Positions 1-64,000 of a stretch of 64,000 nucleotides of DNA are shown in pieces. The position numbers and the translations under genes were made by a program. Where the stretch lies: positions 641,914-705,913 of the forward strand of contig JACKEJ010000004.1 of NCBI GenBank assembly GCA_020633055.1. The letters are read 5' to 3'. This DNA is from Sandaracinaceae bacterium (lineage in GTDB: Bacteria; Myxococcota_A; Polyangia; Polyangiales; Houyiibacteriaceae). How positions within the stretch are numbered: position 1 is the first letter of the stretch; the number at the start of each line of letters is the position of its first letter. The notes under the pieces were generated by a model, which did no database searches, had not been told where the DNA came from, and saw nothing but the letters and a program-made list of their open reading frames with translations.

Positions 1-223
1 GCAGCGACCACCCCACGCCCAGGAGCACCACCAGCGCCCCCACGGCGACCCCGGAGAGGAGCCGGCGACTGCGCGGGACTGCGAGTCTCTCGCGTCGGCT
101 CGACGCGCGCGGACGCGGCCCGCGACGACCAGCCTCGACGCGACGCCACAGGGCTTGCACGCGTCGTTCGTCCACGTCCGAATTCAGCGCTTCCCGTGCG
201 CGCTCGATGCGGTCCTGCGTCAT
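1..223 (-). CDS. ECF anti-sigma factor, N-terminal part (gene continues beyond window start)
   Basis: ATG at 223 overlaps (ATGA) the stop of the ECF sigma gene. Translation MTQDRIERAREALNSDVDERRVQALWRR...RRLLSGVAVGALVVLLGVGW is a short cytoplasmic N-terminus followed by one TM helix, typical of anti-sigma factors. Truncated by the window edge. Confidence 0.5.
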   Translation of the reverse strand, partial: MTQDRIERAREALNSDVDERRVQALWRRVEAGRRGPRPRASSRRERLAVPRSRRLLSGVAVGALVVLLGVGWSL

Positions 224-807
224 GGGCCCTCCATGAGCGTCTTCACGACTCCGTCAGCACGCGCGATGCGGCGCTTCGCCGTGGCCAAGCTGCACCCCAC
301 GAGGTCCGCCACCTCGCCCAGCGAGTGCCCGTGAAGGCGCCGGAGGATCCACGCGATCCGCTCTGCCGCGCCGAGGCGATCCAGCGCGCGATCGATGATC
401 CTCAGGTCGGCCCGCGCCTCCTGACCCGCGCGCTCGCTGGCCTGGCTCGCGAGCGGCGCGCACGCCTCGAACGTGCGGTCGAGCCCGAGCAGGCGGCGCA
501 AGCGCTGACGACGCATGCGCTTGTAGACCCGGTTCACCGTCATGCGCCGGACCCACGCGCCAAAGCGGTCCGCGTTCTGCAGGTCCTCGAGCTCGTCGAA
601 CGCGGAGACGAACACGTCCTGCACCACGTCCTCCGCGTCGGCGTCGTTGCGAAGCATGCGCCGCGCCAGGCACAACACGTCGCCCACGTGACGTCGGTAC
701 AACGCTTCCTCCGCCCAATGGTCCCCGCTGAGCGCCCGCATGACGAGAAACTCGTCGTCGGGAGCGGGCGCGGCGACGCGCTGAATCGGGATGAGGGCGT
801 AGGTCAC
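220..807 (-). CDS. ECF (sigma-70 family, RpoE-like) RNA polymerase sigma factor
   Basis: 195 aa with a region-2-like segment (VQDVFVSAFDEL...FGAWVRRMTVNRVYKRMRRQR) and a region-4 HTH (LGEVADLVGCSLATAKRRIARA). Co-oriented and translationally coupled with the downstream anti-sigma. Confidence 0.9.
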   Translation of the reverse strand: MTYALIPIQRVAAPAPDDEFLVMRALSGDHWAEEALYRRHVGDVLCLARRMLRNDADAEDVVQDVFVSAFDELEDLQNADRFGAWVRRMTVNRVYKRMRRQRLRRLLGLDRTFEACAPLASQASERAGQEARADLRIIDRALDRLGAAERIAWILRRLHGHSLGEVADLVGCSLATAKRRIARADGVVKTLMEGP

Positions 808-951
808 GTGATGGATGGACCCCGAGGGGCAAAAAACGGCTCACGCGTTTTCGACGTTCGAGGGAGCGTCGGTGCGCGCACGAGAGGCTGAGCCGAACGA
901 GGGCCGTCGGGGTCCTGTCCCTGCGCACCGTTCGAAAAGGGGAAACCGTCC

Positions 952-2889
952 ATGCTCACGCGCGCCACCATCCTTGCTCCCGCGACCATAGCGCTCTTTT
1001 GTCTACTGGGGTGCCTGGATCGCCCTCTGCGCGCCATCGTGCCGTGCACGCAGTCCGGCGTCGTGCAGGAGGTCGACATCACCAGCGTCGACCAGATCGA
1101 CCTGCTGTTCCTCGTGGACAACTCTGCCTCGATGAGGGAGGAGCAGTCCGCGCTGATCTCGGAGATCCCCCGCCTCGTGACGATCTTGGCGACAGGTCAG
1201 CTGCCAGATGGTGCCACGTTCGAGCCTGTGGCGAGCCTCCGTGTCGGCGTGATCACGAGTGACATGGGCGTCGGAGGCGTCGACACCGACGTCGAGCTGC
1301 TCTGCGGCACGCCAGAAGGTGACGACGGGCTGTTGTTGACGATGCACCGAGGCGGCGACGCGACCTGCGACGACGCCTACCCCCGATTCCTCGACTTCGC
1401 TTCGACCACCGACGACCCGACCGCGTTCGCGGACAGCGTGGGATGCCTGGCGGACACCGGCAGCGACGGGTGCGCGTTCGAGCAGCAGCTCGAGGCCGTG
1501 CTCAAGGCGCTCACGCCCTCGACGTCGGACATCACGTTTCGGCGGACACGCGGCGGTGTCGAGGTGAGCAACACGCCGGGTCATGGCGACACCGAGAACG
1601 CCGTGGACCGCGGTGACGGGACGCGCGAAGGCTTCGTGCGACCGAACTCGCTGCTCGCCATCGTCGTGGTCACGGACGAGGACGACTGCTCGAGCGAAGA
1701 CATCGACCTGTACGATGTGTCCGAGGACTCCGTGTACCCCGTGCCGACCTTCATCGATGGGCAGGGCATACGACGGCAGGCGCGGAAGCGACAGTGCTCC
1801 GCCCATCGCCAGGCGCAGCACCCGATCGCGCGCTACGTGGATGGCCTGCTCGCGCTGCGCCCCGAGGCGGAAGGTAGGCTGATCTTCGCGTTGCTCGGAG
1901 GTATCGCCCCAGAGGTGGTGGACACGAACAGCGAGCAGGTGGTTCACAACGGTGTGCCGGTGCTCGAGCACGACTACGCGGGCATGCTGGCCGATCCCTC
2001 CATGGAAGAGCGGCCCACCTCGTTCGGAGACGACCTCGTCCCGGGGTGCACGCGACCGAACCCCGAAGCTCCCTCGAACGAGTTCCTACGGAACGACGCC
2101 TACCCACCACGGCGCTTGGTCCAAGTGGCCGCGGGCCTCCAAGAGCGCGGCGCGGCTGGGGTGGTCGCCTCGATCTGCCAAGCCGTGGACGCCGCCCAGG
2201 GAGACTATCGCGCGGACTTCGGGCCGGCGATCGACGCCATCGTCGCCGCAATCGCGTCGAAGATCCCGTCCAGCTGCCTCCCGCGACCCCTCATCCGCAA
2301 CGGCCTCGGGAACGTCACGTGCAACATCCTCGAGACGCTCCCCAGCGGCGCCTCCTGCGCCGACCACGCAACCCGTGGGCGCAACCCCGAGGCGCACAGC
2401 ATCACACCAGACGGGCGCGAGGTGTGCAGCGTGCGCCAGATCGCGCCCTCGCGGGAAGAGCGGAGCGCGGGTGCCGACCCGGCGGGCGTGGGTTGGTTCT
2501 ACGACGACTACTCCGCCCGCGTGAACGAGGACTGCACCGAGGACCGCCGCCAGCAGGTCCGCTTCACGAGCGGCGCCGAGCCCGTGACGGGCGCGACGTT
2601 CCGGCTCGAGTGCGTGACCCCCGTCTCCCCACCCGAGTCGACCGTCGACATCGGGACCTCGTGTGAGGGGAACGCGCAGCGCTGCGAACTCTCGGGCGTG
2701 GCGCTGGACCGCCTCCGATCGCAGTACGACCGCCCGAGGGCCGCGCTGGTGTGCGACGACTACTCGAACACCTGCCGCCTGGTGTGCACGGCGGACGCCG
2801 ACTGCCCTGGGGGTTACGTCTGCTTCGACGCGGCCCAAGGAAACCTCGGCAGCGCCGCGTACTGCTTGAGCCCGACCTGCGAGTTCTGA
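952..2889 (+). CDS. secreted lipoprotein with von Willebrand factor A-like (MIDAS DxSxS) domain
   Basis: Signal peptide with lipobox LLGC. LLFLVDNSASM matches a VWA MIDAS motif. Cys-rich C-terminus. Divergent from the ECF sigma operon. Confidence 0.8.
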   Translation: MLTRATILAPATIALFCLLGCLDRPLRAIVPCTQSGVVQEVDITSVDQIDLLFLVDNSASMREEQSALISEIPRLVTILATGQLPDGATFEPVASLRVGVITSDMGVGGVDTDVELLCGTPEGDDGLLLTMHRGGDATCDDAYPRFLDFASTTDDPTAFADSVGCLADTGSDGCAFEQQLEAVLKALTPSTSDITFRRTRGGVEVSNTPGHGDTENAVDRGDGTREGFVRPNSLLAIVVVTDEDDCSSEDIDLYDVSEDSVYPVPTFIDGQGIRRQARKRQCSAHRQAQHPIARYVDGLLALRPEAEGRLIFALLGGIAPEVVDTNSEQVVHNGVPVLEHDYAGMLADPSMEERPTSFGDDLVPGCTRPNPEAPSNEFLRNDAYPPRRLVQVAAGLQERGAAGVVASICQAVDAAQGDYRADFGPAIDAIVAAIASKIPSSCLPRPLIRNGLGNVTCNILETLPSGASCADHATRGRNPEAHSITPDGREVCSVRQIAPSREERSAGADPAGVGWFYDDYSARVNEDCTEDRRQQVRFTSGAEPVTGATFRLECVTPVSPPESTVDIGTSCEGNAQRCELSGVALDRLRSQYDRPRAALVCDDYSNTCRLVCTADADCPGGYVCFDAAQGNLGSAAYCLSPTCEF

Positions 2890-2947
2890 GCCGCCCGACG
2901 CACGGCGCGGTGTCCCATGCCGCGCGACCGGTGACACCATGCGTCGT

Positions 2948-4099
2948 TCAAGGGGCGGGGTCCGTCTCGACCTCCACGCGGTCCCGGCCACGCTCCTTCG
3001 CGCGATAGAGCGCGGCGTCGGCGGCGCGCACCAGTTGCTCGCCGCTGCGGGGTTGACCCGGGACCAGCGCCGCGCACCCAGCGCTGGCGGTGACGCGCAA
3101 CGCGTGCTCGTCGTGCTCCACCACCAGCGCGCGGATGGCAGCGCACACGCGCTCGGCGGCGGCGCGAGCGCCCGAGAGCTCGGCCTCCGGCAGCACCAGC
3201 AGAAGCTCCTCGCCACCGTAGCGCCCTGCGGCGTCCACCTCGCGTAGATGCGACGCCACGACCTCGCCGACGGCCTGCAGCACCGCGTCCCCGGCGCGGT
3301 GGCCGTGGGTGTCGTTCACACGCTTGAAGTGGTCGAGGTCCAGCATGACCACCGCCAACGGTGCATCGAAGCGCTGGGCGCGCGTGATCTCACGTTCGAG
3401 CATGTCCTCGAGACCGCGCCGGTTGGCGAGCCCCGTGAGCACGTCGGTGGCCAGCAGCTCGTTGATCTCCTCCTGGCGTGCCCGCGCGAGCGCCATGGCG
3501 AGACCCGTCCCCGCCAGCACCGCGGCGGTGAGGACCACCGTGAACGCGAGGTTGAGGTAGACCCACACATCGGGGGGGCGCTCGCCTGCGAACACGACGG
3601 AGCTGAAGACCGGTCCGTAGAGCAGGAGGCCGGCGCGCTCGAGGATGGTGGTGCCCACGATGACCAGGAGCCCGACCAATCCCCCTTGCGCCGCCCGTCG
3701 GACATCGAACAGCAGGAACACGGCCATGCCGCCCGCCTGGTACCCGATCAGCACCGGCGTCGAGAACGGCCCCACCAAGTAGGCGCCAAGCCCCATCAGC
3801 ACGAACCACGAGTGGATCACCGCCCGCACGAAGAGGTCGTGTGTGCCCTCGCGGCGGCGCAGGACGAACCACAAGACGAACAGCCCCGAGAAGGCCGAGA
3901 GGATGCCGACCAGGAAGCTGTGTGTGGTGGCGAGCGCGGGGCGCGAAATGTATGGCTCGACGGTGGGATCCGCGAGCAGCCCGTTCACGCGGTAGAGGTA
4001 GAACAGCGTGAACGGGATGGGAGGGAAGAAGATCAGGATCGTCTTCTGGATGTCGGTCCACTCGAGGGGGTTGCCCAACGTCCGCAGCGCACGCGGCAT
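2948..4099 (-). CDS. membrane-anchored diguanylate cyclase (GGDEF domain, GGEEL variant)
   Basis: About six N-terminal TM helices, then LTGLANRR...HFKRVNDTHGH...RYGGEELLLVLPE, the GGDEF fold. Start taken at the Met of MPRALR; the upstream in-frame extension has no features. Confidence 0.85.
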   Translation of the reverse strand: MPRALRTLGNPLEWTDIQKTILIFFPPIPFTLFYLYRVNGLLADPTVEPYISRPALATTHSFLVGILSAFSGLFVLWFVLRRREGTHDLFVRAVIHSWFVLMGLGAYLVGPFSTPVLIGYQAGGMAVFLLFDVRRAAQGGLVGLLVIVGTTILERAGLLLYGPVFSSVVFAGERPPDVWVYLNLAFTVVLTAAVLAGTGLAMALARARQEEINELLATDVLTGLANRRGLEDMLEREITRAQRFDAPLAVVMLDLDHFKRVNDTHGHRAGDAVLQAVGEVVASHLREVDAAGRYGGEELLLVLPEAELSGARAAAERVCAAIRALVVEHDEHALRVTASAGCAALVPGQPRSGEQLVRAADAALYRAKERGRDRVEVETDPAP

Positions 4100-4164
4100 G
4101 CGTGAGCGGGGCGGTCGGGTAGGCGATCCCGAGAGGTGCACGCCCCGGAGCGTACCTCATCTGC

Positions 4165-5058
4165 TCATCTGCTGTGGATCAGCTCGGCCACGCGCTCCAC
4201 CTGGTCGAGCGCCACGGACGTCGGCACCAGCAGGAGCTCGTCCACACCGAGCCCCTCGAGCTCGTCCATGATGGTGAGCAGCGCCTCGGGCGAGCGGGCG
4301 CGTACCATGGGTGTCACCTGCGCCGCAGCCCCCGGGCCCATGAAGCGCAGATAGCGCCCGAGGTAGTCGAGGATCTGCGCGCCCGCGGCGTCCGCGTCAG
4401 AGCCCAGCGCGTACCAGCATGCCACCTGGATGTAGGGCTTGGTCTCGCGTCCCTCGCGCTCCCAGGCCTCCTTGGCGGTCTTCATCTGGAAGCTCACCAC
4501 GGGCGCCGTGGGCCCGAAGTCGAACGTGCTGAGCCCGTCCGCCCAACGCGCAGCGCGCTCGATGCTCTTGGCCATCAGGCTCCCCGCGAGCACGGGCGGC
4601 CCACCGGGCTGCACGGGCGCGGGCCCCACCGGGAACGCCCCCTCGACGATGGTGCCCTGGGCCCACACCTCGCGCATGCGCGCGACGGCCTTCTCCATGC
4701 GCGTCAGGCGGCGCTTGTCGTACACGGCGCCGATGGCCTTGTAGTCCTCCTCGCGCCCACCCACGCCGACCCCGAACACCACGCGCCCACCGGACAGCAC
4801 GTCCAGCGTGGCCACCTGCTTGGCCATCAGCACGGGGTCGTGCATGGGCGCGACCATCACGGTGGCCGCCAGCTTCACGCGCTCGGTGACCGTGGCCGCC
4901 GCCCCCAGCGCGGCGATGATGTCCGGGTTGTAGAAGGCGACGCGCTCTCCTGCGGCGAGCGTGTGGAAGGGCCCCTGGTCCACCGCGCGGCACCACGCGA
5001 GGAAGGTGTCGCGGTCGAGCCCGGGCGCCATGACGGGCAGGTTCATTCCGATGTGCAT
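4165..5058 (-). CDS. LLM-class (luciferase-like) flavin-dependent oxidoreductase
   Basis: 297 aa with typical TIM-barrel LLM signatures (LDVLSGGRVVFGVGVGG, EEDYKAIGAVYDKRRL). Length and composition fit F420/FMN-dependent LLM enzymes. Confidence 0.85.
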   Translation of the reverse strand: MHIGMNLPVMAPGLDRDTFLAWCRAVDQGPFHTLAAGERVAFYNPDIIAALGAAATVTERVKLAATVMVAPMHDPVLMAKQVATLDVLSGGRVVFGVGVGGREEDYKAIGAVYDKRRLTRMEKAVARMREVWAQGTIVEGAFPVGPAPVQPGGPPVLAGSLMAKSIERAARWADGLSTFDFGPTAPVVSFQMKTAKEAWEREGRETKPYIQVACWYALGSDADAAGAQILDYLGRYLRFMGPGAAAQVTPMVRARSPEALLTIMDELEGLGVDELLLVPTSVALDQVERVAELIHSR

Positions 5059-5425
5059 GGCGCGCAGCGTACCGAAAACGTCGCGATCCCGGCGAGTGAA
5101 CGCGCGGGGCCTTGCTCGGGGCCGCTACGGCGCGCACATCAGGCGCGTGCTGGCGCAGCTGAGCCTCGTCCTGGTCGCCGTGAACGTGCTGACCGCGTGC
5201 GTGTTCGCGTACGACAAGTGGCGCGCCACCCGAGGTGGATGGCGCGTGCGGGAGCGGACGCTGCTGGGATTGGCTGCGCTCGGCGGAGCCGCCGGCGCGC
5301 TGTTGGCCATGCGGGCCTGCCGCCACAAGACGCGCAAACCCGCGTTCCGGTGGGGCGTGCCCGCGCTGCTGGTGCTGCAGGCGGGGCTGGCCAGCGCGTG
5401 GCTGCTTCGAGGACAGCTCGGGTAG
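5057..5425 (+). CDS. DUF1294 family small membrane protein
   Basis: C-terminal 90 aa (YDKWRATRGGWRVRERTLLGLAALGGAAGALLAMRACRHKTRKPAFRW...) matches the DUF1294 pattern. The true start is uncertain and may be an internal GTG near 5147. Confidence 0.6.
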   Translation: MARSVPKTSRSRRVNARGLARGRYGAHIRRVLAQLSLVLVAVNVLTACVFAYDKWRATRGGWRVRERTLLGLAALGGAAGALLAMRACRHKTRKPAFRWGVPALLVLQAGLASAWLLRGQLG

Positions 5426-5545
5426 CAACCGGCGCGAATTGGCGCGGGGATCGGTGGGTAGCTTCCCCGGGTCGTCCGGCGTCGTGGCCCGCGGGTTCAC
5501 GCGTGTCGCAGCCCGCGATGCCTCACAGGTCGCGTACGCGCACGT

Positions 5546-6190
5546 TCAGGCGGCGCCTGTCGTGAAGCGCGCCCAGGCCTCGTGCCGCTGCACCACCGCG
5601 GCGAGCAGCTCGTAGCCGAGCGCGCCAGGGTGGTAGCCGTCGCCTGCGTCGAGCGCGGGCAGGTAGTCGGGGTCCGCTCGCGTCGCGGCGTGCACGGGAA
5701 TGAAGGGCACGCCGAGCTCTGCGCAGAGGGCGGCGAGCTGCTCCGACCGCTCGGCGATGTGGGCGTCGCTGGGCTGATCCGCCACGGCAGGGGGACCCAC
5801 CATCAGGACGGGTCCGAGCGCCTGCGCGCCCGTGAAGATGGCGCGCGCATAGCTCCGCGTCTCGTCCGCCAGCAGCAAGCTGGGCCCGCCGGGGTACAGC
5901 GTGCGCGCGTCGTTCACGCCGAACGCGAACACCATGCGAGGCGCGACACCGTCGGGCCGGCGCGCGTCCAGCTCGGCGCGGAAGCGGCGCGCGATGCCCC
6001 CGCTGGTGTCGCCGCGCACCCCCAGGTTGTAGAAGGTGGCGGGCAGCTCGCCCTCGGGCGTGTCAGCGCGCCCGTCGGGCCCCCGCGCGCCGAGGTCGCG
6101 CATGACGCGCCCCACCCAGCCGAGGGCCTGGGGGTCACCCACGCCCAGCGTGAGGGAGTCGCCGAAGAAGTAGAAGCGCGTGTCGGCCAT
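5546..6190 (-). CDS. SGNH/GDSL hydrolase family protein
   Basis: N-terminal FYFFGDSLTLGVGD (block I, catalytic Ser), FAFGVNDA (block III) and DGYHP near the C-terminus (block V, catalytic His). Confidence 0.85.
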   Translation of the reverse strand: MADTRFYFFGDSLTLGVGDPQALGWVGRVMRDLGARGPDGRADTPEGELPATFYNLGVRGDTSGGIARRFRAELDARRPDGVAPRMVFAFGVNDARTLYPGGPSLLLADETRSYARAIFTGAQALGPVLMVGPPAVADQPSDAHIAERSEQLAALCAELGVPFIPVHAATRADPDYLPALDAGDGYHPGALGYELLAAVVQRHEAWARFTTGAA

Positions 6191-6202
6191 GCGGCAGAAC
6201 AT

Positions 6203-6275
6203 GGCTCACAGGTTGGGTGCTGTCCGCTCGTTCCAAAACATAGACCAGCGTCTAACTTTAGACTAGAGTACAGAC
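6203..6275. promoter_or_regulatory. AT-rich divergent promoter/operator region between the SGNH hydrolase and TetR genes
   Basis: Locally AT-rich in a 70% GC genome. Contains TAGACcagcGTCTA (5-bp inverted repeat) and repeated TAGAC/CTAGA half-sites, which makes it a candidate TetR operator. Confidence 0.4.
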
Positions 6276-7049
6276 ATGTCCGAGCCGAGCCTGCGCGAGC
6301 GCAAGAAGCACGAGGTGCGCGAGCGCTTGTGCCAAGAGGCGCGCCGACTGCTGGCCGCGAGCGACGACGGGGGCGTGTCGGTCGAGCAGATCGCCGAGGC
6401 CGCGGGCGTGTCCCGCGCGACGTTCTTCAACTACTTCCCTTCCAAGGGTGCGCTGCTGGACGAGCTGGCGCGGCGCATGACGGGACGGCACCAGCGCTAC
6501 CTCGCCGAGGTCAGCGCCGAAGGGGAGGCGCTGGAGCCCACCCTGGTGCGCTGGTTCGCGCGCTCGGTGCAGACCGTCCGGCGCTCGGAAGCCACCAGCC
6601 GGCTGCTCTTCGGTCGCGCCTTCGCAGGGGCCGAGGAGAACGAGCTTCGCGCGGCGCAGATGGCCGACGTTCACCGCGCCTATGCCGACCTGCTGCGGAC
6701 GGCCCAGGTCCGCGGTGAGGTAGCGGTTGGAGCCGACGTGAGCTTCTACGCGGAGATGATGGCCGGCGCGATGACCGCCCTGCTCAACAACTGGTTCAAC
6801 GACCCGAGCTACCCGCTGGAGGCCCGTGCCGAGCAGACCGCGCGCTTTCTGGCGAGCGCGATCGCGGCCGACCACGCGCCTTCGAGGAACGCCCGGGCCG
6901 CCCAGGCCCCGTCGCGCGCTGCCGCGACCCGGCGCGCGTCCGCAGGCACCCAACCTGCGGCAGGAGCATCGCCACCGTCCGCGCGTGAGGCAGCCCCCAA
7001 GTCCCCCACCAAGAAGCGCAGGAGCAAAGCCCATGACCGCAGCGCGTGA
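6276..7049 (+). CDS. TetR family transcriptional regulator
   Basis: N-terminal HTH (ERKKHEVRERLCQEARRLLAAS...VSVEQIAEAAGVSRATFFNYFPSKGALL) is a classic TetR_N match. Low-complexity basic C-terminal tail. Confidence 0.85.
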   Translation: MSEPSLRERKKHEVRERLCQEARRLLAASDDGGVSVEQIAEAAGVSRATFFNYFPSKGALLDELARRMTGRHQRYLAEVSAEGEALEPTLVRWFARSVQTVRRSEATSRLLFGRAFAGAEENELRAAQMADVHRAYADLLRTAQVRGEVAVGADVSFYAEMMAGAMTALLNNWFNDPSYPLEARAEQTARFLASAIAADHAPSRNARAAQAPSRAAATRRASAGTQPAAGASPPSAREAAPKSPTKKRRSKAHDRSA

Positions 7050-7998
7050 CGCGAGCATCTCCTCCGGACGGGCGTTCCCCGGCTACCCCCGCGGCTGGTT
7101 CGCCGTGGCCCTCGGGACCGAGGTCACCTCGGACGCACCGCTCACGCTGCGCTACTTCGGGCGCGAGCTGGTGGCCTTCCGTAGCACGGATGGGCTCCCT
7201 ACCGTGCTCGACGCACACTGCCCACACCTGGGCGCGCACGTTGGACACGGCGGCTCCGTCGTCGACGGCTGCGTGCGCTGCCCCTTCCACGCATGGAAGT
7301 TCGACGCCGCCGGCCGCTGCGTCGAGGTCCCCTACGCGCGCCAGATCCCGAAGCGCGCCCGCCTGCGCGCTTGGCCCACCGTGGAGCGCAACGGCCTCGT
7401 GTTCGTCCACTACGACCCGTGCGGGCGCGAGCCAGACTACGAGATCCCCGCCCTGCCTCAGGTGGGCGACACCCGCTGGACCACCTTCCGGCACGGCAAG
7501 CTGCGGCTGCGCACGCACTCCCGCGAGATCCTGGAGAACGTGGTCGACGTCGCCCACTTTCCGACGGTCCACAAGAACGTCCCCGTGGCCTTCGAGAACG
7601 AGTTCGAGGGGCACCGCGCCGTACAGCGCTCGGCCGGGCACGGCATGGGCGAGCACGCGACCACCCAGTACCGGCTGGAGGCGACCTACTACGGGCCGGG
7701 CTTCCAGATCACGGACATGGACTCGGTGGTGCAGACGCTCATGTACAACGCGCACACCATGGTGGACGAGGAGCACGTGGACCTGCGCTTCGGCGTGATG
7801 ATCGCCCCGGGCACCGCCGGGGAGCGCTTCTCGGAGGCGTACGTGGACCACTACGTGGACACGCTCATGCACGGCTTCCGGCAGGACGCGCGCATCTGGG
7901 AGCACAAGCGCTACCGCACGCAGCCCGCGCTGTGCGACGGGGACGGCCCCATCACGCAGCTGCGGCGCTGGTACGCGCAGTATTACGACGCGCCCTGA
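7033..7998 (+). CDS. Rieske [2Fe-2S] non-heme iron oxygenase (KshA/PAO-like family)
   Basis: Rieske motif CPHLGAH...CPFHAW and a mononuclear-iron motif VVDVAHFPTVH (D/E-x2-H-x4-H). Start overlaps the TetR stop, suggesting a TetR-regulated operon. Confidence 0.85.
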   Translation: MTAARDASISSGRAFPGYPRGWFAVALGTEVTSDAPLTLRYFGRELVAFRSTDGLPTVLDAHCPHLGAHVGHGGSVVDGCVRCPFHAWKFDAAGRCVEVPYARQIPKRARLRAWPTVERNGLVFVHYDPCGREPDYEIPALPQVGDTRWTTFRHGKLRLRTHSREILENVVDVAHFPTVHKNVPVAFENEFEGHRAVQRSAGHGMGEHATTQYRLEATYYGPGFQITDMDSVVQTLMYNAHTMVDEEHVDLRFGVMIAPGTAGERFSEAYVDHYVDTLMHGFRQDARIWEHKRYRTQPALCDGDGPITQLRRWYAQYYDAP

Positions 7999-8015
7999 AG
8001 CAAGGCGCGCGCGGA

Positions 8016-9875
8016 TTACTCGACCTCGTACGCGCCCATGTCGTTGGCGGCGCCCTGGGGACGAACGGCCCCCAGAATGTCGACCAGCACGGGCGGGGTG
8101 AGCGCCGTCGCGGTGTTGCTGGACGGGCCGCCGGGGAGCGGGCGCAGCTCGTCGTCGGCGGTGGCGAAGACGTCGTCCGCGCCGTCGGGGTCAGACGCTG
8201 CGTTCAGGAACCCAGGGTCGAGAGCCACGCAGCCGCCTTGGTTGTCCAGGGTTCCGGCTGCGGTCGGGAACGAGTAGTCCGTCGCCACGCCCGTCGAGCC
8301 GAGGTCCTGCACGATGGAGTGCGAGAGGGTCATGACGCCCGTGCCGCCCTGGAAGGGAGCCACCGCTGGGTTGCCGTTGACGAACAGCTGCGAGCCCACC
8401 CCGGTCCCCGGCGCAATGAACGGGGGGTTGGTCAGGAACTGATTTCCCCAGAAGACGTTGTTGCGCAGCGTGACGGTGATGTCCCCCGCGTCGCCCAACG
8501 GCCCGAAGTTCGGGATGGCGGTGACGACCGCGACCGCGCCGCCTTGCATGGCCACGTTTCCGAAGAACGTGCAGTGCGCGATCACGACGTCGTTGGTGTC
8601 GCTCCCCGCGAACAGGATCGCCCCACCCGCGCCGCCACCGCCCGGCGAACCGAAGAAGGGCGCGCCCGGCGGGAGCGCGAACATGGTGCTGTTGCCGACG
8701 AACACCGAGTTCAGGAAGCGCAGCGTGCCCAGCCCGCGCGCGAACACCGCGCCACCGCCACCGACCGTGCCCCCCACCGGGTCGCTGCGGTTGCTCCGCG
8801 TGCTGTTGGCGTGGAACACGCTGCGGTCGACCACGACGACATTGCTGGCCATGGAGTGGATCGCCAGCGCGCCCCCCGAGCCCGCGTTGGTGGTCGTAGC
8901 GTGTGTGATGGTGTTGCCCACGAAGGCGCAGTCACGGAGGACGACCGAGGCGTTGGTCACCAGCATGCCGGCACCGTCCGACAGCGCGTCGGTGATGTTC
9001 CCGTCGCGGATGGTGAAGCCATCGAGCGTCGCGTTGCCGATCCCGTTCGCGACCACGATGTGGTCCGTGTTGTCGGCCTCGCCCGCTGCGCCGATCTCTC
9101 CGCTGAGGACGGTCGGATGCGCTCGGGCGTCGCGCGCGTCCCGTTGCGCTTCTCCCCCCGCGAAGCCGCCGTACACGCTCACGCCATCCACGAGCACGAA
9201 CGACAGCGACTGGTCACCGGGGTTGGCCGCGTCGGGGGTGTAGGTCCCCTCGGCCACCCAGATCTCGTCCCCGGACTCGGCCGCGGCGAGCGCGTCCTGA
9301 AGGTCGACGAACGCGTCCTCCCAGCTCGTGCCGTTGTCGTTGCCCGTCGCGTCGGCGTCCACCAGCAGCACGTCGGGCAGCCAGCTGAACGAGAGCGCGT
9401 TGCTGACCCGACCATCGACCGTCACGGTCACGTCCACGGCCTCGGTCATGCTCGCGGGCACGACGACCACGAGGGAGCCCTCGGCGGCCTGCTCCACGAT
9501 GACGGCCACCGCGCCGAACAGCACGGTGTTGTTGTCGGCCACGGCGTCGAAGCCGCTGCCGGTGAGCGTGATGCGCGCTCCGGGCACCGCCGCGCTGGAT
9601 GACAGGGACGTGAGCACCGGGGCAGGGATGCCGCTGTCGGGGGGACCTGAGTCCTCCGAGCCCTGGTCGAGCGTGCCTTGGTCGGCACCTTGGTCGGTCG
9701 AGCCTCCGGCGTCCGCGCCCTGGTCGTCGAGCCCGAGGTCATCGAGGCCCTGGTCCCCCGTCGCAGCATCGCCGCCGGCGTCGCCTGTGCTCGGAGAGCC
9801 TCCGCCGCACCCGGATGCGAGCAGACAAAGGATGAGGGACCACGGCAAATGGACGGAAGACCGGCGCGCCATCAT
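8016..9875 (-). CDS. secreted lipoprotein with IPT/TIG-like domain and right-handed parallel beta-helix repeats
   Basis: Strong SD (AGGAG) 5 nt before ATGATG. Signal peptide and lipobox LLASGC. Gly/Asp-rich linker, then repeated NxxxxxNxA/GGA beta-helix turns (NNVFWGN, VFVGNST, CAFVGNT). Confidence 0.8.
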   Translation of the reverse strand: MMARRSSVHLPWSLILCLLASGCGGGSPSTGDAGGDAATGDQGLDDLGLDDQGADAGGSTDQGADQGTLDQGSEDSGPPDSGIPAPVLTSLSSSAAVPGARITLTGSGFDAVADNNTVLFGAVAVIVEQAAEGSLVVVVPASMTEAVDVTVTVDGRVSNALSFSWLPDVLLVDADATGNDNGTSWEDAFVDLQDALAAAESGDEIWVAEGTYTPDAANPGDQSLSFVLVDGVSVYGGFAGGEAQRDARDARAHPTVLSGEIGAAGEADNTDHIVVANGIGNATLDGFTIRDGNITDALSDGAGMLVTNASVVLRDCAFVGNTITHATTTNAGSGGALAIHSMASNVVVVDRSVFHANSTRSNRSDPVGGTVGGGGAVFARGLGTLRFLNSVFVGNSTMFALPPGAPFFGSPGGGGAGGAILFAGSDTNDVVIAHCTFFGNVAMQGGAVAVVTAIPNFGPLGDAGDITVTLRNNVFWGNQFLTNPPFIAPGTGVGSQLFVNGNPAVAPFQGGTGVMTLSHSIVQDLGSTGVATDYSFPTAAGTLDNQGGCVALDPGFLNAASDPDGADDVFATADDELRPLPGGPSSNTATALTPPVLVDILGAVRPQGAANDMGAYEVE

Positions 9876-10090
9876 GAGCTCCTGGCCCGTCCGGGGGGGA
9901 TGACGGACGGGCACGGAGAGTGTGCCACACCTCCCAGGTGACGCGAATATTCTTGTGTGAACGGCAGACATCCCCATGACAGCGCTGCACCTACGCTTCC
10001 TGCGCAGCGTGGGCGAGCTTTCCGCACGGCGCCGCGTGGGCTACACTGACCCTCATGTCGAGGGTCGAGGCGTCTGTCGTTGGTGTGACC

Positions 10091-11554
10091 ATGGATCGGG
10101 GCAAACTCGCCCAGCTGAGGTGCATCCTGCTCATGTGTTCGCTGGGCGTGAGCGCGTGCGACAGCGGTGGCTCCCCCACCAGCGACCTCGGCCTGGCGGA
10201 TGGCGACATGGCCGACGCAGGGCCGTGCGCCGACGGGAGCGCGCGTACGCTGATGCTCCGTGACGCCGACGAAGACGGCTTCGGCACGCTCGCAGGCGCG
10301 GACGCCCACGGCTGCCCAGCGGTCGGGTGGGTCCCCTACCCGGAGGACGGCCGGCTCGACTGCGACGACGGCGACGCGCGCGCCACCCCAGACGCGGAGG
10401 ACTACTGCGACTTCGACTCGGACGGGGCCATCGGCCTGGACGACTGCGACGACCACAACCATCGTCGTCACCCAGGCGCGGTCGAGCGCTGCAACGACGT
10501 GGACGACGACTGCGATGGGCTCGTCGACGACGAGGATCAGGATGGCCTGATGGACCCGGAGGACACCTGGGCCCGCGACGAAGACGACGACGGCTACGCG
10601 TCCGAGGTGTTCCTCGCGTGCGAGGACCCAGGCGATGGGTTCGTCTTGTGGGGCGAGCGCACGAAGGAGCTCGACTGCGCACCCCTCGACCCCGACGTCC
10701 ACCCGCACCGCATGGACGACTGCGCCGCTCGGGCCGACGCCAACTGCGACGGCGTGTTCGAGCCCGTATACGTGGAGGAGCCGTGGTTCCCACAGGTCCC
10801 CTACTCGTCCGCGGGCTTCACCGCAGCGGGCGAAGACGACCCGCCGACGCTGATTGCCATCCCCGGCAACGACCCCATCACCATCGACCTGTGCCCTGGG
10901 ACGTACCGCGTCATGCTCGACCTCGGCACGAGCTTCGCCTGGCGCACCGACTTCACGGTGCGGGGTCATGGCGCCTCCCCCGAGGAAGTCGTCCTGGACG
11001 CCGCTCACGCGGGCCGCACCGTCGTCGTTCCTCCGTGGGCCAACCTCGACCAGATTGGGCGCGCCTCCGTCGCGCGCTTCGAGAACCTCACGCTCACGGG
11101 CGGGCGTGCACCCGACGGCGAGCGCGGCGGGTGCATCCTGCAGGGCGGCAACGACGACCCTCACAGCTCCGGCGCGCTCACCTTGGACCGCGTGCTCCTG
11201 CGCGACTGCCGCGCGGACGTCGGCGGCGCCGTGGCGGTGGAGCGGAACAACATGCTGACCATGACCGACGTCGTCATCACGGACGCGCACGCGACCCAGC
11301 GCGGCGGCGGCGTGGACTTCGAGGGCCTGTCGCTCACGATGAGCGGCGGGTCGTTCAGCGACGTGAGCGCCCCGGGGGGTCAGGGCGCCGCGCTCGCCGC
11401 GAGGCTCCCCGTGGAACAGAGCCTGTCGCTGCAGTCCGTCGACCTCGGCGCGGTAACAAACGACTTCGCGCTGCGCACCGAAGCGGAGACGGTCGTGCGG
11501 GACCTCGCCGACGGCGCGAGCCTGACGTGCACGCCCACCGCCTGCACTCCCTGA
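10091..11554 (+). CDS. secreted lipoprotein with MopE-type Cys/Asp-rich putative metal-binding repeats and a beta-helix region
   Basis: Lipobox LGVSAC. Repeats such as DCDDHNHRRHPGAVERCNDVDDDCDGLVDDED match the myxobacterial 'putative metal-binding motif'. C-terminal half carries beta-helix-like repeats. Confidence 0.8.
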   Translation: MDRGKLAQLRCILLMCSLGVSACDSGGSPTSDLGLADGDMADAGPCADGSARTLMLRDADEDGFGTLAGADAHGCPAVGWVPYPEDGRLDCDDGDARATPDAEDYCDFDSDGAIGLDDCDDHNHRRHPGAVERCNDVDDDCDGLVDDEDQDGLMDPEDTWARDEDDDGYASEVFLACEDPGDGFVLWGERTKELDCAPLDPDVHPHRMDDCAARADANCDGVFEPVYVEEPWFPQVPYSSAGFTAAGEDDPPTLIAIPGNDPITIDLCPGTYRVMLDLGTSFAWRTDFTVRGHGASPEEVVLDAAHAGRTVVVPPWANLDQIGRASVARFENLTLTGGRAPDGERGGCILQGGNDDPHSSGALTLDRVLLRDCRADVGGAVAVERNNMLTMTDVVITDAHATQRGGGVDFEGLSLTMSGGSFSDVSAPGGQGAALAARLPVEQSLSLQSVDLGAVTNDFALRTEAETVVRDLADGASLTCTPTACTP

Positions 11555-11623
11555 TCCGCCGCGAGCCCGGGGCGTCCCTGCGCACGAGACGATGCGCCAA
11601 GGACACCAACGACCGCAGCCGAG

Positions 11624-13477
11624 TCAGAACACGATCACACCGCTCGCCACGAAGCCGGTGGACAGCCCTGCACACTGCCCGCCGACGACGACGTCATAGA
11701 GGTTCGCGAGGATCGGCCCGATGTCGTCGAACGCGATGTCACCGCCCAGCAGTGGCAGCAGCGTCATGAAGGTGGCCTCGAAGTCCATGCGTGCGACGTA
11801 GCCGCCGATGACCGCGTCCAGCAGGGATTCGCCGATCGTGCCGCTGATGATTACGCCGCTGACTTCGATGGGAATGTTCACCGTGCTGGTACCGGTGTCG
11901 TACGGGATGGCCAACGACAGGGCTGGAGTCTGGCCAAGGAAGTGGCCGGCGCCGTCAAGAGACACACCGAACGGGCCAGCGAGGGTGGTGGCCGATGGGC
12001 CCGTCCCGTCGAGCACCTCGACGATCGCGCACCCGGTACCCCTCCTGACACGCACGATGAGGTCCAAGCGCCCGCATGTGGGAGACCCCGCTGGACACTC
12101 CAACGCGTTGTCGATCGCAGCCTGGAGGTCGATGGGGTTGTCCGGCGAGAGCGCTGGGAGCGCGGCGTTCAGTTCGATCAGCGAGTTGTCGATGCCCCCC
12201 GCATAGTCCGGGATGCCGCAGGTGTCCCCGACTCCGTCCACGTTCTGCCCGATCACCATCCCTTGGCTGACCTGCTCAGGGGTCGGGATGCGAAACGCGT
12301 TGATGCGGTAGTCGACCGGGCCGCCCGCGTCCGCACATGTGATCATGCTGGGGTCGATGCACACGCCTTCGACGCAGGAGCCGGTGTTGCACACGCCCGC
12401 ACAACAGCCCTCCCCGATGGCCCCGCACGGCGCCGCGCAAGTGGGTCCGTCCGCCGTCCCCTCGCACGTGCCGCCGTTGCTGCAGGTCCCTACGCTGCCA
12501 CAGGTGTCCGTGTCGACACAGAAGGTCCCGCAGCAGGGCGCGCCAGCGGACTCGCCGCAGTCCACGCACTCCCCCCGGAAGCAACTCTGCCCCTGTTCGC
12601 AGGCGTTGCCGCACGCACCGCAGTTGGCCTCCGAGTTCAGCAGCACCAACGGACTGGACGCCACGGTGGCGTCGGAGTCGATGATGCCGTTGCAGTCGTC
12701 GTCCCTGCCGTTCCCACAGATCTCGGGCGCACCCGCGCCGACGTCGTCGTCCGCGTCGTTGCAGTCCGTCCCGCCGCACACCAGGGGGATCTCGCCGTCC
12801 CCGTCGTTGTCGAGGAGGGAGAAGGTGCACGTCGCGGTGACCGCGTCGCACACCTCGTCACGGGTGCATGGATCGTCGTCGACGCAGTCGGACGGCCGCC
12901 CGCACACGCGCCCCGTGAGGCAACCCGCCGTGGGATGGCAGACGGCGTTGTCCTCGCAGAGCGCGGAGCTGACGCTGTGCAGACAGGTACCCGACGCGGT
13001 GCACGTGTCGACGGTGCATGCGACACCGTCGTCGCACTGGGCCGCGCTGCTGCACATCTGATGGGTGCACGTCACGCCGTTGCCCGCGAAGCCGGTCACA
13101 CATGCGCACGTGAACGCGCCCGGGGTGTCGGTGCAGATCGCGTGGGGAGAGCAGTTGTCGGTCTCGAGCGCGCACTCGTCGGTCACTGACTCGGAGGTAC
13201 ACACACGTCCATCACCCTGGTACCCCGGGGGACAGGCCGCACACAGAACGGTTCCGTCGCTCGCCTGCCCACACAGCACCAAGGGCGTGATCGAGCACCC
13301 GCCGTTGTCGACGGCGCACGAGGTCGGGAGAGACTGATCCAGACCGGGACCCGTGTCACCTGCGCCGCCGTCGGGGTTTGGTTGCCCACCGCCGCACCCG
13401 GCGATCGCTGGTGAGACGAGAACCCACGCGACCAGAGCGAACGCACGCAGCACAGACAACCGAGCATCAGATTCCAT
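11624..13477 (-). CDS. secreted Cys-rich lipoprotein (EGF-like and MopE-type repeats) ending in a conserved Phe-terminal motif
   Basis: SD GAGAGG upstream. Signal peptide with lipobox IAGC. More than 80 Cys in EGF-like/MopE-like repeats (CGGTDCNDADDDVGAGAPEICGNGRDDDCNG). Ends ...GGQCAGLSTGFVASGVIVF. Confidence 0.8.
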   Translation of the reverse strand: MESDARLSVLRAFALVAWVLVSPAIAGCGGGQPNPDGGAGDTGPGLDQSLPTSCAVDNGGCSITPLVLCGQASDGTVLCAACPPGYQGDGRVCTSESVTDECALETDNCSPHAICTDTPGAFTCACVTGFAGNGVTCTHQMCSSAAQCDDGVACTVDTCTASGTCLHSVSSALCEDNAVCHPTAGCLTGRVCGRPSDCVDDDPCTRDEVCDAVTATCTFSLLDNDGDGEIPLVCGGTDCNDADDDVGAGAPEICGNGRDDDCNGIIDSDATVASSPLVLLNSEANCGACGNACEQGQSCFRGECVDCGESAGAPCCGTFCVDTDTCGSVGTCSNGGTCEGTADGPTCAAPCGAIGEGCCAGVCNTGSCVEGVCIDPSMITCADAGGPVDYRINAFRIPTPEQVSQGMVIGQNVDGVGDTCGIPDYAGGIDNSLIELNAALPALSPDNPIDLQAAIDNALECPAGSPTCGRLDLIVRVRRGTGCAIVEVLDGTGPSATTLAGPFGVSLDGAGHFLGQTPALSLAIPYDTGTSTVNIPIEVSGVIISGTIGESLLDAVIGGYVARMDFEATFMTLLPLLGGDIAFDDIGPILANLYDVVVGGQCAGLSTGFVASGVIVF

Positions 13478-13680
13478 GAGCACCTCTCCTTCACCCAGGG
13501 AACGCACGTCCTTCCCCTCGGAGGCGCAGCTATGTCCGCTCCCATACAAGGCGACAAGTCGTCGGGACCCGGACGTATGGGCCGACGCCCGACGCACCCG
13601 GATCCGCCGTGTGCCTCGGGGCCGCATGTCGACGTCCCTGCGCATGGGTTGCCACGGCAGGGACGACGACGACCGCAGAC

Positions 13681-13767
13681 TCAGAACACGACCAAGCCGT
13701 CCGCGAGGAAGCCGACGGAGACCCCGTCACACTGCCCGCCGAGGCGGACGTCGTAGAGATTGGCCAT
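13681..13767 (-). pseudogene. relic copy of the 3' end (last ~25 codons plus 3' flank) of a paralogue of gene 11624..13477
   Basis: 13668..13767 aligns at ~80% nucleotide identity to 11609..11720, including the stop codon and about 10 nt of 3' flank. Encodes MANLYDVRLGGQCDGVSVGFLADGLVVF versus LANLYDVVVGGQCAGLSTGFVASGVIVF. Confidence 0.55.
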
Positions 13768-14356
13768 TCCTGCCCGGTTTGGCGCGCGTGCTACCGTGCG
13801 CCTCGTGACGTTCCCGAACCGACGTGCTTTCTCCACAGCCGCCTGGCTGCTCGTCCTCGCCGCCTGCGGCGGAGCCTCGTCAGCCACCTCGGGGGGTGGC
13901 GCCACGACGACACAGGCAGGCCCTCCTCTCGGCAGCGTGCGCGAGGTGAGCTGGGCCACGCGCACCTATCCCGGCTTGGACCTCGCCGCAGACGACGAGC
14001 TGGGCGAGCCCCTGTTCGCCGACATCACGGGCGACGGGCGTGAGGAGGCGGCGCTCGAAGGGATGGCCATCATCCCCGACGGGAACTCGTACGTGACCTA
14101 CGTGTACCTCTTCACGCTCGCCGAGGGTGCGTCCGGGCCGGACCTGCTGGCCACCGTGGTGGGCGGTGATCGCGCGGACGGCAGCATCCGGCTCACGGGC
14201 CTGGACGCGGCGGGCCTGCACCTGGCGCGCGCCATCCTCGGGCCCGACGACGCCATGTGCTGCCCCAGCAGCGAGCAGCACGAGGTGTGGACGTGGAACG
14301 GCAACGAGCTCGTGGAGGAGGAGAGCGCGCGACGCACCGAGCCGACGGAGCCGTAG
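13760..14356 (+). CDS. lipoprotein, function unknown
   Basis: Signal peptide with lipobox LVLAACGG. 198 aa with no recognised domain. Listed start is TTG; a downstream GTG is also possible. Confidence 0.65.
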   Translation: MAIPARFGARATVRLVTFPNRRAFSTAAWLLVLAACGGASSATSGGGATTTQAGPPLGSVREVSWATRTYPGLDLAADDELGEPLFADITGDGREEAALEGMAIIPDGNSYVTYVYLFTLAEGASGPDLLATVVGGDRADGSIRLTGLDAAGLHLARAILGPDDAMCCPSSEQHEVWTWNGNELVEEESARRTEPTEP

Positions 14357-14473
14357 CCCCGACCCGCCAAGCGCAGGACGTTCGCGAGGCCGTGGCACGA
14401 ACGTCTGCCAGCCCGCGTGAGCAGATGCGCTCCCGTGGGAATGACGTCGCGCACGGTCACGGTTGGTGTGCGG

Positions 14474-15388
14474 ATGGAACCTGCCCGTGGGACCAATCGC
14501 ACGCGCACCCGCACGAACGTCGCCCGCGTGGTGCTCGCGCTGGGATTGGGCTGGGCGCTGTCCGGTGTGGTGGCCGCGCAGCTCTTCGTGCGACGCGCGC
14601 GCTCGCCCTACGCAGAGCCTGCCCCCGATGGCTTCACGGACCTGCGGCTGCGCACGTCCGACGGCGTGGAGCTGGGCGCCTGGTACGCGGCTGCGAGCAA
14701 CCCCCGCGCGTCGGCCGTACTCGTGCACGGGAACGGCTCGTGCCGCACGCAACTGGAGGGAGACGCGAGGCAGCTGCTGGCGCTGGGCGTGAACGTGCTC
14801 GCGATCACGCTGCGGGCCCACGGAGACTCGGAGGGCGAGCGCAACAACCTGGGGCTGGACGCACGCCGCGACGTCATCGCCGCCGTCGCGCACCTCCGCG
14901 CCCGCGAGCCCGGTGTGCCCGTGGTGGTCTACGGCAAGTCCCTCGGCGCAGCCGCCGCCGTGTTCGCGGGAGCGGAGCTGCAGCGACGTGTGGCGGGGTA
15001 CGTGCTGGTGGCGCCGTTTGCCACGCTGCGCTTGGCGGTGGCGCGCCGGACCGAGCGCTACCTGCCACCTGGTGTCGACCAGCTCGCGTACACGGCCTTG
15101 CTGTTCGGTGCCCAGTTCGCGCTGCCCGAGCTGGATCATGTCGCACCGGCGCAGGCGGCCACGCGGCTGCCTCCGGAGATGCCCGTGCTCCTGTTCGCAG
15201 GCGCCGAGGACGACCGCGCGCCGGCCAGCGACGCCCACCTCATCGCGGCACCTCTCTCGAACGCGCACGTGGTGGTCGTGCCGGGCGCGGGCCATGACGG
15301 CCTCGCGCTAAGCGAACCCACGGCCAGCATGAACGCGCACCTGCGTGCGTTCCTGAACCGTGTCGCGCCCATACGTTCACCGCCGTAG
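14474..15388 (+). CDS. alpha/beta hydrolase fold protein
   Basis: N-terminal TM/signal segment, nucleophile elbow GKSLG (GxSxG), and His near the C-terminus (PGAGHDG). Confidence 0.8.
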
Positions 15389-15398
15389 TCGCGCCCCG

Positions 15399-15800
15399 TC
15401 AGGCGCCCGCGGTCGTCGTGATCGGCGTGCCCGCGAGCAGCGTCTTGGTGACCGGCGTCTTGCCAGCCACCTCGAGCAGCCGCGCCCACTGCTCGTCGGT
15501 GAGCACCTCGCTCACGTGCAGGACGCGCTCGATCCGGCTCTCGCCTTCGTGGTTCTTCAGAAAGGTGAGGTCCACGCGCAGCTGCCCCAGCGCCCAGCCC
15601 TTGCGCTGTGCGTACATCTCGAGCGTGATGGCGGTGCACGCGCCGAGCGACGCGAGCAGCAGGTCGTAGGGCGCTGGCCCCGCGTCCTTGCCGCCCGCGT
15701 GCTCGGGCTCGTCGGCGACGAGCTGGTGGTTGCCGGTGCGGATGTCTTGCCGGTAGGGGACGCCCTGGGACGTCACGCCGGCGGTGGCGATGGCTTTCAT
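15399..15800 (-). CDS. OsmC/Ohr family peroxiredoxin-like protein
   Basis: 133 aa (MKAIATAGVTSQGVPYRQ...PYDLLLASLGACTAITLEMYAQRKGW...) match the OsmC fold with paired Cys (ACT... and a C-terminal one). Start overlaps the pirin stop by 4 bp. Confidence 0.85.
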   Translation of the reverse strand: MKAIATAGVTSQGVPYRQDIRTGNHQLVADEPEHAGGKDAGPAPYDLLLASLGACTAITLEMYAQRKGWALGQLRVDLTFLKNHEGESRIERVLHVSEVLTDEQWARLLEVAGKTPVTKTLLAGTPITTTAGA

Positions 15801-16684
15801 GCGTGTGTTGCTCCGGCGCGCGCGACGTGACCAAAGCGGCCGCTGTTGAAGTCCGTGATGGCCTGGTCGATCTCGGCGTGCGTGTTCATGACGAAGGGAC
15901 CGTAGCCCGCGATGGGCTCGCGCAGCGGCTCGCCGCTCAGCACCAAGACAGTCGCATCGTTGTTGGCTTCGATCGAGAAGTCCGTGCCGGCCTGCTCGAA
16001 CACGGCCAGCTGCGCGCTGCGCAGCACCTCTCTGTCGTTGAGCTGCACCGTGCCGCGCAACACCACCACCGCGAGCGAGTGCCCGTCTGGGACGCGCAGC
16101 TCGGCGCGCCCGCCCGGCGTGAGCCGCAGGTCCCACACGTTCACGGGAGAGTGCGTGTCCGCCGGCCCGGCATGCCCCAGGAGCTCACCTGCGATGACGC
16201 GCGCCCGCCCCGCGCCGTTCGGCAGCGAGACGACGGGAATCTGCGCGGCGGTGATGGCCTGGTAGCGTGGGGGCGTGAGCTTGTGCGCGGCGGGCAGGTT
16301 GACCCACAGCTGCACCATCTCGAGCGCCCCACCGCGCTCCGTGAACGCGGCCGAGTGGAACTCGTCGTGCACGAGCCCAGCGCCCGCCGTCATCCACTGC
16401 ACGTCGCCAGGGCCGATGACGCCCCCGCCGCCCGCGGAGTCACGGTGCTCGACCTCGCCCTCGTAGACGATGGTCACCGTCTCGAAGCCGCGGTGCGGGT
16501 GCTCACCCACGCCGCGTCGCCGAGGCGGGTTGGCCGAGAACTGCGCCGGACCCGCGTAGTCCAGCAGCAGGAACGGGCTGAGCGCCTGACCGAGCGTGTT
16601 GTAGCTGAAGAGGGAGCGCGCCGGAAAGCCGTCGCCCACCCAGTGCGGAGCGGGGGCCGCGTAGACCTTGTGGATGTTCTTCAT
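15797..16684 (-). CDS. pirin family protein (cupin; quercetin 2,3-dioxygenase-like)
   Basis: 295 aa with the pirin N-terminal cupin motif (HPHRGFETVTIVYEGEVEHRDSAGGGGVIGPGDVQWMTAGAGLVHDE). The longer listed ORF upstream of Met MKNIHKV is antisense to the LysR gene and was rejected. Confidence 0.85.
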   Translation of the reverse strand: MKNIHKVYAAPAPHWVGDGFPARSLFSYNTLGQALSPFLLLDYAGPAQFSANPPRRRGVGEHPHRGFETVTIVYEGEVEHRDSAGGGGVIGPGDVQWMTAGAGLVHDEFHSAAFTERGGALEMVQLWVNLPAAHKLTPPRYQAITAAQIPVVSLPNGAGRARVIAGELLGHAGPADTHSPVNVWDLRLTPGGRAELRVPDGHSLAVVVLRGTVQLNDREVLRSAQLAVFEQAGTDFSIEANNDATVLVLSGEPLREPIAGYGPFVMNTHAEIDQAITDFNSGRFGHVARAGATHA

Positions 16685-16828
16685 GGTGACGAAAAGATTA
16701 TCCATGGAACAATCAGGCGAAAGTGTTGCCATTCGCCACGCAGCGTTCCGAGTATGGAACGATCTCCCGGATGAGAGGACACCCACTCGTCCCTTGTCGG
16801 ATCCCGCGCCGTCCCCGAGAGGACACCC

Positions 16829-17764
16829 ATGCAAGACCTCAACGACCTCTACTTCTTCGCGCAGGTGGTGGACCACGGCGGCTTCGCGCCCGCGGGGCGC
16901 GCACTGGGTGTCCCCAAGTCGACGCTCAGCCGGCGTGTCGCAGCGCTCGAGGAGCGGCTCGGGGTGCGCCTGCTGCAACGCACTTCCCGCCGCTTCTCGG
17001 TCACCGAGCTGGGAGCGGACTACTACGAGCACTGCAAGGCGCTCGGCGTCGAGGCCGAGGCCGCCCAAGCCGCGATCGACCGCGCCACGTCGGAGCCCAC
17101 GGGCATCGTGCGCGTCAGCTGCCCGATCACGCTGTTGCAAGCGGGCGTGGACCGCATGCTGGCCGAGTTCATGCTGCAGAACCCCAAGGTCACGCTGCAG
17201 CTCGAGGCCAGCAACCGCCGCGTGGACGTGATCGCGGAGCGAGTGGACGTGGCCATCCGCGCGCTCACCCCACCCTTTCCGGACAGCGAGCTGCGACTGC
17301 GGGTGTTGGCCGAGCGCGCGTGGCGGCTGGTCGCGAGCCCAGGCTTGCTGGCGGCACACGGGACGCCGACCCATCCCTCGGAGCTCGCCCGCTTCCCGAG
17401 CCTGGCGTTCGGCGTACCGCAGGACGAGCCCCGTTGGGAACTGCAGGACGCGGCCGGGACACGCTGGACCCAAGCGCACACCCCTCGACTCCTGACCGGC
17501 GACATGGTCGCGCTCAGGGCCGCGGCCCTCGCGGGGGTGGGCATCGTACAGCTGCCGAGCATGATCCTCTGCGACGAGCTGCTCGCGGGGGCGCTGGTGT
17601 CGCTCTTGCCCGACTGGCGCGCGCCGTCTGGAGTCGTGCACCTCGTGTTCCCGTCGCGGCGCGGGCTGCTGCCCTCCGTGCGCGCGTTGATCGACTTCCT
17701 GACCGACGCCTTCGCGCAGCTGGACGAGCACGGGACTTTCATGAGGTCCCGGGGCGCCCCATGA
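16829..17764 (+). CDS. LysR family transcriptional regulator
   Basis: N-terminal HTH (LNDLYFFAQVVDHGGFAPAGRALGVPKSTLSRRVAALEERLGVRLLQRTSRRFSVTE) and a LysR substrate-binding domain. Divergent from pirin-OsmC. Confidence 0.9.
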   Translation: MQDLNDLYFFAQVVDHGGFAPAGRALGVPKSTLSRRVAALEERLGVRLLQRTSRRFSVTELGADYYEHCKALGVEAEAAQAAIDRATSEPTGIVRVSCPITLLQAGVDRMLAEFMLQNPKVTLQLEASNRRVDVIAERVDVAIRALTPPFPDSELRLRVLAERAWRLVASPGLLAAHGTPTHPSELARFPSLAFGVPQDEPRWELQDAAGTRWTQAHTPRLLTGDMVALRAAALAGVGIVQLPSMILCDELLAGALVSLLPDWRAPSGVVHLVFPSRRGLLPSVRALIDFLTDAFAQLDEHGTFMRSRGAP

Positions 17765-17825
17765 AGCTGTCCAGCGCGTCGCTGAAGGGGTTGGTGGATG
17801 GCTGAAGCCAGGCTTGGAGCGTTGG

Positions 17826-19106
17826 TCAGCTGCGCGCGCCCAGCACGGCAGCCATGCCCCCGCCGACGGTGCGCATGTTGGTGGTCTGCCCCTGATACAG
17901 CCGCGCGGCCACCATCTGCACCTCACCCGCGTACGCGAACTCACGGACGTCCAGCTTGAGCGGGCCCACACCACGGCCGACGCGCTCGCTGGGCGGGACC
18001 ACCTGCTGCGCCACGTAGCGCTCTGGAGCGCCCAGGATCTCGTCGAACACCCGGCGCGTGAGCTTGTCACCGCGGTACGCCGCGCGGCTCCCGAAGCCAT
18101 CGCGAGGCTTGAAGAACCACCGCTTGCGCTCGGCCCAGAGCGTGTCGCGCGGCAGGTCGCGCACGACGTGGGTCTCGGGCACGTGGGTCGTGAGGGTCGC
18201 GATGTCCTCCTCGCTGGCGCCCAGTTCGCGGAGCGCCGCGGCGTCGGAGAGCACGGCCAGGTTGGCCTTGTCCGCATACAGCGCGTGCGCGCGCGGCGGC
18301 GGCGTGACGACCACGGCGTCGTCGAGGTGGGCCGCGCGCAAGAGCGCGTGCCCTGGGTCGGCCAGACGGAAGTCGGTCGCGCGCAGGTAGACCAAGTCGA
18401 TGGGCTCGGGGTCACCCGCGAGACACACCGTCCCGCCCACGCGGACGAGCCCTGCGGGGTCGGTCACGCTCGCGCGGATGCCATGCCGCGCGAAGAGCGC
18501 CGCGAACAGCTCGAACTCGGGCTGCAGGAACTGCCCCTCGGGCTCGTCGTCCACGATGGCCACGTGCCGCAACACAGCGCCGGGCCGGGCCAGCGCGAGC
18601 TCCTGGCGAAACATGCTGACGATGCGCGCCTCGAGCTGGCTCACGTCGTAGGGCAGGTCGAAGGCGCGCTCGACCTGTTCACAACACGGCCGCTGGGCCT
18701 TGGCGAGCACCAGCTGCAAGAGCGCGCCGCCGGCGTTGGTGTTGACCTCGATCAGGCGAGGTCCGTCCGCGCCCAGGTGGAAGTCGAAGCCCAGGAACAC
18801 CCCTCGCGCCCCACCGTTGGGTCCCACCGCGTGGCGCGTGGCCTCGTCCGCGTCTGTCAGCGCGCGCTCAACGAACGCGGGCAGGGCCACGACGCGCTCC
18901 ATGGCCGCGACCGTGCGGCGCATGGCGTCGAGCTCTGGGCCGCCCACGAACACCGGCAGCGGCGCGAACAGGTTGGGGTGGGACGCCACCAGCGACTCCG
19001 CCCAGCCCGCCGGCATGCTCTCCCCGAGCAAGCGCGAGAGCGCGTCCATGTCCGTCGAGACGCAGTCGCAGCTGCGGTTGAGCACGTCGGCCAGCGTGTG
19101 GTCCAT
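17826..19106 (-). CDS. circularly permuted ATP-grasp-like protein (putative amide ligase)
   Basis: 427 aa with FLGFDFHLGADGPRLIEVNTNAGG and a C-terminal ...FKPRDGFGSRAAYRGD..., reminiscent of CP_ATPgrasp / glutathionylspermidine-synthase-like folds. Assignment is by motif only. Confidence 0.6.
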   Translation of the reverse strand: MDHTLADVLNRSCDCVSTDMDALSRLLGESMPAGWAESLVASHPNLFAPLPVFVGGPELDAMRRTVAAMERVVALPAFVERALTDADEATRHAVGPNGGARGVFLGFDFHLGADGPRLIEVNTNAGGALLQLVLAKAQRPCCEQVERAFDLPYDVSQLEARIVSMFRQELALARPGAVLRHVAIVDDEPEGQFLQPEFELFAALFARHGIRASVTDPAGLVRVGGTVCLAGDPEPIDLVYLRATDFRLADPGHALLRAAHLDDAVVVTPPPRAHALYADKANLAVLSDAAALRELGASEEDIATLTTHVPETHVVRDLPRDTLWAERKRWFFKPRDGFGSRAAYRGDKLTRRVFDEILGAPERYVAQQVVPPSERVGRGVGPLKLDVREFAYAGEVQMVAARLYQGQTTNMRTVGGGMAAVLGARS

Positions 19107-19227
19107 GGCGCGCCACCATGACCACGATGCGCAGGTCGGCAAGGCCAGCGCGCCGAGCGACGGGCCAAAAGCCCCAGGGCACACGACACGGGCACAGGAC
19201 ACGGGCCCCCGAGCCCCCGCACACGGT

Positions 19228-19731
19228 TCACGCGGGCGTCGCGGCTCCGTCCGATTCGTCACCCGCGTCGAAGCGCGCCTTCCGGTGCCACCGGAGCCCC
19301 GAGACGTCGGGGAGCCCAACGAGCGCTTCGTGAACGGCCAACGCAGCGTCGGAAGTGACCTGACGCGCGCCCGCCCCAGCGAAGAGCGTGCGCAACGACC
19401 AGCTGCGCTCCACGAAGCACAAACATGTCGGCTCGCTCGCCAACGACATGCTTGCTGCGACGTCGTCACCGAGGAGCACCTCCGGCGTCATGCGCGCCCC
19501 GACACCCAGCCAGTGCTCTTTCCCTGCGACGCGAAAGGGCACGCACCAGCCCCAGTCTTCGCAGAAGGGCTCGCGTGGTTCATGGCCCGCCGCACGCAGC
19601 GCTTCCGCGAGCCGGCGAGCCAGCCTCTCTCCTGGCAGACCGTTCACGTTGTCGGCGCTGGGGACGACCACGTCGGCGATGTCGGCAAAGAAGGTCGCGC
19701 AGGTGCGAGGCGAAGCGTCCACGAGCGCCAT
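19228..19731 (-). CDS. hypothetical protein (upstream partner of the ATP-grasp gene)
   Basis: 168 aa from Met MALVDASPR. Protein-like composition and co-oriented 120 bp upstream of the ATP-grasp gene. No recognisable domain. Confidence 0.45.
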   Translation of the reverse strand: MALVDASPRTCATFFADIADVVVPSADNVNGLPGERLARRLAEALRAAGHEPREPFCEDWGWCVPFRVAGKEHWLGVGARMTPEVLLGDDVAASMSLASEPTCLCFVERSWSLRTLFAGAGARQVTSDAALAVHEALVGLPDVSGLRWHRKARFDAGDESDGAATPA

Positions 19732-19944
19732 GGTCCTCGTTGGTCGAGCATCGTTCAAGACGGAGACGCACCCCTTGCGCTCGCGCCGGCCCGGCACCAG
19801 AGTCGCGGTCACGGGCGCCGAGGGGCGCCTCTCCCGCCGAAAGCCTCCGCACCCTCGTTCAACCAGTCCGTTTCGCGGTTCTACCGTCACGAAACCCATC
19901 GCCTCTCATGGAGCGGGAAGCGAGAGACCGAATGAGGAGTCGTC

Positions 19945-20487
19945 ATGGAACCCGTCGAGAACGTGAAGCACCGCGCGCGCCTGTTGCAGCAGCGCGCCCA
20001 AGCATCCAACCCCGAGGCGCTCGCCGTGCTGCGCACGCTGCCCGAGCTGCACGCGCTGAGCGACGAGGCCCTGCTGGAGACGCTGCAACGACGTCACTGC
20101 CTGGCCGCACTGGCCAAGGCGCTGGGCTTCGGCAGCTGGCCCCACGCCAAGAGCGTGCTGAGCGGTGAGGCGCTCTTGCACCCCGAGAAGCAGCCCCACC
20201 CCGGGCCCGACCTGGGTACGCTCATGCACCGCGAGCTGGGCGGCGCGTACTGGAACATCTGGTCGGCGTCGTACGCCGAGGCACGCGACATCCGCGCCGA
20301 GCACGGCGGGTACCTGCTGCCGTATCGCAAGCAGTTCTTGATCGTGGAGACGCACTACCTCGAAGCGCTCGACCTGGACGCCGGGGACCCCGACTGGGAG
20401 CGCATCGGGCGCGACTGGGCCGCACCCGCCGACCTCACCGCGTGGGCGCGGCTGACGTCGCGCGCAGTGGACGCCCGGCTGAGCTGA
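19945..20487 (+). CDS. hypothetical protein
   Basis: 180-aa ORF with balanced composition and good codon bias. No recognisable motif. Confidence 0.5.
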   Translation: MEPVENVKHRARLLQQRAQASNPEALAVLRTLPELHALSDEALLETLQRRHCLAALAKALGFGSWPHAKSVLSGEALLHPEKQPHPGPDLGTLMHRELGGAYWNIWSASYAEARDIRAEHGGYLLPYRKQFLIVETHYLEALDLDAGDPDWERIGRDWAAPADLTAWARLTSRAVDARLS

Positions 20488-20508
20488 CACGGCCACTGGC
20501 GCGCTCCA

Positions 20509-21732
20509 TCATGGCTTCAGGGCGTCGAGCAACGCCTCCAGGTCGTTCCAAGGGAGCACCGTGACGTGGCTGCGGTCTTGGCGCACGGTACCCCCGTGCA
20601 CCAACCATGCGCTGAACGATGCATCCGACAGTGCTGCGCGCCAGTAGTCGAGCCCGGTGAAGAAGTCGGACGCAACGGTCTCGCCGGACTTGACCTCGAC
20701 GGCTTGGAGGCGACCCGGCGCCGTCTCGATCAACCCGTCCACCTCGTGCCCCGCCTTGTCCCGGAGGAAGTGCAGGTTGGGCGTCTGGCCCGTGTGCGCC
20801 TGCACCTTGCGGAGTTCGGTCATCACCCAGTTCTCGAAGAGTGCTCCGCGCTGGGGATGCGCGACGACATGACCCGGTTGACGAACCCCGAGCAACCAGG
20901 CAGCTAGGCCGGGATCGGTGAAGTACAGCTTCGGGGTCTTGATGAGCCGCTTGGTGGCGTTGTTGAACCAGGGGCGCACCAAGAACAGGAGATGGCTCGC
21001 TTGGAGGACGGACAGCCACGCGTCAGCCGTCACCCGCGTGATGCCAGCGTCGGCGGCCAGCGCGCTGACGTTGACCAACTGTCCGATGCGCCCGGCACAC
21101 AGCTGCACGAAGCGCTGGAAGGTCGCGAGGTCTTGGACATGGAGGACCTGGCGGACATCGCGCTCGAGGTAGGTGCTCACATAGTCCTGCAGCCACACGG
21201 ACGGCTCGACCGGGCGGTCGTACAACGGGGGAAACAACCCGCAGTACAGGAGCTCGTCGACCGTCGTCGGGGCCCGGCCGACCCGCTGCAGCTCTCCCAA
21301 CGAGAACGGCAGGAGCGTGAGCATGGACGCGCGCCCCGCCAAGCTCTGCGTGATGGAAGCCATGAGGTCGAACTGACTCGAGCCGGTCAGGACGAAGCGC
21401 CCCATGCGCCGGTCGGCGTCCACGACGCCCTGGAGGTACGAGAACAGGTCCGGCGCGCGCTGGACCTCGTCGATGATGGCACCGTCCCCCACCTGTCGTA
21501 GGAACGCACGAGGATCGGCCAACGCAAACGCGCGCGTGTCTGGGTCCTCCAGCGAGACGTACGGGAGGTTGGGTGCCAGCAGCCGCGCGAGGGTTGTCTT
21601 GCCCGACTGCCGAGGCCCCGTGATGGTGAGGACGGGGTAGCCAGCCAGCCGCTTGCGCGCGGTGTCCGTCAGGACACGAGGCACGGGGTCAGGGGGAAGG
21701 GCCGGTGAGGTCACTTGGGCGACCATGTCCAT
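20509..21732 (-). CDS. AAA+ superfamily ATPase with DUF4143 (ATP-binding protein of the 'AAA_14/DUF4143' family)
   Basis: Walker A GPRQSGKTT. Overall length and motif order (IIDEVQRAP Walker B/arginine region, C-terminal DUF4143-like) fit this widespread orphan ATPase family. Confidence 0.85.
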   Translation of the reverse strand: MDMVAQVTSPALPPDPVPRVLTDTARKRLAGYPVLTITGPRQSGKTTLARLLAPNLPYVSLEDPDTRAFALADPRAFLRQVGDGAIIDEVQRAPDLFSYLQGVVDADRRMGRFVLTGSSQFDLMASITQSLAGRASMLTLLPFSLGELQRVGRAPTTVDELLYCGLFPPLYDRPVEPSVWLQDYVSTYLERDVRQVLHVQDLATFQRFVQLCAGRIGQLVNVSALAADAGITRVTADAWLSVLQASHLLFLVRPWFNNATKRLIKTPKLYFTDPGLAAWLLGVRQPGHVVAHPQRGALFENWVMTELRKVQAHTGQTPNLHFLRDKAGHEVDGLIETAPGRLQAVEVKSGETVASDFFTGLDYWRAALSDASFSAWLVHGGTVRQDRSHVTVLPWNDLEALLDALKP

Positions 21733-21758
21733 TTGTATACCCGACTATACAAATGGAC
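21727..21758. promoter_or_regulatory. perfect 13-bp inverted repeat (GTCCATTTGTATA-N6-TATACAAATGGAC) overlapping the start codon of the DUF4143 ATPase gene
   Basis: Read directly from the sequence. AT-rich palindrome in a GC-rich genome, located in the 35-bp gap after the WD40 lipoprotein gene and covering the first ATG (21730-21732) of the ATPase gene. Confidence 0.5.
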
Positions 21759-21767
21759 GCAAACCCG

Positions 21768-24530
21768 TCACAGCTCGAGGAAGCGCTGCAACACCTGCGC
21801 GTCCTGCGCGTCGGTCGCCTCGCTCAACGGGACGACAGGCGCCGTCGTGCCCGGGCCCGCCTGGCGGTAGCGGATGCGGTCGGTGTCTGGGTCCACGCCG
21901 TAAGCCGTGAAGCGCCCCGTGGCCTCGTCCACGACGTAGGCGACCACGACGGGCGCGTTGGTGAGCGCGCCCAGCCGAACGGACGCACCGTCCTCGCGCA
22001 CGATGCGCAGGTGATCCCCTTGGGGCATGGCCACGAAGCGACCGTCCGCCCGCGGGTAGTAGCGCTCCGCCGTGCACGCGCCGAACGACACCTGGGCGAG
22101 GTCTTCGACGCGGAGGCGCTGCAGCTCGCCCTCACGGCAGCGGAACAGGAACCGTGCGTCGGACGTGAAGTCGCCGCTGCCCTCCGACTGGAAGTAGGGC
22201 GTCGCCGCGCCGGCCGCGTAGAGCGCCTGGGTCACGGAGGCGGAGTCCGCCCCGACGCGCAGCGTCAGGTGCAGCACGCTCCCGTGGAAGACGGCCCCGT
22301 CGATGGGGTGCTCCGCGCGCAGCGACCACACGGCGCGGGTGCGCAGGTCGACGACGCGCACCTCGTCCCCGAACACCACGATGGCGCGCTGCGGCTCGAA
22401 CACCGCGAACGGCTCGCGGCCCAGCTCGGGGTCCTGATCCACGCTCACCAGCTCGCGACCACGACCGTCGTACAGCGTCATGCGCCACCACGGGCGCGGC
22501 GGCGGCTCCGCAGCGTCGTCGCTGGGCCCCTCGGGCGGCTCGTCGGACTCGAGGGGCGTCCAGAAGACCGCGAGCGACGACCCGTCGGGGCTCCACTCGA
22601 GCCAGTCCACGCCGCGCCCTGCGCTCGTGAGGCGACTCACGCGTCGCCCGTTGCGCGTGTCGAAGTTGGTGACCGGCAGCCCCGGCCCGTGTACGGCGAG
22701 CCGGCTCCCGTCCGGCGAGAACGTGTACGAGGCCGGGCAGTCCGGGCAGGCCTCGCCCGAGCGCGCGCTCACGGGCACGCGCATGCGCCGGCGGCCTGTG
22801 GTCATGTCCCACACGGCGACGGTCTCGTCGTCCTCCTCGCCCAGCCCGACGCTCTCGTTCGCGCTGAGCTGATAGACCATGCCGCGCGCGTCGCGGACCG
22901 CCTGAGGCTCCTCCTGCGCCTCGGCTGCCGGAGCAGCGGCGTCCCCGACGAGCGCGCAGTCGCCCACGGCGCTGTGAACGCGCAGAGTGCGCCCCTCGCC
23001 ACGCAGCTCGGCGCCCGCCATGGCGCAGTCCACGCGGCGCACGCCGGAGGGGCGATAGAGCACACCCCGGTAGCGGTTGGTGACCAGCACGCCCTCACCC
23101 GGCACGAACAGCGCGCCCCACACGCTCTCGGGGCCTGGCCTGGTCACGCGCTCGGCGACCTGCTCGCCGCGGCGCAGGTCCACCAGGTGGATGGCTCCCT
23201 CGTCGACGTAGATCATGCGGTCCCCGGCGGGCGTCACGTACATCGGCTCGAACCCGTACTCGCGCGCCTGCACGAAGGGCGCGAGGGGATGCGGTCGCGG
23301 CTGCCCGTTCAGGTCGAAGGCGCTCAGCCTGCTCAGGCTGTAGACCAGCGTCTCGCCATCGGGTCCGCGTGTGCTCTCGAGGGGCCAGCCCGTCTCCACC
23401 GTGGCGACCACCGCACCGCTCGCAGGGTCCACGAAGTGGACCATCGCGACACGGGGGTCGGCCCGCTGCGTGTCCCAGACCAACAGGCGCTCGCCCGATC
23501 GCAGCCAGTGGGCGGTACGGGCCCTGGTACCCGGCAGGTCGACCGTGTGGCGCAGCGCTCCCGTGAGCGGGTCTCGCAGCTGGACGTCCCCCGCGTCCGT
23601 GAGCGTCATCAAGAGGCCGCCCGTGGGCCGAAAGGCGAGCCCTCGGAAGCCCATGCCAGCCGACGACGTACCCGACGCGGGTTGCTCGCCACCCGGGCCC
23701 GTGGGCGCCGAAGGCGAGGGCTGCGCGGGCACGAGCGTGTCGACGAGCTCGCCCGCGGCGTCGTACAGCCCGAGGCGTGGCGCCGAGGGGACGATGATGG
23801 TCGTACGCTGGGAGGCGTCGGGCTCCTCCCGCTGCACGCGCGCGGCGATGAAGCGGGCCATGCTCGGGCTCACCCACGCCTCCGTGGGTACCAGGAGCTG
23901 TCCGCGCTCGTTGCGCGGCACCAGCGCGCGCCGCACCTCGAGCGTCGCGGCGTCACGCACGGCGAGGCCCGGCGGCTCCAGCGACACCACCAGGGCCCCG
24001 TCCGGGCTCATGTGCGCCGCAGGGAGATAGTAGAGGTCCCCCGTCTCCCCGGGGACCAAGGTGTCCGTCAGCAGGTCCCACACGAACAGGCTGGTGGCAT
24101 AGGGCACGCCGTTCCCGTGCAGCAGCACGCGCGTGCCCGTGGGGTCGAAGTGGGGGGCTCGCAGCGCCCCGCTCTGCACCCACATGCGGCGGCTGGCGCG
24201 GACGTCCCCCGTCTCGAAGTCGAGCACGCTCACCTCGCCGCCGTAAGTGGCCACGAGCGCGAGGCGTCCGTCGGGCGAGATGTCCAGCGAGCGCACGCTG
24301 CCGCTGTGCCCGGCCTGGAACACGGGCCGACCCAGCGCTTCCGGGCCCGCCGCGCGCGCCGCGGGTGCGGGCAGTGACTCGTCGACGAGCAGTGTTCCCG
24401 GTGCCTCGACCTCCGGCTCGACGGGCGGCGTGGTGACCCCCGGTGTGGGCGTGCTGCAGCCGGGGGACGCGAGCGCCCCCAGCAGCACGAGCCAGAGAAC
24501 CGCGGGACCCACCATGGCGCGCTGTCGCAT
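21768..24530 (-). CDS. lipoprotein with WD40/TolB-like beta-propeller repeats
   Basis: Signal peptide and lipobox LASPGC. Repeated SPDG(R/S)LA(V/L) blades (LDISPDGRLALVAT, MSPDGALVVS, FSPDGSRLAVHG, WSPDGSSLAVF). The 890-aa opposite-strand ORF was rejected. Confidence 0.8.
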   Translation of the reverse strand: MRQRAMVGPAVLWLVLLGALASPGCSTPTPGVTTPPVEPEVEAPGTLLVDESLPAPAARAAGPEALGRPVFQAGHSGSVRSLDISPDGRLALVATYGGEVSVLDFETGDVRASRRMWVQSGALRAPHFDPTGTRVLLHGNGVPYATSLFVWDLLTDTLVPGETGDLYYLPAAHMSPDGALVVSLEPPGLAVRDAATLEVRRALVPRNERGQLLVPTEAWVSPSMARFIAARVQREEPDASQRTTIIVPSAPRLGLYDAAGELVDTLVPAQPSPSAPTGPGGEQPASGTSSAGMGFRGLAFRPTGGLLMTLTDAGDVQLRDPLTGALRHTVDLPGTRARTAHWLRSGERLLVWDTQRADPRVAMVHFVDPASGAVVATVETGWPLESTRGPDGETLVYSLSRLSAFDLNGQPRPHPLAPFVQAREYGFEPMYVTPAGDRMIYVDEGAIHLVDLRRGEQVAERVTRPGPESVWGALFVPGEGVLVTNRYRGVLYRPSGVRRVDCAMAGAELRGEGRTLRVHSAVGDCALVGDAAAPAAEAQEEPQAVRDARGMVYQLSANESVGLGEEDDETVAVWDMTTGRRRMRVPVSARSGEACPDCPASYTFSPDGSRLAVHGPGLPVTNFDTRNGRRVSRLTSAGRGVDWLEWSPDGSSLAVFWTPLESDEPPEGPSDDAAEPPPRPWWRMTLYDGRGRELVSVDQDPELGREPFAVFEPQRAIVVFGDEVRVVDLRTRAVWSLRAEHPIDGAVFHGSVLHLTLRVGADSASVTQALYAAGAATPYFQSEGSGDFTSDARFLFRCREGELQRLRVEDLAQVSFGACTAERYYPRADGRFVAMPQGDHLRIVREDGASVRLGALTNAPVVVAYVVDEATGRFTAYGVDPDTDRIRYRQAGPGTTAPVVPLSEATDAQDAQVLQRFLEL

Positions 24531-24667
24531 CGCCGCAGTGTGCGCTTCGCATCTCGCAGCGTCATGTGGGAACACGGCGGCGCCGCACTCGTGGGATTTC
24601 CCCGGAGCGCTTATTGACCCGCGTTCAACAACGATCTAACCTGGAGGTGAGTTGTCCAGGAGGTCTC

Positions 24668-25543
24668 ATGTCCGTCGCAGCCCGCCGCATCGCCCCTGCT
24701 CCGAGCCCCACGTCCCCCGTCGCGGACCGCGCCGAGCGTCCGCGTATCGTCATCCGCCGCGTCGACGTGGACACCGAGGAGCGCGGCGAGAAGTACTGGT
24801 ACAACGGCATGCCCGGCGTGACCGCCTTCGCGTACGCGCTCTCGGCCGTGTTCCCGGACGGGGAGCGCATGTTCATCGACTCGGTGCGGCACTACCGCGA
24901 CCAGATCAAGGACCCCGAGCTGCAGGCCGAGGTGCGCGCCTTCATCGGGCAGGAGGCGCAGCACGGGCAGGTGCACGAGCGCTACAACGCGCGGGCGGAC
25001 GCGGATGGCTTCGCGGTGAGCGCGGTCACGGCGCACGCCCAGCGGCGCATGGCGCGTGTGCGCAAGGTGGCGCCGCCCGAGGTGCAGCTGGCCATCACCT
25101 GCGCGCTCGAGCACTTCACGGCCATGATGGCGGAGCAGCTGCTGGGCAACGAGCTCATGAGCGAGGGCGTCCCGGAGTCGCACGCGACGATGTGGCGCTG
25201 GCACGCGGCGGAGGAGGCCGAGCACAAGGCCGTGGCCTTCGACGTGTACATGACGGTGGACGGCAGCTACGTGCGCCGCATCCGCACGTACCTGGTGGTG
25301 TCGTTCATGTTCTCCGCCACCACGCTCGCCACCACCTACTACCTCATGGCCAAAGACGGGACGTTCTTCAGCCTGAAGAACCACGCACAGCTGCTGCGCT
25401 TCCTGCTCGTCTCGCCGGGGCTGTCGCGCAAGGTGCTGCCCGGCTGGTTCGACTACCTGCGCCCGAACTTCCATCCGTGGGATCGGGACGACCGCCACCT
25501 GCTCGAGCGCTGGAAGCGCGAGTGGGCGCCCTCCTTCCGGTGA
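24668..25543 (+). CDS. predicted metal-dependent hydrolase (PF10118-like)
   Basis: 291 aa with conserved His/Glu clusters (QEAQHGQVHERYN, EHFTAMMAEQLL, WHAAEEAEHKAVAFDVY) typical of this membrane-associated hydrolase family. Confidence 0.75.
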   Translation: MSVAARRIAPAPSPTSPVADRAERPRIVIRRVDVDTEERGEKYWYNGMPGVTAFAYALSAVFPDGERMFIDSVRHYRDQIKDPELQAEVRAFIGQEAQHGQVHERYNARADADGFAVSAVTAHAQRRMARVRKVAPPEVQLAITCALEHFTAMMAEQLLGNELMSEGVPESHATMWRWHAAEEAEHKAVAFDVYMTVDGSYVRRIRTYLVVSFMFSATTLATTYYLMAKDGTFFSLKNHAQLLRFLLVSPGLSRKVLPGWFDYLRPNFHPWDRDDRHLLERWKREWAPSFR

Positions 25544-25612
25544 GCACCCACGCGTCGTCACGGTCGGCCCAAAGAGTCGCCTAGCGAACGCGAGCCCTGG
25601 GCACGTGTGGCG

Positions 25613-25815
25613 TCACTTACCGCCGAACAGGCCGCCCAGCGCGCCCGCGACGCCCTCCGGGAGAACGTCCTTCACGCTGGCGAGCAGCTTGGGACCGTGC
25701 TCCTTCAGGAGGTTCTCCACCACGTCGGCGGCCTGCTTGGCCTGCTCTTCGCTGAGCCCGGCCTGGGCCTTGAGCTGCGTGACGAGGGTGCCCTTGATCG
25801 ACGAGATATCCATGA
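25613..25815 (-). CDS. small (67 aa) helical protein of unknown function, last gene of the NfeD-flotillin-AAA operon?
   Basis: MDISSIKGTLVTQLKAQAGLSEEQAKQAADVVENLLKEHGPKLLASVKDVLPEGVAGALGGLFGGK. Partial SD (AAAGG) 8 nt upstream. Lies 78 bp downstream of the giant ATPase gene on the same strand. Only this C-terminal part of the listed 607-aa ORF looks coding. Confidence 0.45.
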
Positions 25816-25893
25816 TGTGACCTTTCGTGGGGTGGGTCCCCGAGCATGGCGGAAACGAGCGCGCGCGTGAACCCCTCGCGTGCTCCGGGCTGG

Positions 25894-28800
25894 TCAGTCG
25901 TGAGGCCCCACGGCGCGCCCCAGGACGGCGTCGCGGATGGCGGCCAGCTCCAAGCCCAGCCCGCTCAGCGTACCCGTCAGGCGGGTGACCGGGTCCTCGT
26001 CCGCGCCGCCCATCGTCTTCTGGCGCCGGAATTCGCCCTTGATCTCCGCCCAGCGCTGCGCCTCCGCGGCGCTCAGCCTCCCGCGCAGCTCGGCCAGCTT
26101 GAGTAGGTTCTGCTCGGCGCCCGTGGTCAGCGTCTGGGCCTCGCCGCGGTAGTGATCGTCGACCAGCGTCTGCAGCTCGTCCGCGTTCATGGCCGCCACC
26201 ACCTTCTCCGCGATCTTGTTCATGTTGCGGTAGCTGCCCTGCAGCTTGAAGGGCGGCTCGGTGCGGTAGGCGTCCGCTTGGCTGGCCGAGCGCACGTACT
26301 CGGCGTTGACGCGCAGGAGCACGTCGCGCGCGGTGAAGAGGTGACGCAACACCGCGGTGATCGCGTTGAGCTCGGCCGCGCTGTAGGGGTGGCTGAGCTC
26401 GCTGCTGGGCACGGTCTCGCCGCGCGCCATGCGCACCAGCGCGCGCAGGTCCTTCGGGTCGCGCCCGGCCAGCGGCGCGAGCACCGCGTTCGAGGTGAGC
26501 GCGTTCTCGATGTAGCTGAGCGCGAAGGCCTCCTCGCGCCCGCTCAGCACGTCGCCCAGGTTGTAGGTGTCGGCGCGGTTCGCGAGCATGTCCGGGATCT
26601 GGAACTTCTCGCCGCTCTCCGTGTAGGGGTTGCCCGCCATCACCACGGCGAGCTTCTTGCCGCGCAGGTCGTACGTGCGCGTGCGCCCACGGAACACACC
26701 CTCGATGCGCCGCTGCCCGTCGCACAGCGAGATGAACTTCTGCAGCAGCTCGGGGTGCGTGTGCTGGATGTCGTCGAGGTAGAGCATCACGTTGTTGCCC
26801 ATCTCGAACGCCAGGTTGATCTTCTCCACCTCCTGGCGCGCCGTGGCGTTGGGGGCCTCGGCCGGGTCCAGCGACAGCACCTGGTGCCCCAGCGACGGCC
26901 CGTTGACCTTGACGAAGGCGAGACCCAGCCGGCTGGCCACGTACTCCATGAGCGTGGTCTTGCCGTAGCCCGGAGGAGAGACGAGCAGCAAGAGGCCCAT
27001 CAGGTCGGTGCGCTTGGTGGCCCCCGCCGCGCCCATCTGCTTCGCGAGGTTGTCGCCCACCATGGGCAGGTAGACCTCGTCGATCAGCCGGTTGCGCACG
27101 AAGGACGTCATCACGCGCGGCCGCAGCTCCTCGAGGCGCAGGCGCGCGGCCTCGGCGTTGATGAGCTCGTGGCGCAGGGCGCGCAGCGCGCGGAAGGCGG
27201 GCACCTGTTCGCGTTGGTAGCGGCGCAGGCGCGGCAGCAGCTCGTCCACGCGCAGGCCAAGGCGGCGGTCCACGATGCGCGGGTGCTGCCCCAGCAGGTC
27301 GGTCGCGTCGGCCTGCAGCAGCGCCGCCGAGGCCTCGTGGTTGATGACGCTCTCGCTCAGCCACAGCGCGGCCGCCTCGTGCAGCACGGGCTCGGGCGGG
27401 GGCGCGTCCAGCGTGCGCCCAAAGGCCGTGAGCCACGCCAGCGCGACGCCGTGTTGCGCTGGCAGCTGGTGGCTCAGCCCGCTCAGCTCCTCGTCCAGGT
27501 CGCGTCGCGTGCCGTCCAGGTCCAGGCGCTGCTGCAGACGTTCGCGCAGCTTGGCCGCCTCCGCGGAGACGATGAAGCGCGTCTGCGGGGCGCGCAGGAT
27601 CTCGGCCAGGTAGGCCCCCGCTTCGGCGGCGAGCCCAGGCGCCGCGAGCCGCGCCGCGGTCTTGGCGAGGCCCGAGGTGGCCAGCATCTCGGCGATGCGC
27701 TGCCCCAGCTCGTCGGCCAGCTCGGCGAAGGCGCGCCCCTCGCCAAAGCGCTCACGCAGCCGCCCGAGGCTGCGCGCGCGCCGCTGCCAGTCGTCGCCCT
27801 CGGCGGCGCCCACGCGGTGCCCCCAGAAGAGCATGGCCGCTGCGCGCGCCTCCCCCGCGAAGCGCAGCGGACCAGCGGACTCGAGTAGCGTGAGGAGTCG
27901 CTCGAGGATCGCGGCCGCGTCGGCGTCGTGCACGCCGCGCTCGTAGCCCTCGTCGTAGCGGTCGCGCGCGCGCGCCTGCACCAGCGCCAGCAGCCCGCCC
28001 GGCTCGCGCTGGGCCGCGTGCAGCGCCGCGAGCGTCAGCGCGCCCTCGCCGCCCGTGGGCTCGGCCCCCAGCGTGCTGGGCTCCTCGGCCTCGAACAGCA
28101 GCGTCGCGGCCAGGTACTCGCCGCGGTAGACCTCGGGGCTCTCGCTCACCAGGCTCTGCTCGAACAGCGGCCTTAGCGCCTCCAGCTGCGGGTGCTCGGC
28201 CTGCGTGAAGTAGTCCGTGCCCGCCACATGGAAGCTGAGGCCTCCCGCGCGCGGCACCAGGCTCAGCTCGAAGGGCTGGTCGTTGACGCTGAATTCGTGC
28301 CGTCCGAAGCGGATGAGGTCGCCCCCGCTACCGAACAGGTCCAGCTTGTCGCGCAGCCCGCGCAGCGCGTCCTGCCGCGCCGACTTGGTCTTGCTCTCCA
28401 CCTCGTCCGCGTGCACCGCGCCGCCCAGCGCGCGCAGCTTGTCGGCGATCTCGCGCAGCTTCAGCAGCATGGGGTCGGCCGCGAAGTAGGCCTCGAGCCC
28501 CTCGGTCTCGCCGAAGCTGGCCGCGCGCCGGCGCACGCCCGTCAGGATGCGCTCGGCGGCCCCCACCAGGTTCTGGACGCGGCGGTTGCGCTCATCCAGC
28601 AGGCGCTGCTTCTTGGCGTCGAACGCGCTCTGGATCTCCTCGCGCTTCTCGGCGATGTCGGACAGGAACTCGTCCAGCTCGCTGAAGCGCGCCTCGAGCT
28701 CCTCCACCTGCACCATCAGGCGCGTCAGCTCGGTGTCGCAGCCCTCTGGGGTCTCGGCCGCCGCCAGCGCGCTGGCCACCGACTGCGACAGCAGCTGGAA

Positions 28801-30930
28801 CTGCGCGGCGAACTCGGCCTTGCCCTCGGCCGCAGCCAGCGACTTGCGGCGCGCCTGGGCCACCGCACGCACGCGGTTCTGCTGCCCGAGCACGGCGCTG
28901 ATGGCCTCGAGGATGCGCGTGCGCACCGTGGCGTCGTCCACGCTCAGCCCGGCCACCACCTCGCTGATGACCGTGAGCCCCTCGCTGACCTCCACCAGCC
29001 GCGCGTCCAGCGGGACCATCTCCGTCACACGGGTGACGTCCGCCACCTGGGCCTCGATCTCGGTCAGCTCCTGGGCGATGGGGCGCAGCGCCTGGTCCCC
29101 GGTCAGGAAGTGCACGCAGGTCTCGCTGACCTGCTCGAAGGCCTGCTTGGCCTCCTCGCGCAAGCCCGCCACACGGCCCAGGTCCATGAAGCGCAGGTCC
29201 TCGAGGGCCACCAGGCGCCCTTGGTGACGCCGCAGCGACGAGAGGGTCTGCATGTACGCGGCCACGCTCCCCTGCTCGCTGCGCGCCGCATCGAGCAGGG
29301 CCACCTGCTGCCCGCGCGCTTCATCCAGAGCCGCCTTGGCGCGGTCGCGCAGCGCCAGCACCTTCTCGAACTCGCCGACGATGCTGTCGGCCGTGGCCCG
29401 CAGCTCGATCAGCGGGCGACGCAACGCCACCTCGGCCTCGTCCAGCCAGAAGTACGCGTCGAGCGCGCGGTCGACGGCGCGGATCAGGTCCTCGAACGTG
29501 TGCCGCTGCGGCTCGGCGGTCTCCGTCAGCCGCCCGATGGCGTAGGCGTCCGAGAGCCCGCGCACCAGCTCGGCGTTGCCGATGCGCGCCATGAGCGAGC
29601 CGTCCGTGGGCGCCGCCGCGGCGACCTCCGCGGAACAGAACGGCGTCCGCCACACCTGCATCGGGTGCACGCGCGACGGCTCCGCGCTCTCGGAGCGGAA
29701 GACGATCATCTCGCCGTCGTCGAAGATGCTGTAGCCGTGGCACTGGATGGGCGTCTGCATCTCCTTGCGGATGAGGTTGTAGGGCAAGAGCGCGTAGCGC
29801 CCGCTGACGCGCTCGTGGAACACGTAGAGCACGTCCTCGCCGTTTGGGGCCCGCACCGAGGTCTTCAGCTCCATCCCGGCGGGCTGCGCGTCGAAGACCT
29901 TGTAGTCCCCCGTCTGCAGGTAGTAGCCGCCCGGGAACACGATGCCGTGCCCCTCGGGCAGCTGACGGCACGCCTGCCCGATGGCGTCCAGGCGTACCAC
30001 CCGCTGCGCGCGCGGGTCGTACACCAGGTAGCGCGGCTTCTCCTCGCGGAACGGGTGGACGCGCAGCAGGATCAGGTCCCCCACCTTGGCGTAGCGGAAT
30101 TCACCGTCGTCCAGCGTCTGATTCACGTCGTCGACGGGCTCGCTGTAGATGCCCCGGCCGGTGCTCGTGTTGTTCTCGACCTTGATCGTCAGGTCCCCGC
30201 CCAGTGTCTCCACGAAGAGCGTGTCGAGGATGTTCAGGTGCGGGTGCGTGCCCGTGACCTGCGCGTCACGCCCCGCCAGCACCCACTTGAAGTCGTAGGG
30301 CTCGGGGAAGACGTGGTCGCGGTCGCCGCGGTTGTCCACGTAGCGCACCGACCCGTCGGGCTCGATGCTCCAGCGCAGCACCTTCACGTCGCGCGTGGTC
30401 GCGCCCGTCTGCACCACCGCCAGCAGCTTGCCGGCGGTGCGTCGCAGCTGGATCAGCTTGGCGTCGCGGTAGTAGCGAAACAGCTCGTTGAAGTCGGCGA
30501 CGAAGCGTGGGTCCTCGAGCAGCTGCGCGTCCTCGCCCCCGGCCGGCACGTGCCCGAGGTCGTAGTCCCCGTTCACGTGCTCGAAGCGGTGCAGCGAGAG
30601 CACGTGCTGCACGTCCACCTGCTCCTTGAGCTGGAACTCGACGGCGTAACCGAACAGCAAGCGCCCGCGCACCTGGACGATGTCGCGCGGCACGCACGCG
30701 TGCTCCGTGCGCACCCGCACCTGCCCGAGCACCTCGAGGGCCGAGCTGCCGAAGGTCTCGACGCGCCGTTGGTTCAGCCCGTCGAGGCGCTCCCGCAGCG
30801 CGACCCCCTGGGAGAGGAGCCGCCTGCGGATGACCTCGTAGTCCGCGCCGCTCTGCGCTTCGGCGTCCACGCCCCCATTCGGATCGGGGGCACCGGGCGC
30901 AGCGGACGCTGCCGTTCCGTCGTTGGCCAT
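25894..30930 (-). CDS. giant (1678 aa) coiled-coil protein with C-terminal MoxR-like AAA+ ATPase domain
   Basis: Single ORF whose start lies 8 bp after the flotillin stop. N-terminal ~450-aa globular region, ~600 aa of heptad-rich helix, then Walker A LLLVSPPGYGKTT (about 26955-26996), Walker B VMLYLDDIQ and an AVVMAGNPYTESGEKFQIPDMLANRADTYNL sensor segment resembling MoxR/RavA. Confidence 0.85.
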   Translation of the reverse strand: MANDGTAASAAPGAPDPNGGVDAEAQSGADYEVIRRRLLSQGVALRERLDGLNQRRVETFGSSALEVLGQVRVRTEHACVPRDIVQVRGRLLFGYAVEFQLKEQVDVQHVLSLHRFEHVNGDYDLGHVPAGGEDAQLLEDPRFVADFNELFRYYRDAKLIQLRRTAGKLLAVVQTGATTRDVKVLRWSIEPDGSVRYVDNRGDRDHVFPEPYDFKWVLAGRDAQVTGTHPHLNILDTLFVETLGGDLTIKVENNTSTGRGIYSEPVDDVNQTLDDGEFRYAKVGDLILLRVHPFREEKPRYLVYDPRAQRVVRLDAIGQACRQLPEGHGIVFPGGYYLQTGDYKVFDAQPAGMELKTSVRAPNGEDVLYVFHERVSGRYALLPYNLIRKEMQTPIQCHGYSIFDDGEMIVFRSESAEPSRVHPMQVWRTPFCSAEVAAAAPTDGSLMARIGNAELVRGLSDAYAIGRLTETAEPQRHTFEDLIRAVDRALDAYFWLDEAEVALRRPLIELRATADSIVGEFEKVLALRDRAKAALDEARGQQVALLDAARSEQGSVAAYMQTLSSLRRHQGRLVALEDLRFMDLGRVAGLREEAKQAFEQVSETCVHFLTGDQALRPIAQELTEIEAQVADVTRVTEMVPLDARLVEVSEGLTVISEVVAGLSVDDATVRTRILEAISAVLGQQNRVRAVAQARRKSLAAAEGKAEFAAQFQLLSQSVASALAAAETPEGCDTELTRLMVQVEELEARFSELDEFLSDIAEKREEIQSAFDAKKQRLLDERNRRVQNLVGAAERILTGVRRRAASFGETEGLEAYFAADPMLLKLREIADKLRALGGAVHADEVESKTKSARQDALRGLRDKLDLFGSGGDLIRFGRHEFSVNDQPFELSLVPRAGGLSFHVAGTDYFTQAEHPQLEALRPLFEQSLVSESPEVYRGEYLAATLLFEAEEPSTLGAEPTGGEGALTLAALHAAQREPGGLLALVQARARDRYDEGYERGVHDADAAAILERLLTLLESAGPLRFAGEARAAAMLFWGHRVGAAEGDDWQRRARSLGRLRERFGEGRAFAELADELGQRIAEMLATSGLAKTAARLAAPGLAAEAGAYLAEILRAPQTRFIVSAEAAKLRERLQQRLDLDGTRRDLDEELSGLSHQLPAQHGVALAWLTAFGRTLDAPPPEPVLHEAAALWLSESVINHEASAALLQADATDLLGQHPRIVDRRLGLRVDELLPRLRRYQREQVPAFRALRALRHELINAEAARLRLEELRPRVMTSFVRNRLIDEVYLPMVGDNLAKQMGAAGATKRTDLMGLLLLVSPPGYGKTTLMEYVASRLGLAFVKVNGPSLGHQVLSLDPAEAPNATARQEVEKINLAFEMGNNVMLYLDDIQHTHPELLQKFISLCDGQRRIEGVFRGRTRTYDLRGKKLAVVMAGNPYTESGEKFQIPDMLANRADTYNLGDVLSGREEAFALSYIENALTSNAVLAPLAGRDPKDLRALVRMARGETVPSSELSHPYSAAELNAITAVLRHLFTARDVLLRVNAEYVRSASQADAYRTEPPFKLQGSYRNMNKIAEKVVAAMNADELQTLVDDHYRGEAQTLTTGAEQNLLKLAELRGRLSAAEAQRWAEIKGEFRRQKTMGGADEDPVTRLTGTLSGLGLELAAIRDAVLGRAVGPHD

Positions 30931-30937
30931 GGTGGGC

Positions 30938-33067
30938 TCAGTCCAGGCCGAGCTTGCGGGCCTCGGCCAACAGCTGCTTCAGCTTGGCCGCCTTCTCGGT
31001 GTCACCCCCCTGCGCGAGCCGCGCCAGGAGCGCGGTCACGCCGAGGTTCTTGAGGTCCTCGCTGCCCACGCGGGGCGCGCTGAGCACGTCCTTCACGTCG
31101 GCCACCAGGCTCTTGTCGCCGTCGAGGTAGTCCTTCAGCAGCGTCTTGACCGAGCTCGACCCGTCCACGAACGCGTCCGCGCTCTGGCCCAGCGTCACGG
31201 CCTTGACGAAGCGGTCGAAGAACTCGCCGTCACCACCCACGATGTTGATCTTGGCCTGCGCCATGGCCTGCGCCAAGACCTCGGCCTGCGCCTGCGCGAC
31301 GTGTTGCCGCACGGCGATCTGCGCCAGCTCCACCTCGCGCTCCTTGTCGAGGCGCAGGCGGAACTCCTCGTGCTCGCGGCCTACGCCGTCGAGCGCCTTC
31401 ATCGCGGTGGCCTTCTCGGCCAAGCCGGCGGCCTCGGCCACCAGCTTCTTCTCGATGGCCTGCGCCTCGGCCAAGCCGAGCTTCTCCACAGCCACCGCGT
31501 CGGCCTCGCGCACGTGCACGCTGGCCAAGCCTTCCTTCTCGAGGGCCGCCGCCGCCGCTTCCTTCACGCGCGCCGCGGACAAGCCCTTCTGCTCTTCACC
31601 GGCGGCCTCGGCCTCGAGCCGCTGCCGGATGACGTGCGCCTGGGCCACGCCCTCCTTCTCGATCGCGGCGGCGTTGGCCTCGCGCACGCGCACCTCGGCC
31701 AGGCCCTGGGCGGCCACCGCGGCCTGCTCGCCTTCCGCCATGCGCATCTTGGCGCGGGCCTGCTTGTCGGCGGCCTCGAGCGCCGCCTCGGCGTTGACCA
31801 GCGTCTGGCGCGCCGTGTGCTTTGCGGCCACCTCGGCGGCCTCGGCGGCCTTGATCTGCGTCACGTACGACTCCTCGGCCTGCGCCTCGGCGTGGATGAC
31901 GGTGGCGTCCTTCACGCGCTTCGCCTCGGCGACCACGCGCAGGTCCTTGATGCGCTCCTCCTCCTCGGCGACGGTCTTGTCCACGGCCACGCGGCCGCGC
32001 ACCACCTCGGCGATCTCGCGCTTCTTCACCTCGAGCTCGCGGTCCTTCTCGATGCGACCGAGCTCCGTCTCGCGCTCGCGGCTGATGGCCTCGAGCACGC
32101 GCGCCTTCTCCACGCGCTCGGTCTCGACGCCGATCTCGCGCTCGCGGTTCTTCACGGCCACCTCGGCCGCGCGCAGCTTGGCCTCCTCGGCCACGGCGAT
32201 CTCCTCCTCGTGCTTCTTGCGGAGGACCATCGTCTCCTTCATCTCGGCGTCCTTCACGCGCTGCGCAGCGTTCTGCTCACGCGCCTGGGCGATGTCGATC
32301 TCCTTGTTCTTGCGCGCCTCGGCGTCGGCCCGCTGCTGCTCGAACTGGAACACGGCCTCGTCCGCCGTGAGGTCCTGGCGGCCCATCTCCATGCGCTCCT
32401 TCTGGCGCAGCTGGTTCGTGTGCACGTTCTGCACCGCGGTCATCTCCGTGATCTTCCGGATGCCCTGGGCGTCCAGGATGTTGTGCGGGTCGAGGTGCTC
32501 GAGCGGGGTCTGCTCGAGGAAGTCGATCGCGGCGTCCTCCAGCACGAAGCCGTTCAGGTCCTGCCCGATGACGTTCACGATCTGGTCGCGGAACTCCTCG
32601 CGCTTGTTGTAGAGGTCCTCGAAGTCGAGCCGCTTGCCGACCGTCTTGAGCGCCTCCGAGAACTTGGCGTTGAAGAGGTCCTCGATGGTCGCCTGGTCGG
32701 ACGCGCGCGAGCAGCCGATGGCCTGCGCGACCTTGAGCACGTCGTTGACGGTCTTGTTCACGCGCACGAAGAAGTTGACCTTGATGTCCGCGCGGATGTT
32801 GTCGCGGCAGATCAGGCCCTCCTTGCCGCGGCGGTCGATCTCGATCGTCTTGACGGAGATGTCCATCACCTCGGCGCGCGTGATCACGGGGATGATCAGC
32901 CCGCCAGTGAACGTGACCTTCGGCTCACCGCGCAGCCCGTTGATGATCAGCGCGCGACCCTGGTCGACCTTGCGGTACATCTTCGCGAACATGGCGCCCA
33001 GGGCGATGACCAGGACACTGCCCACCGCCACCACGCCGCCCACCACCAGCATCTTCTCGCTCATCAC
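30938..33067 (-). CDS. flotillin-like SPFH/band-7 protein (YqiK family)
   Basis: N-terminal TM helix, then an SPFH domain (KVTFTGGLIIPVITRAEVMDISVKTIEIDRRGKEGLICRDNIRADIKVNFFVRV) and a long EA-rich coiled-coil 'flotillin' region. 709 aa. Confidence 0.9.
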   Translation of the reverse strand: MMSEKMLVVGGVVAVGSVLVIALGAMFAKMYRKVDQGRALIINGLRGEPKVTFTGGLIIPVITRAEVMDISVKTIEIDRRGKEGLICRDNIRADIKVNFFVRVNKTVNDVLKVAQAIGCSRASDQATIEDLFNAKFSEALKTVGKRLDFEDLYNKREEFRDQIVNVIGQDLNGFVLEDAAIDFLEQTPLEHLDPHNILDAQGIRKITEMTAVQNVHTNQLRQKERMEMGRQDLTADEAVFQFEQQRADAEARKNKEIDIAQAREQNAAQRVKDAEMKETMVLRKKHEEEIAVAEEAKLRAAEVAVKNREREIGVETERVEKARVLEAISRERETELGRIEKDRELEVKKREIAEVVRGRVAVDKTVAEEEERIKDLRVVAEAKRVKDATVIHAEAQAEESYVTQIKAAEAAEVAAKHTARQTLVNAEAALEAADKQARAKMRMAEGEQAAVAAQGLAEVRVREANAAAIEKEGVAQAHVIRQRLEAEAAGEEQKGLSAARVKEAAAAALEKEGLASVHVREADAVAVEKLGLAEAQAIEKKLVAEAAGLAEKATAMKALDGVGREHEEFRLRLDKEREVELAQIAVRQHVAQAQAEVLAQAMAQAKINIVGGDGEFFDRFVKAVTLGQSADAFVDGSSSVKTLLKDYLDGDKSLVADVKDVLSAPRVGSEDLKNLGVTALLARLAQGGDTEKAAKLKQLLAEARKLGLD

Positions 33068-33162
33068 TGTCTCCGTTCTGTCGCGGGCCTCGCGGCCTCA
33101 TCCCCTCGGACGTGGCGCGGCCTGCTCGATGAAGGGCAAACCGGCACCCCGAAGGCTTCATT

Positions 33163-33918
33163 TCAGGAATCGGACGGGTGCCCGTCCGATTGTGGGAGCA
33201 CCGCGCGCAGGGGCTCGACGTCGTACACGTCCGCCTCGGCGTGGTACCCGATGATCAGCGCCGCGTCGCCGCGCTTGAGCGCGCCTTCGTCGTCGCAGCG
33301 CACCCGCACGAGCAGGCTGGTTCCGTCCTCGTCGATGATGGCCTGGCCGTCGCGCGCGTCCACGCGCCCCGTACGGATGGTGCACGTGGTGCCCACGTAG
33401 CTCTGCTTGCTGCGCCCCTGGTGCACCACGAACAGCGGCCCGAGTGGGCGCGTGAGCAGCGACGCCACGGGCAGCGCCAGCACGAACGCCAGCAGCGCCA
33501 CGAGCAGCGCACCGAGCCACGCGGGGACGGGCAGCAGGGGCAGCAGGACACGGGCGCCGACATAGGCACAGACCCACCCGGCCAGGAGCACCACCGTCAG
33601 GGTCACGGTCAGGGGCGCGTGCCGCAGGCGCAGCACGGTCAGGATGGCCGCCAGGCCCGAGGCGCTGCCCTCCCCTTCGCCGCCTGCGTCTCCCCCGTCG
33701 GCCGCATCGCCTGCATCGCCGACGTCCGCGCCGTCCGCCACGTCGCCCACGCCGTCGGCGCCGACGTCCACGTCCCAGTCGAGGTCGCCGTCCACGCCGA
33801 ACACGTCGATGTCCAGGGCGCCCAGGATGACCGTGAGCCAGTAGACGAGCACGATGCCGAGGCCCGTGGTGTAGATCACCGTCGGGAAGCTGAGCACCGT
33901 CTGCAGGAAGTCCTCCAT
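33163..33918 (-). CDS. NfeD/YqiJ-like membrane protein (OB-fold C-terminus)
   Basis: TM helices, an acidic D/G-rich linker, more TM helices and a C-terminal OB-fold segment (TTCTIRTGRVDARDGQAIIDEDGTSLLVRVRCDDEGALKRGDAALIIGY). The classic partner of flotillin genes (yqiJ-yqiK arrangement). Confidence 0.8.
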   Translation of the reverse strand: MEDFLQTVLSFPTVIYTTGLGIVLVYWLTVILGALDIDVFGVDGDLDWDVDVGADGVGDVADGADVGDAGDAADGGDAGGEGEGSASGLAAILTVLRLRHAPLTVTLTVVLLAGWVCAYVGARVLLPLLPVPAWLGALLVALLAFVLALPVASLLTRPLGPLFVVHQGRSKQSYVGTTCTIRTGRVDARDGQAIIDEDGTSLLVRVRCDDEGALKRGDAALIIGYHAEADVYDVEPLRAVLPQSDGHPSDS

Positions 33919-34055
33919 AGGGGTCGGGAGCCTCTCACGCGCGCGGGTGGCCATGCAATCCACACCGGCAGGGCGCGACCTGTGGAGGGAAGCGGAGGGC
34001 TGCGCCAGCATGGCGCGCGCGGGGTCTCCGAAGGGGCAACCCGGGGTGGGCGGGT

Positions 34056-34913
34056 TTGTTCTGTGGGCCACGCCGATTTGGGCGGCCCGTGCACCGCGAA
34101 GGTCTTCGTTTGGTCATCGAGCGGCTCTTCGGATACGAGCGCGCCGCGCTGATCGGCTTGCCCGTGGAGCGGCTGGTGCCCGTCGAAGCGCGGCAGCAGC
34201 ACGTGCAGAAGCGCGAGCGATACGAGCGCGTGGGCCGGACGCGCTCCATGAGCGACCTCGACACCCTCGCCCCCGTCCGCCAGAACGGCGAGCTGGTGCC
34301 TGTGGAGATCAGCCTGAGCCCAGTGGACACGTCCATCGGCAAGCTGACCATCGCCATCGTGCGCGACGTGACCCGGCGACGGGCGTTGGAGGCCGACCTG
34401 CGCCACGCGAGCACGCACGACGGGCTGACGGGGCTGTTCAACCGGACCCACCTCGAGTCCGTCCGGTCGAGCCTCGAAGCGAGCGGCCAGATGGTCGGGG
34501 TCGTCCTGATGGACATCGACGGCCTCAAGGCCGTGAACGACACCTACGGGCACGAGGCGGGCGATCAGCTGATCAAGCGCGTGGCCGTGGTGCTGCGCGC
34601 CATGTCCGCGCCAGAGGACGTCCCCACACGTCTGGGAGGCGACGAGTTCGCGCTGCTGGTGCCGGGCACGGACGAGGCGGGTCTGGCCGCGAAGGTGGAG
34701 CTCTTGGGGGACGAGCTCGCGCGCCACAACGAGCTGCATCGCGGCCGGCCGCTCTCGTTCTCGCTCGGGGCCGCGTTGACGGAGCAGCGCGGCGGCATCG
34801 CGCTGGCCATGCGCGTGGCGGACCGCCGCATGTACGAAGACAAGCGCCAGCGGCGCAGGGCTCGCGGAGAGCCAGACGGGAGCGTGCCTCCTCCGTCTGC
34901 CACGCCCCGCTGA
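34056..34913 (+). CDS. GGDEF diguanylate cyclase with a partial N-terminal PAS-like segment
   Basis: DGLTGLFNRTHL...MDIDGLKAVNDTYGHEAGD...RLGGDEFALLVPG is an intact GGDEF. Only the second half of a PAS fold precedes it. Confidence 0.75.
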   Translation: MFCGPRRFGRPVHREGLRLVIERLFGYERAALIGLPVERLVPVEARQQHVQKRERYERVGRTRSMSDLDTLAPVRQNGELVPVEISLSPVDTSIGKLTIAIVRDVTRRRALEADLRHASTHDGLTGLFNRTHLESVRSSLEASGQMVGVVLMDIDGLKAVNDTYGHEAGDQLIKRVAVVLRAMSAPEDVPTRLGGDEFALLVPGTDEAGLAAKVELLGDELARHNELHRGRPLSFSLGAALTEQRGGIALAMRVADRRMYEDKRQRRRARGEPDGSVPPPSATPR

Positions 34914-35099
34914 TCGCATCGCGGCCACGCTGGAGAACTACGAGTACGCCGGCCGCGTGAGGCTGGGCGAACGCCCGGAGCACCCCATGCTCGCGCCGCG
35001 GCCCGCGCCGCGTTGACGCGAGGGGCGCGGGCGAGGGGCGAGGATGACGGCCGGCACGCGACCAGTCCCCGGCACCGTGACCCACGGTCGACCCCGCGC

Positions 35100-35570
35100 C
35101 TACCGCAACACGCAACGCTCCGCGACGCAGCGCGCCGTGGGCGGCGGTCCTCCTTCGTCGGGTTGGCACGCGAGTGTCTCCATGACCACGCACTCTTCGA
35201 CGGCGCACTCCTCCTGGTAGCGCAGCCAGGCCTCATGGCTCCAGGCGACGGCATGCTCGGGACAGAAGCCGGTGCAGCAGTCCCGCGGCGTCCCGACCAA
35301 GCAGTCCGCGTCGACCTGACAGATCTGCGGGTCGATCTCGAGACTGGGATCGTTGGGGTCCACGACGTCGCGCGGATGGTCGCGGTCGGCGCAGTCAGGC
35401 TCCGTGCAGTCGGCACCCTCGCACGGCTCGTCGCAGCCCGAACGCTCGGGGGCATCACCCGAGGTGCCCCGGTGCGCCACGTCGCCCGCGCCCGCGCTCG
35501 CTCCGCAACCGGCGAGGCCGCCCACGACGAACCCGAACGTGGCCAGCAGGAGCATGCAGTGACGCGACAT
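35100..35570 (-). CDS. small Cys-rich lipoprotein
   Basis: Signal peptide with lipobox LAGC. 14 Cys in 156 aa. Acidic composition. Confidence 0.6.
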   Translation of the reverse strand: MSRHCMLLLATFGFVVGGLAGCGASAGAGDVAHRGTSGDAPERSGCDEPCEGADCTEPDCADRDHPRDVVDPNDPSLEIDPQICQVDADCLVGTPRDCCTGFCPEHAVAWSHEAWLRYQEECAVEECVVMETLACQPDEGGPPPTARCVAERCVLR

Positions 35571-35688
35571 CGCTCCGTTCTACCAGACGCGCGCGCCGCC
35601 CACACGTGCTGGGCACGTATGCCCGGCCGACCGACGGCAGCACACCTCGGGACGCGCTCGGGCTTTCGCTGGACGCGCGTGGTGCACT

Positions 35689-36186
35689 ATGCTGGACGGC
35701 ACCATGGCCCGCTCCGTGTCGCGCTTGTTCCATACCGTCGTCGTCGTGGGCGCGTCGCTTTCGGCCTGCGACGGGCGAGGTGGTGCGGGGCCAGCGTCCG
35801 GGAGCGTGACAGCGCCTTCCGTCACGTCATCGGCGCCGGAAGCCGACGACGGCGCACCCGTGGAGGGCTCCGACGGTACCCCCGCTGCCGCCGCGCAGGC
35901 CGAACCCGGCGCGGGCGCAGCGAGCGCCTCCGCGCCGCCGGCAGGCAACACGCCGAGCGCTGAGGCACCTGGTGCAGACGAACCCGCCCGAGGAGATGGC
36001 ACGACCGCCGAGGCGAGCCGCGACGCCGTCGGTGGGGATGTGGCGACGGACGAGCGCGTCGCGGCGCCCACCATGCGCGCGCGCCCACGCCCCGTGACGA
36101 CCACGCCGGACACGCACGCCAGCCGCATGGACGCGTGCCCGCCGGGCTCGGAGCGCCCGTTCCCACCCTGCTACCACATCCTGTGA
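35689..36186 (+). CDS. low-complexity Ala/Pro/Gly-rich lipoprotein (putative)
   Basis: Signal peptide with lipobox LSAC. Remainder is low complexity. Confidence 0.45.
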   Translation: MLDGTMARSVSRLFHTVVVVGASLSACDGRGGAGPASGSVTAPSVTSSAPEADDGAPVEGSDGTPAAAAQAEPGAGAASASAPPAGNTPSAEAPGADEPARGDGTTAEASRDAVGGDVATDERVAAPTMRARPRPVTTTPDTHASRMDACPPGSERPFPPCYHIL

Positions 36187-36956
36187 CGCGCCCCGTGCGC
36201 GCCACAGGCGCCGTGTCCGCCCACGGCTTGCCCCGCAGCGACCCCAGCGTGGACGCCCTGTCGGACGCGCTGCGTCAGACCATCGCGCAGCACTGGACAC
36301 GCAGGGTCACTTCCGAGCTGCAGGTCTCCTACTCGTTCGAGGCGCTGCTACCACGCCTGCGCGTGCTCGACGCCGACGCCACCGTGCTGGCCATGGTGGC
36401 GCGCTCCGCCACCGAGGAGCAGCGTCACGCCGAGCTGTGCCTGCATCTGGCCAACGTTTACGCAGGCAGACGGGTGGACGTGCCCCCCGTGCCGTTCGCG
36501 CTCCCGTCGTTCGGCTTCGACGACGAGCACCTGGAGGTGGCGTTGCACATCGCCGGCCTGTGCTGCATCAACGAGACCATGGCCACGGCGTACCTGGAGC
36601 ACAGCCTGGCCCTCGCCACGGCCCCCATCGCCGTCGCCGCGCATCGGGCGCACCTGCGTGAGGAGGTGGACCACGCACGCCTCGGGTGGGCACACTTGGC
36701 CTCTCCGGCCGTGTCGGACGAGACCCGCGCAGCGCTCGCCCGCTGCGTGCCACGCCTGCTGGACGCCAACGTGCCGCTGTGGGAGCGCCCAGACGCCTTC
36801 CTGCCAAGTGCGGGAGTCCCCGATCATGGGCTGCCGAGCCACGCCGACTGTGTGCGCGTGGCCCGCGCCGCCGTGAACGAGCTGGTGCTGCCGGGGTTCC
36901 GGCACGTGAGGGTGCCCGTGGGTGCGTGGCGCAATGCGCTTCCTGGCCGCGACTGA
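36184..36956 (+). CDS. ferritin-like di-iron motif protein (putative)
   Basis: Two E-x-x-H motifs (EEQRHAELC, EEVDHARLGW) spaced as in four-helix-bundle di-iron proteins. Start is uncertain; the ORF opens at 36135. Confidence 0.5.
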
Positions 36957-36971
36957 TACAGTCGTCCCTCC

Positions 36972-37870
<899 letters not shown>

Positions 37871-37874
<4 letters not shown>

Positions 37875-39760
37875 CGCCACCGCGGCTCCGCACCCTGGTG
37901 GTCGCCGCCGACCCCGCCGCCGCGAGCTTCGCGGACCGCGTGCTGCGCGACCACGGCGACGAGGTGACCATCGCCGTGGACGTACCCGACGCGCTGGCCC
38001 AACTCACCCGCTCCGAGCACCAGCTGGCGCTGGTGTCCCTGTCACTGCCCCGCGGCGACGGGCTCGCGCTGGTGCATCACATTCGTGCGCTGCACCCCGA
38101 CGTGGACGTGGTTGTCATGACCGCCCCGAGCGAGCTGGCCGACACGGCACACGCGCTTGCGCTGGGTGTGCTGCAGAGCGTCATGCTCCCACTGACGGGT
38201 GACGCGCTCCTGGTGGCCGCGGACCGCTGCCGCGAGCGGCGCATCCTGGTGGAGGAGCGGAAACGCTTGGCGGCCGAGGGGGAGCTCAGCCAGAAGCGCA
38301 CCGCCACCTACGCCCGATGCGCGGCGTTCGTCGCCGAGACCGACCCCACCGTGGTGGGCGCGCGCGTGCTCGACGCGTGCGTGGCGGAGTGCAGCGCCAG
38401 CACGGGGGCGCTCTACGCGCCCGCCTACCTGGGCGCCAACGACTACGCGCGCGTCGCGACGCACGGTGAGCGCACGCGCTTCCCGGGCGTGCTCACGCAG
38501 GAGGAGCTGCTGGAGCTGGACCCCACGCGGGCGGTGGTCGTCGAGCGCGAGCGGCGCGCCGATGTCACGCGCGACGTGGTGCGCGTGGCGCTGATGGGCA
38601 CGGCCGAGCTGGACGCCGTGCTGCTGCTCGAGTGTGAGCGCGTCGACACTGCGGGATTGGCGGGCCTCGAGGTCATCGCCGGGCTGGGCACGGCTGCGAT
38701 GACCGCCGCGCGACGGGTGGACGCCATTGCGCGCTCGGGCATCAAGGATCCCGAGACCAGCGCCTACACCTTCGCGTACTTCGGCGACGTCGCCGGGCGC
38801 GAGATCGATCGCGCCGCGCGCCACCAGCGGCGCTTCTCGCTCTTGATCGTCAACCTGGACGGCGTGGAGGCGGCGCGCCCGCAGCTCGACCCGGAGACCC
38901 TGCTCGACTTCCGGCGGCTCCTGAGCGACGCGCTGCTCGAGACGGTGCGCGACTCCGACGTGCTCGCGCGCGTGGAGGACGACGAGTACTACGTGCTGCT
39001 GCCCGAGACGGGCCTGCTGGGAGCCCTGGCCGCGAAGCGCCGCATCGAGTCGCGCTTCAACGAGCTGACGGAGCTGGCCCGCTTTCAGGCGGCGAGCGGG
39101 GTGGACCCGGTCGTCGGTATTGCCGTGTTCCCGTCGGACGGGGGTGACCTGGGGCGCCTGCTGCGCGTGGGCCGCCGCCGCGCCGAGCAGTCGCGGGCCG
39201 GTGTGTTCCGGCGCATGGGGCTCGCGCGCATGCCGTTCTGGGAAGCCATCGACCTGTTGCTGGGGGACCCCGCGGACGTCACCTTCCCGCCCGAAGGCGG
39301 CGTGAAACTGCACGAGGACCTGGAGCGCAACCACGACGCGCAGGGGCTCGCGCAGCACGTCGTGCTCCCGCGCGAGCTGCTGCCCCGGGTGGCGCGCACG
39401 CTCATCGGAGACGCCACTCGGCATCGCGCCGTGGGCACGCTGTACGCGGCCGGAGACCCTGGGATGGTGGCCGCGCTGGCGGACGCGGTGGGAGCCGAGC
39501 CGTCCACCGTGCGCGCCTGGGTGCTGGGCGGGGAAGCGGGTGCGCCGGGGAGTGAGCTGCGCCTCCCGGTCGCCGACGAGCGGCTGCGCGAGGGCGTGGT
39601 GCTGCTCGCGCTGAGCGAGATCGGCGGCTACATGCTGGTGGGGCGCAGCCTCCCCAACGGGTCGCTGCTGGCGTACCACGCCGCCGACCTCGACCTGGTG
39701 GACGGGCTCATCACCGCGCTACAGGCCGCCTATCATCTGCAGCCGGAGGTGCGCGTATGA
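37871..39760 (+). CDS. response regulator with REC, GAF-like and degenerate GGDEF domains
   Basis: Start overlaps the dapF stop (ATGA). N-terminal REC (LVVAAD...DVVVMTA). The GGDEF-like region has RVEDDEYYVLLPE in place of GGDEF, so it is probably a non-catalytic c-di-GMP-related domain. Confidence 0.8.
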
Positions 39761-41175
39761 AGGGCCGCGTCTTGGTGGTGGACGGCAACTACGACACGCT
39801 GGTCGCGTTGGCGGCGGCGCTGCGGGCGCGCGACCACCACGTGGCGCTCGCGACGGACGGACGCTCCGGTCTGCAACACGCGGTCGAGACAAGCGCCGAG
39901 GTGGTGCTGGTGGACCGGGACCTGCCGGTGCTGGACGTGCGCACGTTCCTCGAGGTGCTGCGTGACAACCCGCGCACCAGCGACGCCCACGTGTTCATCA
40001 TGGGCGAGGGCGACCCGGCACGCCTGAGCGCCATCGACGCGCTGGCCGAACCCATCGTGAAGCCTTTCAACGCGGAGGAGATCGCCCGCCGCGTGGACGA
40101 GGTCATCACGCGGCGCCGAGCCCCGCGCGGTGCAGACGACCTGAAGGGCGACCTGTCGCAGGTGGCCCTGTTCGACCTGCTGCAGGTGTTCTCGCAGAAC
40201 CGCCGGACGGGCAAGCTGGAGGTCCACGCAGGCGGCGGGGTGGGCGCCATCTGGCTGTTGGAGGGGCGCATCGTCGACGCCGTGTTCGGGCAAGCGATGG
40301 GCGAGAAGGCGGTCTACCGCGTGCTCGCCCTGCGCGAGGGGCGCTTCCTGTTCCAGCCCGAGACGCGCAGCGTGGCGCAGCGCATCGCGCTGCCGGTGGA
40401 CCACCTCCTGATGGAAGCCGTGCGCCGCGTGGACGAGTCGGTGCGCGTGCGCTCGGAGCTGCCGGCGCTGAGCGCGCTGGTGTACGAGCGCAGCCACGAC
40501 GGCCCCGACGACCCGGTGGTGGCTGCCATTCGCAAGCACCTCGACGAGCCGCGCAGCATCGAGGAGCTGCTCGACCTGGTGCCCGGGCACGACCTCGAGA
40601 CCCTCAAGGCCATCCTCGCGCTGCAAGAGGCGGACGCGATCGAGATCGACGCCTCCCAGGGACAGGTGGCTTTCTGCGCAGAGCACGAGGTGGCGGCCAT
40701 GCGCGCGGCGGCGATTCGCCTGCGGCGCGCTGGGGGCGAGGGGGCCGTGCGTTTGGGGGTCGTCGCGCGCAGCAGCGAGGACGTCCTGCGCTTCAGCCGC
40801 GCGCTGCAGTCGGTGCGTGAGTTCGCGGCGGCCGCCGACGCTGCGGAGAGCGCGGGCGACGCACTGTTGGGCCCGCTCGGCACCATCCGCTTCGGCGGAA
40901 CGGACCTCGAGCTGTTCGCGCTGCCGCACGACCAGGCCTACCGGCCACTGTACGGCGCGGTGCTGGCCACGGCGCGTGTGGCCATCCTGCTCGGCACGCG
41001 ACCCGCAGACGCTCCCTTGCGTGAGCTGTGCGAGACGCTCGACGTGCGCCTGGTGCACGTGCCGCGCGGCTTCGAGTACGCCTCCGGCGCGACGTTCGCG
41101 GTGCGCGAGGCGCTCGGGACGCTCCCCACGGGCCCCGGCGACTACACGCCCGCGTCGGGCATGCAGCGGCTCTGA
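39757..41175 (+). CDS. response regulator with REC and DUF4388 domains
   Basis: Start overlaps the previous stop. REC (MKGRVLVVDGNYDT...DRDLP) followed by a DUF4388 signature (GDLSQVALFDLLQVFSQNRRTGKLEV...GAIWLLEGRIVDAVFG). Confidence 0.8.
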   Translation: MKGRVLVVDGNYDTLVALAAALRARDHHVALATDGRSGLQHAVETSAEVVLVDRDLPVLDVRTFLEVLRDNPRTSDAHVFIMGEGDPARLSAIDALAEPIVKPFNAEEIARRVDEVITRRRAPRGADDLKGDLSQVALFDLLQVFSQNRRTGKLEVHAGGGVGAIWLLEGRIVDAVFGQAMGEKAVYRVLALREGRFLFQPETRSVAQRIALPVDHLLMEAVRRVDESVRVRSELPALSALVYERSHDGPDDPVVAAIRKHLDEPRSIEELLDLVPGHDLETLKAILALQEADAIEIDASQGQVAFCAEHEVAAMRAAAIRLRRAGGEGAVRLGVVARSSEDVLRFSRALQSVREFAAAADAAESAGDALLGPLGTIRFGGTDLELFALPHDQAYRPLYGAVLATARVAILLGTRPADAPLRELCETLDVRLVHVPRGFEYASGATFAVREALGTLPTGPGDYTPASGMQRL

Positions 41176-41260
41176 GCGCGCACACGGCTGGGCGGAGGCG
41201 AGGGGCGCGCGGCGCCTCGGAGCCGCGGCCGCGGCAGCGCTCCCGGACGACCCGGGTGAC

Positions 41261-42328
41261 TCAGGTGTACGAGAGGTTGCGCTCGAAGTCCGACGGGCTG
41301 GTGGCCGCGCTGAGGGCGACCTCCTTGGTGATGTGCCCGCCCTTCATGAGGTCCACGAGGTGCTGGTCGAAGGACTGCATCTTGTACTGGATGCGGCTCT
41401 TCTCGATGAGGTCCTTGATGGACATGGAGCCCGGCTTGGCGATGGCCTCGCGGATCGAGCCCGTGCACAGCATGATCTCCTGCGCCACGACCATGCCCGA
41501 CCCGTCGCGTCGGGGCAGCAGGCGCTGCGAGACGGTGGAGTGCAGGTTCTGCGCGAGGCGCTGGCGCACCTGCTCCTGCTCCTCGGCCGGGAACACGCCG
41601 AGGATGCGGCCGATGGTCTTGGTGGCGTCGGTGGTGTGCACCGTGCTGAACACCAGGTGGCCCGTCTCGGCCGCCTTGAGCGCGATGTCGATGGACTCGG
41701 CGTCGCGCATCTCGCCCACCAGGATGACGTCCGGGTCCTGACGCAGCGCGGCGCGCAGGCCGATGTTGAAGCTGGCCGTGTCCACGCCGATCTCGCGCTG
41801 CGAGATGGACGAGCGCTTGTTGGCGTGCAGGAACTCGATCGGGTCCTCGATGGTGAGGACGTGCGCCATGCGCGTCTCGTTGATGTGGTTCACCATCGCG
41901 GCGAGCGTGGTGGACTTGCCCGAGCCGGTGGTGCCCGTGACCAACACGAGGCCGCGGTCGGCGTCGGCGATGGTCTCGATCACGGGCGGCAGGCCGAGCT
42001 TGCCGATGGTGGGCGCCTCGGTGGGGATGATGCGCAGCACGAGGCCGTACGTCTCACGCTGGCGGTAGATGTTGACGCGGAAGCGCGCGATGCCCGGTAG
42101 CTGGTAACTCGAGTCCACCTCTTGGGTGTGCTCCCCGGAGCGCATGCGCGGCCCCGCGATGAGCCGCGCGAGCGTCTCCGTGGCAGCCGCCGTGAGCGGG
42201 TCGGCCTTGAGCGGGACCAGCTGCGTGTTGACCCGGTAGTACGGCGGAGCACCGGGACGAAAGTGCACGTCGCTCGCGCCGTGACGAACGCCCGCCTCGA
42301 GCAGGGCGTGCAGGATGGTCTCGTTCAT
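41261..42328 (-). CDS. pilT: type IV pilus twitching-motility ATPase PilT
   Basis: MNETILHALLEAGVRHGASDVHF..., Walker A GTTGSGKSTT, and the PilT-specific AIRNLIRE-like region (SIREAIAKPGSMSIKDLIEKS). 355 aa from Met MNETI. Confidence 0.9.
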   Translation of the reverse strand: MNETILHALLEAGVRHGASDVHFRPGAPPYYRVNTQLVPLKADPLTAAATETLARLIAGPRMRSGEHTQEVDSSYQLPGIARFRVNIYRQRETYGLVLRIIPTEAPTIGKLGLPPVIETIADADRGLVLVTGTTGSGKSTTLAAMVNHINETRMAHVLTIEDPIEFLHANKRSSISQREIGVDTASFNIGLRAALRQDPDVILVGEMRDAESIDIALKAAETGHLVFSTVHTTDATKTIGRILGVFPAEEQEQVRQRLAQNLHSTVSQRLLPRRDGSGMVVAQEIMLCTGSIREAIAKPGSMSIKDLIEKSRIQYKMQSFDQHLVDLMKGGHITKEVALSAATSPSDFERNLSYT

Positions 42329-42487
42329 GAGCGCGATGGTACCCGGTTTGGCGCGCGCTTGACGAGCCCAGGCACGGCGGAGCCCCATCGCGGCACCGCC
42401 GTGCCCGCCCACGAGCGACCGCCCACCGGGCGGACGACGCGCCGCGCTGCCGAAGCCGCGAGCGTCGTGACGACCGCGTCCGAGCGA

Positions 42488-43492
42488 TCAGAGCCCCAGG
42501 CTGCGCCCGAAGGTGATGTGGGCCTGATGTGCCTCCTCCGTGTAGTGGTGGATGACGGACCCAACCAGCAGCCCGACGACCGACACCGCCAGACCCGCGG
42601 CCGCCGCCGTACCGACCGCGACGTTGGCCACCCCGTGCGCGAGGTGACCGAGCTCGCCGACGACGTGGGCTGCCTCGGCCAGCTGGAGCGCGCTGTGCAC
42701 GTGCGCGCCGGGCGCCTCGGTACGCGCCCCGGCCGTGACGCCGGAGCTGTCGGCGGCGCCTTGCAGGTTCAGGCGGCGGGCCGCGCGCGACGCAGCGTCC
42801 GGGAACTCACCCGGCTGCCAGCTCTGGCCGCGCATGCGGTTCACGAACGTGCGCAGCCCATCCGCGCTGTGGGCGATCGCCGCGCGCGCGCGCTCCAGGT
42901 CGGCGGCGTCTCCACGGATGCCCAGCAGCTGCGCCTCGACGTGCTCGGGCGTGCCCGGCCGCGCGTTGCGCAAGCTCTCGAGACGCCCGGGCAAGCCGTC
43001 ACTCAGCTGTTGGAGGCCTGCTAGGCGCGCGGCCACCACGGTCTCCGCTTCCTGCACGATGCCCTGACGGACGCGCGCGCCGGCCACCTCTTCCACCATG
43101 CCCTGCATGGTCGCAGCGTCGAGGCCGGTGCTGAGGTGGCGCAGCCCGGTCGCCTGATGTTCGAGCGCGCGCTCGAGATCTCCCTCCAGGCGCACGGCGC
43201 CGACGTTGGCGAGCGAGGAGAGCGCGGCCGGCTGCGCCCCGAGGTGCTCGCGCAGCGCAGCGGGGCCGTCTTCCAGGTAGATGCGCACCGCAGCGTCGAT
43301 GGCGGCGCGATAGGCGGCGTCCGTGGTCTGGGCCGCCGGGCGAGCGGCCTGCAGGCTGTGGACGTCGGCGGCGGCGTCCTGTTGGACGGTGGACGGCGCA
43401 GCCGGGGTGGCTGCGGTCGGCGGCGGGGGAGCGGCGGCCCCCGAGGCGGCGGCGTGTGTGGTGGGGCGGATGTGGACGGGCGTGATGGACAT
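42488..43492 (-). CDS. hypothetical protein with C-terminal TM helix
   Basis: 334 aa. Ala/Pro-rich N-terminus, helical middle, hydrophobic segment LAVSVVGLLVGSVI near the C-terminus. No recognised domain. Confidence 0.5.
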   Translation of the reverse strand: MSITPVHIRPTTHAAASGAAAPPPPTAATPAAPSTVQQDAAADVHSLQAARPAAQTTDAAYRAAIDAAVRIYLEDGPAALREHLGAQPAALSSLANVGAVRLEGDLERALEHQATGLRHLSTGLDAATMQGMVEEVAGARVRQGIVQEAETVVAARLAGLQQLSDGLPGRLESLRNARPGTPEHVEAQLLGIRGDAADLERARAAIAHSADGLRTFVNRMRGQSWQPGEFPDAASRAARRLNLQGAADSSGVTAGARTEAPGAHVHSALQLAEAAHVVGELGHLAHGVANVAVGTAAAAGLAVSVVGLLVGSVIHHYTEEAHQAHITFGRSLGL

Positions 43493-43647
43493 GAGCGGCT
43501 CCGAGAGGAGAGAGCGAAGGAGGGACCTGCGCCGTTCTCGTGCGCTCGCCGGGGCGATTGCGTCGCCGCACGCATTTTTCCGCCTGCCGCCACGCGCTGC
43601 CGGTGCAGGAACATGGGCGGCGCGCCGAGACGTTGTAGGGTGAACTC

Positions 43648-45963
43648 ATGCTCTGTTCTCCGCTGGTCGTCCGTCCGCACCGCGTCGCGCTCGCCGCGCT
43701 GAGCCTGGTGGCGGCGTGCGTGGGCGTCTCCGCGCAGGACGCCGACACGCCCTCGGCTCCGTCGACCGCGACTGGACGCCCCGTCTCGGCCCCGGCCGGG
43801 GCCGAGACGCCTGTGTTGCGTCCGCCCGTGGAGCCCTCCACCGACGAGGACACGCTGGCAAACCGGGTGCGCGCGCATCGGGACGCCGAGGCCCTCTCCA
43901 TGCTGGACGCACTGCCGGTCGCGGAGCGCCCGCGCGGGGCGCGCTACCTGCGGGGCCGCCTGCTGGAGCGACTGGGGCGTCCCGATGATGCCGCCGCCGC
44001 GCTGGCCGACCTGAGCGACCTGCCGCCCGTGGCGCGCGACGACGCCCGCACCCGGCGCGCCAAGCTGTTGATTCGCGCGCGTCGCTGCCAGGAGGCGCTG
44101 CCGCTGCTCGAGGAGCTGGTGCAGGAGCCTGCCCACGGAGGCCTCGCGCGCTTCCAGCGGGCCGAGTGCGCGCTGCGCCTGGGTGACCACGCAGACGCCG
44201 TGCTGCGGCTCGACGCCGTGCTCGCCGAGGACGCCGGCCCGGTGGACCGCTTCGCGGCGTGGTCGCTGCGCGCCGACGTGGCCGTGGCGCTCGAGGACCG
44301 GGACGGCGCGCTCGAGGCGCTGCACCACGCCCTGCTCGAGCGCCCGGAGCACCGTCTGGCCCGCGCCGCCGCCCGACGCTTCACCGAGCTGGCTGGACAC
44401 CCCCCGGTCTTCACGCCGGAAGAGGCGCTGGCCCGCGCCGAGCGGCTGCTGCGCAAGCGTCACCCGCGCGGCGCGCTCGACGCCCTCGACGGCGTGCCCG
44501 TGCCGAGCGAGGGGGAGCCTCGCGGGCGCTTCCTGCACACGCGCGGCATGGCGCTCTACGCCACCCGACACGACTACGCCGAGGCGGCCACCGTGCTCCG
44601 CGAAGCGGCCACTGCGGGCGGGCCCGAGGCCTTGGACGACGCCTTCCACGCCGCCCGCGCGCTGGCCCGCGCCGACCGTGACGCCGACGCGGTCGTGGCC
44701 TTCCGCGCGCTGGCCGCAGCGAACGGCGGAACGCGGCAGGCGGGACACGCACTGTACCTCGCCGCGTGGCTGGCGCTGCGTCACGACATGCCGGGCGCCG
44801 AGGCCGAGATGCGCGCGTTCGTCGAGCACCGCGACGCCCGTCGGGTGCCCGAGCTGCGCCGGGGCGCGCTGTTCCAGCTGGGGCTGAGCGCGTTCGAGGG
44901 GGGCCGCCACGCTGATGCGGCCGAGCTCTTCGCGCGCTACGCCGAAGGCGGCGGCGGCATCATGGAGGCGGGTCGGGGCCACTACTGGCGCGGACGGGCG
45001 CTCGAAGCGGGAGGCAACAGCGCAGCGGCGGCGCTGGCCTACGAGCGCGTGCGCCAAGAAGAGCCACTGCACTGGTACTCGCTGCTGGCCGAGGCGCACC
45101 TGAGCCAGCTCGGGCGACCCGTGAGCAGCCCGTTCGTCGGCGGTGGGCGCCCGCGCAGCGAGACGCCGCACACGCTGGCGTGGCCCAACGTGCCGGACGA
45201 CGCCGTGTTCTTCGCCACGCTCGGCCTGACGGACGACGCGGCCGAGGTGGTGCAGGCGCGCGCCAACGCCATTCGCTCCAGCGCTCCACGCGGGCGGCGG
45301 GTGGAGTGGCTGGTGGCGGCGTATCGTGCCGTGGGCGCCACGTCCTCGGCCTTTCGCCTGGCCGCCCTCCAACACGACGAGCTGAGCCGCCCACCGGCGG
45401 ACGACAACCGCTGGGCCTGGGAGGCCGCCTACCCCCGCCCCTACGCGGGCGAGGTCCGCCGCATCGCCGCCGAGCACGACCTGTCGCCCGCCTACGTGTG
45501 GGCCAGCATGCGGCAAGAGAGCGCCTACAACCCCAGCGTCACAAGCCACGCCGGGGCCGTGGGCCTGCTGCAGATGATGCCCGAAAACGCACGGCGGCGC
45601 GCGCGGGCGCTGGGCATCCGCTACCGCGCGGGCGTGCTGCTGGACCCGGTCGTGAACCTGCGCTTCGGCATCGACGAGATCCAACAGCACTACGCGCGCT
45701 ACGAGCGCCAGATGCCGCTCAGCATCGCGGCCTACAACGCGGGACACGCCAAGGTGAGCGAGTGGCTGGCGCGCACCCCCGGCGAGGTCGACGTGGACCT
45801 GTTCGTCGAGCACATCCCCTTCGACGAGACGCGCAACTACGTGCGCCGGGTGACCAGCCACTACGCGCGCTACCGCTACCTGGAGGCGCCGCAGCAGCCA
45901 TTCGTGCTGCCGCTGCGCGTGCGCGCCCCGCGCGAAGCGCCTGCGGACGGCACGGCCCACTGA
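43648..45963 (+). CDS. slt: soluble lytic murein transglycosylase (Slt70-like)
   Basis: Signal peptide, TPR-like superhelical N-terminal region, and a C-terminal SLT catalytic motif (YVWASMRQESAYNPSVTSHAGAVGLLQMMPENA... AYNAG). Confidence 0.85.
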   Translation: MLCSPLVVRPHRVALAALSLVAACVGVSAQDADTPSAPSTATGRPVSAPAGAETPVLRPPVEPSTDEDTLANRVRAHRDAEALSMLDALPVAERPRGARYLRGRLLERLGRPDDAAAALADLSDLPPVARDDARTRRAKLLIRARRCQEALPLLEELVQEPAHGGLARFQRAECALRLGDHADAVLRLDAVLAEDAGPVDRFAAWSLRADVAVALEDRDGALEALHHALLERPEHRLARAAARRFTELAGHPPVFTPEEALARAERLLRKRHPRGALDALDGVPVPSEGEPRGRFLHTRGMALYATRHDYAEAATVLREAATAGGPEALDDAFHAARALARADRDADAVVAFRALAAANGGTRQAGHALYLAAWLALRHDMPGAEAEMRAFVEHRDARRVPELRRGALFQLGLSAFEGGRHADAAELFARYAEGGGGIMEAGRGHYWRGRALEAGGNSAAAALAYERVRQEEPLHWYSLLAEAHLSQLGRPVSSPFVGGGRPRSETPHTLAWPNVPDDAVFFATLGLTDDAAEVVQARANAIRSSAPRGRRVEWLVAAYRAVGATSSAFRLAALQHDELSRPPADDNRWAWEAAYPRPYAGEVRRIAAEHDLSPAYVWASMRQESAYNPSVTSHAGAVGLLQMMPENARRRARALGIRYRAGVLLDPVVNLRFGIDEIQQHYARYERQMPLSIAAYNAGHAKVSEWLARTPGEVDVDLFVEHIPFDETRNYVRRVTSHYARYRYLEAPQQPFVLPLRVRAPREAPADGTAH

Positions 45964-46024
45964 GGTCCAGCGCTCCCGGACGACGACCTCGATCCGAACG
46001 CGGGGCTGGCTCGTAGTAGGGCTC

Positions 46025-46651
46025 ATGTCGGCCACCAAGACCATCAGCTCCCGCCCAGCGCCCGCCTTCGACGCTCACGTCAGCCCGGGCGCAGCGCTCG
46101 CAGCTGCTCGCTGCCTCGACCTCGACGGCAACCCGGTGCGCCTCCGGGACGTGTTCGACGACCGTCCTACGGTGGTGACGTTGGTGCGGCAGTTCGGGTG
46201 CCTCTTCTGCCACGAGCTCGTCGCCGAGCTGATCGAGGGCGCCGACGCGATCACGCGCGCGGGGGGCCACCAGGTGATCGTGGGCTCGGGCAGCGTGAAC
46301 CAGGCGCGGAAGTTCGCCGAGCACAAGGGCCTGCCGCGCCCCGACGTCACGCTGCTCACCGACCCCGAGCGCGCCAGCTACGACGCGGCGCTGGTACGCC
46401 GCAGCTGGATCGCCACCTTCCTGCATCCCAGCGCGTGGAGCGCGTACGCGCGCGCACGGCACGACGGGCACGCGATCACCGGGTCCTTCGGCGACGTCCC
46501 TCAGCTCGGCGGCATCTTCGTGGTGCGTCCGCCCGCCACGCTGGTCTTCGAGCACCGCTCACGCTTCGCGGGGGACAACCCGAGCCTCGACGAAGTAGTC
46601 GCCGCCGTCGCACGGCGGCACAGCTGGATGGACGAGCTGACGGTCGCCTGA
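46025..46651 (+). CDS. thioredoxin-fold AhpC/TSA-family (peroxiredoxin-like) protein
   Basis: FGCLFC CxxC-type motif early in the thioredoxin fold. Size and layout resemble AhpC/TSA family 2. Confidence 0.7.
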   Translation: MSATKTISSRPAPAFDAHVSPGAALAAARCLDLDGNPVRLRDVFDDRPTVVTLVRQFGCLFCHELVAELIEGADAITRAGGHQVIVGSGSVNQARKFAEHKGLPRPDVTLLTDPERASYDAALVRRSWIATFLHPSAWSAYARARHDGHAITGSFGDVPQLGGIFVVRPPATLVFEHRSRFAGDNPSLDEVVAAVARRHSWMDELTVA

Positions 46652-46740
46652 CCAACGCCCAGCCTCGAGGACGGGTTGCGCCCGAGGCGGCCCGTGATAC
46701 CCAGGTCGTTGCCACGATGTACGTGGGTGTAAGGAGGTAG

Positions 46741-47355
46741 GTGATGAGAAGAGTTCTCTTCGGACTGGCGCTGGGCGCCGCGCTCATGGGTGCCGGCTGC
46801 GGCAACACAGCGACAGCCATGCGACCTGCCACGGCAGGAACCGACGCGCACGTAGTAGAGGGTCAAGCCGTGGTCGTGTTCGTGCGCCACTCGCGCTTGG
46901 GCAAGAAGGTGTCGTTCCCCATCGTGACGGAGGCCGGCGAGTTCGTGGCCATCCTGCGCGGCAAGATGCACGCGAGCGTGACCGTGCCCGCCGGCCATCA
47001 CCGCTTCGTGGTGCTGGCCGAGAACGCCGAGGTGGTCGAGGTGGACGCCGAGCCGGGTCGCGTGTACGTGGTCGAGACGCGCCCGCGCATGGGCTGGGGC
47101 AAGGCGCGCGTCACAGTCGAAGGCGTGCAGCGCGGCACCGAGCGCTTCGTCGAGGCCCCGGCGTGGATCGCCGATACCCCGGGCTTCGTCCCCGACGCGG
47201 CCGCGGGCGCGGCGTGGGTGGCAGCGCACCGAGAGAACATCATGGAGCGCGTGGCACAGGGCCTCACCGAGTGGGGCAACGGCGACGAGGCGTACCGCGC
47301 CGCGCGCACGCTGCGAGTAGGGGACGGGTACCTGCCAGCCGAGGTGAGCTGGTAG
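46741..47355 (+). CDS. lipoprotein, function unknown
   Basis: Excellent SD (AAGGAGG) upstream. Signal peptide with lipobox LMGAGC. Confidence 0.7.
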   Translation: MMRRVLFGLALGAALMGAGCGNTATAMRPATAGTDAHVVEGQAVVVFVRHSRLGKKVSFPIVTEAGEFVAILRGKMHASVTVPAGHHRFVVLAENAEVVEVDAEPGRVYVVETRPRMGWGKARVTVEGVQRGTERFVEAPAWIADTPGFVPDAAAGAAWVAAHRENIMERVAQGLTEWGNGDEAYRAARTLRVGDGYLPAEVSW

Positions 47356-56411: not shown

Positions 56412-57443
56412 ATGTGTCTAGGAGGGAAGCCATGGTTCTCACTCATCGTGTGCGTGCTGGGGCTGGGCAGCGCACTCGTGGCCGCGTCGCTGGGTCTCGC
56501 CCAGCCCGCGTCGCCCGAGCCAGCTGCGCCGGCGCCCAGCCCCGCGCCCGCGATCGAAGGCGCGCCTGCGCCCATGCCGACGGCAGCCCCCACGGTCGCG
56601 CAGCTGCCCTCCGGGCCGCCCGCGCGCAGCACCGTCCGGCTCGTGAGCGCGGGGGCCGAGCCGCGCGCCGAGCTGCGCTACGCGGCGGCCATCGGTACGC
56701 GCGAGGCGGTGATGGTGACCACGCGCAGCAGCACGGACCTCGAGATGGGCTTCGGCGTGCAGGTCACGCGCCTGCCCGCGACGCGCGTCATCGTGGAGAT
56801 GGGGCCCGTGGGCGACGCGGGCGCCGGCCGCCTGATGGTCGCCTTCCACTTCACCGCGCTCGAGGTGGTGCCCACCGAGGGCGTCAGCCCCGACGTGGTG
56901 GCGCGCCTGCAGCGCGAGTTCAGCCCCATCGTGGGTCTCCAGGGCTATCAGCTCATCGACCGACAGGGGCTGGGCACGGCCGTGGACATCGTCATCCCGC
57001 CGGGGACGCCCACCGCGCTGGCCGAGCAGATCCAGGCGCTGCGCCGCAACCTGCACGACCTCTTCGCGCCGTTCCCGGCCGAGCCCGTGGGGCTGGGCGC
57101 CGTGTGGGAGGTCCGCACCCAGGTCGAGACCAACCACATCCTGGCCGAGCAGGTGACCACCTACACGCTCACCGCGCGCGCAGGCGAGGAGATCTCGCTG
57201 GGTGTGACGCTCACGCAGACGGCTCCGGGGCAAGACCTGCCGGCGCCGCAGCCCGGCGTGCGCGCGCGCCTCGACAGCCTGCAGGCCACCGGGACCGGGT
57301 CCATGGACCTGAAGCTCAGCCACCTCACGCCCACCACGCACTTGCTCACGCGCGCGCTCGTGCACTCGACCGTCGCCACGGGCGGCTTCGCGCAGCGGGT
57401 GCGCATGGGCATGGACCTGGACGTCTCGTTCGGGCTGCCCTGA
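56412..57443 (+). CDS. secreted protein, function unknown
   Basis: Signal peptide (WFSLIVCVLGLGSALVAASLGLAQP) followed by a Pro/Ala-rich linker and a ~280-aa globular domain. The alternative Arg-rich frames in this region were rejected. Confidence 0.5.
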   Translation: MCLGGKPWFSLIVCVLGLGSALVAASLGLAQPASPEPAAPAPSPAPAIEGAPAPMPTAAPTVAQLPSGPPARSTVRLVSAGAEPRAELRYAAAIGTREAVMVTTRSSTDLEMGFGVQVTRLPATRVIVEMGPVGDAGAGRLMVAFHFTALEVVPTEGVSPDVVARLQREFSPIVGLQGYQLIDRQGLGTAVDIVIPPGTPTALAEQIQALRRNLHDLFAPFPAEPVGLGAVWEVRTQVETNHILAEQVTTYTLTARAGEEISLGVTLTQTAPGQDLPAPQPGVRARLDSLQATGTGSMDLKLSHLTPTTHLLTRALVHSTVATGGFAQRVRMGMDLDVSFGLP

Positions 57444-57528
57444 TGAGGCGCGAGTCGATTCCCCGAAACGAGCCGCGCCGCGCGGCAAGCGCGATGGACT
57501 GCGCCCATGATGTGCTAGGCTCTGCTCA

Positions 57529-59172
57529 ATGCACTCACTGCTACTGCCCGAAGCGGGCAGCCCCGGCCAGGTGGAGCAGCGCGCGCTGCGTGTGGCAGCG
57601 CGACGGCTCCTCGCCGTGACCGGCACACCAGGTGTGGTCGCCGCCCAGAAGTGGTTCTCCGCCGCGCTACGCACCGACAGCTCCGGCGCGCTCGCCATCC
57701 TGGCCACCCCCGAGGTGCTGGAGGCGTTGCTCGGCGAAGCGGTGCCCGAGGCGGTGACTCTGCGACGCCCCGAACCGAGGCCTGGCGTCCGCCTCGATGC
57801 CCCTTGGCCGTCGCTCGCGGCGCACGTGCTACGAGTGGGCCCTGGCCCTGGCCTGGGGGTCGCGGCCAGCGGCTCGCCGGAAGATCTCACGGCCGCAGCC
57901 GTGATCGCGCGCGTCAGGCTGGTGCACGCGGCGACACCCCTCGCGGTGGCGCACGCACGATGCCGCATGGGAGAGAGCATGGACGTTGGTGCGGCCCTCG
58001 GCCACTGCACCGCGCTGGCGGTCGTCGCGCAGATCAAGGGAGAGGAGAGCGAGAGGGCAGCCGCGGCGTTCGCCGACCTCGCGCGCGGAGCCGAGCCAAC
58101 GCCCGCCGGAGAGGCTCACTGGCGGGCCATTCAGGCAGCGGTAGGCGTGGACAGACGCCGACGCCTGGTGTGCTTCGACCTGGACTTCGACGACTTCGTC
58201 TACTCGGAGGCGGTCGCGCGTTCGTTGGTGGCTCGCGCGGCGGCAGCCGGATGGGCGGTGGACTGGGTGCGTCCGCATCCAGCGGACGTGCGCCGCCTCG
58301 AGGCTGAGCTAGGCGAGATGCCTAGGGTGAGCTTCGAAGGAACGGAGTGGTGGCTGCGAGACGTCGCGGACGTGCGACCACTGGCGAAGCTGGTCGATGG
58401 CGCCGACGCGCTGTTCGCCAACGTCAACGCACCCGAGTTTGCGTGGCTCGCCAGCGTTGCGCCCGACGTGCCTTGGGTGATGTGGGCACGGCACCTCGCC
58501 ACTCAGCTCTGGGAACAGAATCACCCGCCGGTCCACGTCGCGCGCCTACATGCGTGGCTCATGTCGCTACCGTTCGAGTTCGGGATGGACCGCTACACAC
58601 CGCACGTCCATGCCCAGTTCTGGCCGATGGAGCTGGACAGGCTCGACCACGACCGCACCGCCATTTCTGGCAGGGTGTTCACGGGCGGGGACAGCGCACG
58701 GGACACCGACACGCTCTTCGCGGCGCTGGACGGTCTGCCGCTCGAACTCGTGATGGTGACGTCTCGGCCCGAGGAGCCGCGCCCGAACGTGGTCTTCCCT
58801 GGTCGCCTCTCGCTCATCGACTTTTGCCGGGCGATCGGAGAGTCCGAGATCGTCGTGCTCCCCTTGGTGGGAATGACGCGCTCCGTGGGGCTAACCGTGC
58901 TCGCGCTCGCGATGCTGATGGGGCGAGCCATCGTCTCCACAGAGACTCACTGCATCCGCCATCATGTCGTTCACGACAAAGAGGCGCTGTTGGTCCCCGA
59001 GGGCGACGTGACGGCCCTCCGCGCAGCGCTCCTCGACCTGCATGGTGACGCGGACAAGCGACACCGACTGGGCCGCGCCGCAAAAGCGCGCGCCTACCGA
59101 GACTTCGACGTGCGCGAGCTCGCCAATGCCATGTTCGCAACGCTCGAGAACGAACTGGCCGCCTCGAGCTGA
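57529..59172 (+). CDS. glycosyltransferase family 1 (GT4-like) protein with N-terminal extension
   Basis: C-terminal 'glycosyl transferases group 1' signature (VGLTVLALAMLMGRAIVSTET...EALLVPEGDV...L). Confidence 0.7.
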   Translation: MHSLLLPEAGSPGQVEQRALRVAARRLLAVTGTPGVVAAQKWFSAALRTDSSGALAILATPEVLEALLGEAVPEAVTLRRPEPRPGVRLDAPWPSLAAHVLRVGPGPGLGVAASGSPEDLTAAAVIARVRLVHAATPLAVAHARCRMGESMDVGAALGHCTALAVVAQIKGEESERAAAAFADLARGAEPTPAGEAHWRAIQAAVGVDRRRRLVCFDLDFDDFVYSEAVARSLVARAAAAGWAVDWVRPHPADVRRLEAELGEMPRVSFEGTEWWLRDVADVRPLAKLVDGADALFANVNAPEFAWLASVAPDVPWVMWARHLATQLWEQNHPPVHVARLHAWLMSLPFEFGMDRYTPHVHAQFWPMELDRLDHDRTAISGRVFTGGDSARDTDTLFAALDGLPLELVMVTSRPEEPRPNVVFPGRLSLIDFCRAIGESEIVVLPLVGMTRSVGLTVLALAMLMGRAIVSTETHCIRHHVVHDKEALLVPEGDVTALRAALLDLHGDADKRHRLGRAAKARAYRDFDVRELANAMFATLENELAASS

Positions 59173-59294
59173 AGTTCACGGTGCCCCGTCGGACGTTCCC
59201 CATACGATGGCGACGTTCTCACGCCGTACGGCCAAGCGAGGCGACCGACGCGAGCCGCTGACCGAGGGTGTGGCAGCGCTCAGGGAGCGCAGCG

Positions 59295-59864
59295 TCAGTA
59301 CGGGCGCCGCGAGCCGACGTTCCCGGCCGGGCGGTAGCGGCAGACCCAGATCTCGCCGAGGCCACCGGTGAAGCCGGCGATGCCATCGCAGGTGGCGACG
59401 CCGCAGCCGATGGTCATGCTCTCGCGCCAGACGATCTGCGTGTAGTGCCCGCACACCCCGGAGCAGGTGCCCGAGCCGTAGTCGTAGTCCTCCGCTTCCT
59501 CGGCCCAGCCCTCCACCACGTCGGTGCCCGTCTGCCAGCCTGGTGGCGCGTTGACCGAGAGGTTCTCGCCCGTGTTGGGCCCGCGGTTGCTGTCGTGCTG
59601 GAAGTTGCACCGCTCGGCGTAGGCCTGCGCCTCCGCGGCGAGCGTGTCGTCCCACGTGACGGGCTCGAGCGCCGGCGAGGGCGAGGGCGACGCGGTGACG
59701 CGGATGCGGTTGTGGTCGATGACCATGTTGGCGAGCCGCGTGTCGACGCCATCGACGACGTCACCGGGGATGACGCGGGGACCATCCGAGCCGCAGGCGG
59801 CGAGGCAGAGGAGTGCGAACGAGATCGAACCGCGTAGAGCGGCGCTGAGACGTGTCCAACGCAT
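59295..59864 (-). CDS. CAP/SCP/PR-1 domain lipoprotein
   Basis: Signal peptide and lipobox LAACGS. CAP motifs (HNRIR, GHYTQIVWRESMTIGCG, conserved Cys pairs). Confidence 0.8.
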   Translation of the reverse strand: MRWTRLSAALRGSISFALLCLAACGSDGPRVIPGDVVDGVDTRLANMVIDHNRIRVTASPSPSPALEPVTWDDTLAAEAQAYAERCNFQHDSNRGPNTGENLSVNAPPGWQTGTDVVEGWAEEAEDYDYGSGTCSGVCGHYTQIVWRESMTIGCGVATCDGIAGFTGGLGEIWVCRYRPAGNVGSRRPY

Positions 59865-60021
59865 GGACCGATCGTACCGTAGCGGCGCCGCGGAATCCCG
59901 GGCCGCGAGCGACTCCGGAAAGAACGATGCACAACCCGACCGGAACATTGCTGAGCTGACGGTCGAGTTGTGCAGCAGACATCCCGGTGACCCCAGTCCC
60001 AGCCCCTGGTACGCTCGCCGC

Positions 60022-60354
60022 GTGACCCGCCGCAGCCAACCGCACGATGCACCGCCGCACACGGGGGTTCGCGTGTCGACGCGAGACGTCGATGGCGTGG
60101 AGCTGGTGTTCCTCGACGTCCCTGCGCCGTCGCGACGAGGCGCCGTGCTGGACGCGCTGACCACCGCGGAGCGCGAGGTGGCGGAGTTGGTGCTCGACGG
60201 GTGCTCCAACGCCGAGGTCGCGGACCGGCGCGGCACGTCGGCGCGCACCGTCGCGAACCAACTGGCGCAGATCTACCGCACGCTGGAGGTGAGCAGCCGC
60301 GCGGAGCTGTGCGCGCTGCTCTCGGAGCGCTCGTCGTGGCCGGAGGACGCGTGA
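60022..60354 (+). CDS. LuxR/GerE-family HTH transcriptional regulator (small)
   Basis: C-terminal LTTAEREVAELVLDGCSNAEVADRRGTSARTVANQLAQIYRTLEVSSRAEL is a canonical GerE HTH. The N-terminal boundary is uncertain; the ORF opens at 59644. Confidence 0.6.
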   Translation: MTRRSQPHDAPPHTGVRVSTRDVDGVELVFLDVPAPSRRGAVLDALTTAEREVAELVLDGCSNAEVADRRGTSARTVANQLAQIYRTLEVSSRAELCALLSERSSWPEDA

Positions 60355-60394
60355 ACCTCGGCGATCCCTGGCTGCCTCGACGTGGAGGCCGCGC

Positions 60395-61372
60395 ATGGCG
60401 CGCCTAGCCCATCACGACGTCGCGGTGGCGGCCTGGGAGCTGAACAGCGACCGCGCGACGTGGCTGCGCGACCTGCTCGGGATCGCGTCTGCGGTCGCCG
60501 GCGTCCACGATGGCCTCGCCTGGTCGGCGGAGCTCCAGGACGGCCCGCCCAAGCTCGCCAACATCGAGGGGGCGCCCGGGCTCGCGGCTTGGCTCACCGT
60601 CGACCACGCCGGGCGCACGTCCGAAGACGCCATCCGCGGCGCGTACTTCGAGACCCCCATCGTGACGACGATGCGCAGCGCCTTCAGCGCCATCTGCGGC
60701 GAGGTGCCGGCCCCTATCCGCGACGAGTTGGCCAGCCGCGAGCTGCGGGACGTGCTGTTGGTGGCGCCCCGAGCGGGTGACGAGGTCGCGACGCTGGGTC
60801 TCCCTCTGTCGATCCACGGCCCGGCCGAGTGGGACGACCCCGCGCGCCTGGCCGAGCGCTGGGCCGGGGTGGCGCTCCACATGCGGCACGCCCTGCGCGT
60901 CCGACACGCCCTCGCGCGCTTGGACTCCATGGACGCCATGGACGCCATGGACAAGGGCGGCGCGGTGCTGGCCGACTTCGACGCGCGAGGGCGCGGCAGC
61001 TTCGCCGTCCCCGCCATGCGGAAGGAGCTGCGCGAGCGGGCAACCCAAGCCCAACGGACGCCCACCCGGACCGCGCTCTGGACTGACCTCGTGATCGGGC
61101 GCTGCTCCATCGTCGGGTACCGCACGCGCGCCGGGGCGATGCGCTTCATCGCGGTGGCGAACCCCGACGGCGCACGTGGGCTGCGCGCGCTGTCCGCCGT
61201 CGAGCGCCGCACCATCGAGCGGCTCGCGGCGGGCGACAGCCAGAAGGCGGTCGCGCTGGACCTCGGCATCCGGGAGACGTCGGTCTCCAACATCGCGCGT
61301 CGCGCACGCGCGAAGCTCGGCCTGGTGGACCCATCGCACCTGGCCGCCGTGTGGGCCGCGACGCGCCGCTGA
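60395..61372 (+). CDS. LuxR/GerE-family transcriptional regulator
   Basis: C-terminal LSAVERRTIERLAAGDSQKAVALDLGIRETSVSNIARRARAKLGL HTH. N-terminal ~250-aa domain of unknown type. Contains a DAMDAMDAMD tandem repeat. Confidence 0.75.
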   Translation: MARLAHHDVAVAAWELNSDRATWLRDLLGIASAVAGVHDGLAWSAELQDGPPKLANIEGAPGLAAWLTVDHAGRTSEDAIRGAYFETPIVTTMRSAFSAICGEVPAPIRDELASRELRDVLLVAPRAGDEVATLGLPLSIHGPAEWDDPARLAERWAGVALHMRHALRVRHALARLDSMDAMDAMDKGGAVLADFDARGRGSFAVPAMRKELRERATQAQRTPTRTALWTDLVIGRCSIVGYRTRAGAMRFIAVANPDGARGLRALSAVERRTIERLAAGDSQKAVALDLGIRETSVSNIARRARAKLGLVDPSHLAAVWAATRR

Positions 61373-61552
61373 CACGCCTCCACGACGCGCGTCGCCCTCA
61401 CTCGCGTCGCGCCGCCCCTCACGCCGAGCGTCGCGTCGCGCCCGTCAGGAGACAGGGCGCAACGAAGGCGGACGTCCGTGTCTGCGGACACACGCGCCGC
61501 GGGAAGAGAATTGACCATGGAGCCCAACGCGGGCGGTGCGCAGGGTGATGGC

Positions 61553-63376
61553 ATGCACGAACCTTCACAACGCACTCCCTCCGCCCACGGCGTCCTCCGC
61601 TCGTGCGCGACCTCTTACCTCTCACTCGCGCTGCTCGCGTCGCTCGCGCTGTCCCCGCTCGGGCTCGGCTGCGGGGGCAGCAGCGCAGGAGGTGACCCCG
61701 ACGCGAGCGTCGACATGGGCGGTGACATGGGCATCCCGAACCCCGACCAGGGCATGGCCTGCCCGACGGGGACGCAGGACGCGGACGGCAACGGCACCTG
61801 CGAGCCCGACTGCGCGAGCATCGCGTGCGAGCACGGCACCTGCACCGAGAGCGCCGCGACCGGCCTCGCCGTCTGCACGTGCGGCGCCGGCTTCACGGGC
61901 GACGCGTGCGACACGCTGGTGCGCCCCGCGGCCAGCGCCGCGGACTTTTGGATCGACGCGGCCGAGGCGAGCTCGCTCTCCTATCACTCCGGCCGCTTCG
62001 TGAGCGGGTGGACGGACCTCTCGTCGTCCGGGATCGAGGGCGCCAGCGCGGACCAGGCGAGCGCCCCCCAGCGCGTGGACGGCGCGCAGAACGAGCTGCC
62101 CGTCATCCGCTTCGACGGTGTCGACGACGCGATCGCGTTCCCGGGCGTCGCAGCGTTCAGCCAGGCCACCGCGTCGTACACGGCGTTCCTCGTGGTGAGG
62201 GCGTCACCCGACGTGAACGGACAGATCTTCTTCGGGGAGGGCGCGGCGTTCAGTGAGGTGGAGCTCACGGCCTCCGAGGGCGAGGCAGACCAGCTCACGT
62301 ACACCCACGCCCCCGCGGATGCGTTCATGGAGGTCGAGGTCGAGGCCGACGCGCGCCAGTACGGAGACGCGTCCGGTTGGACCAACGACGCCTTCCACCT
62401 CGTCACCATCCAGCGCACGCGCGAGAGCCTCGTCATCTGGATCGATGGCAACCACATGCTGGCCAAGTTCGACGTGTTCTCGGAGTTCGCGGAGCAGATC
62501 CTCACGGAGGCGCTGACCCTGACCTTCTCCCCGAGCGGGGACCCGATCGCGATGGACCTGGGCGAGATGATCGTCGTCTCGAGCGCGCTGCACTACGGTG
62601 AGCGCAAGCCCTTCGAGGACTACCTGGCGGCCAAGTGGTTCGGGGCGGCGTTCGCGCGGACGCCCAGCGCGTTCGGCGAGACCACGGTGTGGCTCGACGC
62701 GAGCGCAGGGGACGACGTGATCGTGGCTGGCGGCGGCGTGACGACGTGGGTGAACCACGGCATCGACGGCGGCGCGTTCGGCAACGGCGCGTTCGCGGAC
62801 GCCCGCCCAGCCTATGAGGCCACTGGCCTGAACGGGAGGGCCACGGTGCGCTTCGACGGTGGGGACGCGCTGGTGCAGAACGACGTGCGGGCCGAGGTCG
62901 GCGCCATCCGCGGCGAGTACACCATCATCGTCGTGGTCGACCCGCCCACGACGGGCAGCACGCAGATGATCTACCGAGCGATCAACGCGGCGGACGACGA
63001 CCCCGCGTTCCGCCTGGACATCCTCCCCACGGTGCCCAGTCTGCAGTACCAGCACGTGGACTGGAGCGACCCGCTGACGTTCGACACGTTCGCGCCCGCC
63101 ATCGACGTGTCGGCGCCGCACGTGGTGCTGGTCGAGCGCCGTGAGAGCGGCCAGTTCTCGATCCGGGTGGACGGAACGACGAGCTCGTTCGCGGGAACGG
63201 ACGCGCTCGACTACACGCAGTCGAACTTTCACTGGTCCTTGGGCGGCGAGGAGATCCAGGCGCCCGGCCCCGGGCTCGTGGGCGCGGTCTCGGAGTTCAT
63301 CGTGATGAACAACCGCCTGAACGCGGCCGAGGAGGAGGCGCTGATCGGGGCGCTCCGGGAGAAGTGGGGGCTCTGA
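61553..63376 (+). CDS. secreted lipoprotein with EGF-like Cys-rich module and two LamG/concanavalin-like domains
   Basis: Signal peptide with lipobox LGLGCGG. Cys-rich CPTG...CEPDCASIACEHGTCTE...CTCGAGFTGDAC, then two ~200-aa beta-sandwich-like repeats. Start may instead be the upstream ATG at 61478. Confidence 0.7.
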   Translation: MHEPSQRTPSAHGVLRSCATSYLSLALLASLALSPLGLGCGGSSAGGDPDASVDMGGDMGIPNPDQGMACPTGTQDADGNGTCEPDCASIACEHGTCTESAATGLAVCTCGAGFTGDACDTLVRPAASAADFWIDAAEASSLSYHSGRFVSGWTDLSSSGIEGASADQASAPQRVDGAQNELPVIRFDGVDDAIAFPGVAAFSQATASYTAFLVVRASPDVNGQIFFGEGAAFSEVELTASEGEADQLTYTHAPADAFMEVEVEADARQYGDASGWTNDAFHLVTIQRTRESLVIWIDGNHMLAKFDVFSEFAEQILTEALTLTFSPSGDPIAMDLGEMIVVSSALHYGERKPFEDYLAAKWFGAAFARTPSAFGETTVWLDASAGDDVIVAGGGVTTWVNHGIDGGAFGNGAFADARPAYEATGLNGRATVRFDGGDALVQNDVRAEVGAIRGEYTIIVVVDPPTTGSTQMIYRAINAADDDPAFRLDILPTVPSLQYQHVDWSDPLTFDTFAPAIDVSAPHVVLVERRESGQFSIRVDGTTSSFAGTDALDYTQSNFHWSLGGEEIQAPGPGLVGAVSEFIVMNNRLNAAEEEALIGALREKWGL

Positions 63377-63447
63377 GCGCACGCGGGTGAGGCGCACGCC
63401 GAGGGGACGTGCGTCTCGCCCGTGGACCCGGGCGCGCGCCGGCGGGA

Positions 63448-63975
63448 TCAACCGCGCGGCGCGCGCTCTCGTTTGGCTCCCAGGCGGCGCAGGTACTCCT
63501 CCGGCGCGATGCCCCCGGCCCACTCGGCGAAGGCCGCATATTGATCGGGTCCTTCGTACCCGACGGCACGCAGCACCTCCTGGCGACACGCCCCCCGTGC
63601 GGCCCCGTAGGGTGGGGCCGCACGGCACTCCACGATGCGCTGCCGACTGCGCTCGGCAGACAGGAGGCCCACTCCCGTGCCGAAGTCGCGCAAGCCCTCG
63701 CGTCCCGGCCCTCGAAGGAGCGGGCAGAGCCCAAAGGACACCTGCACGTCGCGGGTGCCGCGGACGATCGCGTGGGAGAGCGGGAAGTCCACCTCGTGCG
63801 CCTCGAGCGGACGGTGCCCGACGATGGGGAGCTCTCCGAAGAAGAGCTGGTTGTCCATCACGTACTCGGCCTCGAGCATCAGTGTCGCCGCGAGCGCGTC
63901 GAGCGCCGGTTCGTCGGTCGTATGCTCCTCGCCATACAGGCGCACCACGAGCGGCTTCGTCATCAAGCGACTCAT
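63448..63975 (-). CDS. hypothetical protein
   Basis: 175-aa ORF with balanced composition near the window end. No recognised motif. Confidence 0.4.
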   Translation of the reverse strand: MSRLMTKPLVVRLYGEEHTTDEPALDALAATLMLEAEYVMDNQLFFGELPIVGHRPLEAHEVDFPLSHAIVRGTRDVQVSFGLCPLLRGPGREGLRDFGTGVGLLSAERSRQRIVECRAAPPYGAARGACRQEVLRAVGYEGPDQYAAFAEWAGGIAPEEYLRRLGAKRERAPRG

Positions 63976-64000
63976 GACATGCTCGTCCGCGAGGACGCCC

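Follow-up and report, generated by a model that had tools for sequence, protein, structure and literature searches.

The window, by which we mean the whole 64-kb stretch of DNA that was analysed, carries three co-oriented minus-strand genes encoding a YqiJ/NfeD-like membrane protein, an SPFH/flotillin-like protein and a giant cytoplasmic AAA+ ATPase, and, judged from the sequences of these proteins, the locus is a bacCDE-type operon, the abbreviated form of the bacABCDEF cluster of Pseudomonas aeruginosa. The original prediction had presented it as an undescribed machine, a claim that falls because the operon neighbourhood has been described by Ravi et al. in 2024 (mSystems, PMC11237479) and the P. 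aeruginosa bac cluster has been under study since 2008 (PMC2587700). The window itself adds no new type of system; it supports a three-gene core as the conserved unit.

The three-gene locus and its proteins

ORF calls placed the three genes at the coordinates and on the strand first predicted (Table 1). The NfeD-like and SPFH genes are separated by the predicted 95 nt, while the ATPase gene starts 7 nt, rather than the predicted 8, past the SPFH stop codon. The GC3 values of the NfeD-like, SPFH and ATPase genes (0.90, 0.97 and 0.96, respectively) all match the expectation for real genes in a genome with 71% GC. The NfeD-like gene start at 33918 is backed by the aligned N-termini of 16 homologues, and GGAG lies 6-9 nt upstream of the GTG/ATG start of the SPFH gene. 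Five terminator-like sites were found, a number near the 2.8 expected from shuffles, and these lie inside coding sequence and in neither intergenic gap; together with the 7-nt and 95-nt gaps, this is indirect evidence for a single transcript. Consensus scans detected no σ54-like site (TGGCAC-N5-TTGCA, up to 2 mismatches) near 33919-34200 and no σ70-like site in 25300-34400. The locus is flanked upstream by a divergent gene lacking a Pfam match, and downstream by a 66-aa ORF and a convergent PF10118 hydrolase gene. This ORF looks like a real gene, yet not like part of the module: no homologue was found beside the ATPase gene in the first 84 loci examined, and in locus L088, which holds its sole homologue, a hydrolase gene intervenes between the homologue and the ATPase gene. 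Thus, the four-gene unit originally proposed, with a 67-aa protein as its fourth member, holds for three genes and leaves the small ORF outside.

Table 1. Features of the locus in the window
Feature	Position (nt)	Strand	Protein length or residues	Remark
YqiJ/NfeD-like (BacC-like) membrane protein gene	33163..33918	minus	251 aa	
SPFH/flotillin-like (YqiK-like, BacD/PaFlo3-like) gene	30938..33067	minus	709 aa	
Giant cytoplasmic AAA+ ATPase gene (BacE-like)	25894..30930	minus	1678 aa	DUF3686–DUF7902–AAA+
Predicted β-propeller domain of ATPase	29647..30735	minus	aa 66-428	preceded by long helix, aa 22-60
DUF7902 segment of ATPase	28840..29094	minus	aa 613-697	Pfam PF25472, 4.3e-25
AAA+ module of ATPase	26341..27033	minus	about aa 1300-1530	
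Walker A	26956-26970		aa 1321-1325	GYGKT, in AAA+ module
Walker B	26770-26775		D1386-D1387	LYLDD, in AAA+ module
β-hairpin before sensor 1			aa 1408-1421	in AAA+ module
Sensor 1 of ATPase			N1434	
Conserved arginines of ATPase			R1452, R1568	
Small ORF	25613..25813		66 aa	good coding statistics

The NfeD-like protein consists of TM1, an acidic Gly/Asp-rich loop, TM2 and TM3, and a C-terminal β-rich (OB-like) domain. A Pfam search with the window protein itself gave no match; among 17 members of its family, two matched YqiJ_N and one matched NfeD. Its identity, as first predicted, is supported by the match of the family profile to E. coli YqiJ (hhalign probability 95%, E 4e-8), and the protein shares 34% identity with P. 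aeruginosa BacC (PA14_16160; E 1e-29). The SPFH protein has an N-terminal TM anchor, an SPFH domain (aa 33-177), a long Glu/Ala-rich helical region and a C-terminal region. It matches Pfam Band_7/SPFH (5e-9) and E. coli YqiK (BLASTP 3e-33, 28% identity across 472 aa), in agreement with the flotillin-like identity assigned earlier, and shares 51% identity with P. aeruginosa BacD across 641 aa. The Pfam Flot domain, which E. coli YqiK matches at 6e-41, was absent at E values up to 1 from both the window SPFH protein and BacD. No TM segment or signal peptide was found in the ATPase sequence, and the single N-terminal anchor of the SPFH protein is followed by basic residues, which together fit an assembly on the cytoplasmic face of the membrane.

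The ATPase shares 49% identity across 1642 aa with P. aeruginosa P0126 (PA14_16190/BacE), and more than 5900 homologues were scored. Profile searches, which had been put forward as a check, returned Pfam matches to DUF3686 (4e-191), DUF7902 (4e-25), AAA (2e-7) and AAA_5 (1e-5). An AlphaFold2 model of aa 1-510 (mean pLDDT 85.2, pTM 0.82), a structure prediction likewise proposed beforehand, resolves the N-terminal ~430 aa into a predicted helix plus β-propeller; its leading recognisable matches in a Foldseek search of the PDB are β-propellers, including the DCAF1 WD40 domain, Sec12, the prolyl oligopeptidase propeller and sialidases, with E values down to 2e-7. The middle ~800 aa have a helix-favouring composition that is interrupted at about aa 600-660 and 840-960, and the composition of the DUF7902 segment departs from its helix-rich flanks. 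The description as a giant coiled coil is therefore partly right for the middle of the protein and wrong for its N-terminus.

The C-terminal AAA+ module belongs to the MoxR/dynein/midasin clade, with a β-hairpin before sensor 1. Its fold is nearest to the MoxR remodelling chaperones CbbQ and NorQ, while no AAA_3 (MoxR) Pfam match was found, the AAA_5 match (1.1e-5) scored 25.9 bits against a cut-off of 22, and a PDB sequence search with the ATPase gave matches at the P-loop level only. The Walker A, Walker B and sensor-1 motifs and the conserved arginines are invariant across homologues. Walker B ends in DD instead of the canonical DE, a sequence feature that may mean slow hydrolysis or a switch-like role.

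Pfam, in its description of DUF3686, and NCBI PGAP, in its product name, call this protein a DNA repair ATPase. Similarity to RuvB_N/RuvB was indeed found at the P-loop, with a Foldseek match to RuvB at ~1e-7, and recJ lies three genes downstream in P. aeruginosa. The similarity is weak, though (23 bits against a cut-off of 282 for the RuvB equivalog), no DNA-binding or repair domain was found among the Pfam/NCBIfam matches, and the invariant genomic partners of the ATPase are membrane proteins. In the literature searched, there was no mention of DUF3686, no link between "DNA repair ATPase" and flotillin, and no biochemical or structural characterisation of the ATPase. We therefore regard a role in DNA repair as very improbable, and the propagated product name is probably a misannotation.

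Conservation of the neighbourhood across species

In a collection with a single genome for each species, the ATPase family gave at least 568 matched stretches; at 50% identity, the family forms 732 protein clusters. Upstream flank of 3.2 kb or more was available at 74 species loci. In 71 of them the SPFH gene immediately precedes the ATPase gene in the same orientation, and in 68 an NfeD-like gene is present upstream as well. These species belong to at least five phyla, including Myxococcota, Actinobacteria, Gammaproteobacteria, Planctomycetota and Acidobacteriota, so the adjacency to SPFH/NfeD genes elsewhere, on which the original prediction had staked its reading, was found. The arrangement is far beyond chance. 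Two loci, from Sorangium (L003) and Labilithrix (L080), hold the ATPase without adjacent SPFH/NfeD genes.

Other neighbours vary. Among 80 loci, a DUF2170 gene lies directly upstream in 17 and a PspA gene in 16, by record titles mostly from Gammaproteobacteria, whereas downstream of the ATPase gene a PLD gene was found in eight loci and a rhomboid gene in seven. A VWA gene occurs near the ATPase gene in just three of 84 loci (Myxococcus, Corallococcus), on the opposite strand. The conserved unit is the three-gene core; PspA, DUF2170 and PLD genes were added to it in particular lineages. In Gammaproteobacteria it gains a chaperone-like DUF2170 gene and a gene for PspA (ESCRT-III superfamily), and frequently PLD and rhomboid genes as well.

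Defence systems often contain large multidomain ATPases and PLD-family proteins, and a defence role had been suggested for this locus as one possibility. In such a role, the module would sense phage or toxin damage at the membrane and trigger protection or abortive infection. Distribution among Pseudomonas species is patchy, for which horizontal transfer has been suggested (PMC13086221), and the ATPase gave PADLOC v2 matches to LmuB, IetA and DndD (listed at E 1e-3 to 7e-3). These matches are marginal and confined to the P-loop or the coiled-coil-like region, where the best of them, to LmuB, lies (E 9e-4); the SPFH, NfeD-like and small proteins had no match. Moreover, the ATPase is absent from the 50,697 phage records searched and present in just 13 among 72,556 plasmid records, most of these 13 being records of 0.4 to 11.9 Mb. 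In P. aeruginosa, the protein cluster numbers 3222 sequences, and the gene adjoins yaeQ-recJ-lasB in the locus examined; the flanks of the window locus contain no recognisable defence genes and no VWA gene. These data make a defence role improbable.

A possible ATP-driven motor at a flotillin scaffold

Based on the conserved core, we consider it somewhat more probable than not that the locus is the short version of a conserved operon for membrane stress and membrane remodelling, of which bacABCDEF is the full form. By analogy with HflK/C-FtsH, QmcA-YbbJ and flotillin-1/2, the SPFH protein and its NfeD partner would form an oligomeric ring or cage on the cytoplasmic side of the inner membrane. 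The ATPase would oligomerise through its AAA+ ring, dock on or under this scaffold via its propeller and helical arms, and spend ATP on building up, taking apart or remodelling the scaffold or its clients, which may be PspA polymers where present, lipid patches or membrane proteins that have been damaged. The role of the system would then lie in tolerance of envelope stress, with FtsH inside HflK/C and Vps4 acting on ESCRT-III as its nearest analogies. Since the window contains no PspA, a PspA-centred mechanism would here need a partner encoded elsewhere, or would not apply. The earlier suggestion of an ATP-driven machine at a flotillin scaffold, serving envelope stress, is in line with what the literature has proposed and with PspA being linked in 16-17 of 80 loci.

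Several observations weigh against remodelling. MoxR ATPases normally act with a VWA partner, and none is conserved here; the Sorangium and Labilithrix loci lack the presumed scaffold genes beside the ATPase gene; and deletion of paFlo3, the SPFH gene, alone in P. aeruginosa PA14 lowered biofilm by only ~20% and gave no defect in motility, in virulence or under stress (PMC13086221).

A different division of labour, in which a passive flotillin/NfeD platform confines misfolded or damaged membrane proteins and the ATPase serves as their unfoldase or extractase, appears unlikely, though less so than a defence role. The module would then be an ATP-dependent counterpart of the ATP-independent holdase role reported for S. 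aureus FloA-NfeD, or of HflK/C gating FtsH, and not a scaffold or PspA remodeller. Two papers provide precedents: SPFH cages enclose or gate an AAA+ enzyme in HflK/C-FtsH, as cited in PMC13086221, and FloA-NfeD stabilises unfolded proteins (PMC11222466). The rhomboid gene that follows the ATPase gene in seven loci encodes an intramembrane protease, which would suit such a role. The ATPase, however, has no protease domain, a protease partner is not conserved outside a few Gammaproteobacteria, and the nearest fold matches are MoxR-type remodellers rather than classical pore-threading unfoldases.

Returning to the remodelling operon, we tentatively propose, as a possibility less likely than the operon assignment itself, that the DUF3686 ATPase represents a new class of motor for membrane remodelling in bacteria. 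Its MoxR/dynein-clade ring would be hexameric and carry six long helical arms tipped by β-propellers, which would grip the flotillin/NfeD cage. It is equally tentative that this motor would also grip PspA/ESCRT-III polymers where these are encoded; with ATP, it would drive cage and polymers to assemble or disassemble. Flotillins and PspA have been studied widely in bacteria, and to our knowledge bacterial PspA/ESCRT-III systems generally lack a Vps4-like partner. An ATPase genetically locked to the flotillin-NfeD pair in at least five phyla is an obvious candidate for the missing motor. If the proposal is true, the ATPase would be a bacterial functional analogue of Vps4, or of FtsH in HflK/C, for flotillin microdomains in hundreds of species from Myxococcota to Pseudomonas. 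One member of its family is a core gene of the pathogen P. aeruginosa with ties to a biofilm and virulence cluster.

Comparison with known systems

The E. coli YqiJ-YqiK and B. subtilis YuaF-FloT pairs are two-gene units in which, as in the window, the gene for a 3-TM NfeD-type protein precedes that for an SPFH/flotillin protein anchored at its N-terminus and bearing a long coiled coil. Different from the window, E. coli K-12 yqiJK is followed by small-RNA and toxin-peptide genes and not by an ATPase gene, and the window SPFH protein is ~150 aa longer than YqiK and has no detectable Flot domain. MoxR proteins are ~250-500 aa long and work with a VWA/MIDAS partner. Compared to the MoxR chaperones CbbQ, NorQ and RavA, the AAA+ module of the window ATPase stands at the end of a 1678-aa protein without such a conserved partner, shows ~14% sequence identity and has the DD form of Walker B. 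The best precedent on the structural side is HflK/C-FtsH, in which an SPFH membrane assembly is functionally coupled to an AAA+ hexamer. While FtsH is membrane-anchored, of the classical AAA clade and equipped with a protease domain, the window ATPase is soluble, of the MoxR/dynein clade and has a predicted β-propeller and no protease domain, and its relation to FtsH goes no further than the AAA+ fold.

The closest system is the P. aeruginosa bacABCDEF operon, the "Biofilm-Associated Cluster" (PA3732-PA3727/PA14_16140-16200). Its bacC-bacD-bacE genes have the order and strand of the window genes and encode full-length collinear homologues (34/51/49% identity). RT-PCR spanning the bacC-bacD, bacD-bacE and bacE-bacF junctions showed co-transcription (PMC10948618). 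As a check of orthology alongside BLASTP, the two forward primers of that study were mapped to locus L086, where they fall in the SPFH gene and the DUF3686 gene. The BacB-F proteins rise together 6- to 13-fold in a bacA mutant (PMC10948618), PA3731 (BacB, a PspA-like protein) accumulates upon osmotic shock (PMC2587700), and bacA/bacB mutants lose biofilm, rhamnolipid, swarming and virulence (PMC2587700; PMC10948618). These published phenotypes stem from mutants of two genes that the window lacks: of the full operon, bacA (DUF2170, CesT/Tir-like), bacB (PspA/IM30) and bacF (PLD) are absent from it. Searches of the 64-kb window by phmmer in any frame with the PspA proteins of Pseudomonas sp. PH1b (L048) and Ca. 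Thiodiazotropha (L078) and the DUF2170 protein of the former found nothing, no PLD (HKD) homologue was found in it, and the consensus scan recognised no equivalent of the σ54 promoter of the bac operon.

Ravi et al. described the operon neighbourhood, with or without the DUF2170–PspA pair and the PLD gene, as a band-7/flotillin protein, a YqiJ/YuaF 3TM protein and a novel AAA+ ATPase with a coiled coil and β-propeller, noted an abbreviated form without PspA, and inferred sub-membrane dynamics from context (PMC11237479). Their component list and architectures are those of the window, and the 80 loci analysed here reproduce both forms. Different from their description, a single comparative-genomics paragraph without experiments or linkage numbers in which the AAA+ module was left unclassified, our analysis places this module in the MoxR/dynein clade.

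Composition and conservation of the cassette

In the window, whose GC content is ~71%, three minus-strand ORFs coding for an NfeD/YqiJ-like protein, an SPFH/flotillin-like protein and a DUF3686 AAA+ ATPase follow one another with intergenic gaps of 95 nt (NfeD-like/SPFH) and 7 nt (SPFH/ATPase). Their GC is very high at third codon positions and 0.37-0.50 at second positions, which is the signature of real genes for a genome of ~71% GC, and the long ORFs of the opposite strand carry no such signature. Upstream of the cassette stands a divergent gene without a Pfam match; a 66-aa ORF and a convergent PF10118 metal-hydrolase gene form its downstream border. Promoter consensus scans upstream of the cassette found neither a σ70-like nor a σ54-like site. 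Other genes in the window, noted around 20509-24575 (-) and 37871-39760 (+), encode a 411-aa AAA_14/DUF4143 ATPase, a response-regulator-GGDEF protein, a DAP-epimerase-like protein (36972-37874) and, just downstream of the cassette region, a 935-aa WD40-repeat protein; none of them is kept beside the cassette in other loci.

Features of the cassette, its border and the compared loci (window coordinates unless a locus is named)
Feature	Position	Strand	Remark
NfeD-like ORF, 251 aa	33163-33918	-	third-position GC 0.90
SPFH ORF, 709 aa	30938-33067	-	third-position GC 0.97
DUF3686 ATPase ORF, 1678 aa	25894-30930	-	third-position GC 0.96
ATPase Walker B DD (D1386-D1387)	26770-26775	-	14-sequence alignment
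66-aa ORF	25613-25813	-	80 nt past ATPase stop
VWA/YfbK-like gene	L001:16373-18157	-	also in L002, L007
PLD gene (BacF) of P. aeruginosa locus	L086:13260-13952

A scan of one genome per species revealed at least 568 stretches coding for a relative of the ATPase, and the best 80 were fetched with 10-kb flanks. These 80 loci are from Myxococcota, Actinobacteria, Gammaproteobacteria, Planctomycetota and Acidobacteriota, with Pseudomonas, Xenorhabdus, Lysobacter, Pseudoalteromonas and others among the Gammaproteobacteria. The window proteins were then searched against all six-frame ORFs, counting the 74 loci whose upstream flank reaches 3.2 kb or more. The main proposed test of the original prediction, adjacency of giant-ATPase homologues to SPFH and NfeD genes elsewhere, was borne out: in 71 of the 74 loci a same-strand SPFH homologue ends no more than a few hundred nt from where the ATPase gene starts (median 109 nt), and an NfeD-like gene also lies directly upstream of the SPFH gene in 68. 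In two loci, from Labilithrix sp. (L080) and from Sorangium cellulosum (L003, fetched separately), the ATPase homologue has neither an SPFH nor an NfeD-like gene within 10 kb, and in L012 and L076 3-6 kb are inserted between the SPFH and ATPase genes. The DUF3686 domain occurs in 732 clusters at 50% identity, 248 of them at E <= 1e-30; among the best 150 matches, the full-length-looking sequences (about 1600-2000 aa) nearly all carry this domain at their N-terminal end, and the shorter entries listed are probably mostly fragments.

The 66-aa ORF, which had been taken for a possible 67-aa helical protein and the fourth gene of the operon, did not hold up as a member. Its third codon positions are nearly all G or C, AAAGG stands 8 nt before its ATG, and it matches DUF2267 weakly (E 0.006). 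A phmmer search of six-frame ORFs from the 84 loci fetched first returned no homologue. The sole relative (L088:7816-8160, E 5e-30) lies near a PF10118 hydrolase fragment on the contig of an 86%-identical ATPase, where the hydrolase gene separates it from the ATPase gene. These results rule the ORF out as a cassette component; it seems to be tied to the neighbouring hydrolase region. Since it has no adjacent homologues, the conserved unit consists of three genes, not four, and the operon observation stands for the former.

Clustering of the flanking ORFs in all loci identified accessory families. Directly upstream, on the same strand, a DUF2170 (YjfI/CesT-Tir-like) gene was found in 17 loci and a PspA/IM30 gene in 16, mostly in Gammaproteobacteria by record titles. 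Downstream of the ATPase gene are a single-HKD PLD gene (BacF) in eight loci (L046, L048, L049, L052, L060, L062, L063 and L070) and a rhomboid protease gene in seven. The whole 64-kb window contains no DUF2170, PspA, PLD or rhomboid gene. VWA proteins are the usual partners of MoxR ATPases, and a secreted-looking, convergent VWA/YfbK-like gene lies just downstream of the ATPase gene in 3 of 84 loci, from Myxococcus and Corallococcus only. Such a partner is not conserved, and its presence in these loci is probably coincidental.

The ATPase gene is essentially chromosomal: none of the phage records searched contains it, and 13 of 72,556 plasmid records do, most of these being 0.4 to 11.9 Mb long. 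With PADLOC, phage and plasmid searches all negative or marginal, it is improbable that the cassette is a conflict or defence system.

Domain anatomy of the three proteins

The NfeD-like protein of the window, searched alone, gave no significant match in Pfam, NCBIfam or PDB sequences. A family profile built from 17 sequences, however, matched E. coli YqiJ in a profile comparison (probability 95%, E 4e-8) across TM2, TM3 and the C-terminal β domain, and within this family Pfam YqiJ_N was matched by two members and NfeD by one. The 'NfeD/YqiJ-like' assignment is thus right, and the window protein belongs to a divergent subfamily. Its predicted start (33918) was likewise confirmed, as 16 homologues from other phyla begin at an aligned 'M..FL...L.FPT' motif. 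The SPFH protein matches Pfam Band_7/SPFH (5e-9, aa 33-177) and shares 28% identity with E. coli YqiK across 472 residues (E 3e-33), with a single N-terminal hydrophobic anchor and a Glu/Ala-rich region of ~350-400 residues. Different from YqiK, in which the Pfam Flot domain is matched at 6e-41, no Flot domain was detected in it. No solved relatives were found in a PDB sequence search.

The ATPase shares 98% identity with a partial 'DNA repair ATPase' (P0002) from a Myxococcales metagenome-assembled genome. In Pfam it matches DUF3686 (4e-191, aa 45-494) and DUF7902 (4e-25, aa 613-697), with weak matches to AAA and AAA_5 (aa 1314-1440). A PDB sequence search yielded P-loop similarity and no closer solved relatives. 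In an AlphaFold2 model of aa 1-510 (30-sequence alignment, pLDDT 85, pTM 0.82), a long helix (22-60) is predicted to precede a β-rich domain (66-428) and further helices, and the leading recognisable Foldseek matches in PDB were β-propellers. The middle ~800 residues have a helix-favouring composition with breaks at about aa 600-660 and 840-960, and 'coiled coil' for this region (aa 510-1230) is a reading from composition only. The AlphaFold2 model of aa 1230-1678 (pLDDT 77) presents an AAA+ core in which a β-hairpin separates Walker B from sensor 1. Across 14 ATPase sequences of 56-73% identity there is no variation in Walker A (GYGKT), Walker B (LYLDD), the sensor-1 Asn and several arginines. 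In all 14, Walker B reads hhhhDD (LYLDDIQH) instead of the canonical DE, which may point to slow hydrolysis or a switch-like ATPase. Two Sorangium homologues (P0033 and P0042) have an extra PilZ domain (PF07238), which their domain strings list before the DUF3686 propeller. This is a hint that in some myxobacteria the ATPase receives c-di-GMP input, which would fit the biofilm link in P. aeruginosa.

Thousands of family sequences bear the product name 'DNA repair ATPase' and Pfam's description 'ATPase involved in DNA repair'. That the protein acts in DNA repair is very unlikely: no supporting evidence was found in sequence, context or the searched literature, and the invariant membrane-protein context contradicts it.

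A candidate remodelling mechanism

What is observed is the anatomy, conserved catalytic motifs, close genomic linkage and, in one large clade, linkage to PspA; co-transcription and co-regulation of the orthologous genes have been shown in P. aeruginosa. By analogy with known SPFH assemblies (HflK/C-FtsH, QmcA-YbbJ and flotillin-1/2 cages) and with MoxR, dynein and midasin AAA+ remodellers, an oligomeric scaffold made of the SPFH and NfeD-like proteins would sit on the cytoplasmic side of the membrane. The soluble ATPase, probably a hexamer formed via its AAA+ ring, would dock through the propeller and helical arms and, under envelope stress, spend ATP on remodelling this scaffold or its clients. 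We consider a scaffold-docked remodelling ATPase, stated in this general form, somewhat favoured; the specific version, a 'Vps4-like motor for flotillin/PspA', is tentative. The ATPase might instead be a client unfoldase or extractase on a passive platform, which we regard as rather unlikely. To read the system as an ATPase machine of membrane microdomains is reasonable and in line with published inference, and the ATPase is a good candidate energy source for bacterial flotillin and PspA dynamics.

Relation to the Pseudomonas aeruginosa bac cluster

The system had been predicted to be undescribed, but it already has a literature. Ravi et al. 2024 (mSystems, PMC11237479) reported an operon combining CesT/Tir-PspA with a band-7/flotillin protein, a novel AAA+ ATPase and a 3-TM YqiJ/YuaF-type protein, to which PLD is added in some Proteobacteria. 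According to them, abbreviated operons that lack the PspA dyad have the wider distribution, in agreement with our independent locus survey. This system is also the 'bac' cluster of P. aeruginosa. PA3732-PA3729 were defined as a cluster by Macé et al. 2008 (PMC2587700), in whose study a mutant of the PspA-like PA3731 showed defects in biofilm, swarming, rhamnolipid production and virulence in the mouse lung. Wallart et al. 2024 (PMC10948618) used RT-PCR over all the junctions to enlarge the operon to bacABCDEF, proposed a σ54 promoter, and found BacB-F proteins up 6- to 13-fold in a bacA mutant. When the SPFH gene (paFlo3) was deleted, biofilm fell by a mere 20% or so and no further phenotype was seen (Garcia-Maldonado et al. 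2026, PMC13086221). Arc2, described by Ting et al. 2022 (PMC8926400) and considered as a possible identity of the bac genes, lies at another locus (PA4317-23); in that study PA3729 figures solely as a background protein of an immunoprecipitation. In the literature searched, no study of the DUF3686 ATPase itself was found, and neither 'DUF3686' nor 'DNA repair ATPase' together with flotillin appears in any paper.

The P. aeruginosa family member (P0126) has 1746 aa, its cluster comprises 3222 member sequences, and the gene order at its locus is DUF2170-PspA-213 aa-688 aa-DUF3686-PLD-yaeQ-recJ-lasB. In this locus (L086), the forward primers that PMC10948618 gives for the 16180/90 and 16190/200 junctions have exact matches within the SPFH gene and the DUF3686 gene. 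Gene order and forward-primer placement together identify BacE (PA14_16190) as the DUF3686 ATPase. The reverse primer PA14_16180/90_R from the supplement of that paper, GCGATGCAGTTGTTTTTCGGT, found no match in L086 with up to 3 mismatches allowed, which may reflect a difference between strains or a misprint in the supplement. BacC, BacD and BacE share 34%, 51% and 49% identity, respectively, with the window proteins over essentially their full length. The locus itself would not surprise a specialist. The window holds a myxobacterial example of the abbreviated bacCDE-type operon, a known kind that is mechanistically uncharacterised.

What the first reader, a model, noticed from the sequence alone, without database searches (positions are those of the whole stretch)
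25894..30930. 1678-aa protein with unusual domain order: globular N-domain, ~600-aa coiled coil, C-terminal MoxR-type AAA+
MoxR/RavA ATPases are normally ~300-500 aa with the AAA+ module at the N-terminus and a nearby VWA partner. Here the AAA+ core sits at the extreme C-terminus after a very long helical region. The core comprises Walker A LLLVSPPGYGKTT, Walker B MLYLDDIQ and a sensor segment NPYTESGEKFQIPDMLANRADTYNL. No VWA gene is adjacent. The N-terminal 450 aa match nothing I recognise.
Basis: partly seen in the sequence, partly recalled or inferred. Interest (0 to 1): 0.7.

Follow-up and report, generated by a model that had tools for sequence, protein, structure and literature searches.

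The report
Flotillin-operon giant AAA+ ATPase (DUF3686 family)
This is a real 1678-residue ATPase, but its domain order is the normal one for a widespread, already catalogued and untested bacterial family that is always encoded right after a flotillin membrane-scaffold gene, so it is an ordinary member of a poorly understood family rather than a new kind of protein.

The parts
25894..30930 (-). Whole gene: 1678-aa DUF3686-DUF7902-AAA+ protein ('DNA repair ATPase' in NCBI naming). It is the third gene of the conserved operon. The ATG lies 7 nt after the flotillin stop codon.
29449..30798 (-). Residues 45-494, Pfam DUF3686. The AlphaFold model shows an N-terminal helix (22-60), about 28 beta-strands (66-428) and C-terminal helices (434-519).
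28351..29448 (-). Residues 495-860: helical region with heptad-like periodicity. It contains Pfam DUF7902 (residues 613-697, nt 28840-29094).
   Evidence: Pfam E 4.3e-25. Crude heptad scan. Weak matches to SMC-like coiled-coil regions of LmuB, DndD and TrlF. Residues 520-850 were not modelled.
27091..28350 (-). Residues 861-1280: conserved middle region. A small five-strand sheet (872-911) is followed by packed helices and a second small sheet (about 1198-1227). Invariant residues include D861, G876, E930, G999, H1001 and D1004.
   Evidence: AlphaFold model pLDDT mostly above 90. Invariant columns. No PDB sequence match.
26551..27090 (-). Residues 1281-1460: AAA+ alpha/beta core. Walker A SPPGYGKTT (nt 26953-26979). 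Walker B MLYLDD (nt 26770-26787), which reads DD rather than DE. Pre-sensor-1 beta-hairpin RIEGVF/RTRTYD (nt 26668-26709). Sensor-1 N1434 to Arg-finger candidate R1452 (nt 26575-26631).
25897..26550 (-). Residues 1461-1678: extended helical lid carrying the invariant QGSYR motif (sensor-2 candidate R1568, nt 26227-26229), then C-terminal helices.
30938..33067 (-). Flotillin-family gene of YqiK type: N-terminal membrane segment, SPFH/Band-7 domain and a long Ala/Glu-rich helical region. The probable ATG is at 33064. It lies directly upstream of the AAA+ gene.
   Evidence: Pfam Band_7 E 5e-9. BLASTP against E. coli YqiK E 3e-33. Present directly upstream in 77 of 80 related loci.
33163..33918 (-). 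YqiJ-like multi-pass membrane protein with a C-terminal beta-rich soluble domain. It is the first gene of the operon. The start at MEDFLQ... is inferred from the family consensus.
   Evidence: Translation. Family profile against E. coli YqiJ: hhalign probability 91.7%, E 7.7e-7. Present in 72 of 80 loci. No Pfam match.

Best explanation
The gene is an ordinary orthologue of the DUF3686-DUF7902-AAA+ family. It is the last gene of a conserved three-gene operon: yqiJ-like membrane protein, yqiK-type flotillin, then the giant AAA+ ATPase.

Shown here: family membership, the operon linkage, the propeller-like N-domain, a single C-terminal AAA+ module with a pre-sensor-1 hairpin, and an invariant nucleotide-site residue set.

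Inferred: the protein has no membrane segment and so is cytoplasmic. It probably assembles through its AAA+ module. It may use its N-terminal propeller, carried on a long helical region, to dock onto the cytoplasmic face of the flotillin/YqiJ scaffold, and onto PspA polymers where those are co-encoded. ATP binding and hydrolysis would then assemble, disassemble or reshape those membrane scaffolds during envelope stress. There is no conserved aromatic pore loop, and the nearest folds are NorQ/CbbQ. This suggests it remodels a specific complex rather than threading whole polypeptides. The 'DNA repair' name is an inherited label with no supporting evidence.
For: Family: Pfam DUF3686 E 3.9e-191, DUF7902 E 4.3e-25, AAA and AAA_5. 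5,987 homologues were scored and every listed one carries the same Pfam domains. 705 DUF3686 clusters at 50% identity, with full-length members about 1,600-1,900 aa.

Operon: the gap to the flotillin stop codon is 7 nt. Flotillin is directly upstream in 77 of 80 loci and the YqiJ-like gene in 72 of 80. These loci span Myxococcota, Actinomycetota, Gammaproteobacteria, Planctomycetota and Acidobacteriota. The flotillin ORF ends within 300 nt of the first aligned residue in 71 of 77 loci. No other neighbour is conserved.

Membrane-stress link: YjfI (DUF2170) and PspA/IM30 genes sit upstream in 17 proteobacterial loci. On plasmid pQBR103 a single same-strand cluster runs YjfI, PspA, rhomboid, DUF2491, DUF350, DUF1190, GspS-like, hypothetical, SPFH, 'DNA repair ATPase'.

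Homology of partners: flotillin against E. coli YqiK E 3e-33. Membrane protein against YqiJ, hhalign probability 91.7%.

Active-site conservation: K1324, D1386, D1387, N1434, R1452 and R1568 are invariant.

Prior description: Ravi et al. 2024 proposed a role in assembling membrane-linked complexes and in membrane dynamics (PMC11237479).
Against: There is no experimental evidence for any function of this family. Literature searches for DUF3686, PF12458 and 'flotillin + DNA repair ATPase' returned nothing.

Physical interaction with flotillin, YqiJ or PspA is inferred from gene order only. Oligomeric state was not tested. The invariant Asp at the catalytic Glu position of Walker B could mean slow hydrolysis, so the protein may act as a switch rather than a motor. 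The window has no pspA gene. One related locus (L078) has no flotillin upstream. Residues 520-850 were not modelled.
Confidence: 0.6

Rival explanations
1. It is a MoxR-type chaperone ATPase in the strict sense. It would mature or insert cofactors into a specific client with the help of a VWA-domain adaptor encoded elsewhere.
Confidence: 0.1
2. It is a membrane-protein quality-control unfoldase working inside or beside the flotillin cage. This would be functionally analogous to FtsH held by HflK/C, but without a protease domain.
For: SPFH proteins form cages, and HflK/C partners with the AAA+ protease FtsH (background in PMC13086221, and general knowledge). S. aureus FloA-NfeD stabilises unfolded proteins (cited). 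The operon linkage to flotillin is strict. ClpA, ClpB and Lon are close structural neighbours.
Against: No conserved aromatic residue is present in the beta2-alpha2 (pore-loop-1) segment, which reads LGHxVxSLDP. There is no protease domain or protease neighbour. The protein has no membrane anchor.
Confidence: 0.15
3. It is part of a conflict or anti-phage system. The propeller would sense an invader, and the ATPase would trigger a membrane response through flotillin and PspA.
For: The distribution across phyla and within genera is patchy. The gene occurs on megaplasmids including pQBR103, a few genes from a DNA methyltransferase. Large ATPases with sensor-like repeats are common in defence systems (general knowledge).
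Against: PADLOC gives only noise-level matches, with E above 9e-4. No effector nuclease or toxin is conserved nearby. No copy is found in phages. Only 13 of 72,556 plasmid records carry it, most of them megaplasmids, chromids or chromosome-sized records. The conserved partners belong to envelope-stress families.
Confidence: 0.12
4. It is a DNA repair ATPase, as the database name says.
For: Only the Pfam description ('ATPase involved in DNA repair') and the NCBI product names derived from it. There are weak P-loop-level matches to RuvB, and RuvB is the best Foldseek E-value.
Against: No DNA-binding or nuclease domain was detected. No repair gene is conserved nearby. The RuvB similarity covers about 35 residues around the P-loop in sequence searches. 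All conserved neighbours are membrane proteins.
Confidence: 0.03

Closest known systems
[quoted passage not shown] 2024 (PMC11237479)
   Same: All three Pfam domains occur in the same order. The match is full-length and collinear at 46-86% identity. The same YqiJ-like / flotillin / AAA+ operon is present. The window carries the 'abbreviated operon' without PspA that the paper mentions.
   Different: Nothing of substance. It is an orthologue from a Myxococcota metagenome-assembled genome. A partial NCBI entry, P0002, is 98% identical.
MoxR-family AAA+ ATPases NorQ and CbbQ (AAA_5 group, with dynein and midasin)
   Different: The protein is about five times larger, with the AAA+ module at the C-terminus. 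It has no VWA partner and no helix-2 beta-hairpin in the model. Walker B reads DD. Sequence similarity does not extend beyond the P-loop.
RuvB and the Clp/Lon (HCLR) AAA+ clade
   Same: They give the best Foldseek E-values and the only significant PDB sequence-profile hits apart from classic AAA proteins. The pre-sensor-1 hairpin is shared.
E. coli yqiJ-yqiK and B. subtilis yuaF-floT (membrane protein plus flotillin pairs)
   Same: The two upstream genes are homologues of YqiJ and YqiK and lie in the same order.
   Different: In E. coli K-12 no AAA+ gene follows yqiK; the sibD/ibsD locus follows instead. Here a giant AAA+ gene is appended with a 7-nt gap.
Vps4 with ESCRT-III, and FtsH with HflK/C (functional analogies only)
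   Same: In each case an AAA+ ATPase is genetically or physically coupled to a polymeric membrane scaffold (PspA/ESCRT-III-like, or an SPFH cage).
   Different: The AAA+ clade differs: both are classic AAA proteins without a pre-sensor-1 hairpin. There is no MIT domain and no protease domain. No interaction has been shown.

Membership tests
DUF3686-DUF7902-AAA+ family ('DNA repair ATPase') | N-terminal DUF3686 domain (PF12458) | tested here: met
   E 3.9e-191; residues 45-494 cover profile positions 2-448 of 448
DUF3686-DUF7902-AAA+ family ('DNA repair ATPase') | Central DUF7902 (PF25472) | tested here: met
   E 4.3e-25; residues 613-697 cover profile positions 1-85 of 85
DUF3686-DUF7902-AAA+ family ('DNA repair ATPase') | C-terminal AAA+ module with the family's invariant motifs (PPGYGKT, LDDIQH, AGNPYT, PDMLxNR, QGSYR) | tested here: met
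   All are invariant in 42 diverse members including the query
DUF3686-DUF7902-AAA+ family ('DNA repair ATPase') | Operon with a YqiK-type flotillin and a YqiJ/YuaF-type membrane protein (Ravi et al. 2024) | tested here: met
   Window genes at 30938-33067 and 33163-33918. Present in 77 of 80 and 72 of 80 related loci.
MoxR AAA+ family | Match to the MoxR Pfam model (AAA_3) or a strong AAA_5 match | tested here: inconclusive
   AAA_3 is not among matches at E<=0.01. AAA_5 scores 25.9 bits against a cutoff of 22 (E 1.1e-5). PF00004 scores higher (32.1 bits) but covers only the first half of its profile.
MoxR AAA+ family | Helix-2 insert (beta-hairpin within helix 2) | tested here: not met
   DSSP of the confident model shows a short helix and a loop between beta2 (1338-1343) and alpha2 (1362-1377), with no hairpin. 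This rests on a predicted model.
MoxR AAA+ family | Pre-sensor-1 beta-hairpin | tested here: met
   Strands 1408-1413 and 1416-1421 lie between alpha3 and beta4. The feature is shared with the RuvB, Clp, Lon and MCM clades.
MoxR AAA+ family | Pre-sensor-II insert that repositions the lid | not testable with these tools
A long helix (1518-1550) precedes the sensor-2 helix, which is compatible with the insert but not diagnostic.
MoxR AAA+ family | Neighbouring VWA-domain partner gene | tested here: not met
   No VWA domain in window neighbours. No further conserved neighbour in 80 loci.
MoxR AAA+ family | Closest solved structures are MoxR-family members | tested here: inconclusive
Classic AAA clade (Cdc48, Vps4, FtsH) | No pre-sensor-1 hairpin, and a second region of homology | tested here: not met
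Active AAA+ ATPase (not a pseudo-ATPase) | Walker A Lys, Walker B acidic pair, sensor-1, Arg finger and sensor-2 conserved | tested here: met
   K1324, D1386, D1387, N1434, R1452 and R1568 are invariant. The second acidic residue is Asp rather than Glu in every member, so the effect on catalysis is unknown.
Known anti-phage defence systems (PADLOC) | Significant match to a defence-system protein model | tested here: not met
   The best match is LmuB at E 9e-4, 16.5 bits, in the coiled-coil region. The flotillin has no match.
DNA repair proteins | A DNA-binding or nuclease domain, or conserved repair-gene context | tested here: not met
   No such Pfam or NCBIfam domain. RuvB models score far below their cutoffs (23 against 282 bits). 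No conserved repair neighbours.

The most novel reading that the evidence does not exclude
The family could be the dedicated ATP-driven remodeller of bacterial flotillin cages and PspA (ESCRT-III-like) polymers. That would make it a bacterial counterpart, by function, of Vps4 or NSF for membrane scaffolds. It would be built on a separate deep AAA+ lineage with an invariant Asp-for-Glu Walker B. It would use a propeller on a long helical arm to grip the scaffold.
Probability: 0.35. Interest if true: 0.7.

Novelty: new member of a known kind. Interest (0 to 1): 0.3.

Why it matters
The function of bacterial flotillins is still unclear. It is also not known how PspA-type polymers without a Vps4 partner are assembled and taken apart. 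A giant AAA+ ATPase that is genetically locked to a flotillin in at least 587 species is an obvious candidate for the missing energy-consuming component, and no paper found here reports any test of it. This particular gene adds little, because the family, its domain order and its operon are already catalogued. Its value is as one more well-behaved orthologue. It is also a reminder that the 'DNA repair ATPase' product name spreading through databases has no visible basis.

Tried and rejected
- Literature searches for 'DUF3686', 'PF12458' and 'flotillin + DNA repair ATPase' found no paper. 'YqiK + AAA' and 'bacterial flotillin + AAA+ + operon' found nothing on this protein.
- PADLOC gave only noise-level hits.
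- A PDB sequence search with residues 1-1229 found nothing. The flotillin and the YqiJ-like protein also found nothing. A profile of the YqiJ-like family against PDB found nothing significant.
- Pfam on the YqiJ-like protein found no NfeD or DUF1449 match, even at E<=5. Its identity rests on hhalign against E. coli YqiJ.
- The promoter and terminator scan gave counts no higher than shuffled sequence.
- A conserved link to the adjacent PAS-GGDEF gene was rejected: it is present in only 3 of 80 loci, at unrelated positions.
- A pspA gene was sought in the window and none was found.
- Phage carriage: none.
- A weak profile match of the helical region to the syntaxin-1A Habc domain (E 0.014) was judged not significant.
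- A fusion artefact of two genes was rejected.

Full report
**1. Observation**

The window is about 71% GC throughout. An ORF of 1678 codons lies at 25894-30930 on the minus strand. It has an ATG start and no internal stop. Its third-position GC is 0.96, as expected of a real gene in this genome.
- Walker A SPPGYGKTT, residues 1318-1326
- Walker B MLYLDD, residues 1382-1387
- NPYTESGEKFQIPDMLANR, residues 1434-1452

**2. What it is**

Pfam places three families on the protein in order:

| Pfam family | Residues | E-value |
|---|---|---|
| DUF3686 (PF12458, 'ATPase involved in DNA repair') | 45-494 | 3.9e-191, full profile length |
| DUF7902 | 613-697 | 4.3e-25 |
| AAA (PF00004) | 1314-1395 | 1.9e-7, first half of the profile only |
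| AAA_5 (PF07728) | 1314-1439 | 1.1e-5, whole core |

The N-terminal region is therefore not unrecognisable. It is the signature domain of a catalogued family.

- A search of 5.8 billion proteins returned 5,987 homologues among the 8,000 candidates scored. All listed hits cover 97-100% of the query and carry the same Pfam combination. NCBI mostly names them 'DNA repair ATPase'.
- The nearest entry is 98% identical: a partial protein from a Myxococcales metagenome-assembled genome.
- An exhaustive HMMER scan with the DUF3686 domain alone found 705 clusters at 50% identity. Their full-length members are 1,600-1,900 aa with the domain at the N-terminus.
- Conservation extends along the whole protein and peaks in the AAA+ module.

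The 'unusual domain order' is thus the family norm, and a gene-fusion artefact is excluded.

**3. Genomic context**

- The flotillin-like gene at 30938-33067 (Band_7, E 5e-9) ends 7 nt before the ATG of the AAA+ gene.
- Upstream of it, at 33163-33918, lies a multi-pass membrane protein with a beta-rich C-terminal domain.
- The flotillin is homologous to E. coli YqiK (BLASTP E 3e-33).
- A profile of the membrane protein's family matches E. coli YqiJ (hhalign probability 91.7%, E 7.7e-7). No Pfam model matched it.

The 80 loci kept span Myxococcota, Actinomycetota, Gammaproteobacteria, Planctomycetota and Acidobacteriota. In those loci:
- The flotillin lies directly upstream on the same strand in 77.
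- The YqiJ-like gene lies upstream in 72. Two of the three loci without a flotillin (L032, L037) have almost no upstream sequence.
- The flotillin ORF ends within 300 nt of the first aligned residue in 71 of 77.
- All-against-all clustering of ORFs found no other widely conserved neighbour. There is no VWA gene and no repair gene.
- In 17 proteobacterial loci, a YjfI (DUF2170) and PspA/IM30 pair precedes the three genes.

On the P. fluorescens megaplasmid pQBR103 the annotated same-strand cluster runs: YjfI, PspA, rhomboid, DUF2491, DUF350, DUF1190, glutathionylspermidine-synthase-like, hypothetical, SPFH, 'DNA repair ATPase'. The window itself has no pspA.

**4. Prior knowledge**

Ravi et al. 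2024 (mSystems; PMC11237479) describe this arrangement. CesT/Tir(YjfI)-PspA operons combine three genes:
[quoted passage not shown] - a 3TM protein prototyped by YqiJ and YuaF.

They also note 'related abbreviated operons' without PspA that are more widely distributed. The window carries such an abbreviated operon. No paper found here tests the function.

**5. Anatomy from structure prediction**

*Residues 850-1678.* The model has pLDDT 89.4 and pTM 0.81. It shows, in order:
- a small sheet (872-911);
- packed helices and a second small sheet up to about residue 1280;
- one AAA+ module.

Within that module:

| Element | Residues |
|---|---|
| beta1 | 1312-1315 |
| beta2 | 1338-1343 |
| alpha2 | 1362-1377 |
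| beta3 (Walker B) | 1381-1386 |
| beta-hairpin, the pre-sensor-1 hairpin | 1408-1413 and 1416-1421 |
| beta4 | 1427-1432 |
| helix ending in R1452 | 1447-1452 |
| beta5 | 1453-1456 |
| long lid, with R1568 opening a helix | 1457 onward |

No hairpin interrupts helix 2.

A crude heptad scan supports coiled-coil-like sequence only for about residues 480-860. The '600-aa coiled coil' is therefore overstated. Residues 520-850 were not modelled.

**6. AAA+ clade**

| Method | Result |
|---|---|
| Foldseek vs PDB, by E-value | RuvB first (2e-5), then ClpA, ClpB, MCM, ClpX |
| Foldseek vs PDB, by target-normalised TM-score | NorQ and CbbQ 0.50-0.53; RuvB 0.34-0.40 |
| Sequence and profile vs PDB | Only about 35 residues around the P-loop match, to NVL, Rix7, p97 and RuvB; no MoxR-family entry in the 60 best listed |

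The module belongs with the AAA+ clades that have a pre-sensor-1 hairpin. It is structurally nearest to the NorQ/CbbQ/dynein group. It is not demonstrably a MoxR member.

**7. Catalytic residues**

In 42 diverse members the following are invariant: K1324, D1386, D1387, Q1389, H1390, N1434, P1435, R1452 and the QGSYR motif ending at R1568. The protein is therefore not a degenerate pseudo-ATPase.

The Walker B catalytic position is Asp in every member rather than the usual Glu. From memory, the same is seen in DnaA-type switch ATPases. The segment between beta2 and alpha2 has no conserved aromatic residue, which argues against a polypeptide-threading pore.

**8. Explanation**

- Shown: family membership, a strict operon link to a YqiK-type flotillin and a YqiJ-like protein, a recurrent link to PspA/YjfI, and a single conserved AAA+ module.
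- Inferred: a cytoplasmic oligomeric ATPase whose propeller docks on the flotillin/YqiJ (and PspA) scaffold and uses ATP to assemble, disassemble or reshape it during envelope stress.
- Rivals considered and judged less likely: strict MoxR chaperone, quality-control unfoldase, defence system, and DNA repair.
- PADLOC shows no real match. Phage genomes carry no copy. Only 13 of 72,556 plasmid records carry one, most of them megaplasmids, chromids or chromosome-sized records.

**9. Verdict**

The feature is real and correctly located, but it is an ordinary orthologue of a known family that has been described computationally and, as far as the searches here show, never tested. Its interest lies in the family's unknown function, not in this instance.

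Noticed in passing
window 26770-26787 (residues 1382-1387): Walker B reads hhhhDD (MLYLDD, followed by invariant IQH) in all 42 diverse family members. Asp replaces the usual catalytic Glu. This could mean slow, switch-like ATP turnover.
   Followed up: partly
P0033 and P0042 (Sorangium homologues, 1890 aa): Two homologues carry an extra N-terminal PilZ domain (PF07238) in the precomputed Pfam list. This hints at c-di-GMP control in some lineages.
   Followed up: no
window 34056-34913 (+): A PAS-GGDEF diguanylate cyclase gene is transcribed divergently from the operon, and its start overlaps the longest reading of the YqiJ-like ORF. The adjacency is not conserved: it occurs in 3 of 80 loci, at other positions.
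   Followed up: yes
L082 and L083 (pQBR103, NC_009444.1, 84437-97641): The 425-kb P. fluorescens plasmid pQBR103 carries a ten-gene same-strand cluster that joins the whole yjfI-pspA-yjfKLMC-like set and a rhomboid protease to the flotillin and the AAA+ gene. A phospholipase D gene lies about 8.6 kb downstream.
   Followed up: partly
L078 7962-13751 (+): A Labilithrix MAG homologue (ORF of 1929 aa) has no flotillin or YqiJ-like gene upstream. It may be a paralogue or a rearranged locus.
   Followed up: no
L074 (Lampropedia hyalina) and L008: In these loci the flotillin lies 3.4 kb (L074) and 6.4 kb (L008) upstream of the AAA+ gene instead of adjacent to it, so extra genes are inserted. Ravi et al. 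mention a phospholipase D in some Proteobacteria.
   Followed up: no
window 20509-21732 (-) and 21768-24575 (-): Downstream, beyond a convergent metal-dependent hydrolase gene (24443-25543, +), lie an AAA_14 + DUF4143 ATPase gene and a 935-aa WD40-repeat protein gene. Neither is conserved next to the operon in other genomes.
   Followed up: partly
family profile positions 565-677 (helical region around DUF7902): There is a weak profile match to the syntaxin-1A Habc helical domain (E 0.014-0.024). It is probably compositional.
   Followed up: no
L081 (E. coli K-12, 3192208-3194525): E. coli K-12 has the yqiJ-yqiK pair but no AAA+ gene after it. The sibD/ibsD toxin-antitoxin locus follows instead. 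The AAA+ gene is therefore an optional third component of the pair.
   Followed up: partly
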